Source of the DNA: Phycisphaeraceae bacterium
Lineage (GTDB): Bacteria > Planctomycetota > Phycisphaerae > Phycisphaerales > Phycisphaeraceae
DNA length: 64,000 bases
Direction of reading: 5' to 3'
Assembly: GCA_963674705.1 (NCBI GenBank)
Contig: OY771506.1
Span: 960,001-1,024,000 of the forward strand
Shown here: positions 1-64,000 of the stretch, in pieces
Numbering within the stretch: position 1 is the stretch's first letter
How the letters are laid out: every line of letters starts with the position of its first letter
The notes under the pieces: model-generated
What the model saw: the letters and a program-made list of their open reading frames with translations, nothing else
Told to the model about the DNA's origin: nothing
The model's database searches: none
Translations under genes and position numbers: made by a program

Positions 1-629
1 ACGGTTTGCGCGCAGAAGGTTATACCGTGGATACGCTGGATATCGGCGGCGGTTACGCTGCGGATTACGAATCGGGCAAGAGTCCGGCGTACACCTCCTA
101 TGCCGAGGCGATCATCCCGCTTGTTAAGGATAAGGGGTTGAAGGTCATCATCGAGCCGGGCCGAACGATCGCGGGCAACTCGGGCGTGCTGGCGTGTCAG
201 GTGCAGTACATCAAGACCGGCGGGAGCAAGACATTTGCGATCGTGGATACGGGGATGCACCACCTGATCCGGCCGTCGTTCTACGAAGGGTTCCACTTCG
301 CCTGGCCGACACAGGTCGCGAAGGAATACGAGCCGAAGAAGCGAGCGATGGAGATGGATATGCCGGGCCTGCAGGCGTACGACGTGGTCGGGCCGATCTG
401 CGAAACATCCGACACGCTGGCGAAGGACCGGAAGCTGCCGCCCTTGAAGCGTGGCGACGGTTTGTGCTTCTTTACGGCCGGGGCGTACGGGATGGTGATG
501 GCGAGCAACTACAATGCCATGCCGCGTCCGGCGGAGATCCTGGTCGATGGGAGCGAAGCCACGGTCATCCGCCGACGGGAAACCTACGACGACCTGGTCG
601 AGCAGGAACGGGACGTGGTTAGGGTATAG
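1..629 (+). CDS. lysA: Diaminopimelate decarboxylase, 5'-truncated by the window edge
   Basis: Motifs LDIGGG, IIEPGR, VVGPICETSD and AGAYG..MASNYN of the PLP-dependent Orn/DAP/Arg decarboxylase C-terminal half; stop TAG at 627-629. Confidence 0.9.
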   Translation, partial: GLRAEGYTVDTLDIGGGYAADYESGKSPAYTSYAEAIIPLVKDKGLKVIIEPGRTIAGNSGVLACQVQYIKTGGSKTFAIVDTGMHHLIRPSFYEGFHFAWPTQVAKEYEPKKRAMEMDMPGLQAYDVVGPICETSDTLAKDRKLPPLKRGDGLCFFTAGAYGMVMASNYNAMPRPAEILVDGSEATVIRRRETYDDLVEQERDVVRV

Positions 630-870
630 GGTGTGGGGAATTGTATTTATGATTTGGGATTGATGATTTGGGATTTGTGCTAATGGCTAACGGCTTTCCC
701 TCCCCCCAACGCCGGTTCTGAGCGAAGCGAAGGGCCGGGTATCTTCTCGGGTATCGGGCGTCGGATATCGAGTCCATTTTATTCCACCGACTCACCTGCT
801 CGACCCCCTCCTGCTTTAATCCTGGGTGTCGGAAGGATTCTATTTCCAGTTTTTTACTCCCCTGCTTTCC
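620..870. repeat. Modular intergenic repeat element, copy 1
   Basis: GGGTGT arm, TTTATGATTTGGGATTGATGATTT block, GCTAATG heptamers, core CCCCCCAACGCCGGTTCTGAGCGAAGCGAAGGGCCGGGT (702-740), then CGGGTAT units; same module order at 2641 and 8509. Confidence 0.85.
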
Positions 871-898
871 TCCCCCTAACCGGTTACAATGCGTGACC

Positions 899-2638
899 AT
901 GGCGCATTTAGAAGTTCATACCCGATCGGGCGTTAAACGCTGCAATCTTGCTGCCAACAAGGTTACGATCGGTCGGCACGCCAGTAATTCGGTCGCTATC
1001 GAAGACGACAAACTCATCAGCCGACACCACTGCCAGATCGAATGGTCGAACAACGGTTACGTGCTGCGCGATCTGGATTCGCGTAACGGCACGAAGATCG
1101 ACGGGCTGGATATCGTCTCGGTCGTGCTGCGCACGGGTACGGTGTTCCAGGTCGGGACCACGAGCGTAAAGTTCATTGATGATGGCCAGACGGTGCAGGT
1201 CGCTGCGAACCAGTTGCCGCATGCCGATCCGAGCAAACGGCGTGGCAGCCTGTCGGACACGATGGCGGACAGCATGGAAGCGATCGACATCGAGGTCGGC
1301 GAGCCGGTGATTCTCGACGAAAGCGAAGGACCGGTGCCCGGCAGCTACGGCATCGGTTCATTTACGGCACTGCTGAAGGTCGGCAAGGATGTGCCTTACG
1401 GGCTATCCAAGGTCGCGTTGATCAATGCACGCGGTCAGACGGTGCACAGCGCGGTCGGCGCGGAAAAACGCGGCGCGTCCAGTGCCGAGGCGCTGGACAT
1501 CATGCGGCTATTGTTGATGGGCTGTATCCGTTCGGGCGCATCGGATATCCACATGGAGCCGAAGCGTGAGGGCGGGCTGGTGCGTTTGCGCATCGACGGC
1601 GCGATGGTCGAGGTCTCGAAGGTGGATACCGAGACGTATCGCCGACTGTCGAGCCTGGTGAAAGTGCTTGGCGATATCGACATCGCGAAGCGCGGCATCG
1701 TGCAGGAGGGCCACTTCTCCGTGCAGGTGCCGGACAGGCGGATCGACTACCGCATCAGCTTTACGCCTTCGATGTTCGGGCAAAAGCTGGTTGTGCGTGT
1801 GCTGGACCCGAAGAACGCGCCGCAGCACCTGACCGATATGTACCTGCCGGACTGGATGTACACACGCATCCGCGATTTGACCCGGCAGAACACCGGCATG
1901 CTGCTGAACTGCGGGCCGACCGGCTCGGGCAAGACGACGACGCTGTACGCGGCGCTGCGTCAGATCGATTCAAACCAACGTAACGTGATCACGATCGAAG
2001 ACCCGGTCGAGTACGAGTTGGCGGGTGTGACGCAGATCCCGGTGGATGAAGATCAGGGGCAAAGCTTCCATCAGCTATTGCGTTCGTGCTTGCGGCAGGA
2101 CCCGGACATCATCGTGCTGGGCGAAATCCGCGACCGCGACACCGCAACCGCTGCGATGCAGGCGGCGAGTACCGGGCACCTTGTTTTGTCGACCGTGCAC
2201 GCGAAGGACACGATCGGCACGATCTTCCGTCTGATCGATCTTGGCGTTGAGCCTTACTTGATCGCTTCGACGCTGAACCTCGTGCTTGCCCAACGTCTTG
2301 CACGACTGCTTTGCGAGTACTGCAAGGTGCCCAAGCGCCCGACGCCCGAGCAGGTGATGCGTATGGGCCGAAGCACGACCGGGATCGAAACGGTCTACGC
2401 GCCCGGCGGCTGCGCCAAGTGCTTCGGCACGGGCTACCAGGGCAGGCAAGGTGTGTACGAATTACTGACCACCAACGACGCCCTGCGCGATGTCATCATG
2501 AAAACACCGGACATCGGCGCGATCCGCAAAGCCATCGACCTGACCATGTTCACCAGCCTCAAAGAAGCAGGCTACGACATGGTGATCCGCGGCGAGACGT
2601 CACTGGAAGAGATCGAGCGTGTGATCGGGATGGATTGA
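899..2638 (+). CDS. FHA-domain-containing GspE/PilB-family secretion or pilus assembly ATPase
   Basis: N-terminal FHA (IGR, ISRHH, SRNGT); ASDIHMEP; Walker A GPTGSGKT; TIEDPVE; LRQDPDIIVLGEIRD; His box; CxxC...CxxC. ATG 899 chosen (GTG 893 is an alternative). Confidence 0.9.
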   Translation: MAHLEVHTRSGVKRCNLAANKVTIGRHASNSVAIEDDKLISRHHCQIEWSNNGYVLRDLDSRNGTKIDGLDIVSVVLRTGTVFQVGTTSVKFIDDGQTVQVAANQLPHADPSKRRGSLSDTMADSMEAIDIEVGEPVILDESEGPVPGSYGIGSFTALLKVGKDVPYGLSKVALINARGQTVHSAVGAEKRGASSAEALDIMRLLLMGCIRSGASDIHMEPKREGGLVRLRIDGAMVEVSKVDTETYRRLSSLVKVLGDIDIAKRGIVQEGHFSVQVPDRRIDYRISFTPSMFGQKLVVRVLDPKNAPQHLTDMYLPDWMYTRIRDLTRQNTGMLLNCGPTGSGKTTTLYAALRQIDSNQRNVITIEDPVEYELAGVTQIPVDEDQGQSFHQLLRSCLRQDPDIIVLGEIRDRDTATAAMQAASTGHLVLSTVHAKDTIGTIFRLIDLGVEPYLIASTLNLVLAQRLARLLCEYCKVPKRPTPEQVMRMGRSTTGIETVYAPGGCAKCFGTGYQGRQGVYELLTTNDALRDVIMKTPDIGAIRKAIDLTMFTSLKEAGYDMVIRGETSLEEIERVIGMD

Positions 2639-2640
2639 GA

Positions 2641-2900
2641 TGGGGTGTGGGGTGTGGGGTGTGGGGTGTGGGGTGTGGGGTGTGGGGTGTGGGGATTGTA
2701 TTTATGATTTTGGATTGATGATTTGAGATTTGTGCTAATGGCTAATCGCTAATCGCTAAAGGCTAATGGCTCTTCCCCCCCAACGCCGGTTCTGAGCGAA
2801 GCGAAGGGCCGGGTAGTTTTCGGGTATCGGGTATCGGGTATCGGGTATCGGGTATCGGGTATCGGAAATTGTATTGCTAATGGCTAAAAGCTAACGGCTA
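2641..2900. repeat. Modular intergenic repeat element, copy 2, interrupted by IS630
   Basis: (TGGGGTG)x7.7 at 2641-2694, GATTT block, GCTAATG/GCTAATC units, core at 2775-2814, (CGGGTAT)x6 at 2821-2862; complementary C-rich arm continues after the IS at 3953-3987. Confidence 0.9.
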
Positions 2901-3941
2901 GAGCATCTTCCACGCCTCTGTAGCGCCCTTGTACACAAGTGATTATGCTGTGCCTTCAAGCAAGGAGGCTTTGATGAAGGCATACTCAATGGATCTGCGG
3001 AAGCGGGTGTTGGCGGCGTGTGATGCCGGGCACGGCACGCGTGAGGTGGCCAAGCGGTTCTCGGTCAGCGCCTCGTGGGTGCGTCGGCTCAAGCAACGGC
3101 GTCGTGAAGGCGAGGGGATCGCGCCGCGGCCTCAGGGCGGCGACTACGTCAGCCGGTTCGCCGGCAAAGACCTGCAGCGTGTACATGCGATGCTCAAGCA
3201 GAAGCCGGACACGACGCTGGATGCGTTGCGTGTGCGTTGCGAGCGTGAGCTGGGCATCCGTTGCGGGCTGGGCACGATGTGGCGGACGGTGCGTTGGAAG
3301 CTGGGGTGGACGTTTAAAAAAAGTCATTACGGCCCAGCGAGCAGGACCGCGCGGATGTGAAGCGTCAGCGTGTGAACTTCCGCATCGCCACGCGGTTCAT
3401 CGAGCCTAAGCAGCTTGTGTTCCTGGATGAATCGGGCGCGAGGACGAACATGACCCGCCTGCGGGGCTGGGCCGGACGCGGTTGCCGGCTGGACGCCGCG
3501 GCGCCGCACAGCCACTGGCGTACGACGACGATGCTCAGCGCGATCGGTTGTGAGGGTGTGATCCAACGGGCGACGCTGGCCTTCGACGGCGCGACGGATG
3601 CGGCGCTGTTCCGCGGCTACGTCGAGCGTTGCCTGGCCCCGGCGCTGAAGCAAGGCCAGATCGTGGTGATGGATAACCTGGCGTCGCACAAGGTGCGCGG
3701 GGTGCGTGAAGCGATCGAAGCGGCGGGCTGTGACCTGTGGTACTTACCGCCGTACTCACCGGACTTCAACCCGATCGAAAAGATGTGGAGCAAGGTCAAA
3801 GCCCTGCTGCGTGCCGCCGCCGCGCGGACCAGCGACAAACTGATTGAGGCGATCGGCCGGGCGTTGCGTGCGGTATCCCTGGACGAGTGCCGCAACTACT
3901 TCCGCAGCTGCGGGTATGCTACATGAGATTGGAAGACGCTC
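2901..3941 (+). mobile_element. IS630-family insertion sequence (1041 bp)
   Basis: Terminal inverted repeats GAGCATCTTCCA (2901-2912) and TGGAAGACGCTC (3930-3941), 11/12 match; TA on both sides (2899-2900, 3942-3943); transposase inside. Confidence 0.95.
2974..3926 (+). CDS. IS630 transposase in two ORFs (HTH 2974-3360; DDE to 3926) joined by a probable -1 frameshift
   Basis: AYSMDLRKRV HTH start; FLDESG, VVMDNLASHK, LPPYSPDFNPIEKMW; slippery TTTAAAAAAAG at 3313-3323 gives ...WTFKKSLRPSEQDRADV after -1. Confidence 0.92.
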
Positions 3942-4001
3942 TAATGGCTTTTCCCACCCCACGCCCTACACCCCAAACCCCAAACCCTATATCATCCTCC
4001 C

Positions 4002-5039
4002 ATGGCCACCGAACGCATAGTCTCCGGCAAGACGCGCACGCCCGGCGAAGAGGCGCTGAATCTGTCGCTGCGCCCGACGCTGCTGGATGATTATGTGGGC
4101 CAGCCCAAGCTGGTAGAGAAGCTGCGGATCACCCTGGAGGCGGTCAAGCAGCGCAACGAACCGATGGAACACGTGCTGCTGCATGGGCCACCGGGATTGG
4201 GCAAGACGACGCTTGCGCATGTGATCGCCAATGAGATGGATGCGCACCTGACGGTAACGAGCGGGCCGGCACTGACAAAGCCGGGCGACCTGGTGGGATT
4301 TTTGACGAAACTCCAGCGTGGGGATGTCTTGTTTATTGATGAGGTGCACCGTATGCCGGTGTCGCTGGAGGAGTATCTCTATTCCGCGATGGAGGATTTT
4401 AAGATCGATGTGACGGTCGATCAGGGGATGCACGCCAAGACAATCACGCTGCCACTTCAGCCGTTCACATTGATCGGCGCGACGACGCGCGCGGGGTTGA
4501 TCTCCGGGCCCATGCGTTCGCGGTTCGGCTTGACGCATAACCTTGACTTCTACCCACAGGATGACTTATTGCAGATACTGCGGCGCAGCGCGGGCCTGCT
4601 GGATATGAATCCGACGAATGAACCTTTGCAGGCCATCGCCTCGCGCTCGCGCGGCACGCCACGTATCGCTAACCGACTGCTTCGGCGAATCCGCGACTAC
4701 TCACAGGTCAAACACAAAGGCAAACTCGATGCGGCTATCGTCGACGATGCGCTGAAACTCGAAGGCGTCGACGACCTGGGCCTCGATGAACTGGACCGCA
4801 AGTACCTGCGCGTCATCGCCGAAACCTACGAGGGCGGCCCCGTCGGCGTCGAAGCCATCGCGGCCACACTGGGTGAGGATTCGGGAACACTGGAAGAAGT
4901 CTGCGAGCCTTACCTGTTACAGATCGGCTTCCTGGCCCGCACACGCAAGGGCCGACAACTCACCAAGGCCGCGGCGGAACATCTGGGCATACAATTGGCT
5001 GTGCATGAAACAGACAACGATCTGTTTGAACAGACCTGA
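4002..5039 (+). CDS. ruvB: Holliday junction branch migration helicase RuvB
   Basis: LRP..DYVGQ, GPPGLGKTTLA, LFIDEVHR, GATTRAG, SRGTPRIANRLLRR, EPYLLQIG. Confidence 0.97.
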   Translation: MATERIVSGKTRTPGEEALNLSLRPTLLDDYVGQPKLVEKLRITLEAVKQRNEPMEHVLLHGPPGLGKTTLAHVIANEMDAHLTVTSGPALTKPGDLVGFLTKLQRGDVLFIDEVHRMPVSLEEYLYSAMEDFKIDVTVDQGMHAKTITLPLQPFTLIGATTRAGLISGPMRSRFGLTHNLDFYPQDDLLQILRRSAGLLDMNPTNEPLQAIASRSRGTPRIANRLLRRIRDYSQVKHKGKLDAAIVDDALKLEGVDDLGLDELDRKYLRVIAETYEGGPVGVEAIAATLGEDSGTLEEVCEPYLLQIGFLARTRKGRQLTKAAAEHLGIQLAVHETDNDLFEQT

Positions 5040-5061
5040 TACTCAAGATAAGGGCGGAAAA

Positions 5062-5772
5062 ATGAAATACAGGAAAATGCGTGCTGTCGTATGCCTGTTG
5101 GCGTTGCTTGTTTGCGCGGTGGCTGCGCCGGTCGCGCAGGCAGGGAAGTCGGACGGGCAGAAACTCGCGAAAGAGGTTGCTCGAGTGTACGGCCTGAAGC
5201 AGTGGGATAAGGTGGCGGAGGTGAAGTACACGTTTAGAGTAAAGACGGAGACGCGTGATGTGGCGCGGCACTGGACGTGGCGGCCTAAGGATGATCTGGT
5301 GACGCTCGAAGAAGAAGGCAAGCCGACCATCATGTATAAGCGCAGCGAACTCAATGAAAATACATCCGAGGATGTGATTACCGCGGACAAGCGGTTTATC
5401 AATGACAGCTACTGGTTCCTGTTCCCGTTCCAGTTGGTATGGTCGAACCCGTCGTTTACGGATGAGGGGATGACGAAGTTGCCGATGGGCGAGGGCGAGG
5501 GGCGGAAGCTGATCGTACAGTATCCGGACGAGGGTGGGTATACGCCGGGCGATGCGTATGACATTTATCTGGATGAGGACCACATGATCACGCACTGGGT
5601 CTTCCGCCGCGGCGGCGGCGATGAGGGCGGCGCGATGACGTGGGAAGCGAACAAGCAGCTCGGACCGATCAAGGTCTGTACGGACCATCACAATCCGGAG
5701 GGGACGTTCAGGTTGTTTTTTGATGGGATCAGTCTGACGACGGTGGATGGGAAGATGTACGAACCCGAGTGA
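5062..5772 (+). CDS. Secreted hypothetical protein
   Basis: ATG 5062 after a purine-rich tract; signal peptide ending VAQA; family-like motifs FINDSYWFLFPF and GGYTPGDAY. Confidence 0.7.
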   Translation: MKYRKMRAVVCLLALLVCAVAAPVAQAGKSDGQKLAKEVARVYGLKQWDKVAEVKYTFRVKTETRDVARHWTWRPKDDLVTLEEEGKPTIMYKRSELNENTSEDVITADKRFINDSYWFLFPFQLVWSNPSFTDEGMTKLPMGEGEGRKLIVQYPDEGGYTPGDAYDIYLDEDHMITHWVFRRGGGDEGGAMTWEANKQLGPIKVCTDHHNPEGTFRLFFDGISLTTVDGKMYEPE

Positions 5773-5792
5773 TACGTTTTCAGGTGGCAATC

Positions 5793-5827
5793 AAAAAAAA
5801 GCCGCACGCGGAAGTGTGGGGGTTTTT
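5793..5827. terminator. Possible bidirectional intrinsic terminator
   Basis: A8-GCCGCACGC-GGAA-GTGTGGGGG-T5; imperfect stem between convergent genes. Confidence 0.4.
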
Positions 5828-5895
5828 GTTATGCCTGGTGTTGTGGTTGTGTTATGGGCGAGCAAGCTCGCTCGCTAAACGGGAGGAGTTGTGCC

Positions 5896-6417
5896 TTACT
5901 CACGAATATGTCGCGCCTCGTTGATCCATCGTTGATAGATGGGGCGTGCGCCGGGTGGGTATTGCGCGCAATCCAGTACTTCATTTACATCAACTAGTCG
6001 GCGGTCGGTTGTCTCGTGTTGTGATTCCCATGGCAAGAGGGTCACGTTTGCACACCACAGGGCGCGGACGAGTACGAGCCCCTGTTCGTGGCCTTGAACA
6101 CATTCACCTTGTACGAAACCCAATAGCGTTGCGTGTTCCAAACGCGCACATGCTTCCTCGTTGACTTCCCGTTCAAGTGTCGTCAGCCAGTCTTCATCGT
6201 CGATCGGTCGGCCGCCGGGAAAGCCCCATGTGTTGCCATGATCCGAACTCACGAGCACGATCTGATTGTCGGGCGTGAAACAAACGACTGCTGAGCCGTG
6301 GCGTTTGCCGTCGGGTGGACCTTCCTCGGGTGGATACCAGATAGCGATCCATTGCTGACCCGTATCGTTGAAACGGATGACTTGTTTATCTTGCGCGATG
6401 ATAGGTTTGCCACTCAA
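5896..6417 (-). CDS. NUDIX hydrolase
   Basis: Nudix box GGRPIDDEDWLTTLEREVNEEA; start uncertain. Confidence 0.85.
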   Translation of the reverse strand: MSGKPIIAQDKQVIRFNDTGQQWIAIWYPPEEGPPDGKRHGSAVVCFTPDNQIVLVSSDHGNTWGFPGGRPIDDEDWLTTLEREVNEEACARLEHATLLGFVQGECVQGHEQGLVLVRALWCANVTLLPWESQHETTDRRLVDVNEVLDCAQYPPGARPIYQRWINEARHIRE

Positions 6418-6435
6418 GATTTTTGCTCTTCACGA

Positions 6436-7311
6436 TCAACTCTTACTCACAAACGCGTCGCCGAAGGTGGAGGCGTCGATGTTTGGGGGGAGGCTGCGGT
6501 TGGTGGCGAAGTTGAAGAGCAGGGCTTTGAAGACGACGCCGGCGGCGCTGTTGACGGCTGTGCCGATGGCGAAGAGGACGACGGCGACGGCGATCGCGGC
6601 GATCAGGCCGCCCGGGCCCATGGATTTGGTCGCGAGCCAGATCAGGCCGCCACCTATCAAGACGATGGGCAGGATGACGAGCATGCCGAGGAAACCGAGC
6701 GAGAACCCGCCGACCAGCGCGGTCCCCCACTGCTTCTTGAGTGTGCCGACGGATTGTTTGAAGGCTTCGACCGGACCCGCGCCGTCCACGACGATGACAG
6801 GCACGACGAAGTAGGTCAACGCGGTCCAGGCGCTGCCGAGGATGGCGGAGATGATCTGGCCGGCTTTTTCGTGTGCGTTTTCGATGATCTGCAGGATGAC
6901 GCCGACGATCGCGGAAACAAACGCCCAGGCGATGATCTGCGGCAGACGTTTGAAGGCCATGGCTAAACCGTCACCGATACTCGCGTCTTCGCCGTTGATC
7001 ACGCGCATGGCGCAGGCGGTCAGTGCGGAGTTGAAGAAGACGATGACGAAGTAGTTGCAGAAGTAGAACGCGAAGAGGATGACGTAGAGCAGGATGTTGT
7101 TGGCCTGTGACTGCGCCGCCTGTGGATCGTCGGTTGCATTGGCAAGTTGATCGAGCATGCCGCTCGTCCACAAGGGCAGCAGGAAACTGGCGATCACGAT
7201 GATGGCGGCGATGGAGGAGAGGATCGGGAAGATGACCAGTTGCTTGTTTTCCCAGATCACACCGTAACTGATCTTGGCGTATTCCCAACTACGGCTGAGT
7301 GTTGCAAACAT
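6436..7311 (-). CDS. Polytopic membrane protein, DUF6159-like
   Basis: About 6 hydrophobic helices; motifs YFVIVFFNSAL and AWTALTYFVVPVIV; SD-like AGGGG upstream. Confidence 0.7.
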   Translation of the reverse strand: MFATLSRSWEYAKISYGVIWENKQLVIFPILSSIAAIIVIASFLLPLWTSGMLDQLANATDDPQAAQSQANNILLYVILFAFYFCNYFVIVFFNSALTACAMRVINGEDASIGDGLAMAFKRLPQIIAWAFVSAIVGVILQIIENAHEKAGQIISAILGSAWTALTYFVVPVIVVDGAGPVEAFKQSVGTLKKQWGTALVGGFSLGFLGMLVILPIVLIGGGLIWLATKSMGPGGLIAAIAVAVVLFAIGTAVNSAAGVVFKALLFNFATNRSLPPNIDASTFGDAFVSKS

Positions 7312-7397
7312 GAGATGTCCCCTAAACGGATAGTGTTATCGATTTAACAAGCCTTTACATGAATAGCATACGCTATCTTGTCTTCGTCAGGAAGAAG

Positions 7398-8504
7398 TTA
7401 ATGGCTTGAACCTTGCAGGGAGGCGATATAGCCGATCGCCGTGTAGGCGATGTACATGACAACCAGCGGTGCGCCCATCCAGCGGGAGAAGTTGCCCACT
7501 TTTGTGGCGCGGCTGATGTAGATGCGGAAGAGCGCCAGCATGATGAGCATGGTCGGCAGGTGCAGCCAGAGGAAGATGTGTGATGCGCTTACCGCTTCAG
7601 CTTCAACGATGGGCAGCGGTTTGGCGAGCGAAGCTGCGCCGATGACGAACAGGACATTGAGGATGTCTGCGCCGATGACGTTGCCGACGAGCAGTTCGGC
7701 GTGGCCCTTGCGGATGGCGGTGATGCCGACGACCAGTTCGGGCAGTGATGTGCCGAAGGCGACGAGTGTCGCGGCGATCACGGCCTGCGGGACGCCCCAG
7801 TAGACCGCCACTTCACTGACCGAAGATACCAGCGCATCGCCCGAGACAATGACGATCGCGAGGCCGATCAAACCCGTCACGATCAGCATGGGCATTGATT
7901 TTGGCGTATCGGGGACATCGGTGGCGGGGACGTGTTCGGTGGCGTCGTTGCCGATGTGGTCGATCAGGTGCGGCGCGCCGTGGGCGTGTTGCCTGCTCCA
8001 CTTGACGGACATGTACATGTAGACGACAAGCAACGTGACCAGTAGCGCGCCGACGGATCGGCCGAGTTGTGCGGCATCCCGTTGCACGGCAAATAAGATG
8101 TAACAGATCGCGGCCAGCAACACGGCAGAGCCGAACTGCACCCAGCCCTGGCGGTTGAGCACGAACTTGTCGGCGGGCAGTTGCGTCATCAGGCATCCCA
8201 GACCGAAGATCAGACCGGTGTCCGCGATGATGGAACCGACGCCATTACCCAGCGCAAGGCCCGCATCCCCCTGCCACGCGGCAAGCACGGACACAGCCGC
8301 CTCGGGGCTGGTCGTGCCCAGCGAAACGATGGTCGCGCCGATGATGACCTTGGGCATACCTAGCCGTGACGCGATCCCCGCAGCGCCATCCACAAGCCAG
8401 TCCGCGCCCTTGATAACGCCGGCCATCGCGACGACGGCGATGAAAAGTAAGAGCCATTGGTTTTTGTCGGCAAACCAGTATTCGGGGAGGATGGCAAGGG
8501 TCAT
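7398..8504 (-). CDS. Calcium/sodium antiporter (YrbG/CaCA family)
   Basis: Two alpha repeats GTTSPE and GTSLPE, GNGVGS and GNVIGA, about 10 TM helices. Confidence 0.92.
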   Translation of the reverse strand: MTLAILPEYWFADKNQWLLLFIAVVAMAGVIKGADWLVDGAAGIASRLGMPKVIIGATIVSLGTTSPEAAVSVLAAWQGDAGLALGNGVGSIIADTGLIFGLGCLMTQLPADKFVLNRQGWVQFGSAVLLAAICYILFAVQRDAAQLGRSVGALLVTLLVVYMYMSVKWSRQHAHGAPHLIDHIGNDATEHVPATDVPDTPKSMPMLIVTGLIGLAIVIVSGDALVSSVSEVAVYWGVPQAVIAATLVAFGTSLPELVVGITAIRKGHAELLVGNVIGADILNVLFVIGAASLAKPLPIVEAEAVSASHIFLWLHLPTMLIMLALFRIYISRATKVGNFSRWMGAPLVVMYIAYTAIGYIASLQGSSH

Positions 8505-8508
8505 GGTG

Positions 8509-8783
8509 GGGTGTAGGGTGTAGGGTGTAGGGTGTAGGGTGTAGGGTGTAGGGTGTAGGGGATTGTATTTATGATTTAGGATTGATGATTTAGGATTTGT
8601 GCTAATGGCTAACAGCTAAAGGCTAATGGCTTTGCCCCCCCAACGCCGGTTCTGATCGCAGCGAAGGGCCGGGTGGTTTTCGGGTATCGGGTATCGGGTA
8701 TCGGTTTTCGGGTATCGGGTATCGGGTATCGGGTATCGGATTTTATTTTCTGTGTTTTCTGCTTTTCTGCGTTTTCTGCTTTT
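8509..8783. repeat. Modular intergenic repeat element, copy 3
   Basis: (GGGTGTA)x7 at 8509-8557, GATTT block, GCTAATG units, core at 8635-8674, CGGGTAT units at 8681-8738, TTTTCTGC units to 8783. Confidence 0.9.
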
Positions 8784-9694
8784 CACTCCGGGGGTCCGAC
8801 GACGCCGATGGCGAAGGCGCTGCGGATGAGGCGATCGAGTTTTTCGCGGCCGCAGAGCAGTTCACTGCGTTTCCAGAGCCATTCGGCGAGTTCCCGTCGG
8901 CCGGCGCGTTTGGCGGAGGCGGTGAGCATGGCGTGCATCGCGCCGCAGTGTTCGGCGGGCATGAGTTCAGCCATCAGGAGTTTTTGGCGGATATCGTGCA
9001 GCGCGGCGCGGTCGTGGCCGCCGAGTACTTCGTAGCGTGTCTGGATGGCTAGGCGTTGCAGACGTTCGGCGATGTTGAGCGGTTCGCCTTGCAGGGCCGA
9101 GAGCGCCATGTATGCGCCGTAAAGATCGTGGCACTGCATGCTGGCTTCGGCGAGCATCAACAATAGCGAACCGCGCTGCCGGCGTGCGGGACCGAGCGGT
9201 TTACTGAGTACCGCCTGGCAGATCATGGCCGACTCGGCGAAGCGGTGCTGGCGGTGGCGGATCGCGGCGAGCCGGTGATACAAGAGTAAGCGCAGCCAGG
9301 GCATCAGCGGGTACTTGTTCAACATGTTTGCCAGGTGCGCTTCTGCCGCGGCGGGGTCCTGGCCGATCATCGCGGTCACGTGCGGCAGCATGCGCCATAC
9401 ATTTGCGCCGATCGAACCAATTCCCATCCACAGGAACAACACCAGTATCACGAGCATCAGACCGAGTGTTGTATTGGACTGATCGAGGATGAGCAGAAAC
9501 AATAACGCCAGCAGCGCCAGGACCAACATGCCCCGGCGCAGGACCAGGTCGATCAGGCATTCGCGCTCGAATCGCTCGGGCGAGAAGGTAACCGAATCGC
9601 GCGGTGCATCTTTGGGAGCACGATCATGCTGCGCGGTTTCATCGCTGTTGCCTTCGTCTTGCCGGGGCGGTTCTTGTAACGGTTGTTCGCTCAC
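8783..9694 (-). CDS. Hypothetical membrane protein with two TM helices and a TPR-like helical region
   Basis: Probable GTG start overlapping the upstream stop (GTGA at 9691-9694); TM hairpin followed by Ala/Leu-rich helices. Confidence 0.65.
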   Translation of the reverse strand: MSEQPLQEPPRQDEGNSDETAQHDRAPKDAPRDSVTFSPERFERECLIDLVLRRGMLVLALLALLFLLILDQSNTTLGLMLVILVLFLWMGIGSIGANVWRMLPHVTAMIGQDPAAAEAHLANMLNKYPLMPWLRLLLYHRLAAIRHRQHRFAESAMICQAVLSKPLGPARRQRGSLLLMLAEASMQCHDLYGAYMALSALQGEPLNIAERLQRLAIQTRYEVLGGHDRAALHDIRQKLLMAELMPAEHCGAMHAMLTASAKRAGRRELAEWLWKRSELLCGREKLDRLIRSAFAIGVVGPPE

Positions 9695-10581
9695 GGCATC
9701 TCCGTCAAGGGCGCCAGTTCGGGGTAACGCTGGAGCAGGGTTTTCGGCGGCAGGAGCAGGGTTGCACGGTCCCACCAGAGCCGGGCTTTTTCGTGCGTCT
9801 GCGGCTCGGTTGTTTGCAGTGCTTCAGCCTCGGTTGGGTAGTGGTAATGGCAAAGCGCCATCAGCGCGTGGCCGTAGCCGGCTTCAACACCGAGCGGCCG
9901 CAGCGCCTCCAGGAGGTCATCATTTTCATTAACCGCTTCACTGAAGTGGTTGGTCCTTACCTGCTGCGCGAGCTGCGCCAATCGGTAGGCGGCACTGATC
10001 GAGGTATCGGGGAAAGCTTCAACCGCGCCGCGCAGTCGGCGTATCGAGTCGTCGGCATCGGATAAGCGTTCAGCGCCGAGCACGGCGTTGGCGCGGCTGA
10101 CACCGATGTGTACGGCGATGGGTTCACCGGGGGGCAGGCGCTGAAGCAAGTAGTCGTAGCCGACGATCGCGGCGTCGTATGCGCCCAGTGAATCCAGGCA
10201 GTGTGAAATCATCGCAACCGTCTGGCTGTGCAGGTTCGGCGCGGGGGTGGTTTGAGGTAGCAATCGCCAGGCCTGGCGTAATGCGGCAGGATACCGGCGC
10301 GTCATGGCGACCTGTTGCGTGTCGCGCACGCGGGCTTCGAGGTTCATGGCTCGCTGGGTGCGCGACCAGTTACTGCCGAAGAGGATACCCAGGCCGATCC
10401 AGGGAAGCAGTGCGGCGGCTATCCCGGTTGTTGCCAGACCCATCCCCAGGAAGATAGCCGCGACGATCAGCGGCGCGCGCAGTTGCCACTTGGTCGGCGG
10501 GCTGGCCGGGTTCGCCTGCAGCAGCGACTCGAACTGCTCGGCGCTGGGTGGCGCGAATCCGATTTTGGGAATATCAGGCAT
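9691..10581 (-). CDS. Hypothetical membrane protein with two TM helices and a TPR-like helical region
   Basis: Same layout as the downstream gene; TATAAT 11 nt upstream of the ATG. Confidence 0.65.
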   Translation of the reverse strand: MPDIPKIGFAPPSAEQFESLLQANPASPPTKWQLRAPLIVAAIFLGMGLATTGIAAALLPWIGLGILFGSNWSRTQRAMNLEARVRDTQQVAMTRRYPAALRQAWRLLPQTTPAPNLHSQTVAMISHCLDSLGAYDAAIVGYDYLLQRLPPGEPIAVHIGVSRANAVLGAERLSDADDSIRRLRGAVEAFPDTSISAAYRLAQLAQQVRTNHFSEAVNENDDLLEALRPLGVEAGYGHALMALCHYHYPTEAEALQTTEPQTHEKARLWWDRATLLLPPKTLLQRYPELAPLTEMP

Positions 10582-10627
10582 AAGAAACAGCCATTATAGT
10601 TGTTTATGGGTGTGCCCGGAGCTTTGT

Positions 10628-11305
10628 TTATTCCTGCACCAGTCGGCGCAGGTCGGCCAGCAGTTGGATGCGGCCGGCTTCGCTGAGCCCGTCGTAGTAG
10701 CCACGGATCACGCCGGTGCGGTCGATCAGCACAAGATTACCGCTGTGAAGGATATTCAACTCATCACCGGGCGGCCCCGCCTCCACGGGCAGCTTCAACC
10801 CGCCTTCAACCAAGGGCCAGACAACGTCCTGCTCGCCGGTGAGGAACTTCCACTGTGCGGGATCGGCTTTGTAACGCTGGGCAAATTGCCGCAAGATTTC
10901 CGGGCTGTCGTGTCCACCATCAAGACTGATACTGACAAGTTGCACTTCGGCAGACAAGATGCCGTCGTTCTTGATGACGGCTTGGATGTCGCGCATGCCG
11001 CTGGTCAACGTTGGGCAGATGGCGCTGCATCTTGTGAAGATCGTGTCGACAATCCAGACCTTGCCGCGCAGGTCGTTAAGGCCGAAGGGATTGCCTGATT
11101 GATCGGTCAATTCGAATACGGGAAGCAGATCGAAGCGTTGCAGTGATTCACTGGTTTCGGCCTGTTCATCTGCGTTGACCAGTGCCAGTTGTATGACGTT
11201 GTCGGGCTCGCCAATCGGGCCGAAGGTTAAGACGGTGATGGTGATCGCCACCGTCGCCAGCCACGAGAACACCGCCACCATTACCAGCACAGTCTTGGAC
11301 ACCAT
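10628..11305 (-). CDS. SCO/SenC-family copper chaperone
   Basis: N-terminal anchor, FELTDQSG, FTRCSAICP (CxxxC), distal His in ILHSG. Confidence 0.92.
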   Translation of the reverse strand: MVSKTVLVMVAVFSWLATVAITITVLTFGPIGEPDNVIQLALVNADEQAETSESLQRFDLLPVFELTDQSGNPFGLNDLRGKVWIVDTIFTRCSAICPTLTSGMRDIQAVIKNDGILSAEVQLVSISLDGGHDSPEILRQFAQRYKADPAQWKFLTGEQDVVWPLVEGGLKLPVEAGPPGDELNILHSGNLVLIDRTGVIRGYYDGLSEAGRIQLLADLRRLVQE

Positions 11306-11307
11306 TT

Positions 11308-12168
11308 TCAGGTCCCGTCCCTTCTGGGCTTGCCGACCAGTCTTACCGCGAAGATGAGCATAACAAGGGCGAACAGGCCCATGAACGTTGCATCAAGCCA
11401 GATGGGCAGCCCCGTCTGCACGGTGTCGCGACCTAACAATGAATATGACAAGGCTGATTGTTCATAGGTCAGCGGGTTGATCCACATCAAGACGCGCAGC
11501 CAGGGCATAGCAGTTGAAACGGGGAACAGCGCGCCGCTTAGGAACCACATCGGCATCAATAAGAGCATCATGATCGCATGGAACGCTGAGGTGGAGTCCA
11601 TGGGCCAGGCGATGCACAGGCCGATCGTCGTCATGGTGACGGCGGTCACCACGATCGTGACGGCAGAGAGCAGGATGGTCATCACGTGCGGATGGGGCCC
11701 GATGAGCGGCCAGAAGATCATGAATAAGAGCGCCTGTGTGACCGCGATGCTTGTTCCGCCGAGTACTTTGCCGAGCACGATGGCAAGGCGCGGTACGGGG
11801 GCGACGAGTACGCCCTGCATGAAACCTTCGCGTCGATCCTCGATCACGCTGATGGAGGAGAAGACGGCGGTGAACATGACGATCATGGTCAGTGTGCCGG
11901 GGAAGAAGTAGGCCATGTAACCGGAAGCGGGTGCGTCGGATGTCGTGCCATCGGTGACAAAGACGTTGTGCAGCCCTGCGCCGAGCCCGATCCAGAGCAA
12001 TACGGGCGTAAGCAGGACGCTGGCGATGCGGCTGCGCTGCCTGAAGAAGCGAACCATCTCGCGGCGCCACAGCGCCGAGGTCGCTGGCCAAAGCCGGCCG
12101 TACGCCACATCATCCGCTGGAGACGATGACGCCTGCCCCGGAGCAAGTTGATAATCTGCCTGACTCAT
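11308..12168 (-). CDS. ABC-2 type transporter permease
   Basis: REMVRFFRQ, YFFPG, EDRREGF, GKVLGG, FLSGALFP, INPLTY; ATG 12168 chosen. Confidence 0.9.
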   Translation of the reverse strand: MSQADYQLAPGQASSSPADDVAYGRLWPATSALWRREMVRFFRQRSRIASVLLTPVLLWIGLGAGLHNVFVTDGTTSDAPASGYMAYFFPGTLTMIVMFTAVFSSISVIEDRREGFMQGVLVAPVPRLAIVLGKVLGGTSIAVTQALLFMIFWPLIGPHPHVMTILLSAVTIVVTAVTMTTIGLCIAWPMDSTSAFHAIMMLLLMPMWFLSGALFPVSTAMPWLRVLMWINPLTYEQSALSYSLLGRDTVQTGLPIWLDATFMGLFALVMLIFAVRLVGKPRRDGT

Positions 12169-12478
12169 TTGATTACGCCACCAAGGCCCACACGAGGCCG
12201 AATAGGTCATCTTAGACACCCCCTCCGCCCCAGCCAAGCCGGTTGCCTATCTTCACGGCCTGCCGATGGTCAGGGCCCAGCGATCCGTTTGTGAAACGGC
12301 GACCTGCGATCGTACGCTAAACGGGCTTCAAATCGGGTATTTATTTGTGAAGTTGATGATTTCTACTGCCCGATCACTAGAACTGGGCCCGGAATCCCTA
12401 TTCTTTGCCCTTCCAGCCACACCGGCTACAATCTGAGCCGAAACTGATATCCGCACCAGAAGCAAGGAAGCGACACGA

Positions 12479-13108
12479 ATGCCTTATTTAGTCCCCACGG
12501 TGATCGAGAAAACCGGCCGCGGCGAGCGGGTGTACGACATCTACTCGCGCCTCCTCAAGGACCGCATTATTTTCCTCGGCGGCCCCGTCACCGACGACAC
12601 CGCCAACCTCGTCATCGCCCAGATGCTCTTTTTGTCCAATGAGGACGCCAAGAGCGATATCCATTTTTATATCAACAGCCCCGGTGGGTCGGTCTCGGCC
12701 GGGCTGGGTGTATATGACACGATGCAGTTCATCCGCCCGAAGGTGGCGACGTATTGCATCGGGATGGCGGCGAGCATGGGGGCGGTGCTTTTGATGGCCG
12801 GGGAAAAGGGTAAACGGCACGTGCTGCCCAACAGCCGGGTGTTGCTGCACCAGCCGTTGATGGGCGGTGTGGTTGAAGGCCAGGCCACCGATCTTGGCAT
12901 CCAGGCCAAGGAAATGCTCCGAACGCGTGAGCGTCTGTACCGGATCATGCAGCAGCACACCGGCAAAGATGCGGAAACGATCACGCGGGACTGCGAACGC
13001 GATAAGTGGCTCGACGCCCAGGAAGCTGTGGACTATGGCTGCGTTGACAGCTTGCTGCAGCATATCCCGGAAGCAATCTCTGAAGGCCACGAATCCGAAG
13101 ACGAGTGA
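12479..13108 (+). CDS. clpP: ATP-dependent Clp protease proteolytic subunit
   Basis: [23 protein letters not shown], catalytic Ser in AASMG, HQP; SD-like AAGGAAG. Confidence 0.97.
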
Positions 13109-13122
13109 TCCATTCATCGCCT

Positions 13123-13785
13123 ATGACCCACGTAAACCAACACGCACGGACGCCCCGCTCTGCCAGGATCGGACATGGCAGGTGGGTGTTTGCGTTGGCG
13201 GTGGTCGGGCTGTGCCTGATGCATGTCGGTTGCGGGCCGAAGAACTTTCTGAATGAAAACGACACGCTGCGGGCCGAGAACCTCAAGCTCAAGCAAGAGG
13301 TTGAAGATCTGAATAAGCAGATGGAGCTTCGGCTCGGTGAGATCGAGGCGCTGCGGGCCCAAGCTTCAGACAAGCAGGCGATCAAGGAAGCGACGCCGCC
13401 GATTCTGGTGAAGCTGAACTTCGAGCGCTACAGCGGCGCGCTGGACACCAACAGCGACAAGAAGGACGACCTGGTCCGCATCTACCTGCAACCGCTGGAT
13501 CAGCACGGAAGAGTGCTACCCGTCGCGGGGCGCTTGAAAATGCAGATCGTGGCGATCCAGGCTGATGCTCCTCCGTCTTTACTCACGGAGCGCACGTACG
13601 AACCCGACGAGTTCGACGCCGCGTATCGCACCAGCTTCATGAGCTATCACTACACCATCGACCTGCCCCTGCCGGAAAGCATCGACCCCGCGATCAGAAG
13701 CGTTACCGTCAAAGCCTTCTTCACCGAAGCGGTCACGGGAAATGAGCTCAGCCACGAGCAGGTCATCCCGATCGACAGGCAGTAG
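13123..13785 (+). CDS. Hypothetical lipoprotein with coiled coil
   Basis: Hydrophobic stretch ending in lipobox-like HVGC; heptad region after the Cys. Confidence 0.7.
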   Translation: MTHVNQHARTPRSARIGHGRWVFALAVVGLCLMHVGCGPKNFLNENDTLRAENLKLKQEVEDLNKQMELRLGEIEALRAQASDKQAIKEATPPILVKLNFERYSGALDTNSDKKDDLVRIYLQPLDQHGRVLPVAGRLKMQIVAIQADAPPSLLTERTYEPDEFDAAYRTSFMSYHYTIDLPLPESIDPAIRSVTVKAFFTEAVTGNELSHEQVIPIDRQ

Positions 13786-13863
13786 ATATCTGCCTGGCTC
13801 CCGGGCTCCGGACAAATGAGCGGATCAGCTTAGCCATCACGACGTCGCACGCGCTGTTCATTT

Positions 13864-14760
13864 TCACTTCCGAGATATCAGGTGGGCCTTGTACGCGGGG
13901 GTCCGTTCGAGCAGTTCAAAGTCGATCATCGCGTACACCGGTCTGCCGGCGCGATGCAGCAGCGCGTCGCCTGCCCGGCGGACGATGACGTGATGCGGCT
14001 TGTGGTCATACACGACGAACCCCTTGGCCTCCAGATCACGCGCGACTTGACGCGTGAACAAACCGACGTCCTCGGCACCGACCAAGCCCTGGTCACACGC
14101 CTGCTGCAGGCTCAGGCCGTGGATCCAGTGATAGAGCACCACGTACACGCGTCCCTCGTCCAATGTCACCGGGTGCTCAGCGGCGCGCTGGTCATCGGCC
14201 AGGTGGGACTTGAAGTATTGCAGATGGCTGGCCTGCCGGCCCAGACGCCAGGCCGGCTCGGGTCGCGGCACCCGGTAAATCGCCAGCGGGTGTTTCGTGC
14301 GGATCGTCAAATCCCTCGGGCCGAACCGGCCTCGACGCAGGTCCCACAGCACGCCGAACTCCTCGAACGGATCGTGGAAACGCGCGTCGCGCGCCGACTC
14401 TTTGCTGATCGCGCCGTCAAAGGTCGATTGCACATCCACAGGCACATCCTGTGCGAACCGCGAGAACTTGACCACCATGTGGACCGGCCGGGCCCGGTCC
14501 TCGATGATTGGCACCCGGTACACGTGTCCGGTGCCGGCGGTCAGCCGCTGGCCGTGGCTGGCATAACGTCGGTTGTTGAACCAGTGATCGGGCCAGAGGT
14601 GTGAAAGCAGCGGCAACCCGTAGCGCGTGACGTACAACGCACCACCGTCGTCGGCTTCGAATACCTGATAGTCCACGCCATACACCCGCGCCGACTGTCG
14701 GGTCCAGCCGACCCTGCCTTGCGATGCCGGTGGTTCGGGTTGCTCGTGGTGTGCGGTCAT
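13864..14760 (-). CDS. Hypothetical protein with protein-kinase-like motifs
   Basis: AGTGHVYRV (G-loop-like), VVKFSR, EEF, YDHKPHHVIV (catalytic-loop-like), MIDFE; ATG 14760 chosen. Confidence 0.6.
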   Translation of the reverse strand: MTAHHEQPEPPASQGRVGWTRQSARVYGVDYQVFEADDGGALYVTRYGLPLLSHLWPDHWFNNRRYASHGQRLTAGTGHVYRVPIIEDRARPVHMVVKFSRFAQDVPVDVQSTFDGAISKESARDARFHDPFEEFGVLWDLRRGRFGPRDLTIRTKHPLAIYRVPRPEPAWRLGRQASHLQYFKSHLADDQRAAEHPVTLDEGRVYVVLYHWIHGLSLQQACDQGLVGAEDVGLFTRQVARDLEAKGFVVYDHKPHHVIVRRAGDALLHRAGRPVYAMIDFELLERTPAYKAHLISRK

Positions 14761-15009
14761 AAGAACATCAAGGCCTGATTGATGCACAGAGTGTATAGGA
14801 AAGCGACGCCACACGAGTGAAGAGCGGATCGTAGATCGGGTGCATACCACTTGCATCGCGAAGTCACGCCCTCTGAGTCCGGCGCTGCAATGCTCTACGA
14901 TTCATGCCTGTAGGTCCCGGCCCACCCCGACGGTGTATTCGGCCATGACCTGTGGGCATTCTCTTCGTTCGCAAGGCTTTGCGACGCAAGCAATTGCTAC
15001 AACACAGTA

Positions 15010-15099
15010 GCTTTCTTCATCGAAGTGATCACCGGAAATGAGCTGACGCACGAGCAGGTAACTTCGATCCGGGTGGAAAACCAGCCGGGGGCGTGGTGA
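15010..15099 (+). pseudogene. Orphan duplicate of the 3' end of the 13123-13785 lipoprotein gene
   Basis: Reads AFFIEVITGNELTHEQVTSIRVENQPGAW* versus AFFTEAVTGNELSHEQVIPIDRQ* at 13714-13785. Confidence 0.8.
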
Positions 15100-15100
15100 T

Positions 15101-15628
15101 TCATTCGATATACATCAGGCGTTCGAGCGGTTTCCATTGCTCGGCGGTGGGTGTGCCAGTCAGGCGGCGTTGGCAGTTATCCGTGATGGGCCACCACTTA
15201 TCGCGCGTGGTTGGGTCGGTTGCGATGGAGGCCATGTCTTTTGCCAGGTTGTCGCCGGTGTATTCCATGAAACTGAAGAGGTACTTCTTGCCTTCAATCT
15301 CAGCGAGGTAGATGTTGTAGTTGCGGATATTCGCCTTCTTGATCGCCGCCACGACCTCGGGCCAGACGTCGGCGTGGAGTTTGCGGTAGAGTTTTCTTTG
15401 TGGGGTTTGAGTTCGATCATCGAGCCGAAGCACTGGACACCGTCGGCAGGAAGCTGCGCGGGGTCGGGGTTTGTTGTGCCGTAATAGGGCTTGTGTCTGA
15501 TTTGTTTTCGCCCAATGGTTCCGTTGAATCGTGTGCGAAGTCCTGAACCAGACATGGTCAACTCCCAAGATCAAAATCAAAAACGCTTATAAACCGGTAG
15601 TGTAACTACACAGCTTGTTTTGATACAT
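15101..15628 (-). pseudogene. L-rhamnose mutarotase family gene, frameshifted
   Basis: GVQCFGSMIELKPHKE in one frame and KLYRKLHADVWPEV...IRNYNIYL...KWW in another; one A missing at 15392-15395; stop within a degraded signal-like N-terminus. Could be a sequencing error. Confidence 0.7.
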
Positions 15629-15634
15629 CACTTC

Positions 15635-15703
15635 AAAAAAGAAAATGCCCAAGTTCGATGAACGTGGGCTTGGGGGATAGTTGCAATGTTGTACTTCGTG
15701 GTT
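15635..15703 (-). terminator. REP-like palindrome or terminator, copy A
   Basis: GCCCAAGTTCGATGAACGTGGGC (15647-15669) with a T-rich tail on the minus strand. Confidence 0.7.
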
Positions 15704-15749
15704 GCTGGTCATGCCTTGAGCGGCGGCTTATCCGATCCGGGGCGGCAAG

Positions 15750-16313
15750 TTAATCAATCCCATACCAGTAGTAATTGGCTTGTTTAGTATTCAAATCGTA
15801 AATGAGAACCGCTTCTTCTGTAGCAAATCCTTTTTTGTTCACCTCTGATCTGTAACACTCGGGCCAAGTTCTCGCGGAGCCAAGCAACCACCAATCGGGC
15901 TCCTCGTCCCATATAATCTGTGGGTTCGGATCGATCGTCATGCTTTGTGAAGCGATCAGTAAATCAATTGTTGCGCGATCACACTTAAATTGCATGAATA
16001 CATGGCCCGAATCAGCAAAAGTGTAGAGTTCGGACTTTATGTCCACGACATCGGCCGGCGGAGGATTTCCGAAAGTATTTTCAAAAACCACGCTCGGCCT
16101 TGTGCTGTACCAGAATATTCCGACAATACCCGTAACATATAACAGGCCAACAAGCGGGGTGGCATAAAACGTCGCCCGCCACTTACGTTTGATCTTTAAT
16201 ATGAAGATCGCTGGTATCCACACCGTTAAGAAAATGGCAAACACGATGATTGCGCCGGCGATCAAAAGAAGCAGAAAAAAGAAGGCGGCCAACACGTGCA
16301 TAACACGCATCAT
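15750..16313 (-). CDS. Hypothetical membrane-anchored protein, AT-richer than its neighbours
   Basis: 187-aa ORF with two N-terminal hydrophobic segments; visibly lower GC. Confidence 0.65.
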   Translation of the reverse strand: MMRVMHVLAAFFFLLLLIAGAIIVFAIFLTVWIPAIFILKIKRKWRATFYATPLVGLLYVTGIVGIFWYSTRPSVVFENTFGNPPPADVVDIKSELYTFADSGHVFMQFKCDRATIDLLIASQSMTIDPNPQIIWDEEPDWWLLGSARTWPECYRSEVNKKGFATEEAVLIYDLNTKQANYYWYGID

Positions 16314-16325
16314 ACACTCTCAATG

Positions 16326-16381
16326 AAAAAAGCCCACGTTCGATGAACGTGGGCCTGGGGGTAGTTGGTTGCAGCGTGGTT
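16326..16381 (-). terminator. Intrinsic terminator of gnd, REP-like palindrome copy B
   Basis: GCCCACGTTC-GAT-GAACGTGGGC (16332-16354) followed by T6 on the minus strand. Confidence 0.8.
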
Positions 16382-16413
16382 ACCCACGGCACCCGGGGGC
16401 TAACGATGTGGTC

Positions 16414-17949
16414 TTACGCCTTGAGTTGCGGGCGATCTGCTTCGGGCCAGTCGATGTGGTAGAACTGGCCTCGCTTCTTGTCGGTGCGTTCGTAGGTGTG
16501 GGCGCCGAAGTAGTCGCGTTGGCCTTGCAGGAGGTTGGCGGGCAGTACGGCGGAACGGTAGCCGTCGAAGTATGCCAGCGCTGACATGAACGCCGGGGTC
16601 GGCACGCCGTGCTCGGCCGAGAGCGCCACGACCTTGCGCCAGTTCTTCTGGCTGTCGTGCAGCGCTTTCTTGAAGTACGGATCGAGCATCAGGTTCTGCA
16701 GCTTCGGGTTCTTAGTGTAGGCCTCGGTGATCTTCTGGAGGAAGCGGGCGCGGATGATGCAGCCGCCGCGCCAGATCTTGGCGATCTTGCCGAAGTCGAG
16801 TTTCCAGTTGTATTCGTTCTGCGCTTCTGCGATGAGCTGGAAGCCCTGGGCGTAGGCGCAGATCTTCGAGCAGTAAAGCGCATCGTGGATGGCCTTGACG
16901 AGTGCGGGCTTTGAGCCTGTGTAACGCTTGCGCGGGCCCTTGAGCTGCTTGCTTGCGGCGACGCGCTCTTCCTTGATGGCGCTTAAGAACCGGGCGAACA
17001 CGGCCTCGGCGATCGCGTTGGCGGGGATGCCCATGTCCAGCGCGTTGCTTGCGGTCCATTTACCCGTGCCCTTTTGGCCTGCGGTATCGAGGATCTTGTC
17101 AACGAGGAAGCCCTTGGCGTTCTCGGGGTCGCGCTGCTGGAGGATGTCGGTGGTGATCTCGATGAGATAGCTGTCGAGGTCGCCCTTGTTCCACTTGCCG
17201 AAAACCTTGCTCATGTCCCCGGCGCTCATACCCAGAACATCTTTCATGAGCATGTAGGCTTCACAGATGAGCTGCATGTCGATGTATTCGATGCCGTTGT
17301 GCACCATCTTGACGTAGTGGCCCGCGCCGTCGGGACCGATGTGGAACGTGCAGGCTTCGCCCTTCTTGACGGGTTTGCCCGCTTCGTAATCTTCGTAAGG
17401 CTTGCCGGTCTTCTTGTCGACCTGCGCGGCGATGGCGGTCCAGATCGGCTTGAGACTCTTCCATGCTTCCTTCGAGCCGCCGGGCATAAGCGACGGGCCG
17501 AAGCGTGCGCCGAGTTCGCCGCCGGAGACACCGGAGCCGACGAAGTTGATGCCCTTCGCGGTCAGGTCTTTTTCGCGGCGGATGGTATCGGTCCACAGCG
17601 CGTTGCCGCCGTCGATCAGGATGTCGCCCTTCTCCAGGAGGGGTACGACCGAATCAATCGTGGCGTCGGTGCCTTTGCCGGCTTGGACGAGCATGATGAT
17701 CTTGCGCGGGCGCTTGATGCTTTGGACAAAATCCTTGAGCTTCTCGAAGCCGATGACGCGCTCGTGCGAGGGCTCGCGCTGTTTGCACTCGGCGATGAAG
17801 TCGGTCATCTTGCTGGTGGTTCGGTTGAACACCGAGACGGTGTAGCCGTGGTCGGCCATGTTAAGCACGAGGTTCTGGCCCATAACAGCCAGGCCGATCA
17901 GGCCGATGTCGGACTTGCTGCTAGCCGCGGTTTGCTTCTTCTTCGCCAT
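16414..17949 (-). CDS. gnd: NADP-dependent 6-phosphogluconate dehydrogenase (decarboxylating)
   Basis: [58 protein letters not shown]. Confidence 0.97.
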
Positions 17950-18104
17950 GTCTGATTATCCGTTTCTGGTAGTAACTGGGGGTGCAACGTCTATGGACGC
18001 CAAGTGGGAAACGTCCGGGATAGAGTTAAACACTTTAAGCGAGATTGCCCGCCGGGGAAAGCGGCGTCGAGCCAAACGGCTTGAATTAATGGGGCGTGAA
18101 TAAA

Positions 18105-18133
18105 GAAAAAACCCGGTGAAATAACCGGGTTTT
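18105..18133 (-). terminator. Intrinsic terminator downstream of the DUF4139-like genes
   Basis: AAAACCCGGT-loop-ACCGGGTTTT perfect stem with a U-rich tail on the minus strand. Confidence 0.8.
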
Positions 18134-18189
18134 GGAGTTTGCATTTGGCGACAGTGCCATGTCTTGAAAAGAAACGAATTATTATGAAT

Positions 18190-19608
18190 TTATTCCAGCC
18201 AGGGCACGGGCGCGGGGTCGTCGGCTTCGATCTCGACACGGTCCTGTTTCTGGTTGCTGCCCATCCGCTGGACCACTTCGTAAAACAGAGCCTCTTTTTC
18301 GCTCGGTTCGACGCGGGCGGCGTATTGCACGGTGTGTACGTCGTAACGGGTGGGTTTAAGCCTGCTGATAAAAACCGCGTCCCCACCGAAGGGGCGGCAG
18401 ATCTCGAGATCGATAGGTTTATCAGTGTAGTTGCGGATGCGTTGGGCGTAGACGGTGTGTTCGTCCCAGCCCTCGACCCGGCCGCGGTCTTCGATGCGTA
18501 TGCCCGGCTCGTCGAACTGTCGTCGGACGGCGGCGCCGATCGTGCCCCAGATGTTGTCGCGGAAAACGCGCAGGCTGATTAGTTCAAATACGACGTTCGG
18601 GTCGTTGCCGAGGTTCAACTCGATCTTGTCACCGATCGGGATGTACTTGATCCACTGCTGCGTGAGGTAGGAAAGCGGGCCGGATTCATTTTTGCGGAAC
18701 AGGCGCACGACGCCGTCGGGCAGCGGGCTCTCGCCGAGGCCGGACTTATCATCGTTGGTCAGCAGGAACATGCGAACGAGCTGGTCGCCGTATTCGTTGA
18801 GTCGATAGCGGTACTGCACCTTGATCGGCACTTCGCCGGCGTCGAAGCTGCGCATGCGCTTGGCCCAACGGTTCGGTACGGTTTCTGTGCCTTCAATCGT
18901 GAAGATGAAGTATTCGCTCAGGCCTTCCTTGACGATCTGTTTTTCTTCAGCCATGTCCGAGTCGGCAAACATCAACTCGGCCTCAACGACCGCGCTTTGA
19001 AGGGCTCTGCGGCGCAACATCCTCTTATCCGCCGGGCGACCCGCCATCGGCGGCGGGGCCACGCCCTGCTGCGCGAGTTGGGCGATCTTTTCTACAAGGT
19101 TAATCGTGCCGACGACCAGGCGCACCTGTGCGTTTTCGTAGTCTTCGCCGGAGTTGTTCGTGACGGTGACGAAGCCTTCCAGCCGCATGGTGGATTCATC
19201 GGGCTCGGCGATGCCGGTGTAGTCGGCGCTCCAGCTTATGCCGGAGGTGAAGTAGGTGATTTCGACCTTGGCTTCGCCGGAGAAGTCGCTGGCGACGTTC
19301 CAGTAAAGCATCTGGGGTTTGTCGTGCGGATAGGTCGTATCTAGCACGGTCAGTTCGTCCGGGCGGGTAAGGAACCTAAGCTCAACCGACGTAGGATCGA
19401 TCAGCGTGTTGGCCCAGGAAAACTGAAGCGAGTTGTTGCCTTGCTTGAAGGTTATCACGCGCGTCTCGCGGACGAGTGTGAGGTCTTCAGCATTATAGAT
19501 CGTCAGTTGCACGGTGTCGCGAGGGGGGACAGTCGAGAGGTCGATGTTCTTCGCGAACGTCGGCAGCGCGAAGCTGAGCATGAGTATCAGGGCAAGCAGG
19601 CGTTTCAT
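18190..19608 (-). CDS. Secreted DUF4139-like protein
   Basis: Signal peptide; VQLTIYN..LTLVRE, ITYFTSGISWSADY, NNSGEDYENA, PLPDGVVRLF; SD GAGG. Confidence 0.75.
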   Translation of the reverse strand: MKRLLALILMLSFALPTFAKNIDLSTVPPRDTVQLTIYNAEDLTLVRETRVITFKQGNNSLQFSWANTLIDPTSVELRFLTRPDELTVLDTTYPHDKPQMLYWNVASDFSGEAKVEITYFTSGISWSADYTGIAEPDESTMRLEGFVTVTNNSGEDYENAQVRLVVGTINLVEKIAQLAQQGVAPPPMAGRPADKRMLRRRALQSAVVEAELMFADSDMAEEKQIVKEGLSEYFIFTIEGTETVPNRWAKRMRSFDAGEVPIKVQYRYRLNEYGDQLVRMFLLTNDDKSGLGESPLPDGVVRLFRKNESGPLSYLTQQWIKYIPIGDKIELNLGNDPNVVFELISLRVFRDNIWGTIGAAVRRQFDEPGIRIEDRGRVEGWDEHTVYAQRIRNYTDKPIDLEICRPFGGDAVFISRLKPTRYDVHTVQYAARVEPSEKEALFYEVVQRMGSNQKQDRVEIEADDPAPVPWLE

Positions 19609-19651
19609 GGCTTGGTCCTCTGTGAATGAATGCGATGCGAAACTAGCAGAC

Positions 19652-19674
19652 GCCCACGTTCGGCGAACGTGGGC
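19652..19674. repeat. REP-like palindrome copy C
   Basis: GCCCACGTTC-GGC-GAACGTGGGC, same family as 15647 and 16332 but without a U tract. Confidence 0.8.
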
Positions 19675-19692
19675 TTCGGGGGTATCTATGCG

Positions 19693-20892
19693 TTAAAACT
19701 GATTGCGGAACACGAGGTGCAGCTTGTGCACGATCTTCTCTGCTTTATCGCCCTTGCGTGCGGGCAATTCGGTATGGAAGAGTATGCGCTGTTGGCTGGA
19801 CTCGTCCGGATCGGGCTTGCCTTGGAAGGTTGTCTGGTCGCCGATCAACCATTCGCTCTGCATGTTGGACGGGGCGCCCGCCTCCATCCGCACGCTGTTG
19901 ACATGTTCGGCGATGTCCAGCACAACTGGCGCATCCTTGAAGTTTTCGATCTCATACTTCACGACGACATCGTAATGCGACAGGTTCCCACCGACCTTCG
20001 TACGGTCGACCCGTTCGATGGTGCGTTTGACGACGATGTCCTGCGCGACGCCGAGGTAGAGCTTCATCTTGTCGTCGATGGGTGTGAACTGGCCCCAGTC
20101 TTCGCCGGTGAACGCGGTGGTGCCGGCGCTGTCTTTCTGGAAGATGCGGACCTTGCCGTAGGGTAGAGCCGCATCACCGAGCTTGTGGTCTTTATCATTG
20201 ACAAGGACGTAGTGCATCGGCACGCGAACCTTCTTCTGAGCAAGATCGAGGTAGCCGAATTGTGCGAGGTCGCAGGTGTAGGTCTTCTTGATCGGGACGC
20301 CGGGTACTTTTTCGAGCAGGATTTCTTTTGTTTCGTTGAGCCCGATGGGTTTGCTGAAGTTGCCGCCGAAGCCCGCGGTGATCTGCGTGTCTTCATATTG
20401 TTCGTTGGCAAAGTTTTGTACGCGGATGTACTTAGAAAGCGTCAGCGTTGACTCGTCGCGTTCGGCAACCGCGCGGTAGTTGTAGCTTTTATCCAGACCG
20501 CCCAGCAGGTAGCTGATGCGTACGCGCACCGGACCGGAGTGTGAACTGGAGATATCCCAGATAAGGGCGTTTTCGCCGGGCGGGTAGTTGACGCTTAAAA
20601 CATTCACCTCAGGCGCTTTGCCGGAGACGCGCCCTTCGTACCCGATGACGCGGAACACGATCGTGCCGGGATCGATGTTCGTGTTCGCCCAGGAGAAGTC
20701 GACCTGGTTCGTGCCGGCGACAAGCGGGACGATGCGTTCTTCCTCGACCAGCGTCGCGTCTGCATGATCGAGTTGCACCTCGACACGCTCACGCACCGGC
20801 AGCGTGATGAGTTTAACCCGTGCAAGTGTCACCGTCGGCAATACCAGCGCAATCAACAAGGCCGGGATCGGCCACAACATCTTTTGTCTCAT
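19693..20892 (-). CDS. Secreted DUF4139-like protein (paralog of the downstream gene)
   Basis: ATG 20892 after GGGAG; signal peptide; shares FSWANT.IDP, ISYL..G and ALPYGKVRIF with its neighbour. Confidence 0.75.
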   Translation of the reverse strand: MRQKMLWPIPALLIALVLPTVTLARVKLITLPVRERVEVQLDHADATLVEEERIVPLVAGTNQVDFSWANTNIDPGTIVFRVIGYEGRVSGKAPEVNVLSVNYPPGENALIWDISSSHSGPVRVRISYLLGGLDKSYNYRAVAERDESTLTLSKYIRVQNFANEQYEDTQITAGFGGNFSKPIGLNETKEILLEKVPGVPIKKTYTCDLAQFGYLDLAQKKVRVPMHYVLVNDKDHKLGDAALPYGKVRIFQKDSAGTTAFTGEDWGQFTPIDDKMKLYLGVAQDIVVKRTIERVDRTKVGGNLSHYDVVVKYEIENFKDAPVVLDIAEHVNSVRMEAGAPSNMQSEWLIGDQTTFQGKPDPDESSQQRILFHTELPARKGDKAEKIVHKLHLVFRNQF

Positions 20893-20982
20893 GATAAAGC
20901 TCCCGTGTTTGGGCAATGTCACCCGACTGAGTATAGACGAATGAGGATGTGGGTTGTTCCAGGGGGAATTGGGGAATTTTAA

Positions 20983-21072
20983 AATCAGAAAAGCAGGAAA
21001 ACAGAAAAGCAGAAAATACGAGCCCCCTATACCGAATATTGTTCGAGCTTTAGAATCTAATTTTCTGCTTTT
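20983..21072. repeat. AGAAAAGC-type short inverted repeat element
   Basis: AGAAAAGCAGGAAAACAGAAAAGCAGAAAAT ... ATTTTCTGCTTTT; related units near 8742, 33053 and 35482. Confidence 0.65.
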
Positions 21073-22481
21073 TACCCCCACCCCAGCAGCCGTGCGGCCT
21101 GGGCGACGACGAAACAGACCGCGAAGGCGATCGCCAGTGGGCCCAGGGTGGCCAGCGTGGTCCAGCGTAGGCTACGGGTTTCTTTCCAGATCGTGATGAT
21201 CGTGGTCGCACAGGGGTTGTGCAACAGCGAGAAGAGCATGAGGTTGATCGCAGTAAGCATCGTCCAGCCGTGCTGATCGACCAGTACGTGGCGGAGGTGA
21301 TCCTGCGAGACGTCCTCGGTCATCATGCCCGTGCCGAGGTAGACCATAAGCATGGTAGGCACAACGATTTCGTTGGCGGGGATGGCGATGATGTAGGCGA
21401 GCAGGATCACGCCATCGAGCCCGAACACGTGGCCGAACGGATCGAGGAAGTCGGAGATGTGTGTTGCCAGTGATGCATCGGCGACGTTGATGTTGCCCAG
21501 CAGCCAGATGGCCGCACCGGCGGGCGCCGCGGTGGCGATGGCGCGCATCAACACGAAGAACGTGCGGTCGATCAGGGACGTGTAGATGATGCGCGGGATG
21601 TTGGGCCGACGGTAGGACGGCATCTCGAGCGTGAACGCGGAGGCCTCGCCCTTGAGCACAGTCCGCGATAAGAACGCTGAGACGATCAGCGTGGTAATTA
21701 CACCAATGACGACGATGGTCAGCACGGTGCCCGCCGCGATCGCTGAGGCGACGGTTGCGTTGTGGCCCGCCGCGACGAAAACGATCGCGATCATAATGAG
21801 CGTGGGGAATCGGCCGTTGCAGGGAACGAAGTTGTTGGTGAGGATCGCGATCAGGCGCTCGCGCGGCGAATCGATCACACGACAGGCGATCACGCCGGCG
21901 GCGTTACAGCCGAAGCCCATACTCATGGTCAGTGCCTGCTTGCCATGGCCGCCCGCTTTCTTAAATAGCCAGTCGAGGTTGAACGCGACGCGCGGCAGGT
22001 AGCCGAGGTCTTCGAGGATCGTAAAACATGGGAAGAAAATCGCCATCGGCGGGAGCATCACAGCGATGACCCACGCAAGCCCGCGATAAGTGCCGTGCCA
22101 GACGAAACCGGTGAGCCACCACGGCGCACCGAGCCAATTGAATAATGCTGCGCCTTTCGCTTCTACCCAGAACAAACCGGTCGCGAGCAACTCGGATGGG
22201 TAATTCGCGCCGACGATCGTCATCCAGAAGATCAGCCCGAGCAGCAGGATCATCAGGGGCAAGCCGAAGATCGGCGAGAGCACGATCTTGTCGATGAACA
22301 GGTCCAGGTCAAAGCGTTTGCCTACGCCACGCCTGACACTGCGGCCGGCGATGTCGGTGGCGTCGCGATAGATGCTTTCCACGACGCGGTCGCGGAAGCC
22401 TTCACCCAATGTGTGGCGCACACCTTCCGTGGCTTGCAGCAGATCGGCGACGGGTCTGGGCGCATAAGGGTCCAACTTCAT
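21072..22481 (-). CDS. feoB: FeoB membrane domain (split FeoB, C-terminal part)
   Basis: LEDLGYLPRVAF, MGFGCNAAG, FVPCNGRF, FTLEMPSYRRP, IPANEIV, LLHNPCATT. Confidence 0.92.
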   Translation of the reverse strand: MKLDPYAPRPVADLLQATEGVRHTLGEGFRDRVVESIYRDATDIAGRSVRRGVGKRFDLDLFIDKIVLSPIFGLPLMILLLGLIFWMTIVGANYPSELLATGLFWVEAKGAALFNWLGAPWWLTGFVWHGTYRGLAWVIAVMLPPMAIFFPCFTILEDLGYLPRVAFNLDWLFKKAGGHGKQALTMSMGFGCNAAGVIACRVIDSPRERLIAILTNNFVPCNGRFPTLIMIAIVFVAAGHNATVASAIAAGTVLTIVVIGVITTLIVSAFLSRTVLKGEASAFTLEMPSYRRPNIPRIIYTSLIDRTFFVLMRAIATAAPAGAAIWLLGNINVADASLATHISDFLDPFGHVFGLDGVILLAYIIAIPANEIVVPTMLMVYLGTGMMTEDVSQDHLRHVLVDQHGWTMLTAINLMLFSLLHNPCATTIITIWKETRSLRWTTLATLGPLAIAFAVCFVVAQAARLLGWG

Positions 22482-23281
22482 TGCGAACCCTCCAGCGCCA
22501 TCTTTCGGCTGAAGCGTTCGGTGGGTGCTTTCTGCTTTTCTGCAATCTGTGAGAGTTCGCCATCAATCAACGACTCGCGCACGCGCCAGTCGCCATCCAA
22601 TAGACGCATCGCGACCCAGCGCGCGTTCGGTAAACCCGGAGCGATTTCTTGAATCTTGGGCACCAGTTGATCCAATGCGTTGTTAACCTCGTCGCCGAGA
22701 TCGACGTGGTGCGCGTGTGTTTCGATTTCGCCGTTGATGACACCCGCTACCGTTTCGACCAGATATGACAAGCCGCGGCCGGAGCGCGCAGTCGCTGTCA
22801 CGACGGGTACGCCGAGGTCTTGCGATAACTGCTCGGCATCGATCTCGATACCTTTGCGCTTGGCTTCATCCATCAGGTTGACGCAAACCACGACTCGGTC
22901 GCTGATCTCAAGCACTTGCAGTATGAGGTTCAGGTTACGTTCGAGGCAGGTGGCGTCGGCGACGACGACGGTGCAGTCGGGCTGGCCGAAGAGAATGAAG
23001 TCGCGTGCGATCTGTTCGTCTTCAGAAGCGGACAGCAGCGAGTAGGTGCCGGGCAGGTCGACGAGTTTGTATGTTTTGTTGTCGTGGGTGAACCGGCCCT
23101 CAGCACGGGCGACGGTTTTGCCGGGCCAGTTGCCGGTGTGTTGACGCATGCCGGTCAGGGCGTTGAAGACGGTGCTTTTGCCGGTGTTCGGGTTGCCGGC
23201 GAGCGCGACGACGCCGTCGAAGTTTACGGGCGTTTGTCCATCGGCTGCGCCGCAGGTATTGCAGGTATCGCAGCTACTCAT
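22478..23281 (-). CDS. feoB: FeoB GTPase domain (split FeoB, N-terminal part)
   Basis: G1 GNPNTGKS, G2 NWPGKTV, G3 DLPG, G4 NLMD; ATGA overlaps with both neighbours; Cys-rich N-terminus SCDTCNTC. Confidence 0.93.
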   Translation of the reverse strand: MSSCDTCNTCGAADGQTPVNFDGVVALAGNPNTGKSTVFNALTGMRQHTGNWPGKTVARAEGRFTHDNKTYKLVDLPGTYSLLSASEDEQIARDFILFGQPDCTVVVADATCLERNLNLILQVLEISDRVVVCVNLMDEAKRKGIEIDAEQLSQDLGVPVVTATARSGRGLSYLVETVAGVINGEIETHAHHVDLGDEVNNALDQLVPKIQEIAPGLPNARWVAMRLLDGDWRVRESLIDGELSQIAEKQKAPTERFSRKMALEGSQ

Positions 23282-24306
23282 GACGCTACCCCCGTCCTGC
23301 TTTCAACATTGGCCGGCGCCGCTTCGATCAGGACTTTGTCTGCTTGTTCACGGCGGAGTGCGACCAGTGTGCCGCGTACGCGATAGGCTTTGGGATCGCG
23401 GAACATGCTTTGCCGTTCGGCGCGGATCGGTGTGCCGGGTGTCAGGCCGAGGTCAAGCAAACGCCTGCGATGAAAACCGCGCAGGCTCGGGTCGAATCCG
23501 CTGATGATCCCGTCCTGCTGATATGTCAGGGCGCTAAGCCGACGCACATCCGGCTGAACTTGCACCTCGGGTTTGACCGCATCGACGTACACATTACCCG
23601 CGATGACCGGCGGGACGACGCATTGGCGGTCATCAAAGGAAACCTGCAAGCCTTCGGAGGTCGCGCCATCGACGACCACGGTCTGCCCAGGAAGTAAGCC
23701 CAGGGCGATGATCTGGTTGAACACGCTGGGGGGCTCGTCTTCGAGGTGCGTGATGCGTGCGGCTTTGCCGCAGGGCCAGTCGGTGAGTGGTTTGCCGGCG
23801 AGCGCAGCGAGTCGGCCGTCGGCGGTGGGGATCGGGTCGCCGTGCGGGTCGTGACGTGGATGGCCCAGCGCGGCGTCGAGTTGGTCGACCTGTCTGCCAT
23901 CGCGTTGATGTTCGCGACGGTTGGCCTCGGCGTGGACACGGCTTAAAGGCATACCCGCCTCGTCCGCCAAGTATCGTTCCCACAAACGGTGGGCACGGAT
24001 CACGCTGACCGCAAGTTGTTTGCCGTCTTCGGTCAGTTCCAGACCTTTTGAGGTGGAGCGGATCAGGCCGTGCCGTTCGACATCCTCGATCACCTTAACG
24101 GCCCGGTGTGTCGACCAGCCGATCGCCCCAGCCGCGGAAGCAGCGGACGCGGCCTGCCCCTGCTGCTGACACGCGTGGATGTGCTTGAGCAGGTCTTCGA
24201 CGGCGTGGCGCTTCCGGCGTTGCGAGAAGCCGGAGAGCCAGCCCAGCAGGCGCCTGTAGCCTTTGGGTGGTGGGTTAACCGAATTTTGATTAGTCAAAGT
24301 TGCCAT
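23278..24306 (-). CDS. DtxR-family metal-binding protein fused to two FeoA domains
   Basis: EDLLKH, RAHRLWE, HAEANRREH, DPHGDPIP, then LGLLPG and RRLLDLGLTPG...DPKAYRVRG.LVALRREQA; ATG 24306 chosen. Confidence 0.85.
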   Translation of the reverse strand: MATLTNQNSVNPPPKGYRRLLGWLSGFSQRRKRHAVEDLLKHIHACQQQGQAASAASAAGAIGWSTHRAVKVIEDVERHGLIRSTSKGLELTEDGKQLAVSVIRAHRLWERYLADEAGMPLSRVHAEANRREHQRDGRQVDQLDAALGHPRHDPHGDPIPTADGRLAALAGKPLTDWPCGKAARITHLEDEPPSVFNQIIALGLLPGQTVVVDGATSEGLQVSFDDRQCVVPPVIAGNVYVDAVKPEVQVQPDVRRLSALTYQQDGIISGFDPSLRGFHRRRLLDLGLTPGTPIRAERQSMFRDPKAYRVRGTLVALRREQADKVLIEAAPANVESRTGVAS

Positions 24307-24427
24307 TTCGATAGTACGATATAATCTATGGGGCATAAGTCAAGCGCCTGGATATAAAGTCGGCCCAAAGAAGGTGGATATGCCTGTTTTATGCCGGGAT
24401 AGCCGGATACCTGGCCCGCCGGATCCC

Positions 24428-24460
24428 CCCGGACCTTCGCTCCGCTCAGGACCGGCGTTG
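24428..24460 (-). repeat. Inverted copy of the modular-repeat core
   Basis: CCCGGACCTTCGCTCCGCTCAGGACCGGCGTTG is the reverse complement of CAACGCCGGTTCTGAGCGAAGCGAAGGGCCGGG with 3 mismatches. Confidence 0.75.
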
Positions 24461-24509
24461 GATGGATGTGACTGACCAGACCCTGAACCCCAGAGCCTAG
24501 ACCCTAACT

Positions 24510-25172
24510 ATGCCCACAAGTACTGTTGAAGACTACCTTAAACAGCTCTACCTGCTGCAACAGGGCGGGGACCTGGTGCCGATGGGCAAACTCGCGACGG
24601 CGGTCGGCGTGACACCCGGGACGGCGACGTCCATGGTCAAGACGCTCAGCGAAGCGAACCTGGCGGAGTACGAACCGCGGGCAGGTGTGCGGCTGACGCC
24701 GTCCGGGATGAAGCTGGCGCTACAGGTGCTGCGCCGGCATCGACTGGTTGAGCTATTCCTCGTGCAGACGCTGGGACTCGACTGGTCGGAAGTTCATGAT
24801 GAGGCGGAGGAATTGGAGCACGCGATCTCGGACAAGGTGCTTGAGAAGATCGACCTCCTGCTGGGCCATCCCGATACCGACCCGCACGGCGACCCGATCC
24901 CCCCCGCTTCCGGCAGCAGGCCCAGGAATCAGAAACTCACGCCTTTGAATCAGTGCGCGGTTGACAGTATCGCGTGCGTTGCACGCATTACCGACCAGGG
25001 CGTCGACTACCTGCAATTCATCGACCGCCACGGCCTGATGCCCGGCGCGCGATTCACCGTCATCTCGCACACACTATCCGCCGACGCCATCACCGTTCAA
25101 CCAGACGGATGTGATCCCGTCACACTCGGATCGTCCGCGGCGATGAAGATTATGGTGAAGGTGGAGGAATAG
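24510..25172 (+). CDS. DtxR/MntR-family metal-dependent transcriptional regulator
   Basis: EDYLK, HTH, RRHRLVELFL, HDEAEELEH, DPHGDPIP, C-terminal FeoA/SH3-like domain. Confidence 0.93.
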   Translation: MPTSTVEDYLKQLYLLQQGGDLVPMGKLATAVGVTPGTATSMVKTLSEANLAEYEPRAGVRLTPSGMKLALQVLRRHRLVELFLVQTLGLDWSEVHDEAEELEHAISDKVLEKIDLLLGHPDTDPHGDPIPPASGSRPRNQKLTPLNQCAVDSIACVARITDQGVDYLQFIDRHGLMPGARFTVISHTLSADAITVQPDGCDPVTLGSSAAMKIMVKVEE

Positions 25173-25177
25173 TGGTT

Positions 25178-25305
25178 AATGTCGAATGCGCGAATGTCGA
25201 ATGACGAAAGAATGTCGAATGCTCAAATAACAAATCAGTTAGCTTTTTTGACATTTGTCATTGAGGTATTCTTTCGACATTCGTGGATTCGTCATTCGTG
25301 CATTC
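25178..25305. repeat. AATGTCG-heptamer inverted repeat element
   Basis: AATGTCGAATG units on the left and CATTCG/GACATT units on the right, between convergent genes. Confidence 0.7.
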
Positions 25306-25344
25306 TCAGGGCTCGCCCTCTTGACTTCTTAAATAGAGAAGTGG

Positions 25345-26862
25345 TCATCCCCGCAGTTTTTGGATAATCATCTGCGTGACGAGTTTGGGATTGGCCTGGC
25401 CCTTGCTGAGTTTCATGATCTGGCCCATCAGAGCGCCGACGGCTTTGTCTTTGCCCCCCCGGATATCTTCGATGGCTTTACTATTCTTTGAATCGGCGAG
25501 CACCTGGTCGACGAAGCCTTCCAGTGCGCCGGTGTCGGAGACCTGGAGCAGGCCTTGTTTTTCGGCGAGTGCTTCGGCGCTTTCATCGCTATCACAGCAG
25601 TAGGCGAAGAGGTCGGCGGCGGCGCTGGAGCCGATTTTGTCGGCAGCGGACAGGTCGGCGATGCCTTTGATCTGTTCGGCGGTGATGCCCAGTTCGTGCA
25701 CGCCGAGGTCACGTTCGTTGGCGAGTTTGGCTCCGTAGTTCAGGAGCATGGCAGCGGCGCGCTTGGCGTCCGTGCCGGCTTCGACACAGGCATCGAACAG
25801 GCGCGTCATGCCGGGCTCATCGAGGATCGTCGTGGCGTCGACATCAGAAAGCTTGAAGTCCGTGGTGTAGCGTTTTCGCTTGGCTTCGGGCAGTTCGCCG
25901 ACGGTTGCCTTGATATCGTTGAGCCGATCTTCATCGATCACGACGCTGACAAGGTCGGGGTCGGGGAAGTAGCGGTACTCATCGGCGTCTTCTTTTTCGC
26001 GCTGCGGGGTGGTGACACCTTTAGCATCATCCCAGCCTCGCGTGCTCTTGGCGCGGGCGCCCATCACCTTGCCGGTCTTGAGCCATTCTTCGACCTGGCG
26101 TTTATATTCGTGCGAGATCGCGCCGTGGACGGCTTTGAACGAGTTGAGGTTTTTAATCTCGACGACGGGTGTCTTGTAAACCTGGCCGTCCTTCTCGATG
26201 TGGACGTTGATGTTGGGTTCGAATCGCATGTGCCCGCGCTGCATGTCGCCCTCTGACACGCCGAGGTGCCGGCAGATATGGCGCAGCATTTGACCGAACG
26301 TGACGGCTTCATCGGGTGTGCGGAAGTCGGGTTCGGTGACGATTTCCAATAGCGGCGTGCCCGCGCGGTTCAGGTCGACAATCGAGTGGTCAATGGGGAT
26401 ACCGCCCGGCGCTTCGTGCATGAGTTTGCCGGCATCCTCTTCGAGGTGGGCACGCGTGATACGGATCGTACGCTTGTTGTCCGGATCGCTGCCGTCACCT
26501 GCGGGGATTTCCAGTGCGCCTTCGCCACAGAGCGGTTCATCGTACTGGCTGATCTGGTAGTTCTTGGGCAGGTCGGGGTAGTAGTAGCTCTTGCGGTCCC
26601 ACTTGGTTTTCTTCGCGATTTTGCAGCCCAGGGCCAGCCCGACGCGGACGGACATCTCGACGGCCTGTGCATTCATCACCGGCAACACGCCGGGCATGCC
26701 GATCACGACCGGGTCGAGCAGTGTATTGGGTTCGGCTTCGAAGTAATCTTTATGGGCAACGTTGGGGGCGCTGGTCCACATCTTGGAACGCGTAGCGAGT
26801 TCGACGTGGATTTCCATCCCGACAACGAGGGTGGTCTTTAAATCAGCAGGTGCGGTAGGCAT
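25345..26862 (-). CDS. gatB: Asp-tRNA(Asn)/Glu-tRNA(Gln) amidotransferase subunit B
   Basis: GMEIHVEL, DRKSYYYPDLPKNYQISQ, HLEEDAGK, DLNRAGTPLLEIVTEP, YRYFPDPDL, GQANP. Confidence 0.97.
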   Translation of the reverse strand: MPTAPADLKTTLVVGMEIHVELATRSKMWTSAPNVAHKDYFEAEPNTLLDPVVIGMPGVLPVMNAQAVEMSVRVGLALGCKIAKKTKWDRKSYYYPDLPKNYQISQYDEPLCGEGALEIPAGDGSDPDNKRTIRITRAHLEEDAGKLMHEAPGGIPIDHSIVDLNRAGTPLLEIVTEPDFRTPDEAVTFGQMLRHICRHLGVSEGDMQRGHMRFEPNINVHIEKDGQVYKTPVVEIKNLNSFKAVHGAISHEYKRQVEEWLKTGKVMGARAKSTRGWDDAKGVTTPQREKEDADEYRYFPDPDLVSVVIDEDRLNDIKATVGELPEAKRKRYTTDFKLSDVDATTILDEPGMTRLFDACVEAGTDAKRAAAMLLNYGAKLANERDLGVHELGITAEQIKGIADLSAADKIGSSAAADLFAYCCDSDESAEALAEKQGLLQVSDTGALEGFVDQVLADSKNSKAIEDIRGGKDKAVGALMGQIMKLSKGQANPKLVTQMIIQKLRG

Positions 26863-26924
26863 GGGGTGGTCAGGGTGTAGGGTGTAGGGTGTTCGGATTT
26901 TATCTTAACGGCGGGATCTAATTT

Positions 26925-28277
26925 TTATTGACTGCTGTATCGATTGCTGTCGATTTTTTTGCCTTCGATCAGGTCTTCGATATCCAGCGGGTGTCGGGGT
27001 GAGCCGGACATCAGTGCATTTTCTGTAATAAGCATGGGCAGCAGTGTCTGCTTGGAAACTTTGCCCAGCAGCGCGTAGATGCGCGTATCCAACTCGATCC
27101 GGTCGGCGATCCAGTCGTCCTCCGCCCCACGATCCATCTCCTTGTCCTCTTGCGTATCAAGCAACTTCCGGGCCTCTATCCGCGCGCGGGCGGGGGTGCG
27201 CTTCTGCTCATCCGTAATAAGAATCTTGTCGAACTCGGCCCACTTCTCCGGCGCGATGCGCCAGACGGCCAGCGAAGTCTTCGCCAAGTCACATGAATAT
27301 CGGTTGGTGGGGCTGGTATGCCTGACCAGCTTGTTGCATTTGCTATCCAGGGGCACGGGCAGGTAGACGATGGCAAGCTCGTTGCCATACTTTTGCTTGG
27401 TCTTCTCCAGCATCTCGTGAGTTTCACGGCAATGCGGGCAATTGTAGTCGAAGAGGATGACGATCACCTTTGGTGCATACGGATCACCGATGATCGGGAC
27501 TTTTGTCGTATCGACCGCGAACTTCCCGCCATAGAAGTTCAGCTTGCGTGGCTTGAGGTTGGCAGGCCGGGGATTGGTTCCGGTTGTATCCGTGTTGTCC
27601 GGTTCGTCCGACGAATCGAGTTTGAATACGTCCTCGTCGGCAGCATGACTGAGAGGATCGCCCAGTAGTGTGTCCGGCAAGTCGTCCAGTGCTTCTATTG
27701 AATCCAGGTCGACCGAGCTGTCGGCGTAATTAATAATCGCGTCCGCCCGCTCCGGGCCATTACCCATCACCTGGCCGACGATGAGCACCACAACCGCTAG
27801 TAGCGCCGCACCGGCCGCCGATGCAAAGCCTTTAACCCAACTCAAAGGTTGAACCATCAACAGGCACATCACGCCCGCCGCAGCAGCAGCCACGTGTGTC
27901 GTCATGCAGTAGATACAGAACATACGCATGATCCCGAATTGCACGACCGTGAACCATGCCGCCGCGATAATCGCTGTTATGCTACCAAATAGCAGCACCC
28001 AGTCGATTGCCCGTTGCGGGCGTATCGACTCCGGGTCTCGCATGACGGCTGTGCAGAGCATCGCGACGTACACACCCATCGCGAAGAGACTCACCGGGAC
28101 GCCCAGCCAACTCGACCACTTGCTGGTCAGTACCGTGTCGCAGCTCGATCCCCCGCCGCAGCCGGGCAATGCTTCGAGCGTCTGCGATTGATACAGCAAC
28201 AGGCCCGCGAACCCAGCAGCCAATGCCGCCAGGGCCACGGTTGTCCACTTCGCCGCCGCAGAAGTCCTGAAGTCCAT
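26925..28277 (-). CDS. VKOR-family membrane oxidoreductase fused to a DsbA/thioredoxin-like domain
   Basis: Loop Cys pair GCGGGSSC, active-site CIYC, acidic linker, Trx-fold FDYNCPHC; ATG 28277 chosen. Confidence 0.88.
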   Translation of the reverse strand: MDFRTSAAAKWTTVALAALAAGFAGLLLYQSQTLEALPGCGGGSSCDTVLTSKWSSWLGVPVSLFAMGVYVAMLCTAVMRDPESIRPQRAIDWVLLFGSITAIIAAAWFTVVQFGIMRMFCIYCMTTHVAAAAAGVMCLLMVQPLSWVKGFASAAGAALLAVVVLIVGQVMGNGPERADAIINYADSSVDLDSIEALDDLPDTLLGDPLSHAADEDVFKLDSSDEPDNTDTTGTNPRPANLKPRKLNFYGGKFAVDTTKVPIIGDPYAPKVIVILFDYNCPHCRETHEMLEKTKQKYGNELAIVYLPVPLDSKCNKLVRHTSPTNRYSCDLAKTSLAVWRIAPEKWAEFDKILITDEQKRTPARARIEARKLLDTQEDKEMDRGAEDDWIADRIELDTRIYALLGKVSKQTLLPMLITENALMSGSPRHPLDIEDLIEGKKIDSNRYSSQ

Positions 28278-28337
28278 AAGGCCTACGATTATAGGGTAAA
28301 ACCCGGGCAAACCAATGGCATCGACAATTGAAACAGA

Positions 28338-28488
28338 ATAACCACCGATGGACACAGATAAACACCGATTTTTGCCACCTGTTAAGTTGGGATAGCCAGT
28401 GTAAGACTTAAGTTAACCGAGTGATATTCAAACCAATTCGTAGGCTTTGAATCTGATCCGTGTTTATCCGTGTTCATCTGTGGCTAAT
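28338..28488. repeat. MITE-like inverted repeat element, copy 1
   Basis: CCACCGATGGACACAGATAAACACCGAT ... ATCCGTGTTTATCCGTGTTCATCTGTGG arms around an AT-rich spacer. Confidence 0.75.
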
Positions 28489-29706
28489 AACACCTGCTCG
28501 AAAATCGACCTCGAATCCGGCAGCTTCCAAGGCTTGCTTGAGCGATTGGATATGGTCGGCGTCCCGCGTCTCGACGAGGCAGTGGACGTTGACGCTGGAC
28601 ATGTCTTCGCCACTGAAAATCCGGTCGTGCGCAACCTCTTTGATCGACACGCGAGCTTCCGCCAGCACGGCCGTGAATCGGTTCAGCCCGCCGGGCCGAT
28701 CGCTGACTTTTGCGACAAACCGGCACAAGCGCCCGTCCGCCGCCAGGCCGTGCTCGATGACGCGGCCGAGCATCGTCGAATCGATATTCCCACCACACAA
28801 CGGCAAGACCACACGTTTGCCTTGCAGCTCCGGCAGTGCCCCCGCGATCAATGCCGCCAAGCCCGCAGCACCCGCCCCTTCGACCACACTTTTTTCTAAT
28901 TCGATACAGCGCAACACCGCCAACGCGATCGAGTGCTCATCAATGGTCACAACTTTGTCGACGTATTGCTTTGCTACCGCGAATGCGTTGTCGCCGACCT
29001 TGTTCACGAGCAGGCCGTCGGCGAGCGTTGATTTGGTGTCTACGCATACGGGTTTACCCGCTTTAAGCGCCGCGGTGAAACTCGGTGCGTTGGCGGGTTC
29101 AACGCCGAATACTTTCACATCGGGCTTTAGTGATTTAACCGCCAGTGCGATCCCGGCGATTAATCCCCCACCACCGATCGGGACAACGACGGCTTCGAGA
29201 TCGGGCACCTGTTCGACAATCTCGATACCGATCGTGCCTTGTCCTGCGATGACGGCCGGATCATCAAAGCCGTGTACGTGCGTTAATCCACGTTCTTTAG
29301 CCAGTACATCCACGTGTTCGCGTGCTTGTGCGTAGTCCTCACCATGCAATACAACCTGCGCGCCCATGGCCCGGCAACTGGCGACCTTGTTGATCGGCGC
29401 ATGCACCGGCATCACAACAGTTACCGGCACGCCCAACTTTTTGCCGTGATAAGACAAACCCTGCGAATGGTTCCCCGCTGACGCCGCGATGACGCCCTTC
29501 TTCTTCGCTTCATCGCCCAGCAGCATCAACGCATTGCGAGCGCCGCGTTCTTTAAAGCTGCCCGTGCGCTGGAGGTTTTCCAGCTTGCAATAAACATCGC
29601 ATCCCGCAACCTGCGATAGCGGTTGCGACTCCGGGCAAGGCGAAAGATATATCCCGCCGGCGATGCGTTTTGAGGCGTCTTGGATGTCCTGGAAGGTGAT
29701 AGGCAT
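28474..29706 (-). CDS. ilvA: Threonine ammonia-lyase with C-terminal ACT domain
   Basis: KLENLQRTGSFKERGA, SAGNH, PIGGGGLIAG, CGGNID, ACT DRPGGL. Confidence 0.92.
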   Translation of the reverse strand: MPITFQDIQDASKRIAGGIYLSPCPESQPLSQVAGCDVYCKLENLQRTGSFKERGARNALMLLGDEAKKKGVIAASAGNHSQGLSYHGKKLGVPVTVVMPVHAPINKVASCRAMGAQVVLHGEDYAQAREHVDVLAKERGLTHVHGFDDPAVIAGQGTIGIEIVEQVPDLEAVVVPIGGGGLIAGIALAVKSLKPDVKVFGVEPANAPSFTAALKAGKPVCVDTKSTLADGLLVNKVGDNAFAVAKQYVDKVVTIDEHSIALAVLRCIELEKSVVEGAGAAGLAALIAGALPELQGKRVVLPLCGGNIDSTMLGRVIEHGLAADGRLCRFVAKVSDRPGGLNRFTAVLAEARVSIKEVAHDRIFSGEDMSSVNVHCLVETRDADHIQSLKQALEAAGFEVDFRAGVISHR

Positions 29707-29751
29707 CTATCCATTATGGATAGCGTTGGTCTAAAAACCAAATGTGAAGAT

Positions 29752-29840
29752 TTAACAGGGTTGAACACGGATACTCAGATAAGATCAGATTATTGGATTA
29801 AATTCACATCCGTGTTTATCTGTGTTCATCACTGTTAATA
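29752..29840. repeat. MITE-like inverted repeat element, copy 2
   Basis: TTAACAGGGTTGAACACGGAT ... ATCCGTGTTTATCTGTGTTCATCACTGTTAA. Confidence 0.75.
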
Positions 29841-29863
29841 GTGAATTCTGTGATAACGGGAAT

Positions 29864-30589
29864 TCATGGTCGCCAATCATTGCCGTACCACTTCACCATC
29901 GCCGGATCGTTTTGGCCTATCTGTTCAAACGCGCGGATGCGCAGCAGGCAGGAATCACAATGGCCGCAGGGTCTACCCGAGTTATCCGGATCGTAGCAGG
30001 AGTGGGTCAGGCTGTAGTCGACGCCGAGTTCCAGGCCTTTCTGGATGATGTCGGTTTTGGGCAGGTCGATCAGGGGGGTGTGGATGTTGAGTTTGTGGCC
30101 CTCGACGCCGGCCTTGGTGGCGAGGTTGGCCATGTGCTCGAAGGCTTTGATGTATTCGCCGCGGCAGTCGGGATAGCCGGAGTAATCCACCGCGTTGACG
30201 CCAATGAAAAGGTCCGTGCTTTCAAGCACCTCGGCGACGGCGAGGGCGTAGCTGAGGAAAATCGTGTTGCGTGCGGGGACATAGGTAACGGGGATGCCGT
30301 GGCTCATGGCTTCGCCGTCGCGGTCCTTAGGCACATCGATCGCATCGGTCAGCGCCGAGCCGCCTAAGCTGCGCAGGTCGATATTGATCCAGCGGTGACT
30401 GACGACGCCAAGCTGGTCGGCCACGCGATGAGCCGCGTCGATTTCAGTTTTATGCCGTTGGCCGTAGTCGAAACTCAGCGCGTGGCAGGCGTAGCCCTGC
30501 GCGTTGGCGATGGCGAGGCAGGTCGCGGAATCGAGCCCGCCGGAGAGGAGGACGATCGCCGGGGGTGATTGTGAATCTGTTGATTTCAT
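29864..30589 (-). CDS. queC: 7-cyano-7-deazaguanine synthase
   Basis: SGGLDS, DYGQRH, YVPARN, YPDCR, SCY...CGHCDSC. Confidence 0.97.
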
Positions 30590-30597
30590 GACAGTAA

Positions 30598-30687
30598 AAA
30601 TCTGGAAACCTGGAAACCTGGAAAACTAGAAATAAAGAATTTTCACCTGTACCGCATTGTACTATTTCCAGTTTTCTAGTTTTCTAG
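30598..30687. repeat. CTGGAAA(A)C tandem/inverted repeat element
   Basis: CTGGAAACCTGGAAACCTGGAAAACTAGAAATA ... TATTTCCAGTTTTCTAGTTTTCTAG; overlaps the pdxA stop. Confidence 0.7.
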
Positions 30688-31739
30688 CATTTGTTTTCCC
30701 CCGTCATCTGCACCGCCAGCCTGATCGCGGCCTTCATGCTGCCGGCATCGGCCTGGTTTTTACCGACGAGGTCGAACGCGGTGCCGTGGTCGGGGCTGGT
30801 GCGGATGATGGGCAGGCCGAGTGTGACGTTGACGGCCTCATCAAACCCTATCAGTTTGACGGGGATCAGGCCCTGGTCGTGATACATCGCGACGACGAGG
30901 TCGTACTGGCCGGCGAGGGCGGACATGAAGATCGTGTCGCCGGGGAACGGGCCGCGCGCGTCGATGTCGTGGCTGCGCGCCGCTTCGATGGCGGGCGAGA
31001 TGATGCGTGCTTCCTCGTCGCCGAACTGGCCGTTCTCTGATGCATGAGGATTTAATCCGCAGACTGCGATGCGTGGTTTTGCGATACCAAGCCGCTGACA
31101 GAACTGATTGCCGAGGTCGATCGGGTTGTAGACAGCGCCGATGGTCAGCGTGTTGCGCAGGTCCATCAAGGGCAGGTGCACGCTCGCCAGCGCGACGCGG
31201 AGCTTGGGTGACTCAAACGCCATGACGACGCGCTTGGCTTTGGTGCGCTGCGCAAACATCTCAGTGTGACCGGGGAATCGGCAGCCGGCCATCTTCCAGG
31301 ATTCCTTGCAGATCGGCGCGGTGACGACGGCATCGACCCCCGCCTCATCGATCGGGCGCTGCGCGGCAGCGATGGCGTCGTCGATAAAGTTCAGGCTCGC
31401 TTGTCCTCCCTGGCGGGTCGGCCGATGCACCGCGGAACCGAGCTGGCTGTATTCATCGTAATCCAGCACGACGATGTCGTGCGTCAGGCTGAACTCAGTG
31501 CGCGGGGAGTCGTGCTGGATCCGCCACCAGAACGGCTCGATCTCCGCGAGGTCGGCGGCGTAGGCCAAAAGTTCATTCATCCCGAAGATGACATAACGGG
31601 CGAGTTTTCGGATCTCCGGGTCCGCCAGTGCTTTGACCACGACCTCGGGGCCGATCCCCGCCGGATCGCCCATGGTGATACCGATCACGGGTTTTCGCCG
31701 CGCGGCCGCTGATTCAGGCTGATTCGTTGCTCCAGACAC
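30684..31739 (-). CDS. pdxA: 4-hydroxythreonine-4-phosphate dehydrogenase
   Basis: TMGDPAGIGPE, FPGHTE, GLNPHA, MYHDQGL, RTSPDHGTAFD. Confidence 0.96.
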   Translation of the reverse strand: MSGATNQPESAAARRKPVIGITMGDPAGIGPEVVVKALADPEIRKLARYVIFGMNELLAYAADLAEIEPFWWRIQHDSPRTEFSLTHDIVVLDYDEYSQLGSAVHRPTRQGGQASLNFIDDAIAAAQRPIDEAGVDAVVTAPICKESWKMAGCRFPGHTEMFAQRTKAKRVVMAFESPKLRVALASVHLPLMDLRNTLTIGAVYNPIDLGNQFCQRLGIAKPRIAVCGLNPHASENGQFGDEEARIISPAIEAARSHDIDARGPFPGDTIFMSALAGQYDLVVAMYHDQGLIPVKLIGFDEAVNVTLGLPIIRTSPDHGTAFDLVGKNQADAGSMKAAIRLAVQMTGENKC

Positions 31740-31877
31740 ATATACATCCTAACAGCATGCGTCGATTACGGGGTAACAGGCGTACTAAAGGGTTTTGGCG
31801 GGTGTTATGTAATCTGTTTTCCCGCCGTTCTATTATTCCCGTTTTCCTGCTTCTGTCCGATCCCCTACCATGTGGGT

Positions 31878-32954
31878 ATGACAGACAACCTTAAAGATGC
31901 CGGTGCGCCACCGGTCGCGGTGATTGGTGTTGGGCGGATGGGCAAGCACCACGCCCGCACGTATAAGCAGATGCCCGAAGCCGATCTCGTGGCGGTGGTT
32001 GATGCCGATGAGGATCGGGCGCATACCGTTGCGGACGAGTACGGCTGTGCGGCATATACGTGTGTCGATGCGATGCTGGCGGCCCACCCGGATATCAAAG
32101 CGGTAACCGTCGCGGTTCCTACACAATACCACCGGGCGGCCGCCGAGCCGTTACTTGAACGTCGTATCGCCTGCCTGATCGAGAAGCCGTTGGCGCCTTC
32201 GATCGCAGACGCACATGCCCTGGTCGATTGTGCGGACAGGCACAAGGCGGTGCTTCAGGTCGGTCACACCGAGCGTTTCAACCCGGCCGTCCGCGCCGCC
32301 GAGGCATTGAACTTCAAGGCACGATTTCTGGAAGTCGATCGCGTGAGCCCGATGACGTTCCGCTCGCTGGATGTGGGTGTCGTGATGGACATGATGATCC
32401 ACGACCTGGATATCGTGCTGATGCTCGCCAAGAGCCCGATCAAGAAAGTGGAGGCGGCGGGCGTGGCGGTGCTGGGCAGCCATGAAGACGTGGCGGGAGC
32501 ACGTATCGTTTTTGAGAACGGTTGTGTCGCGAACATTAAAGCCTCGCGCCTTGCGTTGAAAACCGAGCGCAAGCTGCGCGTCTTTTCGGAGAACGGCTAC
32601 ATCAGCCTTAACTACCAGTCGCGTGAAGGCATCGTCATCCATACGACCGGTGACAACAGCGAGGCGCTTTTGAAGATCCGTGAACAAGTCGCCCAGGGAT
32701 TGGACCTGTCCGACCTCGACTACCACGACCTGATCCAGGTGGAAGAACTGACGTTCGACCTGCCGCCGGGCGAAGAGGACCAACTTACCGCCGAGCAAAG
32801 AAACTTCCTGCATGCGGCCTGCCATGGCAGCCGGCCCGCAGTTGACGGTGCAGCCGGTTACGCCGCTGTCGACGCCGCCGAGCGCGTGATCCGCGCGATC
32901 AAAGAGCATACGTGGGAAGGTTTGGAAGGATCGTCATTGATACTGGATAGTTGA
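31878..32954 (+). CDS. Gfo/Idh/MocA-family oxidoreductase
   Basis: VIGVGRMG, IEKP, VGHTERFNPA, DMMIHDLD. Confidence 0.92.
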   Translation: MTDNLKDAGAPPVAVIGVGRMGKHHARTYKQMPEADLVAVVDADEDRAHTVADEYGCAAYTCVDAMLAAHPDIKAVTVAVPTQYHRAAAEPLLERRIACLIEKPLAPSIADAHALVDCADRHKAVLQVGHTERFNPAVRAAEALNFKARFLEVDRVSPMTFRSLDVGVVMDMMIHDLDIVLMLAKSPIKKVEAAGVAVLGSHEDVAGARIVFENGCVANIKASRLALKTERKLRVFSENGYISLNYQSREGIVIHTTGDNSEALLKIREQVAQGLDLSDLDYHDLIQVEELTFDLPPGEEDQLTAEQRNFLHAACHGSRPAVDGAAGYAAVDAAERVIRAIKEHTWEGLEGSSLILDS

Positions 32955-32984
32955 TTTGGAAGAAGCGATGAAGTGTGAGTGCTG

Positions 32985-33093
32985 AATTTATGATTTGGGA
33001 TGTGTGATTTATAATTTACATGCGCAGGTCGACACCGGATGCCGCCCTGTTTTATTTTCTGCTTTCCCAATTTTCTGCTTTTCTGATTTTTCC
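32985..33093. repeat. Partial modular repeat (GATTT block plus TTTTCTGC units)
   Basis: ATTTATGATTTGGGATGTGTGATTT and TTTTCTGCTTT; similar partial copy at 35421-35527. Confidence 0.6.
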
Positions 33094-33095
33094 TC

Positions 33096-34406
33096 ATGGC
33101 CCTGCCTACCATCATGCTACTGAGCCTGCCGGTGCTGCTTGTGCTCAGCGGTTTTTTTTCCGGCAGTGAAACGGCGCTGTTCAGTTTGTCACAACACGAG
33201 CGGCTGAAGATGCAGGCGTCGGGGACGCTCGCCGGCTCGGTCATCACGACGCTGCTTGCCGAAACACGATCGCTGCTCATCACGCTGCTCTTGGGCAACA
33301 TGACCGTGAATGTGCTGTACTTCGTGATCAGCACGCAGTTGCTTATCTATGCAGGTAAAAATGAACTGGTTGCTCCATGGTTGCTGGGCGTGGCGAGTCT
33401 TGCGCCGCTGCTGCTGATCATCCTGCTGGGCGAAGTGTTGCCTAAACTGATCGCGGCGCGTTCCGCGGCCATGTGTGCAAGCCTCGCGGCCGTACCGCTT
33501 CTGACCGTCCACCGTGTGTTGACGCCGATCAGGCTTATCGCCTCGGGCCTGATTATCACACCACTTGCACGCCTGATCGCGCCATCCAAACGCCCCGAAG
33601 CCCTGACGCCGGACGAACTGGAAACCCTGCTGGACCTCAGCCGAAAGCAAGGCGTGATCGATCCACAGGAACAACGCATGCTCCGACAGGTGCTCGAACT
33701 GGGTCAGGTCAAAGTAGATGAACTGAAAACGCCACGCGTCGATATCGAGGCGTTTGACCTTAATGATGATCCGTCTGAATTAACCGATCTTTTCAAACGT
33801 ACAAACCTGCGGCAGGTCCCCGCTTATCGTGGTGACCTTGACCATATCGAGGGCTTTATCACCGCGCGCCGTGCGCTGCTTTACCCGCCGGGTTCTCGAT
33901 TGGAAATAAACACGCTGATCGAACCCACCATGTTTGTGCCACAGCAGCAGCGAGCCGACCAGTTGCTTGCCCAGTTCCGTGAAGAAGCCAAGACGATTGC
34001 CGTCGTGGTTGATGAATACGGCGGGACGGCGGGGCTGATCACCATCGAAGATGTCGCGGAGCACCTGGTCGGCGACATCGCCGGCGCGTACTACGACGGC
34101 TCCGAGTTGATGGTCGAACAGGTCGAGCCCGGTTGCTGGCGCGTCAGCGCAGAACTATCTACGCGCGATTGGGCGCAGGCATTCGGACAGATCGTGCCGG
34201 CCGACGTGCTTAAAACACTGGGCGCGGTCCATACGCTGGGCGGGTTGGTCATGGCCGGACTCGGTCGGGCTGCGGAGATCGGCGATCAACTGACGATCGG
34301 CAACCTCGAGCTGCAAGTCGATTCGCTAGACGGCCGACGCATCGAATACATCACCGTCCGGCTCGCGGGCGCCACGCCAAGCAACAAGGGGGCTAGCGAT
34401 GATTGA
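33096..34406 (+). CDS. CNNM/CorC-HlyC (DUF21-CBS) membrane protein
   Basis: FFSGSETALFSL, LLGN, GEVLPK, CBS pair with VVDEYGGTAGLITIED, C-terminal transporter-associated domain. Confidence 0.92.
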   Translation: MALPTIMLLSLPVLLVLSGFFSGSETALFSLSQHERLKMQASGTLAGSVITTLLAETRSLLITLLLGNMTVNVLYFVISTQLLIYAGKNELVAPWLLGVASLAPLLLIILLGEVLPKLIAARSAAMCASLAAVPLLTVHRVLTPIRLIASGLIITPLARLIAPSKRPEALTPDELETLLDLSRKQGVIDPQEQRMLRQVLELGQVKVDELKTPRVDIEAFDLNDDPSELTDLFKRTNLRQVPAYRGDLDHIEGFITARRALLYPPGSRLEINTLIEPTMFVPQQQRADQLLAQFREEAKTIAVVVDEYGGTAGLITIEDVAEHLVGDIAGAYYDGSELMVEQVEPGCWRVSAELSTRDWAQAFGQIVPADVLKTLGAVHTLGGLVMAGLGRAAEIGDQLTIGNLELQVDSLDGRRIEYITVRLAGATPSNKGASDD

Positions 34407-35394
34407 CCTACAGATCATCATCTGGTCGCTGTTGATGCTCGTCGGCTTCGCGGGTTCGGCGTTGTACTCCGGCATGGAGACCGGCGCGTACAGCCTTAAC
34501 CGTATCAGGCTGCATGTGTTGACCCAACACGGCGTACATTCGGCACGCACACTCGATTATCTGCTGGCACGCCCCACCACGCTGCTGACCACCCTGCTGA
34601 TAGGCAATAACATCACCAACTACCTCGGTGCTGCGGCTTTGGGGGTGATCCTGGAAACCATGGCATTCGGCGAGTGGGAAGTCATCCTGCTTAATGCGCT
34701 GATCGTCACGCCGATCCTGTTCGTGGTCGGTGAAACGCTGCCGAAGGACCTGTTCGCTGTGCACTGCGATCGGCTTATGTACAAGCTGGCGCCGGCGCTT
34801 AACTTCTCTCGGCTGCTGTTTACCTATACAGGGTTCGTGCCGTTGATTTCGTTATTCAGCGGCGCCGCGATGAAAGCGATCGGGCAGGACCCACGTTCAC
34901 CGGCGTTTCACCCGCGCCGACAAGTCAGCCTGCTCGTGCGCGAGGGTGTGGGATACGGTCTGCTAAGTCATGAACAATCCGTGCTGGCCAGCCGGGTACT
35001 GAAGCTTTCCGATCAGACGGTGCAGGACAAGATGCTGCCTTGGACCAGTGTTGAACGCCTGCGAATGCAGGATGGTCCGGAGGCGATCTGGCACATGGCT
35101 CAACGCATTACACATTCGCACGTACCCGTGCTGGAGCGCAGCGGCGAAGTCGCCGGCGTGCTCCGCATCAATGATGCGCTGATCTACGGGAAAGACAACT
35201 GCCCCCCCATCACGGAATTGATTAAACCCGCGCACACCCTGTCACAGGATTTGCCTATCCGCGAGGCACTAAGTGATATTAAGCGACACACATCAGGCCT
35301 GGCGATTGTGATGGGCAAGGCGGATCAACCCATCGGCATCGTCACCATCAAAGACCTGATCGAATCCATCACCGGAGAATTGAGGCAGTGGTGA
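34399..35394 (+). CDS. Second CNNM (DUF21-CBS) protein lacking the CorC C-terminal domain
   Basis: YSGMETG, LLIGNN, GETLPK, GIVTIKDLIE. Confidence 0.88.
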   Translation: MIDLQIIIWSLLMLVGFAGSALYSGMETGAYSLNRIRLHVLTQHGVHSARTLDYLLARPTTLLTTLLIGNNITNYLGAAALGVILETMAFGEWEVILLNALIVTPILFVVGETLPKDLFAVHCDRLMYKLAPALNFSRLLFTYTGFVPLISLFSGAAMKAIGQDPRSPAFHPRRQVSLLVREGVGYGLLSHEQSVLASRVLKLSDQTVQDKMLPWTSVERLRMQDGPEAIWHMAQRITHSHVPVLERSGEVAGVLRINDALIYGKDNCPPITELIKPAHTLSQDLPIREALSDIKRHTSGLAIVMGKADQPIGIVTIKDLIESITGELRQW

Positions 35395-35528
35395 GCAATA
35401 GGCTTGAGGCGTGTAACTTGATTTATGATTTAGGATGGATGATTGATGATTTGTGGTAAAAGCCCGGCACGATAGTACTGTATTTTATTTCTGCTTTTCT
35501 GGTTTTTCTGCGTTTCCTGCTTTTTCTT

Positions 35529-36167
35529 ATGTGGTCCACCGCTGACATTGCCGACGCCATCGAAGCCGGATTGAAGCGCTGCGCTGATGAGGCCGACCTT
35601 GAGCAGGCGGTATACGGCATCGACGCGCTGGATGAACTGGGATTACACCCGTTAATCGAACGCGCTCTACAGGATCATGACTTCGGCGTGCTGCGTGAGC
35701 AGCGGTATCCGGACGATCGGCATAAAACCCGCCGCAGCGAGGGGCAGCGTTGCGACATCGTACTCACGCCCAATGGTCTGCCGCTGCGCGATCCGCTGAT
35801 TAAAGGCACGCTCTTCGATGATGCGCCGGCCGCCGATCCGGATGAGGCTTACTGGCTGGAGGTCAAGAGTGTCGCGCAGTTCGAGACGTCCGGGCCTTTT
35901 CCAAGATACGCTTCTGAATTGCTCTCGCCGGTCGTGAAGGACATCAAGAAGGTATGGTCCGACGGTATCATCCGCCATGGCGGGTTGCTGCTGGTGCTTT
36001 TCACCATGAACCAGGAGGTCGCCGAACACGACCTGGCAACCTGGCACACACGCTGTCTGGATAAGGGTTATCCGGTCGGCACACCGGCCGTGCGCGGGTT
36101 CGAATTGAACGATCGCATCGGCAACGGGTGGTGTGCTATCGCTTTATTCGGTATACGCGGGGGCTAA
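35529..36167 (+). CDS. Hypothetical protein with PD-(D/E)XK nuclease-like motifs
   Basis: LDELGLH...VLREQRYP...RCDIVL...WLEVK. Confidence 0.6.
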   Translation: MWSTADIADAIEAGLKRCADEADLEQAVYGIDALDELGLHPLIERALQDHDFGVLREQRYPDDRHKTRRSEGQRCDIVLTPNGLPLRDPLIKGTLFDDAPAADPDEAYWLEVKSVAQFETSGPFPRYASELLSPVVKDIKKVWSDGIIRHGGLLLVLFTMNQEVAEHDLATWHTRCLDKGYPVGTPAVRGFELNDRIGNGWCAIALFGIRGG

Positions 36168-36234
36168 CCCGATCTTCACCCACATTCAACTTATCGAATA
36201 TGGTAGAATCGCCGATCCCCCGAATGAGCCCGCC

Positions 36235-38331
36235 ATGCAATCCCCCACTGAACCCAACGAACACCGAATGACTGAGTCCGCACGCCTGTGGAGCAGGCGT
36301 CTGAGCGCAGCGGTTCTGGTGGGTGTGCTCGCCGGGTTGGGGGCGGCGGTGCTGGAATGGATCATCGAGGAAGGATCGTCCCTGCTGGTCGGGCGCTTCA
36401 CACATGTCAGCGGACCGGATGTGATCCACTTCGACTGGCGTGTGTTGCTGCTGCCGGCGGTGGGATGTCTGGTCGCGGGGCTGATCGTGCAATTGTTTGC
36501 AGGCGACGAGAAGGGGCACGGCGTAGACCAACTCACGCGGGCCTTTCACCAGCGGCTCGGTCGGATGAAGTTCCGCAATCCATCGATCAAGACCGCAGCG
36601 ACCGGGCTGGTGATTTCCTGTGGCGGATCGGTCGGGCCGGAGGGGCCTATCGCAGCGATGGGTTCGGCGATCGGCGCTACCGTCGCAAAGTATGCCAGAT
36701 TCTCACCACGCGAAACACGCATCCTACTGCTTGCCGGTTGTGCCGCAGGCATCGGCGCGATCTTCCGTTGTCCGTTGGGCGGCGCACTGTTTGCCACGGG
36801 CATCATCTACCGCGAGCCGGAATTTGAATCCAACGCGATTGTCAGCTCGTTTGTCGCATCTGTGATCGGTTATTCAACGTATGTTTCTATCTGGGGCGCC
36901 GATCATCCGCTGCTGGCATCGGTCGATACGTTGACATATGACTCCCCAACCTATCTGTTCTGGTACGTGATACTTGGCCCGCTCTGCGGTCTGGCGGCGA
37001 TCTTGTTTTCCATTTCGCTGCGTTTCGTCGAAAACTGGGCGGTGCCACGTTCAGGTTTACCACGCTGGGCAACGGCGGCTCTTGGCGGGCTCGTCACCGG
37101 TGTGCTTGCGTGCCTGTTGCCACAGGTCATGGACGGCCGACACGGCTTTCTCGAACATGCGATCAACGGCTCGATCTTTACTGATGCAAGTCGAAGCTGG
37201 GCGATGTGGACCGGACTGCTTGTATTGATGATCCTGGCGAAGATCTTCGCCACCGCGGCAACCGTCGGCAGCGGCGCTCCGGGCGGGGTGCTCGGTCCTT
37301 CCGTATTCATCGGCGGCATCATCGGCGCGGCACTCGGCGCATTCGGTATGGCGATGTTCCCCGAGAGCTTCAGCGAACCGCTGCGTGAATCACTGATCCC
37401 GGTCGGGATGGCGGGCGTTCTTGCCGCCACGATGCGTACGCCGTTGGCCGCCATCGTCATGGTCGCGGAGATGACCGGCAGCCACGGGTTGATCGCGCCA
37501 CTGATGCTTGTGTGTGTCACCAGCTACGTCATCGGACGCCGTTGGGGGCTCAACGATGAACAGGTCCCCACTGCCGCACACTCACCCGTCCACGCCGCCG
37601 ACCCCGTCCTGCACCTGCTCGATACGGTGAAGGTCGGCTCGATCATGCAGAAGGACTGGCCGATGGTCGCCGGACCGGATCAGCCGCTTGATGAATTGGT
37701 CAGTAAGGCCGAACCGGGCACGCGCCCCGTGGTCGCAGTCATACGAGATGAGCAACTCATCGGCCTGATCACCGCGTCCGACCTCGGCGCGATCCTCGCT
37801 TCACCCGAGTTGCCCCCCTTCCTCGTGGCTGAAGACGCGATGACAACCAGGCTCAGCACGCTCTACCCGGATGACAGCCTATACGACACGCTGGACCTTT
37901 TCGATCGAACCGCCTACGAGGTCTTGCCCGTGGTCAGCCGTGGTCGGGATCGGCGGTGGTTAGGCATGTTGTCGCGTGCCCAGGTCGCATCGATCCTGCG
38001 GACGGAAATGGAGCGCGTCAGCCGGGCCGTTGCCAAGGAACACGCCGGCCTGCGTGCCTTGCAGACCGATGTGCGCGTCGAACAATTGCTCATGACGATG
38101 CCACAGGAGGACGTGAAGGTCCAGCGCCTGTTCGTCCCGATCGACGTGGTCGGCAAAACGCTGCGCGAATGCCAGTTCCGCAACCGTTACAACGCCGACG
38201 TCATCGCCATTGAAGAACGCGACGGCTCCATCAAATGCCCGCCCCCGATCGATATCCCACTGAAAACCGAGCATCGTCTGCTGGCGGTCGTGCATAAGAA
38301 ACTTGAATCACAAGAAACACGAATCGATTGA
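36235..38331 (+). CDS. ClC-family chloride channel or transporter with a CBS pair and TrkA-C-like domain
   Basis: GHGVD, GGSVGPEGP, AAGIGAIFRCPLGG, GGVLGP, CBS pair, VGKTLRE...YNADVIAI; TGGTAGAAT upstream; ATG 36235 chosen. Confidence 0.9.
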   Translation: MQSPTEPNEHRMTESARLWSRRLSAAVLVGVLAGLGAAVLEWIIEEGSSLLVGRFTHVSGPDVIHFDWRVLLLPAVGCLVAGLIVQLFAGDEKGHGVDQLTRAFHQRLGRMKFRNPSIKTAATGLVISCGGSVGPEGPIAAMGSAIGATVAKYARFSPRETRILLLAGCAAGIGAIFRCPLGGALFATGIIYREPEFESNAIVSSFVASVIGYSTYVSIWGADHPLLASVDTLTYDSPTYLFWYVILGPLCGLAAILFSISLRFVENWAVPRSGLPRWATAALGGLVTGVLACLLPQVMDGRHGFLEHAINGSIFTDASRSWAMWTGLLVLMILAKIFATAATVGSGAPGGVLGPSVFIGGIIGAALGAFGMAMFPESFSEPLRESLIPVGMAGVLAATMRTPLAAIVMVAEMTGSHGLIAPLMLVCVTSYVIGRRWGLNDEQVPTAAHSPVHAADPVLHLLDTVKVGSIMQKDWPMVAGPDQPLDELVSKAEPGTRPVVAVIRDEQLIGLITASDLGAILASPELPPFLVAEDAMTTRLSTLYPDDSLYDTLDLFDRTAYEVLPVVSRGRDRRWLGMLSRAQVASILRTEMERVSRAVAKEHAGLRALQTDVRVEQLLMTMPQEDVKVQRLFVPIDVVGKTLRECQFRNRYNADVIAIEERDGSIKCPPPIDIPLKTEHRLLAVVHKKLESQETRID

Positions 38332-38346
38332 ATCGGTCGAGTAATT

Positions 38347-38715
38347 TTACTTCGTACGATCCGCAGCATTCAGCTTCAACTCGCCGAACTTTTCTTCATA
38401 ACCGCGCACGATCTGGCCGAGCGAGAGGGCGAGGCGCTTGGCGGTGTAGTAGTTCAGGACCAGGCGGTTGTTGACCTGGAAGAGGATGTCCCCCGCGACG
38501 TCGCTGCTCTGGGCTTGCGGATTGGGAACGACCATGTTCAGGCCAAGGTCGACGATCACTTCTTCGCTGGTCGCGTTTGTTTTGAACGCATTGGCATAGT
38601 TACTGCTCATGCCGGACTGGTCGACTCTTAAACGTACCTGTTTACCCATCTGTTGCTGGGCTTGTGCTTCGGGTGAATCGCCGCCGGCCGGCACTTGATC
38701 TGATTTATCCGCCAT
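38347..38715 (-). CDS. DUF3467-like small protein
   Basis: SNYANAF...EEVIVDLG...RLVLNYYTAKRLA..L...YEEKFGEL. Confidence 0.75.
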   Translation of the reverse strand: MADKSDQVPAGGDSPEAQAQQQMGKQVRLRVDQSGMSSNYANAFKTNATSEEVIVDLGLNMVVPNPQAQSSDVAGDILFQVNNRLVLNYYTAKRLALSLGQIVRGYEEKFGELKLNAADRTK

Positions 38716-38790
38716 GTTTGATCTCACAATCCTTTACGGGGTTTGTAACACACTAAAATGTTTGCCCGGGGTGCGGGCGTTTTGATTTAA

Positions 38791-38831
38791 CGAGCCCTCT
38801 CGGATCATCGTATGTGATACGAGAGGGCTCG
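38791..38831 (-). terminator. Strong hairpin between the giant gene and the DUF3467-like gene
   Basis: CGAGCCCTCTCG ... CGAGAGGGCTCG perfect 12-bp stem; weak U tract. Confidence 0.55.
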
Positions 38832-38882
38832 CATTTGTAACCTGGTTTTCAATCAACCGACGAGTAGAGTCAAGCTCCGTTA

Positions 38883-41800
38883 TCAGGCAACTTCACTTTC
38901 CCAGAGGCCCAGCGTCGGCTCAAACTTCTCTTCATCGCTCTGCCCAAAGGCGGATCTTACCGGGGCCTGCCGCCAACCGGTTACTGTTGTGGTCTGCTGC
39001 TGGGTTTGCTTCTGCTGTTGTTGAGTCTGACGCTGCTGTTGCAGCTGCTGCTGTTGCGTTTGCTGAGCAGGTTTACGTGTCTGGGTTTGTTGTTGGGTTT
39101 GTTGTTGCGTTTGTTGCTGTTGTTGTTGACTCTGACCTGTCGCGGCCTGGCTCTGAGTCTGCGTCTGGGTTTGTGACTGAGACTCCGACTGCTGCGAGCT
39201 GTTGGAAGCAAGTTCTTCGTCCTCACTCACAGACACAGCCTGAGCTACCGGCGGCGTGCCGGCGTTCCAGTTATTCAGCACGATATCCAAGTCTGTCAGA
39301 CCCACGTACCCATCACCGGACGGATCGCCGGACAGCCAATCACCCGCGGTGACGTACTGGTTCCAGTTGTTGAGGACGATGTCCAGATCATCCAGGCCCA
39401 CGAAGCCGTCACTATTGAGGTCGCCTGAGATAGGCTGAACGTCGATGCTGCCGGCGATGTAGTTGTAGGTCTTGCCGCCGAGATCGGTCGGGCCGTCAGC
39501 GGTGACGTTGGTGGTGCCGATCGACGCGGCGCCCGGGAGCACCGTGAAGTCGAGGATAGCCACTTCCCCGCCACCAGCGGGCATCGGGCCATCCGCACGG
39601 TAGAACGCGAGCTTGATCGTGCCGGCCAAATCATCGACGTTGGCCACGACATTCCACCCACCGGCGCCACTGAGCAGGCTGCCTAGTGAGACGTCGCCAT
39701 TGGTGATATCAAGCACGTCGGTGTCGTAGGCCAAGTCGATGTTGAACCCGAGCAGGCCGTCGGCATCATCGATGTTGATCGGAACGCTGACGGTGGTGCC
39801 GATGTTGGCAACCACACCGCTGGAGACCGTCAGGACCGGGTCTTCGCCGGGCACGCCGGCCGGTGCAACGGCAGGCAGGTCCGGGATCTCAGGCCGTGGC
39901 AACGCAACGGACTTCTGGGCGACGTAGGACGCGTCCAGGCCGTTGAGTGTGCCCGTGCCGGTGGAGTTCGCCAAGATGACCGGATCGGTCTTGTCGAAGG
40001 CATCGAAGCCCGTGACGAGGTCAACCACAACGCCCGAGATCAGGCTCGCATCCAGGCCGGAGAAGAAGAAGTCACCGTCGACATCACCAAGGTATGCGGC
40101 CTTGTGCAGGGCACGATCGCCCACCGAGTTGATGAAGCCGCCGTTCACCGCAACGCTCTGGAGGCGGATGACCTGAGCGCCACCGAACTCGGCAGAACTC
40201 GGGACATTTGCGGTCAAGGTAACGATCTGAACATCGCTGCCGCTGAGCGTCGTGATACCCGAGGTCGTGACCTTCAGATGGCCCGGCGAAACAAGGTTGT
40301 ATGTCACCGACCAGTCGCCCGGCAACGAAGCGCCAAGGCTGACGCCGGTGATATTCAACAGGGTTGCATCGAAGATGACATCGAAGTCCACGGCATTCAC
40401 GCCGGTGGCATCGTCCAGCGTCACCGGCAAGCCAAGACCTGTTGCAGGTACATCCACGGTCTGACCCGGGCCACGGGCGAAGTCCGGCAGGCTCAGGACA
40501 CGGTCCGTGCTGGCGGTCACCGTGAAGTTCATCACATAATTATCACCAGGCGTGCCATCGGAATTACCGTCAAGCAGCGCACCCGTACCGGCTTCCTTCA
40601 TGGCGTTAAGACCGCTGACCATGAATACGGTGTAGTTGCCGGCTTCGAGCACCCCACCGGTCTTGATCCAAGTGAGCTTGTTCGAGGACGGATTGAAGAT
40701 TGCTGAGCCGGCCACCTCGCCGCTGGTATCGACGACGTAGAGGTCCGCCAGTTCAACCGGTGCATCATACGAGTCGTACAGGTTGAACACACCCATATCA
40801 AGATCACCACTGAACACGGCCTCGAAGCCGCTGGCGTTCGTGGTGAAGTTCAGGACACGGAACGTGGTCGCGTTAACCGTGATCGTCGTCACTTCTTCGT
40901 ATGACCCGCCGTCCTTATCACGGATCCGGCCGCGGACGTCATACGTACCCGGGGTGGTCAGGTAAAGACCCGGAACGGTCGCGAAGTTCAACGACGAACC
41001 GATGATCTCGAACGTGCCGTCGTCGCCGAAGTCATAGTCATACACCAGCGAGGACGCATCGACCGGGGATGGGTCGCCCTGTGCGTACCAAGTGACGAAT
41101 CCCGCAGTTCCGGCATTGACCGGCCCGCCGTTGTCGAACGTGCCGTACGGATCGAGGTTATTGACCGACAACGGCAGGATGCCGGCGTTGGCGTGGATGC
41201 CATCCTCGTCGGTCAGTTCGACCGAAATCTGGCTGACGCCACCCGGGCCGTCCTGGTAGGTATGCGAGACCAGACCGCTCATCAGGGCGATCTGTGCCGA
41301 TGTGTAGACATCAAAGTTGCCGTCGCCCCAGATCACGCGGTACTGGATAACCGTGTCGTCGCCCGGATCGGTAACGGCGCCGATGCTCAACGTGTAGACA
41401 TCGGCCTCGTCCGTCGTGGCTGCACCGGACAGTGCAACCGTCGGCGCGACGTTATTAACAGTGGCTGTCAGCGAGTTGTCGGTCAACACGCCTGGGCCGG
41501 CATCTTCTTCAAGCGTCACGCTAATCGCGTAGACATACGGGCTGCCGCTTGGGACAGGACCGTTATCGTCATAGGTGTGGGTGATGCTCAGCGTGCTGAG
41601 GTCAAACACACCGGCGGGCACGGCAATGATATCCGTGTTGCCGTCGCCCCAATTGACCGTGAGAGTGTGATCCTGCGGTGAGTTGCTGAAGGTGCCCAAG
41701 AGCTGCACCGAGCTGCCCTCACCAATCGTCGCAACATCCAGCGAGACGGACAGACTCAGCAGGTCAGCGAAGTCGACGAAGCCAAGGTTGTTGTCGTCAC

Positions 41801-44800
41801 TGTCGTGGTAGACAACATTTTCAATGCCGCTGGGGCTCGCATCATCCCACGTGTTACCAAAGGCCGGGACATCCGGCGGGAGGCCCTGCGTGCCGACGAG
41901 TCCGCTGTCGCTGTTGAGGTTAACGATCGCGCCGCTGGAAGCGGTGGCGGCCGTTGTGTAGCCGCTGAAGTCATTGAGGCCGGCGCTGGAGCCGTTGGAT
42001 CCGGAGCCGGTACCGAGGCCTGTGATATCCGAGCCGGTGTTGTCACCGAGGTCAGCGATACCGTCGTTCTGTATCAACACGCCGATCGTGTTGCCATTGA
42101 GATCATTATTCTCGATCAGGGCGGTGCCGCCGGCGACATCGATGCCGACTTCGTGGCCGGTGATCGTCGTCGGATTGTTGACGATGCTGGCTGAGCCGCC
42201 GGCGCTGACGAGTACGCCTGTCGAACCTGCCGTACCTGTGATATCACTATTCGTGATGCTGGCCGAACCGGTGCTGCCGACGTCGACGCCGATTGCGTTA
42301 CCGCTGATGGTCGCACCATCGATCGTCACACTGCCATTGCTATCGACATCCACACCGGTCGTGCCGTTCTGGATCGTCGTGCCGGCATTGATCGACACAG
42401 ACGCACCGTTGATCGACACGCCGTACTCGTTGCCGTCAAGCGTGTCACCGGTCAGTGTCACGATGCTTGTGTCCGTGCCGTCGTAACCGGCAGCGACACC
42501 ACTGGTGGAGTTGCTTATCACGTTGCCGGACAGATGCGCTTCGGTGCCGGGCGCGAAGTAGGTCGTCACAAGCACGCCCGCGGACGTCGAGCCGTCGGAA
42601 GCGGCCACACCGAGGTTGTCCGTGATGATGTTGTTGTTGATATTGGCGATCGCACCTGCGCTGACTTCGACCGCGTAGTCGAGGAAGTCGCCGACGCCCT
42701 TACCGGTGTAGGTGTTGCCGCTGAACGTACCGGTCGTCCCGGCGCCGAAGTACTGCACGCCGATCCTGCCGATCGTGTCGAAGTAGGAGTTGGTCACATC
42801 GACCGCACCGACGCCGCCGAATGCCGCGATAGCCGTACCCGCGTAAGGCGAGCCGGACGCGCTGTACTGGATCGTGCTGAACGCCACATCGTCGAACGAG
42901 CCGGTACCGAGATGCCGTACGGCCTGCCAGACGCTGTTGCCCGTGCCGTCATACGTCAGGCTGCTGACATCCAGGTCGATGCCCGCATTGACCAGCCACC
43001 AGCCGCGTGCATTGCCGCTGGTCGAGGTGTCGTAGCCCGGGGTCAGGATCGTGCCGACCCGGCTCTGACCGTCGATGGTCAGATTCTTATCGATGACGAC
43101 CTGTGAGCCTTCAACATACGTGCCGTCCTGGATATAGATCGTGTCGCCGGCCGTAGCCACATCCACCGCACGCTGCACCATCGCGTTGGTATTGATACCG
43201 CTGACGAAGCTGCTGGTGGTCAGGTAGTGGTTGCCCGCCGGGTCGAAGTCGATCAAGGCCGCGCCGTCCACATCGATCGCGTGGACGATCTGGTCCTCGA
43301 TGGTCCAGAACGCCGGGTCGCCCGTGCTGAGCGCGGCCGGGTTGACGCCGTCGAACGTTGCGCCGGTGACGTCGATCGTGTTTGAACTGACGAAGTAGGC
43401 CGGGGCAGGCGACGGGTTCACCGCTGCGAGGCTGATCGCCGCCGCCGTGTTGTCGAAGCCGGTAAACGTGCTGCCTGCCACGCTGATCATGTCAGGCGAC
43501 AACGTGCCTGTCTCATCCAGACCCAGCGCCGAGGCGCCGGCGGTTGAAGCCGCGCCGCGGACAAAGTCCGCATCGGCATCGACATTCGTCACGTTGCCGA
43601 ACATCATCAGGCCGATGACGTTGTTGCTCAGCGTGACGCTGTCACCGATCGTCTGGCCGATCTGGATGTTGTCGATCGAGCTTGTGACACCCGCGTTGAA
43701 CAGTGTAATGCCGCCGAACAGGAAGTCGCTGATGCTGATTGTTCCACCGATCGTGACATCACTGATCGAGCTGGCGCCGTGAGCATCATCGACGTACAAG
43801 CTGATACCGTTGCTTCCTTCCGGCCGCGTCGACGAACCATCGGAGAACGTGCCGCCGATGATGTCAATGTTCGAGCTGGCCCCGGTCGTGCTTGCACGAG
43901 CGGAGATACCGATGCCCGCCGAGTAGTTATCGACCGCGGTGAGGTTTGTCAGGACCGCGTCACGCACGCCGTTGAGGTCGAAACCATGTCCAACCGTCGG
44001 CGGGTTGACCGCACCGTTGTTGCTGGCGGTCGAATCCGTGATGACAAGGTCATCCATGTCGGACAGGTGGAAGCCGTCAAGGTCGTTGCCCGAGGATTCG
44101 ACATTGAGTATTTCGATGTGATCCTGGCCGTAAGCCACGACGCCATGACTCGCAGAACCGGTCACGTGCAGGTCCTGGACCGTCAGGCGATTCGAGGCAT
44201 CAAGACCGCTTGCACTGATCTGCAGACCGTACGTGCTGGATGCCGGGGTGATGATCGTATCCACCGCCGGGTTGCTGCCGCTGCCGGCGCCATCGAGGTT
44301 GACGTAACGGTTCACGTTGACGTCTTCGATATAGGTACCGGCATCGATAAAGACCGTGCCGCCCTCATCGACCACCTCGATACCACGGTTGATCAGGCTG
44401 CTGAAGGTCTCGGTGATGTAAGCCGTCCCGTCGACGACTTCAACAAAGCCGTGGAACGAGTTGAGGTGAGACGGATGATCCGGCTCAACGTAGTGCAGGA
44501 TGCGGTCTTCAACCTCGAACAATTCATCAAGCGTGAGGCTGGAGGCGGCGACCTGCGTGCCCGTTGTGGTATCCCACTGGGTATCCGTGCCGTCGGCCCG
44601 GAGCCAGGCAAAGTTATTATCCGGTGCGAACTCGATATCAGATACCAGCCCGCTGATACTGCTGACGATGCCGCGGAAGTAGGTGTTACCCAGGTCGACA
44701 CTGGCGGGAGTCGCTGTACCCTTGGAGGCAAGATCACCCACTGCGTCGAACCGCAGGACCGCACCCCACCCGCCGACCAGGTCGGAAGCGCCACCGCCGA

Positions 44801-47800
44801 GTACGACGTCGTTGAACGAGAAGTTGCTGACATCGGTGTACCGCTGGATGCCGATGAACTGATTGCGGTACGTGCCGGTGACTTCAATATCGTCAAGCAC
44901 GATGTTGCCGCCGGCGAGTACGCCCGTGCCATCACCCGCACCCACGCCGCGGAACTGGATCGCACTGCGTGCGCCGCTGCCGGCGCCTTCGTTGCGGTTG
45001 CCGACGTGGACCAGGCCGGTCAGTGTCGCGTCGCCGTTGTATTCGAAGAACTGGATGTCAGCCGTACCGCCGCTGCCGGCGATGCCGTTGTTGGAGAACG
45101 TCAGGTTGGTCAGATCAACATCCTGCACGGAGATGCCTGTGCCCGCGTCGCCGAAGACCGCGATCGCGTAGTAGTTGAATCCGGTGAAGTCACCGTTGGT
45201 GATCGACAGGTTGGCAAAGTCGGCCGCGGAGCCGACATAGACACCGGCGTTAGCCGTGCCGTTTAGGCCGTCGAAGTCGATATCCTGGATCGTGACGGTC
45301 TGGTCGTCACCGAAGCCGCTGCCGGCGATCGTGACGATGTTGCCGCTGCCGCTTGGCGTCCATAGCGTCGAGCTGCCCTGGCCGATGAGGTTGATGTCCT
45401 TATCGACGGTGACATTCTCGGCGAACGTGCCGGCGGTCAAGGTGACCGTCGCGTCTTCATTGGACTGATCGATAGCGGTCTGGATCGAGCCGGTGTAGCC
45501 CGCGGTGGGCTCGGTGATCCCGGCGGCTGTCAGGTAACCCTGAATCGCGGCGGAGACCGCCAGGTTGTTCGTCCAGACATGCTGGCCGGTCAGGTTGACC
45601 GAAGCACGCGGCAGGTCGCCGGCATTCATGACGTACAACTCGACGTTGGAGAAGTCCGCCACATCCTGTGTGACGCTGCTGCCGCTGTCTGCAAGCAACC
45701 GCACACCGACGGACATGTTGGCATAGGAATCGTTGGCGATCGTCACGTTACTGCTGACACCCGCAAGCGGGTTCGCGCCGCTGCCGGCGAAGGTCACGGA
45801 GACGCCCGTGCCGACATCGTTGAGGCCATCAGCCAGGTCATGCAGAGCATTACCGGTGATGGTCGCGCCGTTCACGTCATAGAGGTTGATGCCGTAGCCG
45901 CTTGCCGTGCCGACCGAGCCGAGGTCATAGATCTCGTTGCCGACGATCGACAGGTTGGACAGTTCGCCCCACGTGCTGACGCCGTTGCTGTCGCCGAGGA
46001 TGCCGTAGGTCAGCTCGCTGCCCGAGACCACCGGGTTCGGCAGAGCCATGCCGTGGATGAAGTTGTTTTCAATCGCGATGTTGTCGAGGTTGTTGCCGCC
46101 ACCAGAAATGTAGATGCCGTAGTTCGTGGCAGAACCACCGACGATTTCGAAACCGGCGAAGGTCACATCGCTGCTGGTGATGCGGATGCCTTCACCGATC
46201 GCACCTTCCTGGCCCTGCAGGTCGATGATCGCTTCGCTTGCATCACCGGCCGTACGACCGGACGTCGATGTGCCTGCATACGCGTCGCTGTGCAGGTTGA
46301 CCGACTGATCGAGGTCGAATCGCTCGTTATACGTACCGGCAAAGACGATGATCTCGCCGCCGGCGCTTACCGCGTCAAGCGCATCATTGATATTGGCAAA
46401 CGCATCGATGCCGTAGATCGCACTCACGCCGCCCACACCGTCCGGATCAACACCGACCACGGTGCCTGCCCAATCGTCGTCCACGTAAATCGGCGAGGTG
46501 ACGCCCGCGCCCTGCGGGTTGGTCGCGATGACCATGCTGCGGGTCGCGTCGTCCGTATCATCAAACACGATGGATTCGATCACGCCGGCAACTGTCGAAC
46601 CGAAGCTGTTGTTATCCGCATAAACATCGGGCTGTGCCGCGAGGTTCAGGTCTTCGATCGCGTAGTTACCGCCGACACCACTGTAGCCGGTCAGGTCGTT
46701 GTTACCGACGCTGGCAAGCGATCCGCCGCCGAGGTCGGCCGTCGCCCCGCCGTCAACCAGCACGCCTACCTGGTTGCCGGTCAGGTCGGTGTTCTGCACC
46801 GCGACCTGGCCGCCGACGATGGCGATGCCGACATCGACGTTGTCGCTGACATCGGCGTCGATGAGCACACCGCTCGGGCCGGTGTTGGCCTTACCGGGTT
46901 CACCGATACGGATGCCGATCTGGTTGCCGCTGATGGTCGTGCCGTCGATCACGACATCCGTAAGCGTCGCCGGGTTGGAGGCGTAGCTCGGGTCGTTGCC
47001 CGTGCCGCGCGCCTTGATCGTCAGGCCGGTGCCGTTTACTGCGTCGCCCGTGCCGGAGTTGGTGATCGCACCGCCGAGGATATCGATGTTGGTGTATGTG
47101 CCGTACTTCAGGTTGATATCGATACCCGAGTCATAGGTAGCCGCGCCACCCGTACCGCTGCTATCGACAGTGACATTATCGAGCGTCGCGTTGTCGAGTT
47201 TCTCGGTATAGAAACCCTTCTCCAGGTTATTGGAGAAGCTGGTGTTCTGGATGAGGATATCGGTGAAGTTCGCCTCGTTGTTCGTAATCGAACCGGAAGC
47301 GTAGACGGTCATGCCGTAATCGTTGCCGTCGAACGCGCTGTTGAGCAGGTCGAAGCCGACGATCGCGCCGAGCGTGGCGACACGCATGCCTGTCCCGTTG
47401 CCGGTCAGCGTGACGTCGTCGAACATCAGGTCCGTCAAGGAACTCTGGACGCTGACACCACGTGCGGCATTGTCTGCCTGGACGTGCAACAACTGAACGC
47501 CATCAACAGCCGTGTCGAACCGCACGGCATCGTTGGCATTAGTGATACGCAGGTTACTCAGGACCAGGTCATCCGCATGAACCAGTACGCCGTGCGACGC
47601 AACGCCGCCGGCATTGATGATGCTGCTCAAGCCCTGACCGTCGATCGTGACGCTCTTGTTCGCATCGACCGTACCTTCGAACGTACCGGCCGCCACGTTG
47701 ATCGTGTCACCGCCGACCGCGGCATCGACCGCCGCCTGGATGCTCATCGTGTTGCCGGTGTTATCGAAGACGTACAACTGCGTCGGGCCGCTGTTCGGCA

Positions 47801-50800
47801 GGCCGTTGGAATCGTCAGCCTCCTGGATGTAGCGGTCGTTGGCCGCGATGTGATCCGGCGAACCGGCTGCGGCGGCTTCTGCCTCAACAAGCGTCTGGTA
47901 GAAGCGTGTGTAGAGGTTGTCATTGTCTGACGTCGGGCCGCTCAGGGCGTAACCAAAGTCCGCCGAGAGGAACGTGACATCCGCGTTATCTGCCAGGTTG
48001 CTCGACCAGGAGATCAGTTCGGGATTGAGCGGATCGTTGTAGTTACCCATCTCAAGCTGCAAGCCGCCGTTGTCGGTCGCGGTTTCACCGAAGCTGTTCG
48101 TGCCGCTGAAGACGATGCCGCTTGTACCAAGCGGTGTGTATCGGCCCCAGGTAGCGATGGAGATGCCGATCCATGGGTTGTTGCTGGTCGTGATATTACT
48201 CAACGATGCACCATTGACATCGGTCATGAAGATGCCTGCGCCACCGTTGTTTTCAGACACAAGGTTGTTCAACGTGATGTTGCTGGCACCGAGGATGTCC
48301 AGGCCCGTACGGTAGCTGTCGCTGATGGTCACGCCATCAAGGACAACGCCGTCGACATCCGCAACCTTCACACCGTAGCGCGGCGTGCTGCTGGCATTGT
48401 TGCCGGTCACGGACAGGCTGCGAAGTTCGGTGTCGTCGGCCGTGAGATAGACGCCGGCATTGTTGTTGCCGGGTTGGCCGGTGTGGTCGATGATCGTCAC
48501 ACCCTGACCCTGACCGATGACCTTCACGCCTTCGGTGCTGATAAGCAGGTCTTCGTTGAACGTGCCGGCTTCAACATTGACGGTGTCCCCTACCGCCGCC
48601 ACGTTGACCGCGTTCTGGATCAGTTCATTACTCAGGCCTGTGCCCGGTGTCGTCACGTACAGATTGTCCGCCACCACGCGGATCAGACCGCTGGCCGCGT
48701 CGTCGGCTGCGTGATACATCTTGTCTTCGATGCGGAAGTTGTCGACCTCATCGTAGCTCGAACCGAGACCGACCAGGTTCATACCCAGGCCGGAAAGGTT
48801 CTCGATGTAATAATCGTCGCCGCCGAAGGTATTGCCCGCGCCGATCGTGATAGCGGTAGCGGTGGATGCCAACTGGATATCAACCAGGTTGTCGTTGGCG
48901 TTGTCGAAGCTGTTGCCGATGATGGTGGCCGAACCACTGACCAGGACGCCGATGTCGAGGTTCTGGAGGGTCACACCACTGACCATCGCCGAGTTACCGT
49001 CAGCGATCTGCACACCGATGCCGGACGCGCCGGTGATGCTGCCGCCGGTGATGTTGGCGGAACCCATGATCCCGCCGAGGTCGTAGGCGACGCCGGAATT
49101 GGTAACGATGTTGCCGTTCATCTCGACCGGCAGTGTGCCGGTGTAATCGATCGGGCTGCCGTAGTAGACATCGAGCCAATCGAAAGCCACATCAGCCTGG
49201 TCAACGGTGTTGTTGTCATAACTGACCGTGCTCGAAGCGCCGGAATGCGAGGTCACGCGGAAGGCTACCTGGGTTCCGGTGTTGCCGGCGTTGCCGCTGA
49301 AGCTGTTGCCCGAGACGGTGATGTTGCTCTGGTGGGCGTGGCCGTTTTCCCAGATGCCGTAGATGTTTTCACCACCACCGTTCATCACAACGATCTGGTT
49401 GCCGCTGATGTTCAAACCGTCGTAGTTCGTCCCGCCGTGCGTATTCGTTTGGATCGCGAACGTAGTCCCGTCACCGCTGCCATCCAACTCAAACAGGTTG
49501 TTGGTAATGGTGATGTTCGTGCCCCTACCGAAGTGAATACCGATGTTCTGGAAGCTGTCGGTCGCGTCGTCAGCCGCCACGCGGATGTGCATGTTATTGA
49601 TCGTCAGGTCGGAATAATCATCACCCGAATAGTAGAAGCCGATCGCGTTGTCGAAGTCGAGGATGCCGAAGTTCTCGAACGTCCAGCCGGTGTTCGTGCC
49701 GTTATCGAAGGCAAGGAACACGCCTTCCAGGTCGAAGCTCGTTATATCGCCCGGGCCCTGGATCGAAATGTTGTCAGCCGTGTTGGCGGTGACGGTCACA
49801 TCATTCTGGCCGTCTCCCAGCAGGATGCCGAAGTCGTCATCGGTCGATGCGACGCCGTCGTTGCCCAGTTCCCAGGATGCCAACGCGTTGGCTTCGTCCC
49901 AGTTAAAGATGCTGTCTGTGCCGTTGGGCAGCAGCATGATGGTGTCGCCCGCGGTAGCGGCTTCGATCGCGTTCTTGATACGGATGTAGTCGTTGTCCGC
50001 AGCCGTCGGCGACAGCGTCGGGGTGACGACGATCAGACCGCCCTGCAACTGGATGCGGCCAAGTGCCCCATCGTCCAACTGATCGGTGATCTTCGCTTCA
50101 GCAGCAGCCAACTGCGCCGGCGTCAGGCTCGCGCCGATCGTGCCATCAACCGTCACTGCCGAAGCATCGACGACAAGGTTATCCAGCGCGCCGTTAAGCA
50201 GCGTGACGTAGTCGCCGCTCTGGCCTGTGAACGACAGGTCATTAAGCGACAGGCCCGTAATCTGTGTACCAGCTCCGTCGATCTGCAAGCCGGTCGTCCC
50301 GCCGCTGATTGTGTTGCCCGCACCCACTGTCAGAACAGGATCAACCGTGGCGTCATCATCGATCATCTGCACGCCGATATCGGCGCCGCTGATCGTGTTA
50401 CCCGTGAGTGTGGCTTCGGAGTTGCCGCCGCTACCGCTGAACGCGACGATTGCAATACCGATGTTACCGCCGGTGATGTCGTTACCGGTCAGATCGGATG
50501 TGCTTTGATCAACAAGAATCCCCTCGTAACGGTTGGCAACCGATGAGCCGAGGATGTTGTTGCTGACCTGGACCGTACCGCCCCAGCTATAGATACCGAT
50601 GTCATTGGCGTCGATCGTGTTACCGTCGATCACCACGCCGCTGCCGGCATCGTAGAGCAGAATGCCGATGGACTGCCAGTCATTGAACAGGTCAGGCCCG
50701 CCGGTGGTGCCGCTGTACATGTGGTCGCTGATCGTGTTGCCGACCACCGTACCCGTCGCGCCGCCGAGCATGACGATGCCGTTCTGCGCGATCACCGTGA

Positions 50801-53800
50801 CATCACCGCTGCCGGTGATCATGTTGCCGCTGATGTCGACTGTCAGGCCGACGCCGCGCAGGTCGATGCCGTTCTTCTGGTAGTCTTCGATCGTGCTGTC
50901 GGTGACGCTGACCGTGTATGGCCCGCCATCATCAACACCGGCGAAGATCGCACGGCCGCGCTGCGTGCCGGCAAGCACGCTGTCGCGCACGCCTGTCACC
51001 GTCACGTTGTCGATCGTGACATTCGCGTTGAGGATGCCGATGCCGTCAAAATCATTGCCCGAAACCACCGCGTTGCCCGCGCCGTTGCCATCCACCGTCA
51101 ATGTCTGGATGGTCACCGTACCGCCGGTCACCGCGACGACAGACTGCTTGGTCTGCCCGCTGTAAACAAAGCTGTTATCCAGTGTCAGCACCGGAGGCGC
51201 CTGGATCACCGTGCCCAGTTCGCTCTCGCCCGTCACGACCAGACCGAAGTCGATGAGCAACTGCTCGCCATATGTGCCGTCATAGATCTTGACTTCACCG
51301 CTGCCGCCATTAACGACCGCGGCAATCGCATCGCTGATCGTGGCGAACTGATCGTAACCATATCCCGTGCCGTCGCCGTGCGAACCACCCGCGCCGTCGG
51401 CATCAACGCCGAGGGCCGTACCCGCCCAATCGTCATCGACATACACGATGGTCGGTGCGGTCAGGACCGGGGCCTGTGAGAACAGGACTTCGGTGTACTG
51501 CGCATCGTCAACGGTGTGATAGACGACGTTTTCAATCAGGACCGAAAGGTTCGAGCCGAAGTCGTTGCCTTGTGCATAGACATCAACATTGCCCGCCGCG
51601 TCTTCGTTGAGGTTTTCAATGGCGTAGTTGCCGGCGAGGCCCGAATAACCGGTCAGCGTATTGCCGCCGGCGCTGGTGCCGAGGCCCGTGTTGCCGCCGC
51701 CGCCCGCATCCACCTGTGCATCGCTGCTAACGCGGATGCCGACCGAGTTGCCCGCCAGGTCCGTACCTTCGACTAACGCGTTGGCGTTATCGACCGAAAG
51801 GCCGATCGTGTTGCTGTTGACGAAGCTGTTTAGCAACGTGAGGTTGCCGGCCGTCTGGTCGATACCGGTTGCCGCCCCGCTGATGGTCACGCCATCAAGC
51901 GTCAGGCCGCTGCCAAGGATCTGCGCGCCGGCTGTTGTCGCGGAAATCGACCCACCGGTGAGCGTCGCTTCACCATTGCCATCAACCTGCAAGCCGATGT
52001 CGTTGCCACTGAGCACAACACCGGTGAGTGACAGCGAGCCGCCGTCCACCAGGATGCCCACATCGTTGCCGGTCAGGCCGGACAGATCATCCAGCGAGGC
52101 GATGGTGACGTCGTAGCCGTTCGTGTCCGCATCGTATTCCGACAGCTTCAAGCCGAGGTCGTTGTTCGTAATCGCGTTATTGCTGAGCGTCGCGCTGATC
52201 TGGCGATCGCTGCTGGTCAAGGCCAGTTTGATACCCGTTTCCAGATCGTTGATGTCGTTATCCGAAATAACCGCGACCGCGTTGCCGTGGTCTTCACCTT
52301 CGGTCAGCAGGATACCCGTGCCGGCCCGGCCGGTGCCTTGGATCGTGTTGCCGACGATCTGCGTCACCTTGCTCAAGTCAGGCGTGTACTGAACGAGGAT
52401 ACCTGTGTTCTGATCGCCGACGGTGAGTTGGTTGTTCTGGATCGTAACTTCGCCCGGGTTCCACCAGACGTTCATGCCGATCACATCGCTGCCGCTTGAG
52501 ATATCGATGATGTTTTCATCGCCCGGGTTCGGCCCGCCGATCATGCTGCCATCCGCGAGATTCACCAGGCTCATGCCGATCCCGTACATCACGTAGCCGG
52601 TGTCCCGGATGTTGGTGATCTGGTTGCCCTGGATCGTCACGAGCGAAGCACCGGCATTGGTTCCGTCATAGAACAGGTTGTTCATCACGATGCCGACCGA
52701 GACATCATCAATGGTGTTGTCCAGAATCGTCGCGCTCGTATCAGCGACAATACCCCACAAGGCGTTGCTGATATCGTTGCCGATGAAGGTGGCCTGGGAA
52801 TAACCACGGATCGCCGCGGCGCTGGCGGTTGCATTGTCGCCGTTGACGTTGCTGATCGTGTTGTAGAGGAACTGCGCTTCGCCGATCGAGATGATGCCGT
52901 CGTTACGCGTCACATCGGTGATCAGGCTGTTTTCAACCACGTGACCGCTCGATGTAGTGCTGCCGATGTAGATACCACGGCGGTAGATGTTCTGAATCGT
53001 CACATCATCGACGTGCAGGTTATCGAAGCTGCCGCCGTCGGCAGTGGTGATACCCATACGGAAGTTGTGATCGTTGGGCGATAGCGCGGCGTTGGCTTCG
53101 CCGTCGATCGTCAGCGTCTGGATCGTGATGTCATCGGCCGCAACAATCAGGCCCTGCTGATACGTGCCGGCAAACCCGCCGTTGGCGTGATCGTCCACCG
53201 CCTTGGGCGCGATGATCACACCGGATCGGCTTTCGCCTTCCAGTGTCAACGACTGGCTGATCGTGGTGTTCGACTCGTTGTACTGGCCGTTGAGTACATG
53301 GACGGTGCCGCTGGCGTCGACCATGTCCACCGCTTCCTGCAGCCGCCCGGCCGTTCCGCTCTGCGCACCGAGTGTCGTCACATGCACCGTACCAAAGTCG
53401 CCTTGGAACCCGGCCGCGAGTACGTCAGTATCGGCGCTGCTGACCAGGAACGGGCTGAAGTCCACCAGGCCCAACGTCTGTGCCGCGACGCCCGCCTGTG
53501 TCATCGTGCCCCAATAGTTGCCGGAGGCATTCACTTTTGTCGCTGAGGAGTTACTGATCGCACGTACCGTGTTGCCCGCCAGGCTGCTGCCGAAGACGGT
53601 CGCCGAACCGGTCGCACCAACCAGCACGCCCGTGGCGTTACCGCTGATAACGCTTTCGCTGATAGCCGCGCTGCCGGCCGAAGCACTGACGCCTGCGGTA
53701 TTCGCATTGATGATCTGGCTGCCCACAACCTGCGCGCTGCCGCCATTGACAATCTCAACACCGAAGATCCCGGCGTTGGTCAGAATCGACGCGTCAACAG

Positions 53801-55940
53801 TTGCCGACCCGCCATCCACACTCACACCGACCAATGGCCCGTCCACGGTCGAGTCGGACAACGTCACATGCCCATCTTCAACCGAAACGCCGCCGGTGAA
53901 CCAGTTAGCAAACGTAAAGCCATCGATCAGTACCGTGCTGGTTGCGCCGGTGATCGTCGCACCGAACACACCGAACAAGGATGTGCCGTCAAGCACCGGA
54001 GCCGAGGTCCCTTCACCTTCCAGCGCATCACCCGGATCACCGATCATGTCAAGCGATTTGTTGATCGCCAAGGCCTCGTTGTACGTACCTGCAAGCACGT
54101 TGATAACCGCGCCGTCGTCCGCCGCATTGATCGCTTCCTGGATCGTGGCAAACGCGTTATACCCGTAGACTCCCGCCGGCCCCGCGCCGTCCGGATCGTC
54201 ACCGAACGCCGTACCCGCCCAGTCGTCATCCACATACAACTCACTGACAGTCGCCGGGACACGGATCAACTCGACATCATTGCCGTCCCCGCCGGTGTAA
54301 TCGATCAGGAAAGTATCACCATTGATCGTAAGCAAAGCGCCTTGCGCCAAGCCTGCAAACGTTCCGGTGATCGCATCAGCGCCGTCGTTATCGATAAGGA
54401 CAAGCGAATCACCAACCGAGGCACTGATCGTGCCGCCCGCGTTGAGCGTCGCGCCGCCAAGATCGACCGTGCCGGCGACGGCATACTGATCGTGTTCAGT
54501 CCCGGCGGCGAGGCCGTTGACTTCCGCATCGAGGATCGAGCCGGCGGTCAGGGTCAGGTTGCCGCTGGCGATGATGCCCGGGCTGTAACCGGCGCTCAAG
54601 GTTGCCCCGGCCACGCTCAGCGTCAACGTGCCGTTCAACGTCAAGTCACCGCCCACCAACAAGGCCTGATTGACATCGACATCTTCGGTAAATGTGCCGG
54701 CAAAGCGCAGCGCCACACCGGGCGCAGACGCGTCGATCGTCGCCTGTACACCGGAGGCGATATAGACGGTGTTCCCGCCTTCAACCGCGACCGCGTTGGT
54801 CGCGAAGATATTAGCGCCGACCACCTCGCCGAGCCCGACCGGATCGGTGGAAATGCCGTTGGCGGTTGAGCCGTTGGCTAGATACATGTAGTTCGTCGTA
54901 GCGGTCTGCCCGGAAGCGTCAAACGTGTTGCCGACGATCACGACATTACTGCCGCGTGCGCGCAGGCTCGAACCATAACGCTGGGTGGTCCCGGCAAAGG
55001 TGTTGCCGGTGATCACCGCGCCGGCGCTGTCGATCGTCACCAGCGTATTGCCCTGCTCGTGTGCAGCCGTAGCGGCGCCGGTGTTGTCCGTCAGGCTCGT
55101 GCCGCCGGCCGTGCCGACAACCTGGTTGTTCGTAAACGTGATATTGCTGGTGTTGCCCCCACCGGTTCCACCGCCCATAGCCACTAACTGACGTGGCACG
55201 TTCGCTAACGAGAACTGAGCGCCAAAACCATCACCTGCTGGGTTAGCGCCGACGAACGTCTGGCCGGAAAAGATGTTGCCATCAATAACGAAGTTGTCAA
55301 TAGTCGCGCCGTACTCTGTCAACAGGCCGTGATCCCCGTTAGCGACGATCTCATTGCCTCGGATCACCGCGCCGCTGTGGCTGCCCTGGAAGTAGACCGC
55401 TGCATTCTCGACGCCCGGCGCACCGTTATCGATCCCAATGATCGTAAAGCCCTGTCCGCCATCGCCGATCTGAACGCCCGTGGTGGCGTTGGTCACCGTT
55501 ACCGTACCGAGATTGCCCAACCCGGATACGCCCTGGATCGTCGTGGAGGTATAGCCGTTTTGAGACAGCAGCGTCAGGTCTTTATCGATCGTGACGTTGC
55601 CGACGAATGTGCCGTCGCCCACCTGGATGATGTCGTCCACCGAGGCAGCATTCACCGCATCCTGAATGACATCAAAGGCATCCGTACCAAAGACCGCAGT
55701 CCCGCCACCGAACTCATCCAGTGTGACGATGTCGCCGGCGTCGAGCGTGCCGGAGCTGTTCACATCGTCATAGATCTGGAAGTCGTCGGCATAGTAAGTA
55801 GCGCCGGACAGAAGCAGCTTGGGTTCCAGCGCTTCAAACGTCGGGCGGATCTGCCGCTCTTGTTCTTGTCTACGCAACCACCGCTGGTACCATTCACGAC
55901 GTTTCGTTCGCAGGACTCGCTTCTTTTGCTTGCGTGACAT
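38883..55940 (-). CDS. Giant (~5685 aa) LEPR-XLL surface protein: about 12 parallel beta-helix modules, PKD-like domains, cohesin-dockerin-cohesin-dockerin, Q/T tail
   Basis: SD-like AGAGAGG 7 nt before ATG 55940; basic leader plus FEALEPKLLLS; repeated IQ.A...A..GD.I.V..GT(Y/F).E heads; WGDG motifs; cohesin-like VPINIDDADGLLGFNIDLAYDTDVL; twin GDLNSDGFVGLDDL and GDPSGDGYVGLTDL loops. Confidence 0.9.
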   Translation of the reverse strand: MSRKQKKRVLRTKRREWYQRWLRRQEQERQIRPTFEALEPKLLLSGATYYADDFQIYDDVNSSGTLDAGDIVTLDEFGGGTAVFGTDAFDVIQDAVNAASVDDIIQVGDGTFVGNVTIDKDLTLLSQNGYTSTTIQGVSGLGNLGTVTVTNATTGVQIGDGGQGFTIIGIDNGAPGVENAAVYFQGSHSGAVIRGNEIVANGDHGLLTEYGATIDNFVIDGNIFSGQTFVGANPAGDGFGAQFSLANVPRQLVAMGGGTGGGNTSNITFTNNQVVGTAGGTSLTDNTGAATAAHEQGNTLVTIDSAGAVITGNTFAGTTQRYGSSLRARGSNVVIVGNTFDASGQTATTNYMYLANGSTANGISTDPVGLGEVVGANIFATNAVAVEGGNTVYIASGVQATIDASAPGVALRFAGTFTEDVDVNQALLVGGDLTLNGTLTLSVAGATLSAGYSPGIIASGNLTLTAGSILDAEVNGLAAGTEHDQYAVAGTVDLGGATLNAGGTISASVGDSLVLIDNDGADAITGTFAGLAQGALLTINGDTFLIDYTGGDGNDVELIRVPATVSELYVDDDWAGTAFGDDPDGAGPAGVYGYNAFATIQEAINAADDGAVINVLAGTYNEALAINKSLDMIGDPGDALEGEGTSAPVLDGTSLFGVFGATITGATSTVLIDGFTFANWFTGGVSVEDGHVTLSDSTVDGPLVGVSVDGGSATVDASILTNAGIFGVEIVNGGSAQVVGSQIINANTAGVSASAGSAAISESVISGNATGVLVGATGSATVFGSSLAGNTVRAISNSSATKVNASGNYWGTMTQAGVAAQTLGLVDFSPFLVSSADTDVLAAGFQGDFGTVHVTTLGAQSGTAGRLQEAVDMVDASGTVHVLNGQYNESNTTISQSLTLEGESRSGVIIAPKAVDDHANGGFAGTYQQGLIVAADDITIQTLTIDGEANAALSPNDHNFRMGITTADGGSFDNLHVDDVTIQNIYRRGIYIGSTTSSGHVVENSLITDVTRNDGIISIGEAQFLYNTISNVNGDNATASAAAIRGYSQATFIGNDISNALWGIVADTSATILDNTIDDVSVGIVMNNLFYDGTNAGASLVTIQGNQITNIRDTGYVMYGIGMSLVNLADGSMIGGPNPGDENIIDISSGSDVIGMNVWWNPGEVTIQNNQLTVGDQNTGILVQYTPDLSKVTQIVGNTIQGTGRAGTGILLTEGEDHGNAVAVISDNDINDLETGIKLALTSSDRQISATLSNNAITNNDLGLKLSEYDADTNGYDVTIASLDDLSGLTGNDVGILVDGGSLSLTGVVLSGNDIGLQVDGNGEATLTGGSISATTAGAQILGSGLTLDGVTISGAATGIDQTAGNLTLLNSFVNSNTIGLSVDNANALVEGTDLAGNSVGIRVSSDAQVDAGGGGNTGLGTSAGGNTLTGYSGLAGNYAIENLNEDAAGNVDVYAQGNDFGSNLSVLIENVVYHTVDDAQYTEVLFSQAPVLTAPTIVYVDDDWAGTALGVDADGAGGSHGDGTGYGYDQFATISDAIAAVVNGGSGEVKIYDGTYGEQLLIDFGLVVTGESELGTVIQAPPVLTLDNSFVYSGQTKQSVVAVTGGTVTIQTLTVDGNGAGNAVVSGNDFDGIGILNANVTIDNVTVTGVRDSVLAGTQRGRAIFAGVDDGGPYTVSVTDSTIEDYQKNGIDLRGVGLTVDISGNMITGSGDVTVIAQNGIVMLGGATGTVVGNTISDHMYSGTTGGPDLFNDWQSIGILLYDAGSGVVIDGNTIDANDIGIYSWGGTVQVSNNILGSSVANRYEGILVDQSTSDLTGNDITGGNIGIAIVAFSGSGGNSEATLTGNTISGADIGVQMIDDDATVDPVLTVGAGNTISGGTTGLQIDGAGTQITGLSLNDLSFTGQSGDYVTLLNGALDNLVVDASAVTVDGTIGASLTPAQLAAAEAKITDQLDDGALGRIQLQGGLIVVTPTLSPTAADNDYIRIKNAIEAATAGDTIMLLPNGTDSIFNWDEANALASWELGNDGVASTDDDFGILLGDGQNDVTVTANTADNISIQGPGDITSFDLEGVFLAFDNGTNTGWTFENFGILDFDNAIGFYYSGDDYSDLTINNMHIRVAADDATDSFQNIGIHFGRGTNITITNNLFELDGSGDGTTFAIQTNTHGGTNYDGLNISGNQIVVMNGGGENIYGIWENGHAHQSNITVSGNSFSGNAGNTGTQVAFRVTSHSGASSTVSYDNNTVDQADVAFDWLDVYYGSPIDYTGTLPVEMNGNIVTNSGVAYDLGGIMGSANITGGSITGASGIGVQIADGNSAMVSGVTLQNLDIGVLVSGSATIIGNSFDNANDNLVDIQLASTATAITIGAGNTFGGDDYYIENLSGLGMNLVGLGSSYDEVDNFRIEDKMYHAADDAASGLIRVVADNLYVTTPGTGLSNELIQNAVNVAAVGDTVNVEAGTFNEDLLISTEGVKVIGQGQGVTIIDHTGQPGNNNAGVYLTADDTELRSLSVTGNNASSTPRYGVKVADVDGVVLDGVTISDSYRTGLDILGASNITLNNLVSENNGGAGIFMTDVNGASLSNITTSNNPWIGISIATWGRYTPLGTSGIVFSGTNSFGETATDNGGLQLEMGNYNDPLNPELISWSSNLADNADVTFLSADFGYALSGPTSDNDNLYTRFYQTLVEAEAAAAGSPDHIAANDRYIQEADDSNGLPNSGPTQLYVFDNTGNTMSIQAAVDAAVGGDTINVAAGTFEGTVDANKSVTIDGQGLSSIINAGGVASHGVLVHADDLVLSNLRITNANDAVRFDTAVDGVQLLHVQADNAARGVSVQSSLTDLMFDDVTLTGNGTGMRVATLGAIVGFDLLNSAFDGNDYGMTVYASGSITNNEANFTDILIQNTSFSNNLEKGFYTEKLDNATLDNVTVDSSGTGGAATYDSGIDINLKYGTYTNIDILGGAITNSGTGDAVNGTGLTIKARGTGNDPSYASNPATLTDVVIDGTTISGNQIGIRIGEPGKANTGPSGVLIDADVSDNVDVGIAIVGGQVAVQNTDLTGNQVGVLVDGGATADLGGGSLASVGNNDLTGYSGVGGNYAIEDLNLAAQPDVYADNNSFGSTVAGVIESIVFDDTDDATRSMVIATNPQGAGVTSPIYVDDDWAGTVVGVDPDGVGGVSAIYGIDAFANINDALDAVSAGGEIIVFAGTYNERFDLDQSVNLHSDAYAGTSTSGRTAGDASEAIIDLQGQEGAIGEGIRITSSDVTFAGFEIVGGSATNYGIYISGGGNNLDNIAIENNFIHGMALPNPVVSGSELTYGILGDSNGVSTWGELSNLSIVGNEIYDLGSVGTASGYGINLYDVNGATITGNALHDLADGLNDVGTGVSVTFAGSGANPLAGVSSNVTIANDSYANMSVGVRLLADSGSSVTQDVADFSNVELYVMNAGDLPRASVNLTGQHVWTNNLAVSAAIQGYLTAAGITEPTAGYTGSIQTAIDQSNEDATVTLTAGTFAENVTVDKDINLIGQGSSTLWTPSGSGNIVTIAGSGFGDDQTVTIQDIDFDGLNGTANAGVYVGSAADFANLSITNGDFTGFNYYAIAVFGDAGTGISVQDVDLTNLTFSNNGIAGSGGTADIQFFEYNGDATLTGLVHVGNRNEGAGSGARSAIQFRGVGAGDGTGVLAGGNIVLDDIEVTGTYRNQFIGIQRYTDVSNFSFNDVVLGGGASDLVGGWGAVLRFDAVGDLASKGTATPASVDLGNTYFRGIVSSISGLVSDIEFAPDNNFAWLRADGTDTQWDTTTGTQVAASSLTLDELFEVEDRILHYVEPDHPSHLNSFHGFVEVVDGTAYITETFSSLINRGIEVVDEGGTVFIDAGTYIEDVNVNRYVNLDGAGSGSNPAVDTIITPASSTYGLQISASGLDASNRLTVQDLHVTGSASHGVVAYGQDHIEILNVESSGNDLDGFHLSDMDDLVITDSTASNNGAVNPPTVGHGFDLNGVRDAVLTNLTAVDNYSAGIGISARASTTGASSNIDIIGGTFSDGSSTRPEGSNGISLYVDDAHGASSISDVTIGGTISISDFLFGGITLFNAGVTSSIDNIQIGQTIGDSVTLSNNVIGLMMFGNVTNVDADADFVRGAASTAGASALGLDETGTLSPDMISVAGSTFTGFDNTAAAISLAAVNPSPAPAYFVSSNTIDVTGATFDGVNPAALSTGDPAFWTIEDQIVHAIDVDGAALIDFDPAGNHYLTTSSFVSGINTNAMVQRAVDVATAGDTIYIQDGTYVEGSQVVIDKNLTIDGQSRVGTILTPGYDTSTSGNARGWWLVNAGIDLDVSSLTYDGTGNSVWQAVRHLGTGSFDDVAFSTIQYSASGSPYAGTAIAAFGGVGAVDVTNSYFDTIGRIGVQYFGAGTTGTFSGNTYTGKGVGDFLDYAVEVSAGAIANINNNIITDNLGVAASDGSTSAGVLVTTYFAPGTEAHLSGNVISNSTSGVAAGYDGTDTSIVTLTGDTLDGNEYGVSINGASVSINAGTTIQNGTTGVDVDSNGSVTIDGATISGNAIGVDVGSTGSASITNSDITGTAGSTGVLVSAGGSASIVNNPTTITGHEVGIDVAGGTALIENNDLNGNTIGVLIQNDGIADLGDNTGSDITGLGTGSGSNGSSAGLNDFSGYTTAATASSGAIVNLNSDSGLVGTQGLPPDVPAFGNTWDDASPSGIENVVYHDSDDNNLGFVDFADLLSLSVSLDVATIGEGSSVQLLGTFSNSPQDHTLTVNWGDGNTDIIAVPAGVFDLSTLSITHTYDDNGPVPSGSPYVYAISVTLEEDAGPGVLTDNSLTATVNNVAPTVALSGAATTDEADVYTLSIGAVTDPGDDTVIQYRVIWGDGNFDVYTSAQIALMSGLVSHTYQDGPGGVSQISVELTDEDGIHANAGILPLSVNNLDPYGTFDNGGPVNAGTAGFVTWYAQGDPSPVDASSLVYDYDFGDDGTFEIIGSSLNFATVPGLYLTTPGTYDVRGRIRDKDGGSYEEVTTITVNATTFRVLNFTTNASGFEAVFSGDLDMGVFNLYDSYDAPVELADLYVVDTSGEVAGSAIFNPSSNKLTWIKTGGVLEAGNYTVFMVSGLNAMKEAGTGALLDGNSDGTPGDNYVMNFTVTASTDRVLSLPDFARGPGQTVDVPATGLGLPVTLDDATGVNAVDFDVIFDATLLNITGVSLGASLPGDWSVTYNLVSPGHLKVTTSGITTLSGSDVQIVTLTANVPSSAEFGGAQVIRLQSVAVNGGFINSVGDRALHKAAYLGDVDGDFFFSGLDASLISGVVVDLVTGFDAFDKTDPVILANSTGTGTLNGLDASYVAQKSVALPRPEIPDLPAVAPAGVPGEDPVLTVSSGVVANIGTTVSVPINIDDADGLLGFNIDLAYDTDVLDITNGDVSLGSLLSGAGGWNVVANVDDLAGTIKLAFYRADGPMPAGGGEVAILDFTVLPGAASIGTTNVTADGPTDLGGKTYNYIAGSIDVQPISGDLNSDGFVGLDDLDIVLNNWNQYVTAGDWLSGDPSGDGYVGLTDLDIVLNNWNAGTPPVAQAVSVSEDEELASNSSQQSESQSQTQTQTQSQAATGQSQQQQQQTQQQTQQQTQTRKPAQQTQQQQLQQQRQTQQQQKQTQQQTTTVTGWRQAPVRSAFGQSDEEKFEPTLGLWESEVA

Positions 55941-56796
55941 GAGCATGCCTCTCTTTGGCTGAATCTTCTGGGCGTTTACCGAAGACCTTAGTATTTCGTT
56001 ACCGTTGTTTACACATAGACACACGCAAACGCTCACGGCCTTTCTTCCGGCCATGAACATCTGCATCAAATAAACAATGAGAGATGACTTTGAGCGCGCA
56101 GAGAAACCTGGAGCTATCTAACTATATGTAGATAACTCTCTGGATTTGCATGTGACAGCATCCCTCGATTTTATCCTCCAACCACTCCTCCACTATGTGA
56201 GACGTTAATGTGGGTGCCGAATAGGCAAGAACTGATTGCCCGGTTATTCCCCCATGTTGTCGTAGTACACTTTGTAAGGAGTTTTTATAGCGTAAAGCAA
56301 ATGTTGCTGTCAATTAATTTCTGGCTATTAATCTTAATAATTTTTGATGTTTGTGTGTTAATAGCTTAGCGCCGAAGGTTTAAGACAATAAAAACCCAAG
56401 TATTATGCGAATACATACAACCGGCTCATTTTGCCTTGCTTTTTTAGAACGATACAAGATCACCGTTATGCTCGTGATAGGTAATGCCACGGCTTGGTAA
56501 ACCCAAAATGTTAAAATAGGGGAACGGCTTTTTACTTATTATTCAGTTTTATGACACAGTATGACGCGCCGCCATCCTGTGCAGTTCATTACCCGATGGC
56601 GCTACTGCTCAAACGATATTTATGTGTCCAGTCTCACGAATCACCCACCTACCCACCGCATAGATGATCCGGGCCCACCATCAGCCACTATAAATTGTGA
56701 TTAGCTGGAGAATGACTGAACATTTCTTTCAATAGCGATTGAATTAGCCGTACCGGCCAAGCATACGCATCATTCATGTCGTTAAATCAAACCGTC

Positions 56797-57573
56797 TCAA
56801 TCTGTTACAGTCGTATACACACCTGCGTATTGTTGAACGATGTTTGACCACGTTACCGCCAACTCATCGACCAGCTTATCAAGCGCTTCGGACTCGGCAT
56901 TACGCCGGGATTCGTCGACCTTGGCTTCATTGTTCCACGAGCTGGTGTCCTGCTCACTTCGGGTGGTAACCTCGGCGACACCATAGATATAGCCGTTTCG
57001 TACATCCAGCAGCGCCGCGGAAGCAGTGCAGGTGATGCGTACTTTCTTATGGCCGCCGAATCCCAGCGTGATCATGTCCAGGGGCGTTGCGTTGTCCTCA
57101 TGGTAGAAGTGTGTGTCGAATGTGTAGATTAAAAGTATCTGCGTGTGCAGTTTCGCGGCAGCCTGACGGAGTTCCATGTCAGAATTCAGTTGCGATGGCA
57201 GCAACAGGCGGTTGACCATCGCCACACCACGGACCATCGGCATGGATGCAAGACGGTTAAGTTGATCTTCGGTTTCCACCTCACGCATGGTGACTACGCT
57301 GTAGGCCCCTCGGCCGTAGGCATAACCATGAGCGTTGCGGTAATCCGTGCTCTGCACATGCGCAAGACAAATCCCCGCGGGAAACGAAACCAGGGGCTTG
57401 CGGGCCAGTTCGTGTTGGATCTGCTCATCTGTTAATTGGTTGCGCTGGTCAGCGGACACCACGCCAAACGCTTCCATAGGAGCGCCCGGCCCGGGGACCG
57501 TATACCTCATACAGCCTGGCAGAACAGAAAAAGTCAGTGCGAACAACAGCAGTACGGCATGATACGCGCGCAT
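56797..57573 (-). CDS. Hypothetical lipoprotein
   Basis: Lipobox LPGC; SD GAGGG; motifs LRQAAAKLH and AALLDVRNGYIYG. Confidence 0.75.
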   Translation of the reverse strand: MRAYHAVLLLFALTFSVLPGCMRYTVPGPGAPMEAFGVVSADQRNQLTDEQIQHELARKPLVSFPAGICLAHVQSTDYRNAHGYAYGRGAYSVVTMREVETEDQLNRLASMPMVRGVAMVNRLLLPSQLNSDMELRQAAAKLHTQILLIYTFDTHFYHEDNATPLDMITLGFGGHKKVRITCTASAALLDVRNGYIYGVAEVTTRSEQDTSSWNNEAKVDESRRNAESEALDKLVDELAVTWSNIVQQYAGVYTTVTD

Positions 57574-57615
57574 GATAGGCCCTCATGTATTATGGTTTGG
57601 TCAGGAACTGGATGT

Positions 57616-59818
57616 CTATTCTTGCACCGTCGTGTCGTACAGGACGCCGTCCGGCACGGGGATGGGCACGTTCACGGTCACGCCCTCGTTGCCTGCCGTA
57701 CGCCCGCCGGCGTCGACCGCGACAAATGAGGTGTAAGCACTCATCAGGTTGTAATCCAACGCCAGGCGCGTAATCTGCCCGGCCAGCTCGCCATGCGGAT
57801 CGCCTTCATAGGCCTGCCGGTCAGATAGATCAGCGATACAAGCTCGGGCCCAGACGCCGGCCAAGGCATCGCGATCCTTGCTTTCACCTTCACGACTCAC
57901 ATGAACGTCGACCAGCACGGGTTCGCCACCCGCTTTGCCGGCAATCGCGATGTCATTCGGCATCTCACCCGTAAACCTGCCGGTAATCACGATCGGCTTG
58001 CCAACGAACAGGTCGCTTGCATTGCTTGGATAAAGTGCCGCCACCCTCGCCCCACGCCAATCGATCCGCACATCAGTCATCGCGGGTCGGCTTGCTCGTT
58101 CCAGGAAACGGCCCATCACATCAGCGCCATCATCATGAAGCCCCAGATACGCGCTCGTACCTCGGCCGATACTTGCCATACGCTCTAAGAGATAGCGGTT
58201 CGGGGAAGAACCCACGCCGAAGCTGAAGATACGCGCTGCACCAACATGCTGTTTTACTTCATGGAGAATTTCTGCTTCGTTGCCGATGTAGCCGTCGGTC
58301 ATGAAACACACAACGCGCAGTTTTTCAGGATCGTGCGGAAAGTCCAGCGCCGCCCTGATCCCCTCGACCATCATCGTCCCGCCAGTGCCTTGGAGCTGTT
58401 GCACATACTTCAAACCGCGCTTTTTATTCTCAATTGTCGCGGGCAGGGGCGACTTGCCGAGCGCCGAGGCATCATTGGAAAAGCGGATGATCTGGAAGCT
58501 GTCCTTCGGCCCAAGTTCATTGAGCGCAAATCGAACCGCGTCTTTCGCCTGGTCAATAGGTTTGCCGTTCATACTGCCCGAACAATCCAGCACGAACACC
58601 ATCTCCATCGGATGCTTCGGCAAGGATTCCAACTCGGCCGGAGGCACAAGCAATAACGAGAAGTAACCACTCTTTTCATCCTGATACGTCAACAGCCCCG
58701 AGCGCACCGCATTCGATGCCACCTTGATCCGCAGCACGAAGTCCTTGTTCGGGATCGTGTCCTTCCGGCGAAAGCTCAGACGTGGTAGCCTCGTGGCCTC
58801 ATCCGTCGCGCATCGCATCTACGATCGCGTGACTGTGACAGACGATCTGTTCAATCGGCACGCCCGCGTCGATATCGACCGAGTCAGAGCGATGTCGTGG
58901 CCGCTCCGCTCGTTCGGGCGCAGGTATTGAACTTCTGTCGGCTGCCCGGTCACTCCCGTGCCCGACCACGTGCGGAGACCGCGCCGATGCCTTCGGTTTG
59001 TCTCCGGGCGGGTTGAAACCGTGGGCCGACGACCATGGGGAACACGAAGCTCCAGGTAGCCGTCGCTGTAAGCGAGCGTGTTGAAAATACCGGATATCGA
59101 CGTCGATACTGCTTGCCGGGTTCGATATTAGCGACCCTCTGGGTGAAGACGTTCGGTCGCTCCTGCTGTCATTAACGCGGCCCGGTAGCCCTGGGCGAGT
59201 GCTTCTTTGTACAGCCGTTCGGCCTCGGCGCGCTCGCGGATAATGCCGCGGATTCGCCGATCGCCGATCGTCATCACAAATTCGTTCACCGCCGCATCCT
59301 GTGGCAGCGGGAAGACATAGACCGCCTCGATCTTCGTGTCGTAAGGGTTCTGAAACTGTTGTGTACACCCGCACACGCTGGAGACGTAACCGGTGATGTT
59401 GGCCTTTCACGTCGGTGTGCGTCTAGCGGCAGCGGGATGCATGCTTCGATCTCTTCTGAATCCGGTACCGGGGATGGGCAGACAACCGATCATCGCGCCG
59501 GAGCCGGGGGTTTCATCGTCCGTGGCAGGCCGATGAACCGTTTCACTTGTTGGTCAGTGACTGCGGCGATTCACGACTGGATGTAGACGCGTTCCTCTTC
59601 CAGATCGACCGGGGCTTGCGTTAAGTCAAAGCTGGGGGCCCGTGTAAGGCGCATGCGGCGGCACCTGGCAACCGACCCGCCGGAGGATTGCCACTGATCG
59701 CTGAGCCGGTCACCGGCTGCATTGGCATGTCTCACACCAAGAGCATCAATGGCATGCAAGACAGACGGCGATCACGGACAAACAAGTCAATGCCCACTTC
59801 ACTGCATACTCTTCTCAT
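57616..59818 (-). pseudogene. VIT plus vWA domain protein with multiple frameshifts in the 5' part (pseudogene or local sequence errors)
   Basis: VIT fragments QQFQNPYDTKIEAVYVFPLP...EAERLY and IDVDIRY in different frames; intact vWA MIDAS DCSGS and TDG; C-terminal LMSAYTSFVAVD. Confidence 0.8.
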
Positions 59819-59819
59819 G

Positions 59820-60278
59820 CCTTTGGCTTCCTGGAGTTCTGCAGCGGAGGCATTTACGATCCTGCTCGCCTTGCGGAGTCCGCAGCGGCGGTGAGGTTGA
59901 TAGCTGATATTGCGGTTGAACGTTACGCCGATCACCTGTAAGGTGAATGGTGGCGACGCGTGTCCTGCCTGCTGGTAGCTGCGATGCGTCAGATGTGTTG
60001 AACGCCGCGATGATGACACGCTCCCGCTGGATCGCTTCGGGATCGTAGTAAGGCGGTTCGCTGAATGCATCATGTTCCCCGCCCTCGATGCCGACGATTT
60101 TCACTTCACCCTCTGTTGCCTTGAACTGAAGCTGATATGCGGCCAACGGCATATCACCCGAGTCCAGGTAAATATCAACCGTGGTAAAACGTGTCGCGCT
60201 ACGGTCGGTCACGTCGGATTCCGCCACCGCACCGAACACCACCGCCAACGACATGAACCATGCAAACCACACACTCAT
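59820..60278 (-). CDS. Secreted cohesin-like protein; 3' end frameshifted near 59940 and uncertain
   Basis: Signal peptide; TVDIYLDSGDMPLAAYQLQF...VKIVGIEGG...IIAAF...G...VATIHL strand pattern; ATGA-coupled to the upstream gene. Confidence 0.55.
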
Positions 60279-60769
60279 GACGACGCCCCCCCATCCCGCT
60301 CATCAGCTTTCCCGGAAACGCTCACAGCCAAACCTGCCACGACCGCTACATCATCACGATCGATCTTTCCATCTGCGTTGAAGTCCCAGCCGGGCGGTGC
60401 GGACTGCCCCGCATCGATCACGCGCGCTATCGCAAACGCATCCAGGATGTCCACCGTGCCGTTTTGATCCGCATCGCCCCGCACCACGGGCTTCGGCTGC
60501 ACCGTTTTCGGGCTCATCCCCGGCCAGGCAATCCAGACACCGAGCCCGATCATCGCCGCCGCCGCGATCGGTCCGACATATCGCAGCCACAACCGACGTG
60601 TAACCGCAGGCTCCTGCCCAAAGTACTCGCTCGCAGCGTCCAGCACCGCCCGGTCCACATCCGGCGGAACAAACACCCGCCCGTCTTGCATCGCCGACAA
60701 ACGCTCCGCCAATTCGTCAGGCAGATGCAGGTCATCAGGCTCGGATTGTCGTGTATCCCGTGTGGACAT
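60275..60769 (-). CDS. Putative anti-sigma factor with an extracytoplasmic dockerin domain
   Basis: GGAG SD and ATG 60769; about 60-aa cytoplasmic part, one TM helix, Ca-loop pair GDADQNGTVDILD and DFNADGKIDRDD. Confidence 0.75.
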   Translation of the reverse strand: MSTRDTRQSEPDDLHLPDELAERLSAMQDGRVFVPPDVDRAVLDAASEYFGQEPAVTRRLWLRYVGPIAAAAMIGLGVWIAWPGMSPKTVQPKPVVRGDADQNGTVDILDAFAIARVIDAGQSAPPGWDFNADGKIDRDDVAVVAGLAVSVSGKADERDGGASS

Positions 60770-60812
60770 AATCGGTCTCCAACAGGTAAAGGGCGCAAAG
60801 CCCATGAAAGGT

Positions 60813-61376
60813 TCAATCTTCAAAATATTTTTTTGTCACCGGGTCCTGCCGCAGCGTGCGGATCGCGTGATGTATCCGGGATTTGACGGTTCCGACAGGG
60901 ATATCGAGCGCCAAAGCAACCTCTTCGATGCTCAACCCGTCCACGAAGCGCAATAACAACACCTCCCGCTGCTGCGCGGGCAGGCGGGCCAGTACATGCT
61001 CGATCTCGTCGCTATCCCCAGGCCCAGCCATATCGGGCGCAGGCAAGTCCGCTAAAACTTCATCTGAACCGGCAAACCGCACCGACTTCCGCCTCGCCGC
61101 CATCGCTGTGTGTTTGATCACCGGATAGAGAAACGTCGTGAGCTTCGCGACCAATACAAACCCCGGAAACTTGCTCAGCAGGTAGATGAACACCTCCTGC
61201 ATGACATCGAGCGCGGCGTCCCGGTCCTGCGTGAATCGGTAGGCGGTATTAATCACCCAATCCCGGTACCGGTAGTACAACGCCTCAAACGCCCGCGCGC
61301 CGGCCGGTCCGCCACGGTTGGCGGCATCCACCAGCTCGCTGTCAGTTCGTTGATCGCTGCCCGGTTTATGTTGCAC
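60813..61376 (-). CDS. ECF RNA polymerase sigma factor
   Basis: Region 2 AFEALY..Y...DVMQEVF; region 4 LPAQQREVLLLRF.DGLSIEEVA.ALDIPVGTVKSRIHHA. Confidence 0.95.
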   Translation of the reverse strand: MQHKPGSDQRTDSELVDAANRGGPAGARAFEALYYRYRDWVINTAYRFTQDRDAALDVMQEVFIYLLSKFPGFVLVAKLTTFLYPVIKHTAMAARRKSVRFAGSDEVLADLPAPDMAGPGDSDEIEHVLARLPAQQREVLLLRFVDGLSIEEVALALDIPVGTVKSRIHHAIRTLRQDPVTKKYFED

Positions 61377-61435
61377 ACGATCAGCTTACGCCGGATCACA
61401 TCACCACCACAAGCCCGGATACATCAAGATGCCGA

Positions 61436-62542
61436 CTAGCCCATCTGCCCGACCAGCTTATCCCACACCTCGTCTACCGTGATCTTCGCGATAAGGGTTG
61501 GGTCGTCGTTGTGCTTGCGGTAGTTCGCTTCATAGAGATGTGCATCCGTGGGTCGGATCACGCTCGAATCTCGGCGGTAGGGCCCGACCAGCGCCGGGTC
61601 CGTCGGGCCGAACAGCGAGACCACCGGCCGGTCAAAACCCACTGCGATATGCAACGGCGCCGAGTCATTACAAATAAGCACGCGCGATTCACTGAGTAAC
61701 GCCATCATCCGCCCGACCGTCGTTTCAGGGAACACCACGCGCTCACGCAGATCGCCGCCGGCCGCACCATCGCCCATCAATGTTTCGTACATCGCAAGCA
61801 CCTGGTTGCGCTCATCCGGTGAAGCGACCAGAACCAACTTATCCCCCGCCTTGCCCGACTCGATCAACCGACGCGCGATCTGCCCGTACCGATCGATCGG
61901 CCAGCATTTGCATCCCCATCTCGCTGTCGGCGCAATACACGCATAGCCCCCGTCACCTATGCCGTGCTCCTCTTTGAACTGCTTAAGCCAGGTTTTGTCT
62001 TCATCGCCAAGGTACAGGCGCATGTCATGAACCGCTTCAAGCCCATCGGCTTCGAGCAAACCGAGCATACGGTCTACCGTATGCAGTTTTGCATCCACAT
62101 GATGACGCACGTTGTAACCCAGCCAGCCAAGCTCCCGAGCGTTGGCAAACCCGACACGCCGTTTCGCTTTGGTCAGCTTCGTAAACAACCCGGAACGGAA
62201 CAGCCCCTGCATGTCGTACACCGCGTCGTATTTTTTCTCGCGCAACAATCTGCCGAACTGAATACCTGCTCGCGTTGCTTTTGGGCTCAGTCCGAACCCG
62301 GATAATGCCTTGCGGTCAAATTCAACAACACCATCGAGCATCGGGTGATGCTTCACCGCCGGGGCAAACACCTTGGCAACCAGCCAATCGATCTTGGCAT
62401 CCGGATAAGCCTTGCGCAGCGTCGCCAACACCGGTACCGTCCGCGACACATCCCCCAACGCCGTCGGGCGGATGATCAGCACACGCTGCGGGGCTGTTTG
62501 CCCCCCCCTCTCGGGCTGAGATGGATCAACAGAATCGACCAT
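61436..62542 (-). CDS. GT9 glycosyltransferase (LPS heptosyltransferase WaaC/WaaF-like)
   Basis: IRPTALGDV, DMQGLFRS, KCWP, CNDSAPLHIA, LFGPT. Confidence 0.9.
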   Translation of the reverse strand: MVDSVDPSQPERGGQTAPQRVLIIRPTALGDVSRTVPVLATLRKAYPDAKIDWLVAKVFAPAVKHHPMLDGVVEFDRKALSGFGLSPKATRAGIQFGRLLREKKYDAVYDMQGLFRSGLFTKLTKAKRRVGFANARELGWLGYNVRHHVDAKLHTVDRMLGLLEADGLEAVHDMRLYLGDEDKTWLKQFKEEHGIGDGGYACIAPTARWGCKCWPIDRYGQIARRLIESGKAGDKLVLVASPDERNQVLAMYETLMGDGAAGGDLRERVVFPETTVGRMMALLSESRVLICNDSAPLHIAVGFDRPVVSLFGPTDPALVGPYRRDSSVIRPTDAHLYEANYRKHNDDPTLIAKITVDEVWDKLVGQMG

Positions 62543-62690
62543 GCGAACCTAATATAGCCACGCCAACCGAATCTGCCTGCCCACTGGCGATAAATCGCCC
62601 ACCCGCCTACACTTTGGGCTTATAAATTCGACCGCTCAGGATGAGTGTCGCAGTTTGACCAGACCCTGAATCCAAAATCACGCTCACCCC

Positions 62691-63449
62691 ATGCCGACCA
62701 CCGCTCTGATCTCCGATATCCATGGCAACCTCACCGCCCTCAAGGCAGTGATGGCCGATATCGACCGCCGCGAGATCAAGCGGATCGTCTGCCTCGGCGA
62801 CATCATCGGCTACGGCCCGAACCCCGTCGAATGCCTCGATGTCGTCATGGAACGCTGCGAATTCGCGCTGATGGGCAACCACGACTTTGCCGTGCTGTTT
62901 GAACCCACCAGCTTCAATACCAGCGCCGAGCAGGCCGCGTTCTGGACACGCAGACAGTTCGAGCTCGAGCCCGACCCGGTCAAACAGAAAAAACGCTGGG
63001 AATTCCTGGGTAATTTACTGATCCGCAATAAAGTCGACGGCGCGTTGTGGGTTCACGCCTCACCACGCCGACCGATTAACGAATACATCTTCCCCGACGA
63101 TGTGATGACAAGCCCCGGCAAGATGCAGGCCATCTTCGACCGCACAGAAGGCCGATGCTTCTGCGGCCACACCCACGTGCCAGGCGTCTTCACCGACGAA
63201 CCCGACTTCTATCCCCCCGGAGACCTTGGCGGCAAGCACACCTTCTCCGAACGCGAAAAAGTCATCGTCAATCCCGGCAGCGTCGGCCAACCCCGAGACC
63301 GCGACCCCCGCGCCAGCTACGCCATCCTCGACGACGACTGCGTCGAATTCATCCGCATTGAATATGACGTCCAGACCGTCGTCGACCAGATCACCGAAAT
63401 CTACGACCTCAACGACTTCCTCGGCCACCGCCTCCTCGAAGGCCGCTGA
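62691..63449 (+). CDS. Calcineurin-like metallophosphoesterase
   Basis: SDIHGN, LGDIIGYG, GNHD, GHTH, NPGSVGQPRD. Confidence 0.93.
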   Translation: MPTTALISDIHGNLTALKAVMADIDRREIKRIVCLGDIIGYGPNPVECLDVVMERCEFALMGNHDFAVLFEPTSFNTSAEQAAFWTRRQFELEPDPVKQKKRWEFLGNLLIRNKVDGALWVHASPRRPINEYIFPDDVMTSPGKMQAIFDRTEGRCFCGHTHVPGVFTDEPDFYPPGDLGGKHTFSEREKVIVNPGSVGQPRDRDPRASYAILDDDCVEFIRIEYDVQTVVDQITEIYDLNDFLGHRLLEGR

Positions 63450-63453
63450 CTGT

Positions 63454-63477
63454 GAGCCGGCGTGTCCACACGCCGGT
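63454..63477. repeat. Palindromic repeat GAGCCGGCGTGTCCACACGCCGGT
   Basis: Near-identical copy at 63886-63909; both lie just after stop codons. Confidence 0.8.
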
Positions 63478-63609
63478 GTCCCCACGATTCCATTACCCCA
63501 TTTGGCCCCCAACACAATATCCGTTACAATCCCCGATTCGCCGGTCCGACGCGGTGGGTGTCGGCGGCCCCGTACGGGATGTATCTTCAGACAGCACAGA
63601 GGTTTAAAC

Positions 63610-63876
63610 GTGGTTAAGCTACGCTTCAAGCGCTTCGGACGCACACACCATCCGGTCTATCGACTCAACGCTATCGATCAGCGCAGCCCGCGCGACGGCA
63701 GGCCCATCGAAGAACTGGGCACCTATGACCCGGCCAACAAGGACGAATCCAAACAGTTCGCCTGCAAGGAAGACCGCGTCAAGTACTGGCTGAGCGTCGG
63801 CGCCCAACCCAGCGAGACCGTCTCCGCACAGCTCATCAAGGCCGGCATCCTCGAAGCCCCCGCCAAAAAGGCGTGA
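63610..63876 (+). CDS. rpsP: 30S ribosomal protein S16
   Basis: GTG start after GAGG; VKLRFKRFGR..HPVYR, PRDG..IEELGTYDP, YWLSVGAQPSETV. Confidence 0.97.
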   Translation: MVKLRFKRFGRTHHPVYRLNAIDQRSPRDGRPIEELGTYDPANKDESKQFACKEDRVKYWLSVGAQPSETVSAQLIKAGILEAPAKKA

Positions 63877-63933
63877 GTGTGACGCGAGCCGGCGTGTCCC
63901 CACGCCGGTAATCCTTGGACGCAATAAACCATT

Positions 63934-63977
63934 CACCCACGGATGCCCAACACGGCCGTCCGTGGGTGTGTTTTTTT
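63934..63977 (+). terminator. Intrinsic terminator after rpsP
   Basis: CACCCACGGA...TCCGTGGGTG stem followed by a T tract; another palindrome AAGCCGC-TT-GCGGCTT follows at 63980-63995. Confidence 0.7.
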
Positions 63978-64000
63978 ATAAGCCGCTTGCGGCTTAGCGC

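Follow-up and report, generated by a model that had tools for sequence, protein, structure and literature searches.

Cohesin-dockerin pairs are known for holding extracellular enzyme complexes together through very tight, Ca-dependent contacts, and the locus analyzed here raises the question of whether such a pair could serve to control a sigma factor across a membrane. The locus lies in a 64,000-nucleotide stretch of the genome of a Phycisphaeraceae bacterium (contig OY771506.1; hereafter the window), the assembly of which is a single 5.54-Mb contig. The ORF list and Pfam matches place on the minus strand, in one orientation, an ECF sigma gene, followed by genes for a dockerin-bearing membrane protein, a secreted cohesin-like protein, a VIT-vWA protein and a lipoprotein. 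The first-pass annotation had described these as five co-oriented genes, and the order and common orientation are borne out, but the VIT-vWA gene is without a single ORF in the assembly. The features are as follows, with the basis of each in parentheses.

60813..61376, minus strand: ECF-type sigma factor, 187 aa, GTG start (Pfam and NCBIfam).
60275..60769, minus strand: anti-sigma-like single-pass membrane protein, 164 aa (ORF and ortholog alignment).
60524..60592, minus strand: transmembrane helix of the membrane protein, residues about 60-82 (the only hydrophobic stretch in the translation).
60317..60478, minus strand: dockerin module of the membrane protein, residues 98-151, in which a helix comes after each of two Ca-binding loops (Pfam Dockerin_1).
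59799..60278, minus strand: secreted protein with a predicted single cohesin-fold domain, 159 aa as assembled (ORF, model of the ortholog from genome G004 and fold searches).
58769..59943, no strand: patch of poor sequence with about 34 small insertions (comparison with the ortholog and short-read contigs).
57616..59818, minus strand: VIT-vWA lipoprotein gene, broken at 58769-59818 (ORF pieces and intact relatives).
56797..57573, minus strand: accessory lipoprotein, 258 aa, with a predicted alpha/beta fold of the LptE/PelC/PqiC kind and a long C-terminal helix (ORF and fold prediction).

The first gene encodes a sigma factor of the ECF group (group 4), as its product has only the sigma-2 and sigma-4 regions (Sigma70_r2, PF04542, E 1.1e-10; Sigma70_r4_2, PF08281, E 3.1e-18) and matches the ECF superfamily models (Sigma70_ECF, PF07638; TIGR02937 of NCBIfam with 80 bits, the cut-off being 42.9). 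None of the NCBIfam equivalogs matched it at its own cut-off, and no promoter motif common to the regions upstream of the sigma genes was found. The sigma factor of the closest relative, G004, is 93% identical to that of the window.

The membrane protein encoded directly after it consists of a cytoplasmic N-terminus of about 59 residues, the transmembrane segment, a short linker and the dockerin. Its ATG start at 60769 agrees with that of the ortholog family, in which the Met is nearly invariant, and the transmembrane segment aligns with a hydrophobic block in all orthologs shown. The N-terminus harbors a conserved VPPxVDRAxL motif (aligning 81 orthologs shows P35 in 79 of 80 and D39 in 78 of 80) and is conserved across all 81, including those without an adjacent sigma gene. 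Searches of Pfam, NCBIfam and PDB sequences gave no match of this N-terminus to any known anti-sigma domain, such as zf-HC2/RskA of class I or CnrY-like of class II. Anti-sigma factors are usually recognized as single-pass membrane proteins encoded at +1 of the ECF sigma gene, the placement seen in the window; PMC7826278 used it as the criterion.

The dockerin passes the curated cut-off of Pfam Dockerin_1 (PF00404; 27.1 bits against 22.9), ranks second among the 46 Dockerin_1 matches of the genome, and recurs at E <= 0.01 as the sole external domain in 81 of 81 orthologs. A profile of the family also matches dockerins of solved structure (PDB identifiers 5lxv_B with an E-value of 9e-7, 2y3n_B and 1daq_A). 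Both of its 12-residue EF-hand-like Ca loops have Asp or Asn at positions 1, 3, 5, 9 and 12 and are followed by a helix, and almost every ortholog (79-81 of 80-81) retains D99, D110, D129, D133 and D140. The short cytoplasmic part, the one transmembrane helix and the two-loop dockerin as the only external domain, both loops of which had been quoted in the first-pass annotation, are thus upheld. Helix 1 of the dockerin is likewise conserved (I108 in 78, L109 in 75, A111 in 81, F112 in 75, A115 in 80 and R116 in 70 of 81 orthologs), and the matching positions of the second repeat are variable. The conservation of helix 1 far exceeds the needs of Ca binding.

The stop codon of the dockerin gene overlaps the start of the next gene in an ATGA, which can be read directly in the letters at 60275-60278, as had been claimed earlier, and the two genes are thereby translationally coupled. 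The ORF of this downstream gene begins with a signal-like N-terminal helix and is clean over residues 1-111; the remainder is garbled by insertions, which break the last ~45 codons in the assembly. The structure modeled with AlphaFold2 is not that of the garbled ORF but that of the intact ortholog from G004, which is 73% identical to the protein of the window. The model (pLDDT 88.2) is a beta sandwich, and all 24 Foldseek matches listed at E <= 0.001 are cohesins, the best being 3ul4_A with an E-value of 6.6e-5 and a TM score of 0.62 by target length. An independent all-against-all search with VIA-align also ranked cohesins at the top 20 of 48,161 chains, with Z scores of 10.2 to 7.2, the first non-cohesin being a pilin at rank 21 (Z 7.2). 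The model could be superimposed on solved cohesins with a Z score of about 10 and an RMSD of about 3 Å over about 117 residues. The co-encoded secreted protein is thus predicted to have the cohesin fold that had been suspected from its strand pattern.

The cohesin-like ORF has no match to any Pfam family, and Pfam Cohesin (PF00963) did not match the window ORF, P0001 or P0112 at E <= 0.1. The two best matches in a PDB sequence search are cohesins at a non-significant E-value of about 0.6, and hhalign of the family profile against the two canonical cohesins of the genome was also not significant (E about 0.5). In an ESM-Atlas neighbor cluster of the protein, 14% of members are Cohesin, a weak lead. 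No match to RseB or MucB was obtained in Pfam or NCBIfam, the predicted fold being that of cohesin. The orthologs are ~150 aa long and share an invariant loop motif, GxEGGxH...PxYD, and the family has 2195 database members at E <= 0.001, mostly from Planctomycetota and Verrucomicrobiota.

The third partner is represented in the window by two open pieces, a 400-aa vWA ORF (57616-58818) and an 82-aa VIT fragment (59128-59376), which match Pfam VWA_3 and VIT; the single VIT-vWA protein of the first-pass annotation is, therefore, frameshifted in this assembly. The proteins of relatives are intact, with 703-726 aa, a lipobox signal at the start, a VIT domain (E 1.1e-34) and VWA_3, and a DxSxS motif of the MIDAS type can be read in the vWA piece that is open in the window. 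An ortholog scored 500.8 bits against TIGR03788 (marine sortase target), under its cut-off of 551.65. PARP4 (E 7.9e-35) and ITIH4 have a homologous VIT-vWA core.

We fetched 80 loci from Planctomycetota and Verrucomicrobiota. The module recurs, whole or in part, in 80 of 80, and because of this recurrence the arrangement is far beyond chance. At 78 of 80 loci the cohesin-like gene is immediately preceded by that of the dockerin protein, the other two being a contig edge and a fusion; a VIT-vWA gene lies downstream in 73 of 80 (77 had room for it); and upstream there is an ECF sigma gene in the same orientation in 63 of 80 and on the opposite strand in two more (73 had room for it). The complete set of four genes is found in 57 of 80 loci, the same gene order is seen in five relatives from three families of the order, and at least 255 species-level genomes in the scanned collection contain the system. 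The conservation of gene order in other genomes thus holds for the trio and, at 63 of 80 loci, for the sigma gene. Three natural fusions (P0279, P0280 and P0281), which represent two lineages 35-39% identical to each other, carry the N-terminus, a single transmembrane segment, the dockerin and the cohesin-like domain on one chain. Like the adjacency at 78 of 80 loci, these fusions speak indirectly for a binding of the dockerin to the cohesin-like protein.

On these grounds we think it somewhat probable that the genes form a conserved sigma operon in which the membrane protein is the anti-sigma factor and its periplasmic dockerin is bound by the cohesin-fold protein, in an RseA/RseB-like manner. 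The putative anti-sigma function is read solely from the position of the gene. The cytoplasmic N-terminus would tether the sigma factor to the membrane, and the dockerin, about 16 residues outside the membrane, would bind the cohesin-fold protein through its conserved helix 1 in a Ca2+-dependent manner. The VIT-vWA lipoprotein, with its intact MIDAS-type motif, may join this complex or may provide an input by binding a ligand or a component of the envelope. Loss of the periplasmic partner would open the anti-sigma factor to proteolysis or change its conformation, and the freed sigma factor would then transcribe its own regulon, including this operon. That a Ca2+ signal, or pull passed on through the vWA protein, triggers the release is speculation. 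It is also conceivable, but unlikely, that the inner-membrane dockerin, the free cohesin and an outer-membrane VIT-vWA lipoprotein with its metal-dependent site form a trans-periplasmic tether, the rupture of which by envelope damage, loss of Ca2+ or mechanical separation of the membranes would free the ECF sigma factor. If true, the tether would be an envelope-integrity sensor based on cohesin and dockerin, and the first signaling role for the pair.

Alternatively, the dockerin protein, the cohesin-fold protein and the VIT-vWA lipoprotein could form a structural or adhesive complex of the envelope, which the ECF sigma factor merely transcribes and in which there is no anti-sigma factor. The linkage within the trio is indeed tighter than that of the sigma gene (78 and 73 against 63 of 80 loci), and at eight of the 73 loci with room neither strand carries an ECF sigma gene upstream; the upstream neighbor at these eight, which were inspected along with locus L066, is a membrane protein of ~645 aa, an RpoD-like gene or another gene. 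The lack of a match between the N-terminus and any anti-sigma family, and the adhesion- or matrix-type roles of VIT-vWA proteins elsewhere (by homology to PARP4 and ITIH), also agree with such a complex. However, a pure anchor needs no N-terminus of the kind kept in the 81 orthologs even where a sigma gene is not adjacent, and the +1 placement of the single-pass protein is what anti-sigma factors usually show; we, therefore, regard a purely structural role as improbable.

Another possibility is that the dockerin docks on canonical cohesins of a neighboring protein and the small cohesin-fold protein pairs elsewhere, for example with the VIT-vWA protein. A giant ORF of 5728 aa lies open beside the module, 728 bases beyond the lipoprotein gene, and contains the only two Pfam Cohesin matches of the 5.5-Mb genome (window 39450-39815 and 40143-40430); the 46 Dockerin_1 matches also imply that some cohesin-dockerin system exists in this bacterium. 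Yet G004, the closest relative, is alone in having the giant protein after the module, which is absent from the fetched flanks of G010, G003, G029 and G033; no flank beyond the four genes is common to more than 8 of 70 loci; and in the natural fusions it is the small cohesin-fold domain to which the dockerin protein is joined. Docking on the giant neighbor thus seems quite improbable.

The broken part of the locus raises the question of whether the genes are intact in this strain. Relative to G004, letters have been inserted in the window at 34 sites between 59943 and 58769 (one letter at 17 of them and two letters at seven), and a letter is missing at one further site; the flanks of the patch are about 90% identical without indels. 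Five short-read contig pieces from another public run, X3, together span 58740-59861; each differs from the window by 1-11 substitutions, and its shortfall in length equals its number of gaps (7, 14, 5, 11 and 11); among the 12 of 35 gap entries listed, all are letters left out and none are put in. Because the X3 contigs are without the extra letters, the frameshifts in the VIT-vWA and cohesin-like genes are most likely errors of assembly or polishing. The contigs of runs X1 and X2 are diverged (83% identical) and shorter at the patch, which suggests a strain-variable stretch that was badly assembled. Real decay of the VIT-vWA gene and of the end of the cohesin-like gene is very improbable, for although the single contig and the open giant ORF beside the patch speak for high sequence quality in general and the X1 and X2 contigs, exact in the flanks, do not confirm the patch, 34 insertions against one deletion in 1.2 kb is an error profile unlike usual gene decay, the X3 contigs are almost identical in sequence but lack the extra letters, and those of X1 and X2 are diverged there. 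The erroneous 1.2-kb patch would otherwise receive a pseudogene annotation in this genome.

The lipoprotein, which had been counted as a member of the system, is present with its Cys21, a residue invariant in 55 relatives, but adjoins the module in only 7 of 80 loci and falls outside the conserved core, as an accessory partner specific to certain lineages. It matches no Pfam family, and its own family has 583 representative clusters at E <= 0.001. The best fold matches of its model (pLDDT 87.5) are DUF330 (2iqi_A, Z 9.0), HpaA, PelC and LptE, with middling scores.

The cohesin-dockerin pair of this locus occupies the sensing position of an ECF sigma system, in Planctomycetota and Verrucomicrobiota, the envelope biology and signaling of which are poorly understood. 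In the literature searched, we found no description of this operon or of a role for cohesin and dockerin in transmembrane signaling. If the binding is confirmed, the pair would represent a new type of anti-sigma sensor domain and a new divergent cohesin family outside Pfam, would give VIT-vWA proteins a bacterial function, and would provide synthetic biology with a compact, orthogonal switch that works through protein-protein contact.

In the RpoE-RseA-RseB system of E. coli and the AlgU-MucA-MucB system of Pseudomonas, an ECF sigma factor is accompanied by a single-pass anti-sigma factor and a secreted periplasmic protein that binds it. The present operon has the same plan of co-oriented, coupled genes, with the sigma factor followed by a single-pass protein and then by a secreted protein that putatively binds its outer domain. 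The likeness is in function only, as neither sequence nor fold is related: the outer domain is a dockerin and its partner has a predicted cohesin fold rather than that of RseB/MucB, the cytoplasmic part is shorter than in RseA and MucA and has no anti-sigma family match, and the VIT-vWA lipoprotein is an added fixed member. As in the type I cohesin-dockerin pairs of cellulosomes (PDB identifiers 1ohz, 3ul4 and 6kgc), the dockerin scores above the Pfam cut-off and the model of the partner superimposes on cohesins. Unlike these, the proteins here would be periplasmic, in a diderm, and are associated with neither enzymes nor scaffoldins; the putative cohesin stands free as a single domain, does not reach Pfam Cohesin and has a loop motif of its own, and of the dockerin helices only the first is strongly conserved. 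SigI-RsgI of Clostridium thermocellum, an alternative sigma factor and membrane anti-sigma factor tied to the cellulosome (PMC6582324 and PMC10328401), shares with this locus the combination of such a pair with a cellulosome-type link. SigI, however, is not an ECF sigma factor, and RsgI, which is not known to carry a dockerin, senses polysaccharides through carbohydrate-binding modules and regulates cellulosome genes. Finally, ECF systems whose regulatory partner contains a von Willebrand type A domain have a precedent in groups ECF226 and ECF289 (Casas-Pastor et al. 2021, PMC7826278), in which vWA and DUF3520 are fused to the anti-sigma factor itself, whereas here the vWA domain resides in a separate VIT-vWA lipoprotein and it is the dockerin that the anti-sigma-like protein bears.

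The window covers bases 960001-1024000 of a single-contig 5.54-Mb genome, which by the names of homologs belongs among Phycisphaeraceae-like Planctomycetota. The module lies on the minus strand and comprises an ECF sigma factor gene, a gene for an anti-sigma-like dockerin membrane protein, a gene for a secreted cohesin-like protein and a VIT-vWA gene, followed by a lipoprotein gene.

Open reading frames of the module (window coordinates)
60813-61376, minus strand: ECF sigma factor; Pfam Sigma70_r2, r4_2 and ECF
60275-60823, minus strand, with a family-supported ATG at 60769: dockerin membrane protein; Pfam Dockerin_1, 27.1 bits against a cut-off of 22.9
59799-60278, minus strand: cohesin-like protein, 159 aa; no Pfam match
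59128-59376, minus strand: 82-aa VIT piece of the broken VIT-vWA gene; Pfam VIT
57616-58818, minus strand: 400-aa vWA part of the broken gene; Pfam VWA_3, VWA and VWA_2
56797-57573, minus strand: lipoprotein, 258 aa; no Pfam match

Translation and the above-threshold Dockerin_1 score bear out the first-pass annotation, which had read the second protein as a short cytoplasmic part, a single transmembrane segment and a two-loop dockerin: about 59 cytoplasmic residues are followed by one hydrophobic helix, a linker of about 16 residues and a dockerin that extends almost to the C-terminus. The ATGA overlap that it described between the dockerin gene and the secreted-protein gene is likewise present, the stop codon of the former overlapping the start codon of the latter. 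Past its second helix, the dockerin protein ends in a C-terminal tail that is variable across the family and that, at window position ~60300, has 9 bases fewer, in frame, than in G004, the closest relative, whose VIT-vWA gene is intact. The sigma gene is preceded by a family 9 glycosyltransferase (heptosyltransferase-like, E-value 1.1e-40; 61436-62542), which adjoins the module within the genus only, and by a calcineurin-like phosphoesterase on the plus strand (62691-63449).

The cohesin-like proteins do not match Pfam Cohesin, and in a PDB sequence search with the family the two best matches are cohesins with an E-value of only about 0.6. The family has 2195 members at an E-value of 0.001 or better, each of about 150 residues and all unnamed, and is marked by an invariant loop motif, GxEGGxH ... 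PxYD; one homolog, P0112, is attributed to Pedosphaera parvula. Its resemblance to cohesin, first proposed from the strand pattern, could be recovered at the level of structure using a model of the G004 ortholog, which is intact and shares 73% identity with the protein in the window (48-sequence alignment; pLDDT 88.2, pTM 0.76); in the model, a signal-like helix precedes a beta sandwich. The matches listed by Foldseek against the PDB at an E-value of 0.001 or better are cohesin modules, including a non-cellulosomal cohesin from Archaeoglobus, and the best is 3ul4_A with an E-value of 6.6e-5 and an RMSD of 3.1 Å over 117 columns. An independent VIA-align search of 48,161 representative chains with the same model returned cohesins in all of its top 20 rows (Z 10.2 to 7.2, over 109-121 aligned residues), and a pilin domain at Z 7.2 is the first match of another kind. 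Comparison of the family with the genome's own two cohesins, which belong to a giant neighbouring protein, using hhalign was not significant. Thus, the fold matches, taken with the lack of a sequence-level relation, indicate that the third protein, as modelled, is a member of a divergent cohesin-fold family and not of Pfam Cohesin.

The gene order was predicted to recur in other genomes, and it does. Within the order, the cohesin-like gene is present in 6 of 41 genomes, this one included, and all five other carriers keep the sequence of sigma factor, dockerin protein, cohesin-like protein and intact VIT-vWA gene. A scan of one genome per species revealed at least 255 relatives, and 80 of their loci (61 labelled Planctomycetota, 14 Verrucomicrobiota, and a few others that are probably mis-binned) were retrieved and searched with HMMs built from six close orthologs. 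The dockerin protein is encoded directly upstream of the cohesin-like gene in 78 of the 80, the exceptions being one contig edge and one fusion; VIT-vWA is downstream in 73 (77 have room for it), and an ECF sigma gene is upstream on the same strand in 63, with two more on the opposite strand. All four genes occur together in 57 of the 80 loci, and the flanks outside them are not conserved among the fetched loci. Eight of the 73 loci with room lack an upstream ECF sigma gene on either strand. At four loci (L022, L034, L039 and L077), a protein of ~645 aa with an N-terminal membrane helix replaces the sigma factor before the dockerin gene; it may represent a different type of regulator that is linked to this trio. 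Every one of the 81 membrane proteins in the alignment matches Dockerin_1, and in the cytoplasmic part they have in common a conserved motif around P35 and D39.

Several indirect lines of evidence suggest a joint function of the dockerin and the cohesin-fold protein: the near-universal adjacency of their genes with overlapping stop and start codons, the existence of single-chain fusions, and the conservation of dockerin helix 1. Three natural fusions (P0279, encoded at locus L076, P0280 and P0281) fall in two lineages that are 35-39% identical to each other, and one is placed as follows.

Fusion gene (coordinates of locus L076)
5302-6372, plus strand: P0279, dockerin protein joined to a cohesin-fold domain

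In each, the N-terminus, one transmembrane segment and the dockerin are followed by a linker of ~20-50 residues and a cohesin-like domain that lacks its own signal peptide, and these proteins could serve as ready-made constructs for structural work. Clostridial dockerins recognise their cohesins through positions 10, 11, 17 and 18 of each repeat. Helix 1 is conserved here well past the calcium ligands, whereas the corresponding residues of repeat 2 are variable, and by the clostridial numbering repeat 1 alone resembles a fixed binding face.

The architecture, fold, linkage and fusions are what we observe, and from these we infer each binding and regulatory step of the scheme that we somewhat favor, a switch resembling RseA/RseB. 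The membrane protein would hold the sigma factor, the cohesin-fold protein would bind its dockerin in the periplasm, the VIT-vWA lipoprotein would join or feed this complex, and loss of the dockerin/cohesin-fold contact would free the sigma factor. It is rather unlikely, though the strongest of the alternatives, that the trio is a structural complex merely transcribed by the sigma factor.

Less probable still is that the dockerin has canonical cohesins as its partners, for example the ones in the giant protein beyond the lipoprotein gene.

Neighboring gene (window coordinates)
38883-56069, minus strand: giant ORF, 5728 aa, starting 728 bases beyond the lipoprotein gene

A profile search of the genome, which holds 46 Dockerin_1 matches, places its only two Pfam Cohesin matches in this ORF (39450-39815 and 40143-40430), unlike hmmscan of the last 1305 residues, which finds only NosD at an E-value of 0.01 or better; translation also reveals dockerin-like repeats at the C-terminus. 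However, the giant protein adjoins the module in G004 only, where a protein of 94% identity occupies the equivalent position.

The VIT-vWA orthologs begin with a lipobox signal, have no further hydrophobic segment and share homology with PARP4 and ITIH4 in the VIT-vWA core; they do not reach the TIGR03788 cut-off. The proposed VIT-vWA member of the operon stands in part: both pieces are present, the open vWA part retaining a DxSxS MIDAS-type motif, and the G004 gene is intact (703 aa), but no single frame is open in this assembly. Three-frame translation shows the reading frame hopping from ~59818 down to 58818, and the last ~45 residues of the cohesin-like ORF are scrambled by the same patch (58769-59943). 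Against G004, the window has extra letters at 34 places from 59943 to 58769 (17 single, 7 double) and one letter missing at one place, whereas on both sides the alignment is ~90% identical without indels. Public sequencing runs X1, X2 and X3 inform on the patch, contigs of X4 and X5 covering too little of it. X1 and X2 contigs match the window exactly over 57600-58757 and differ at four positions over 59944-60560; within the patch, their version is shorter and only 83% identical to that of the window (32 differences in 189 bases). Contigs of X3, from a separate study, match the window's variant with 1-11 substitutions per piece, each piece being shorter than the window by exactly its own gap count (7, 14, 5, 11 and 11); among the gap rows listed, 12 record letters left out and none records letters put in, and the 23 rows beyond these may be of either kind. 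The patch coincides with a strain-variable stretch (58757-59944), which extends over the last part of the cohesin-like gene and, in the VIT-vWA gene, over the N-terminal third with its VIT domain, and may be a recombining or diversifying cassette. The insertion-only error profile in this stretch makes true decay of the genes into pseudogenes very improbable, and the breaks in the fourth gene most likely arose in the assembly, from badly polished sequence.

The lipoprotein was proposed as a fifth gene of the system; it is co-oriented in the window and follows the module in three carriers of the same genus, but accompanies it in only 7 of the 80 loci, twice between the cohesin-like and VIT-vWA genes, and is therefore an occasional partner and not core. 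Its family has 583 representative clusters, and its model (pLDDT 87.5) resembles outer-membrane-associated lipoproteins such as DUF330, HpaA, PelC and LptE at middling VIA-align Z-scores of 8-9.

No usable promoter motif emerged from the regions preceding the sigma genes: counting k-mer pairs crudely gave at most 10 of 61 loci, and with refined starts the best pair, GAAC ... ACTT, occurs in 8 of 62, where shuffling reaches a maximum of 5-7. Four genomes of the genus (this one, G004, G010 and G003) share an identical block of ~25 bases, which includes GCGTAAGCTG, immediately ahead of the codon that starts the sigma gene (61377-61420), in an intergenic region that otherwise varies. The block may serve as the -10 element of a promoter, as a leader or in ribosome binding.

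A full-text literature search, which reached clostridial SigI/RsgI, the 'planctosome' hypothesised to degrade peptides in Phycisphaerae (PMC6461901) and the ECF reclassification of Casas-Pastor et al. (PMC7826278), found no description of a dockerin-bearing anti-sigma-like protein in the texts covered. The portion of the PMC7826278 supplement covered names Dockerin for ECF217s1 only, in connection with a kinase, and has no mention of VIT; the four-gene unit is likewise undescribed in this literature, though its group could be listed elsewhere in that supplement. Within these bounds, the module compares best with the known type of ECF sigma/anti-sigma system, to which it would add a sensor pair new to the literature searched.
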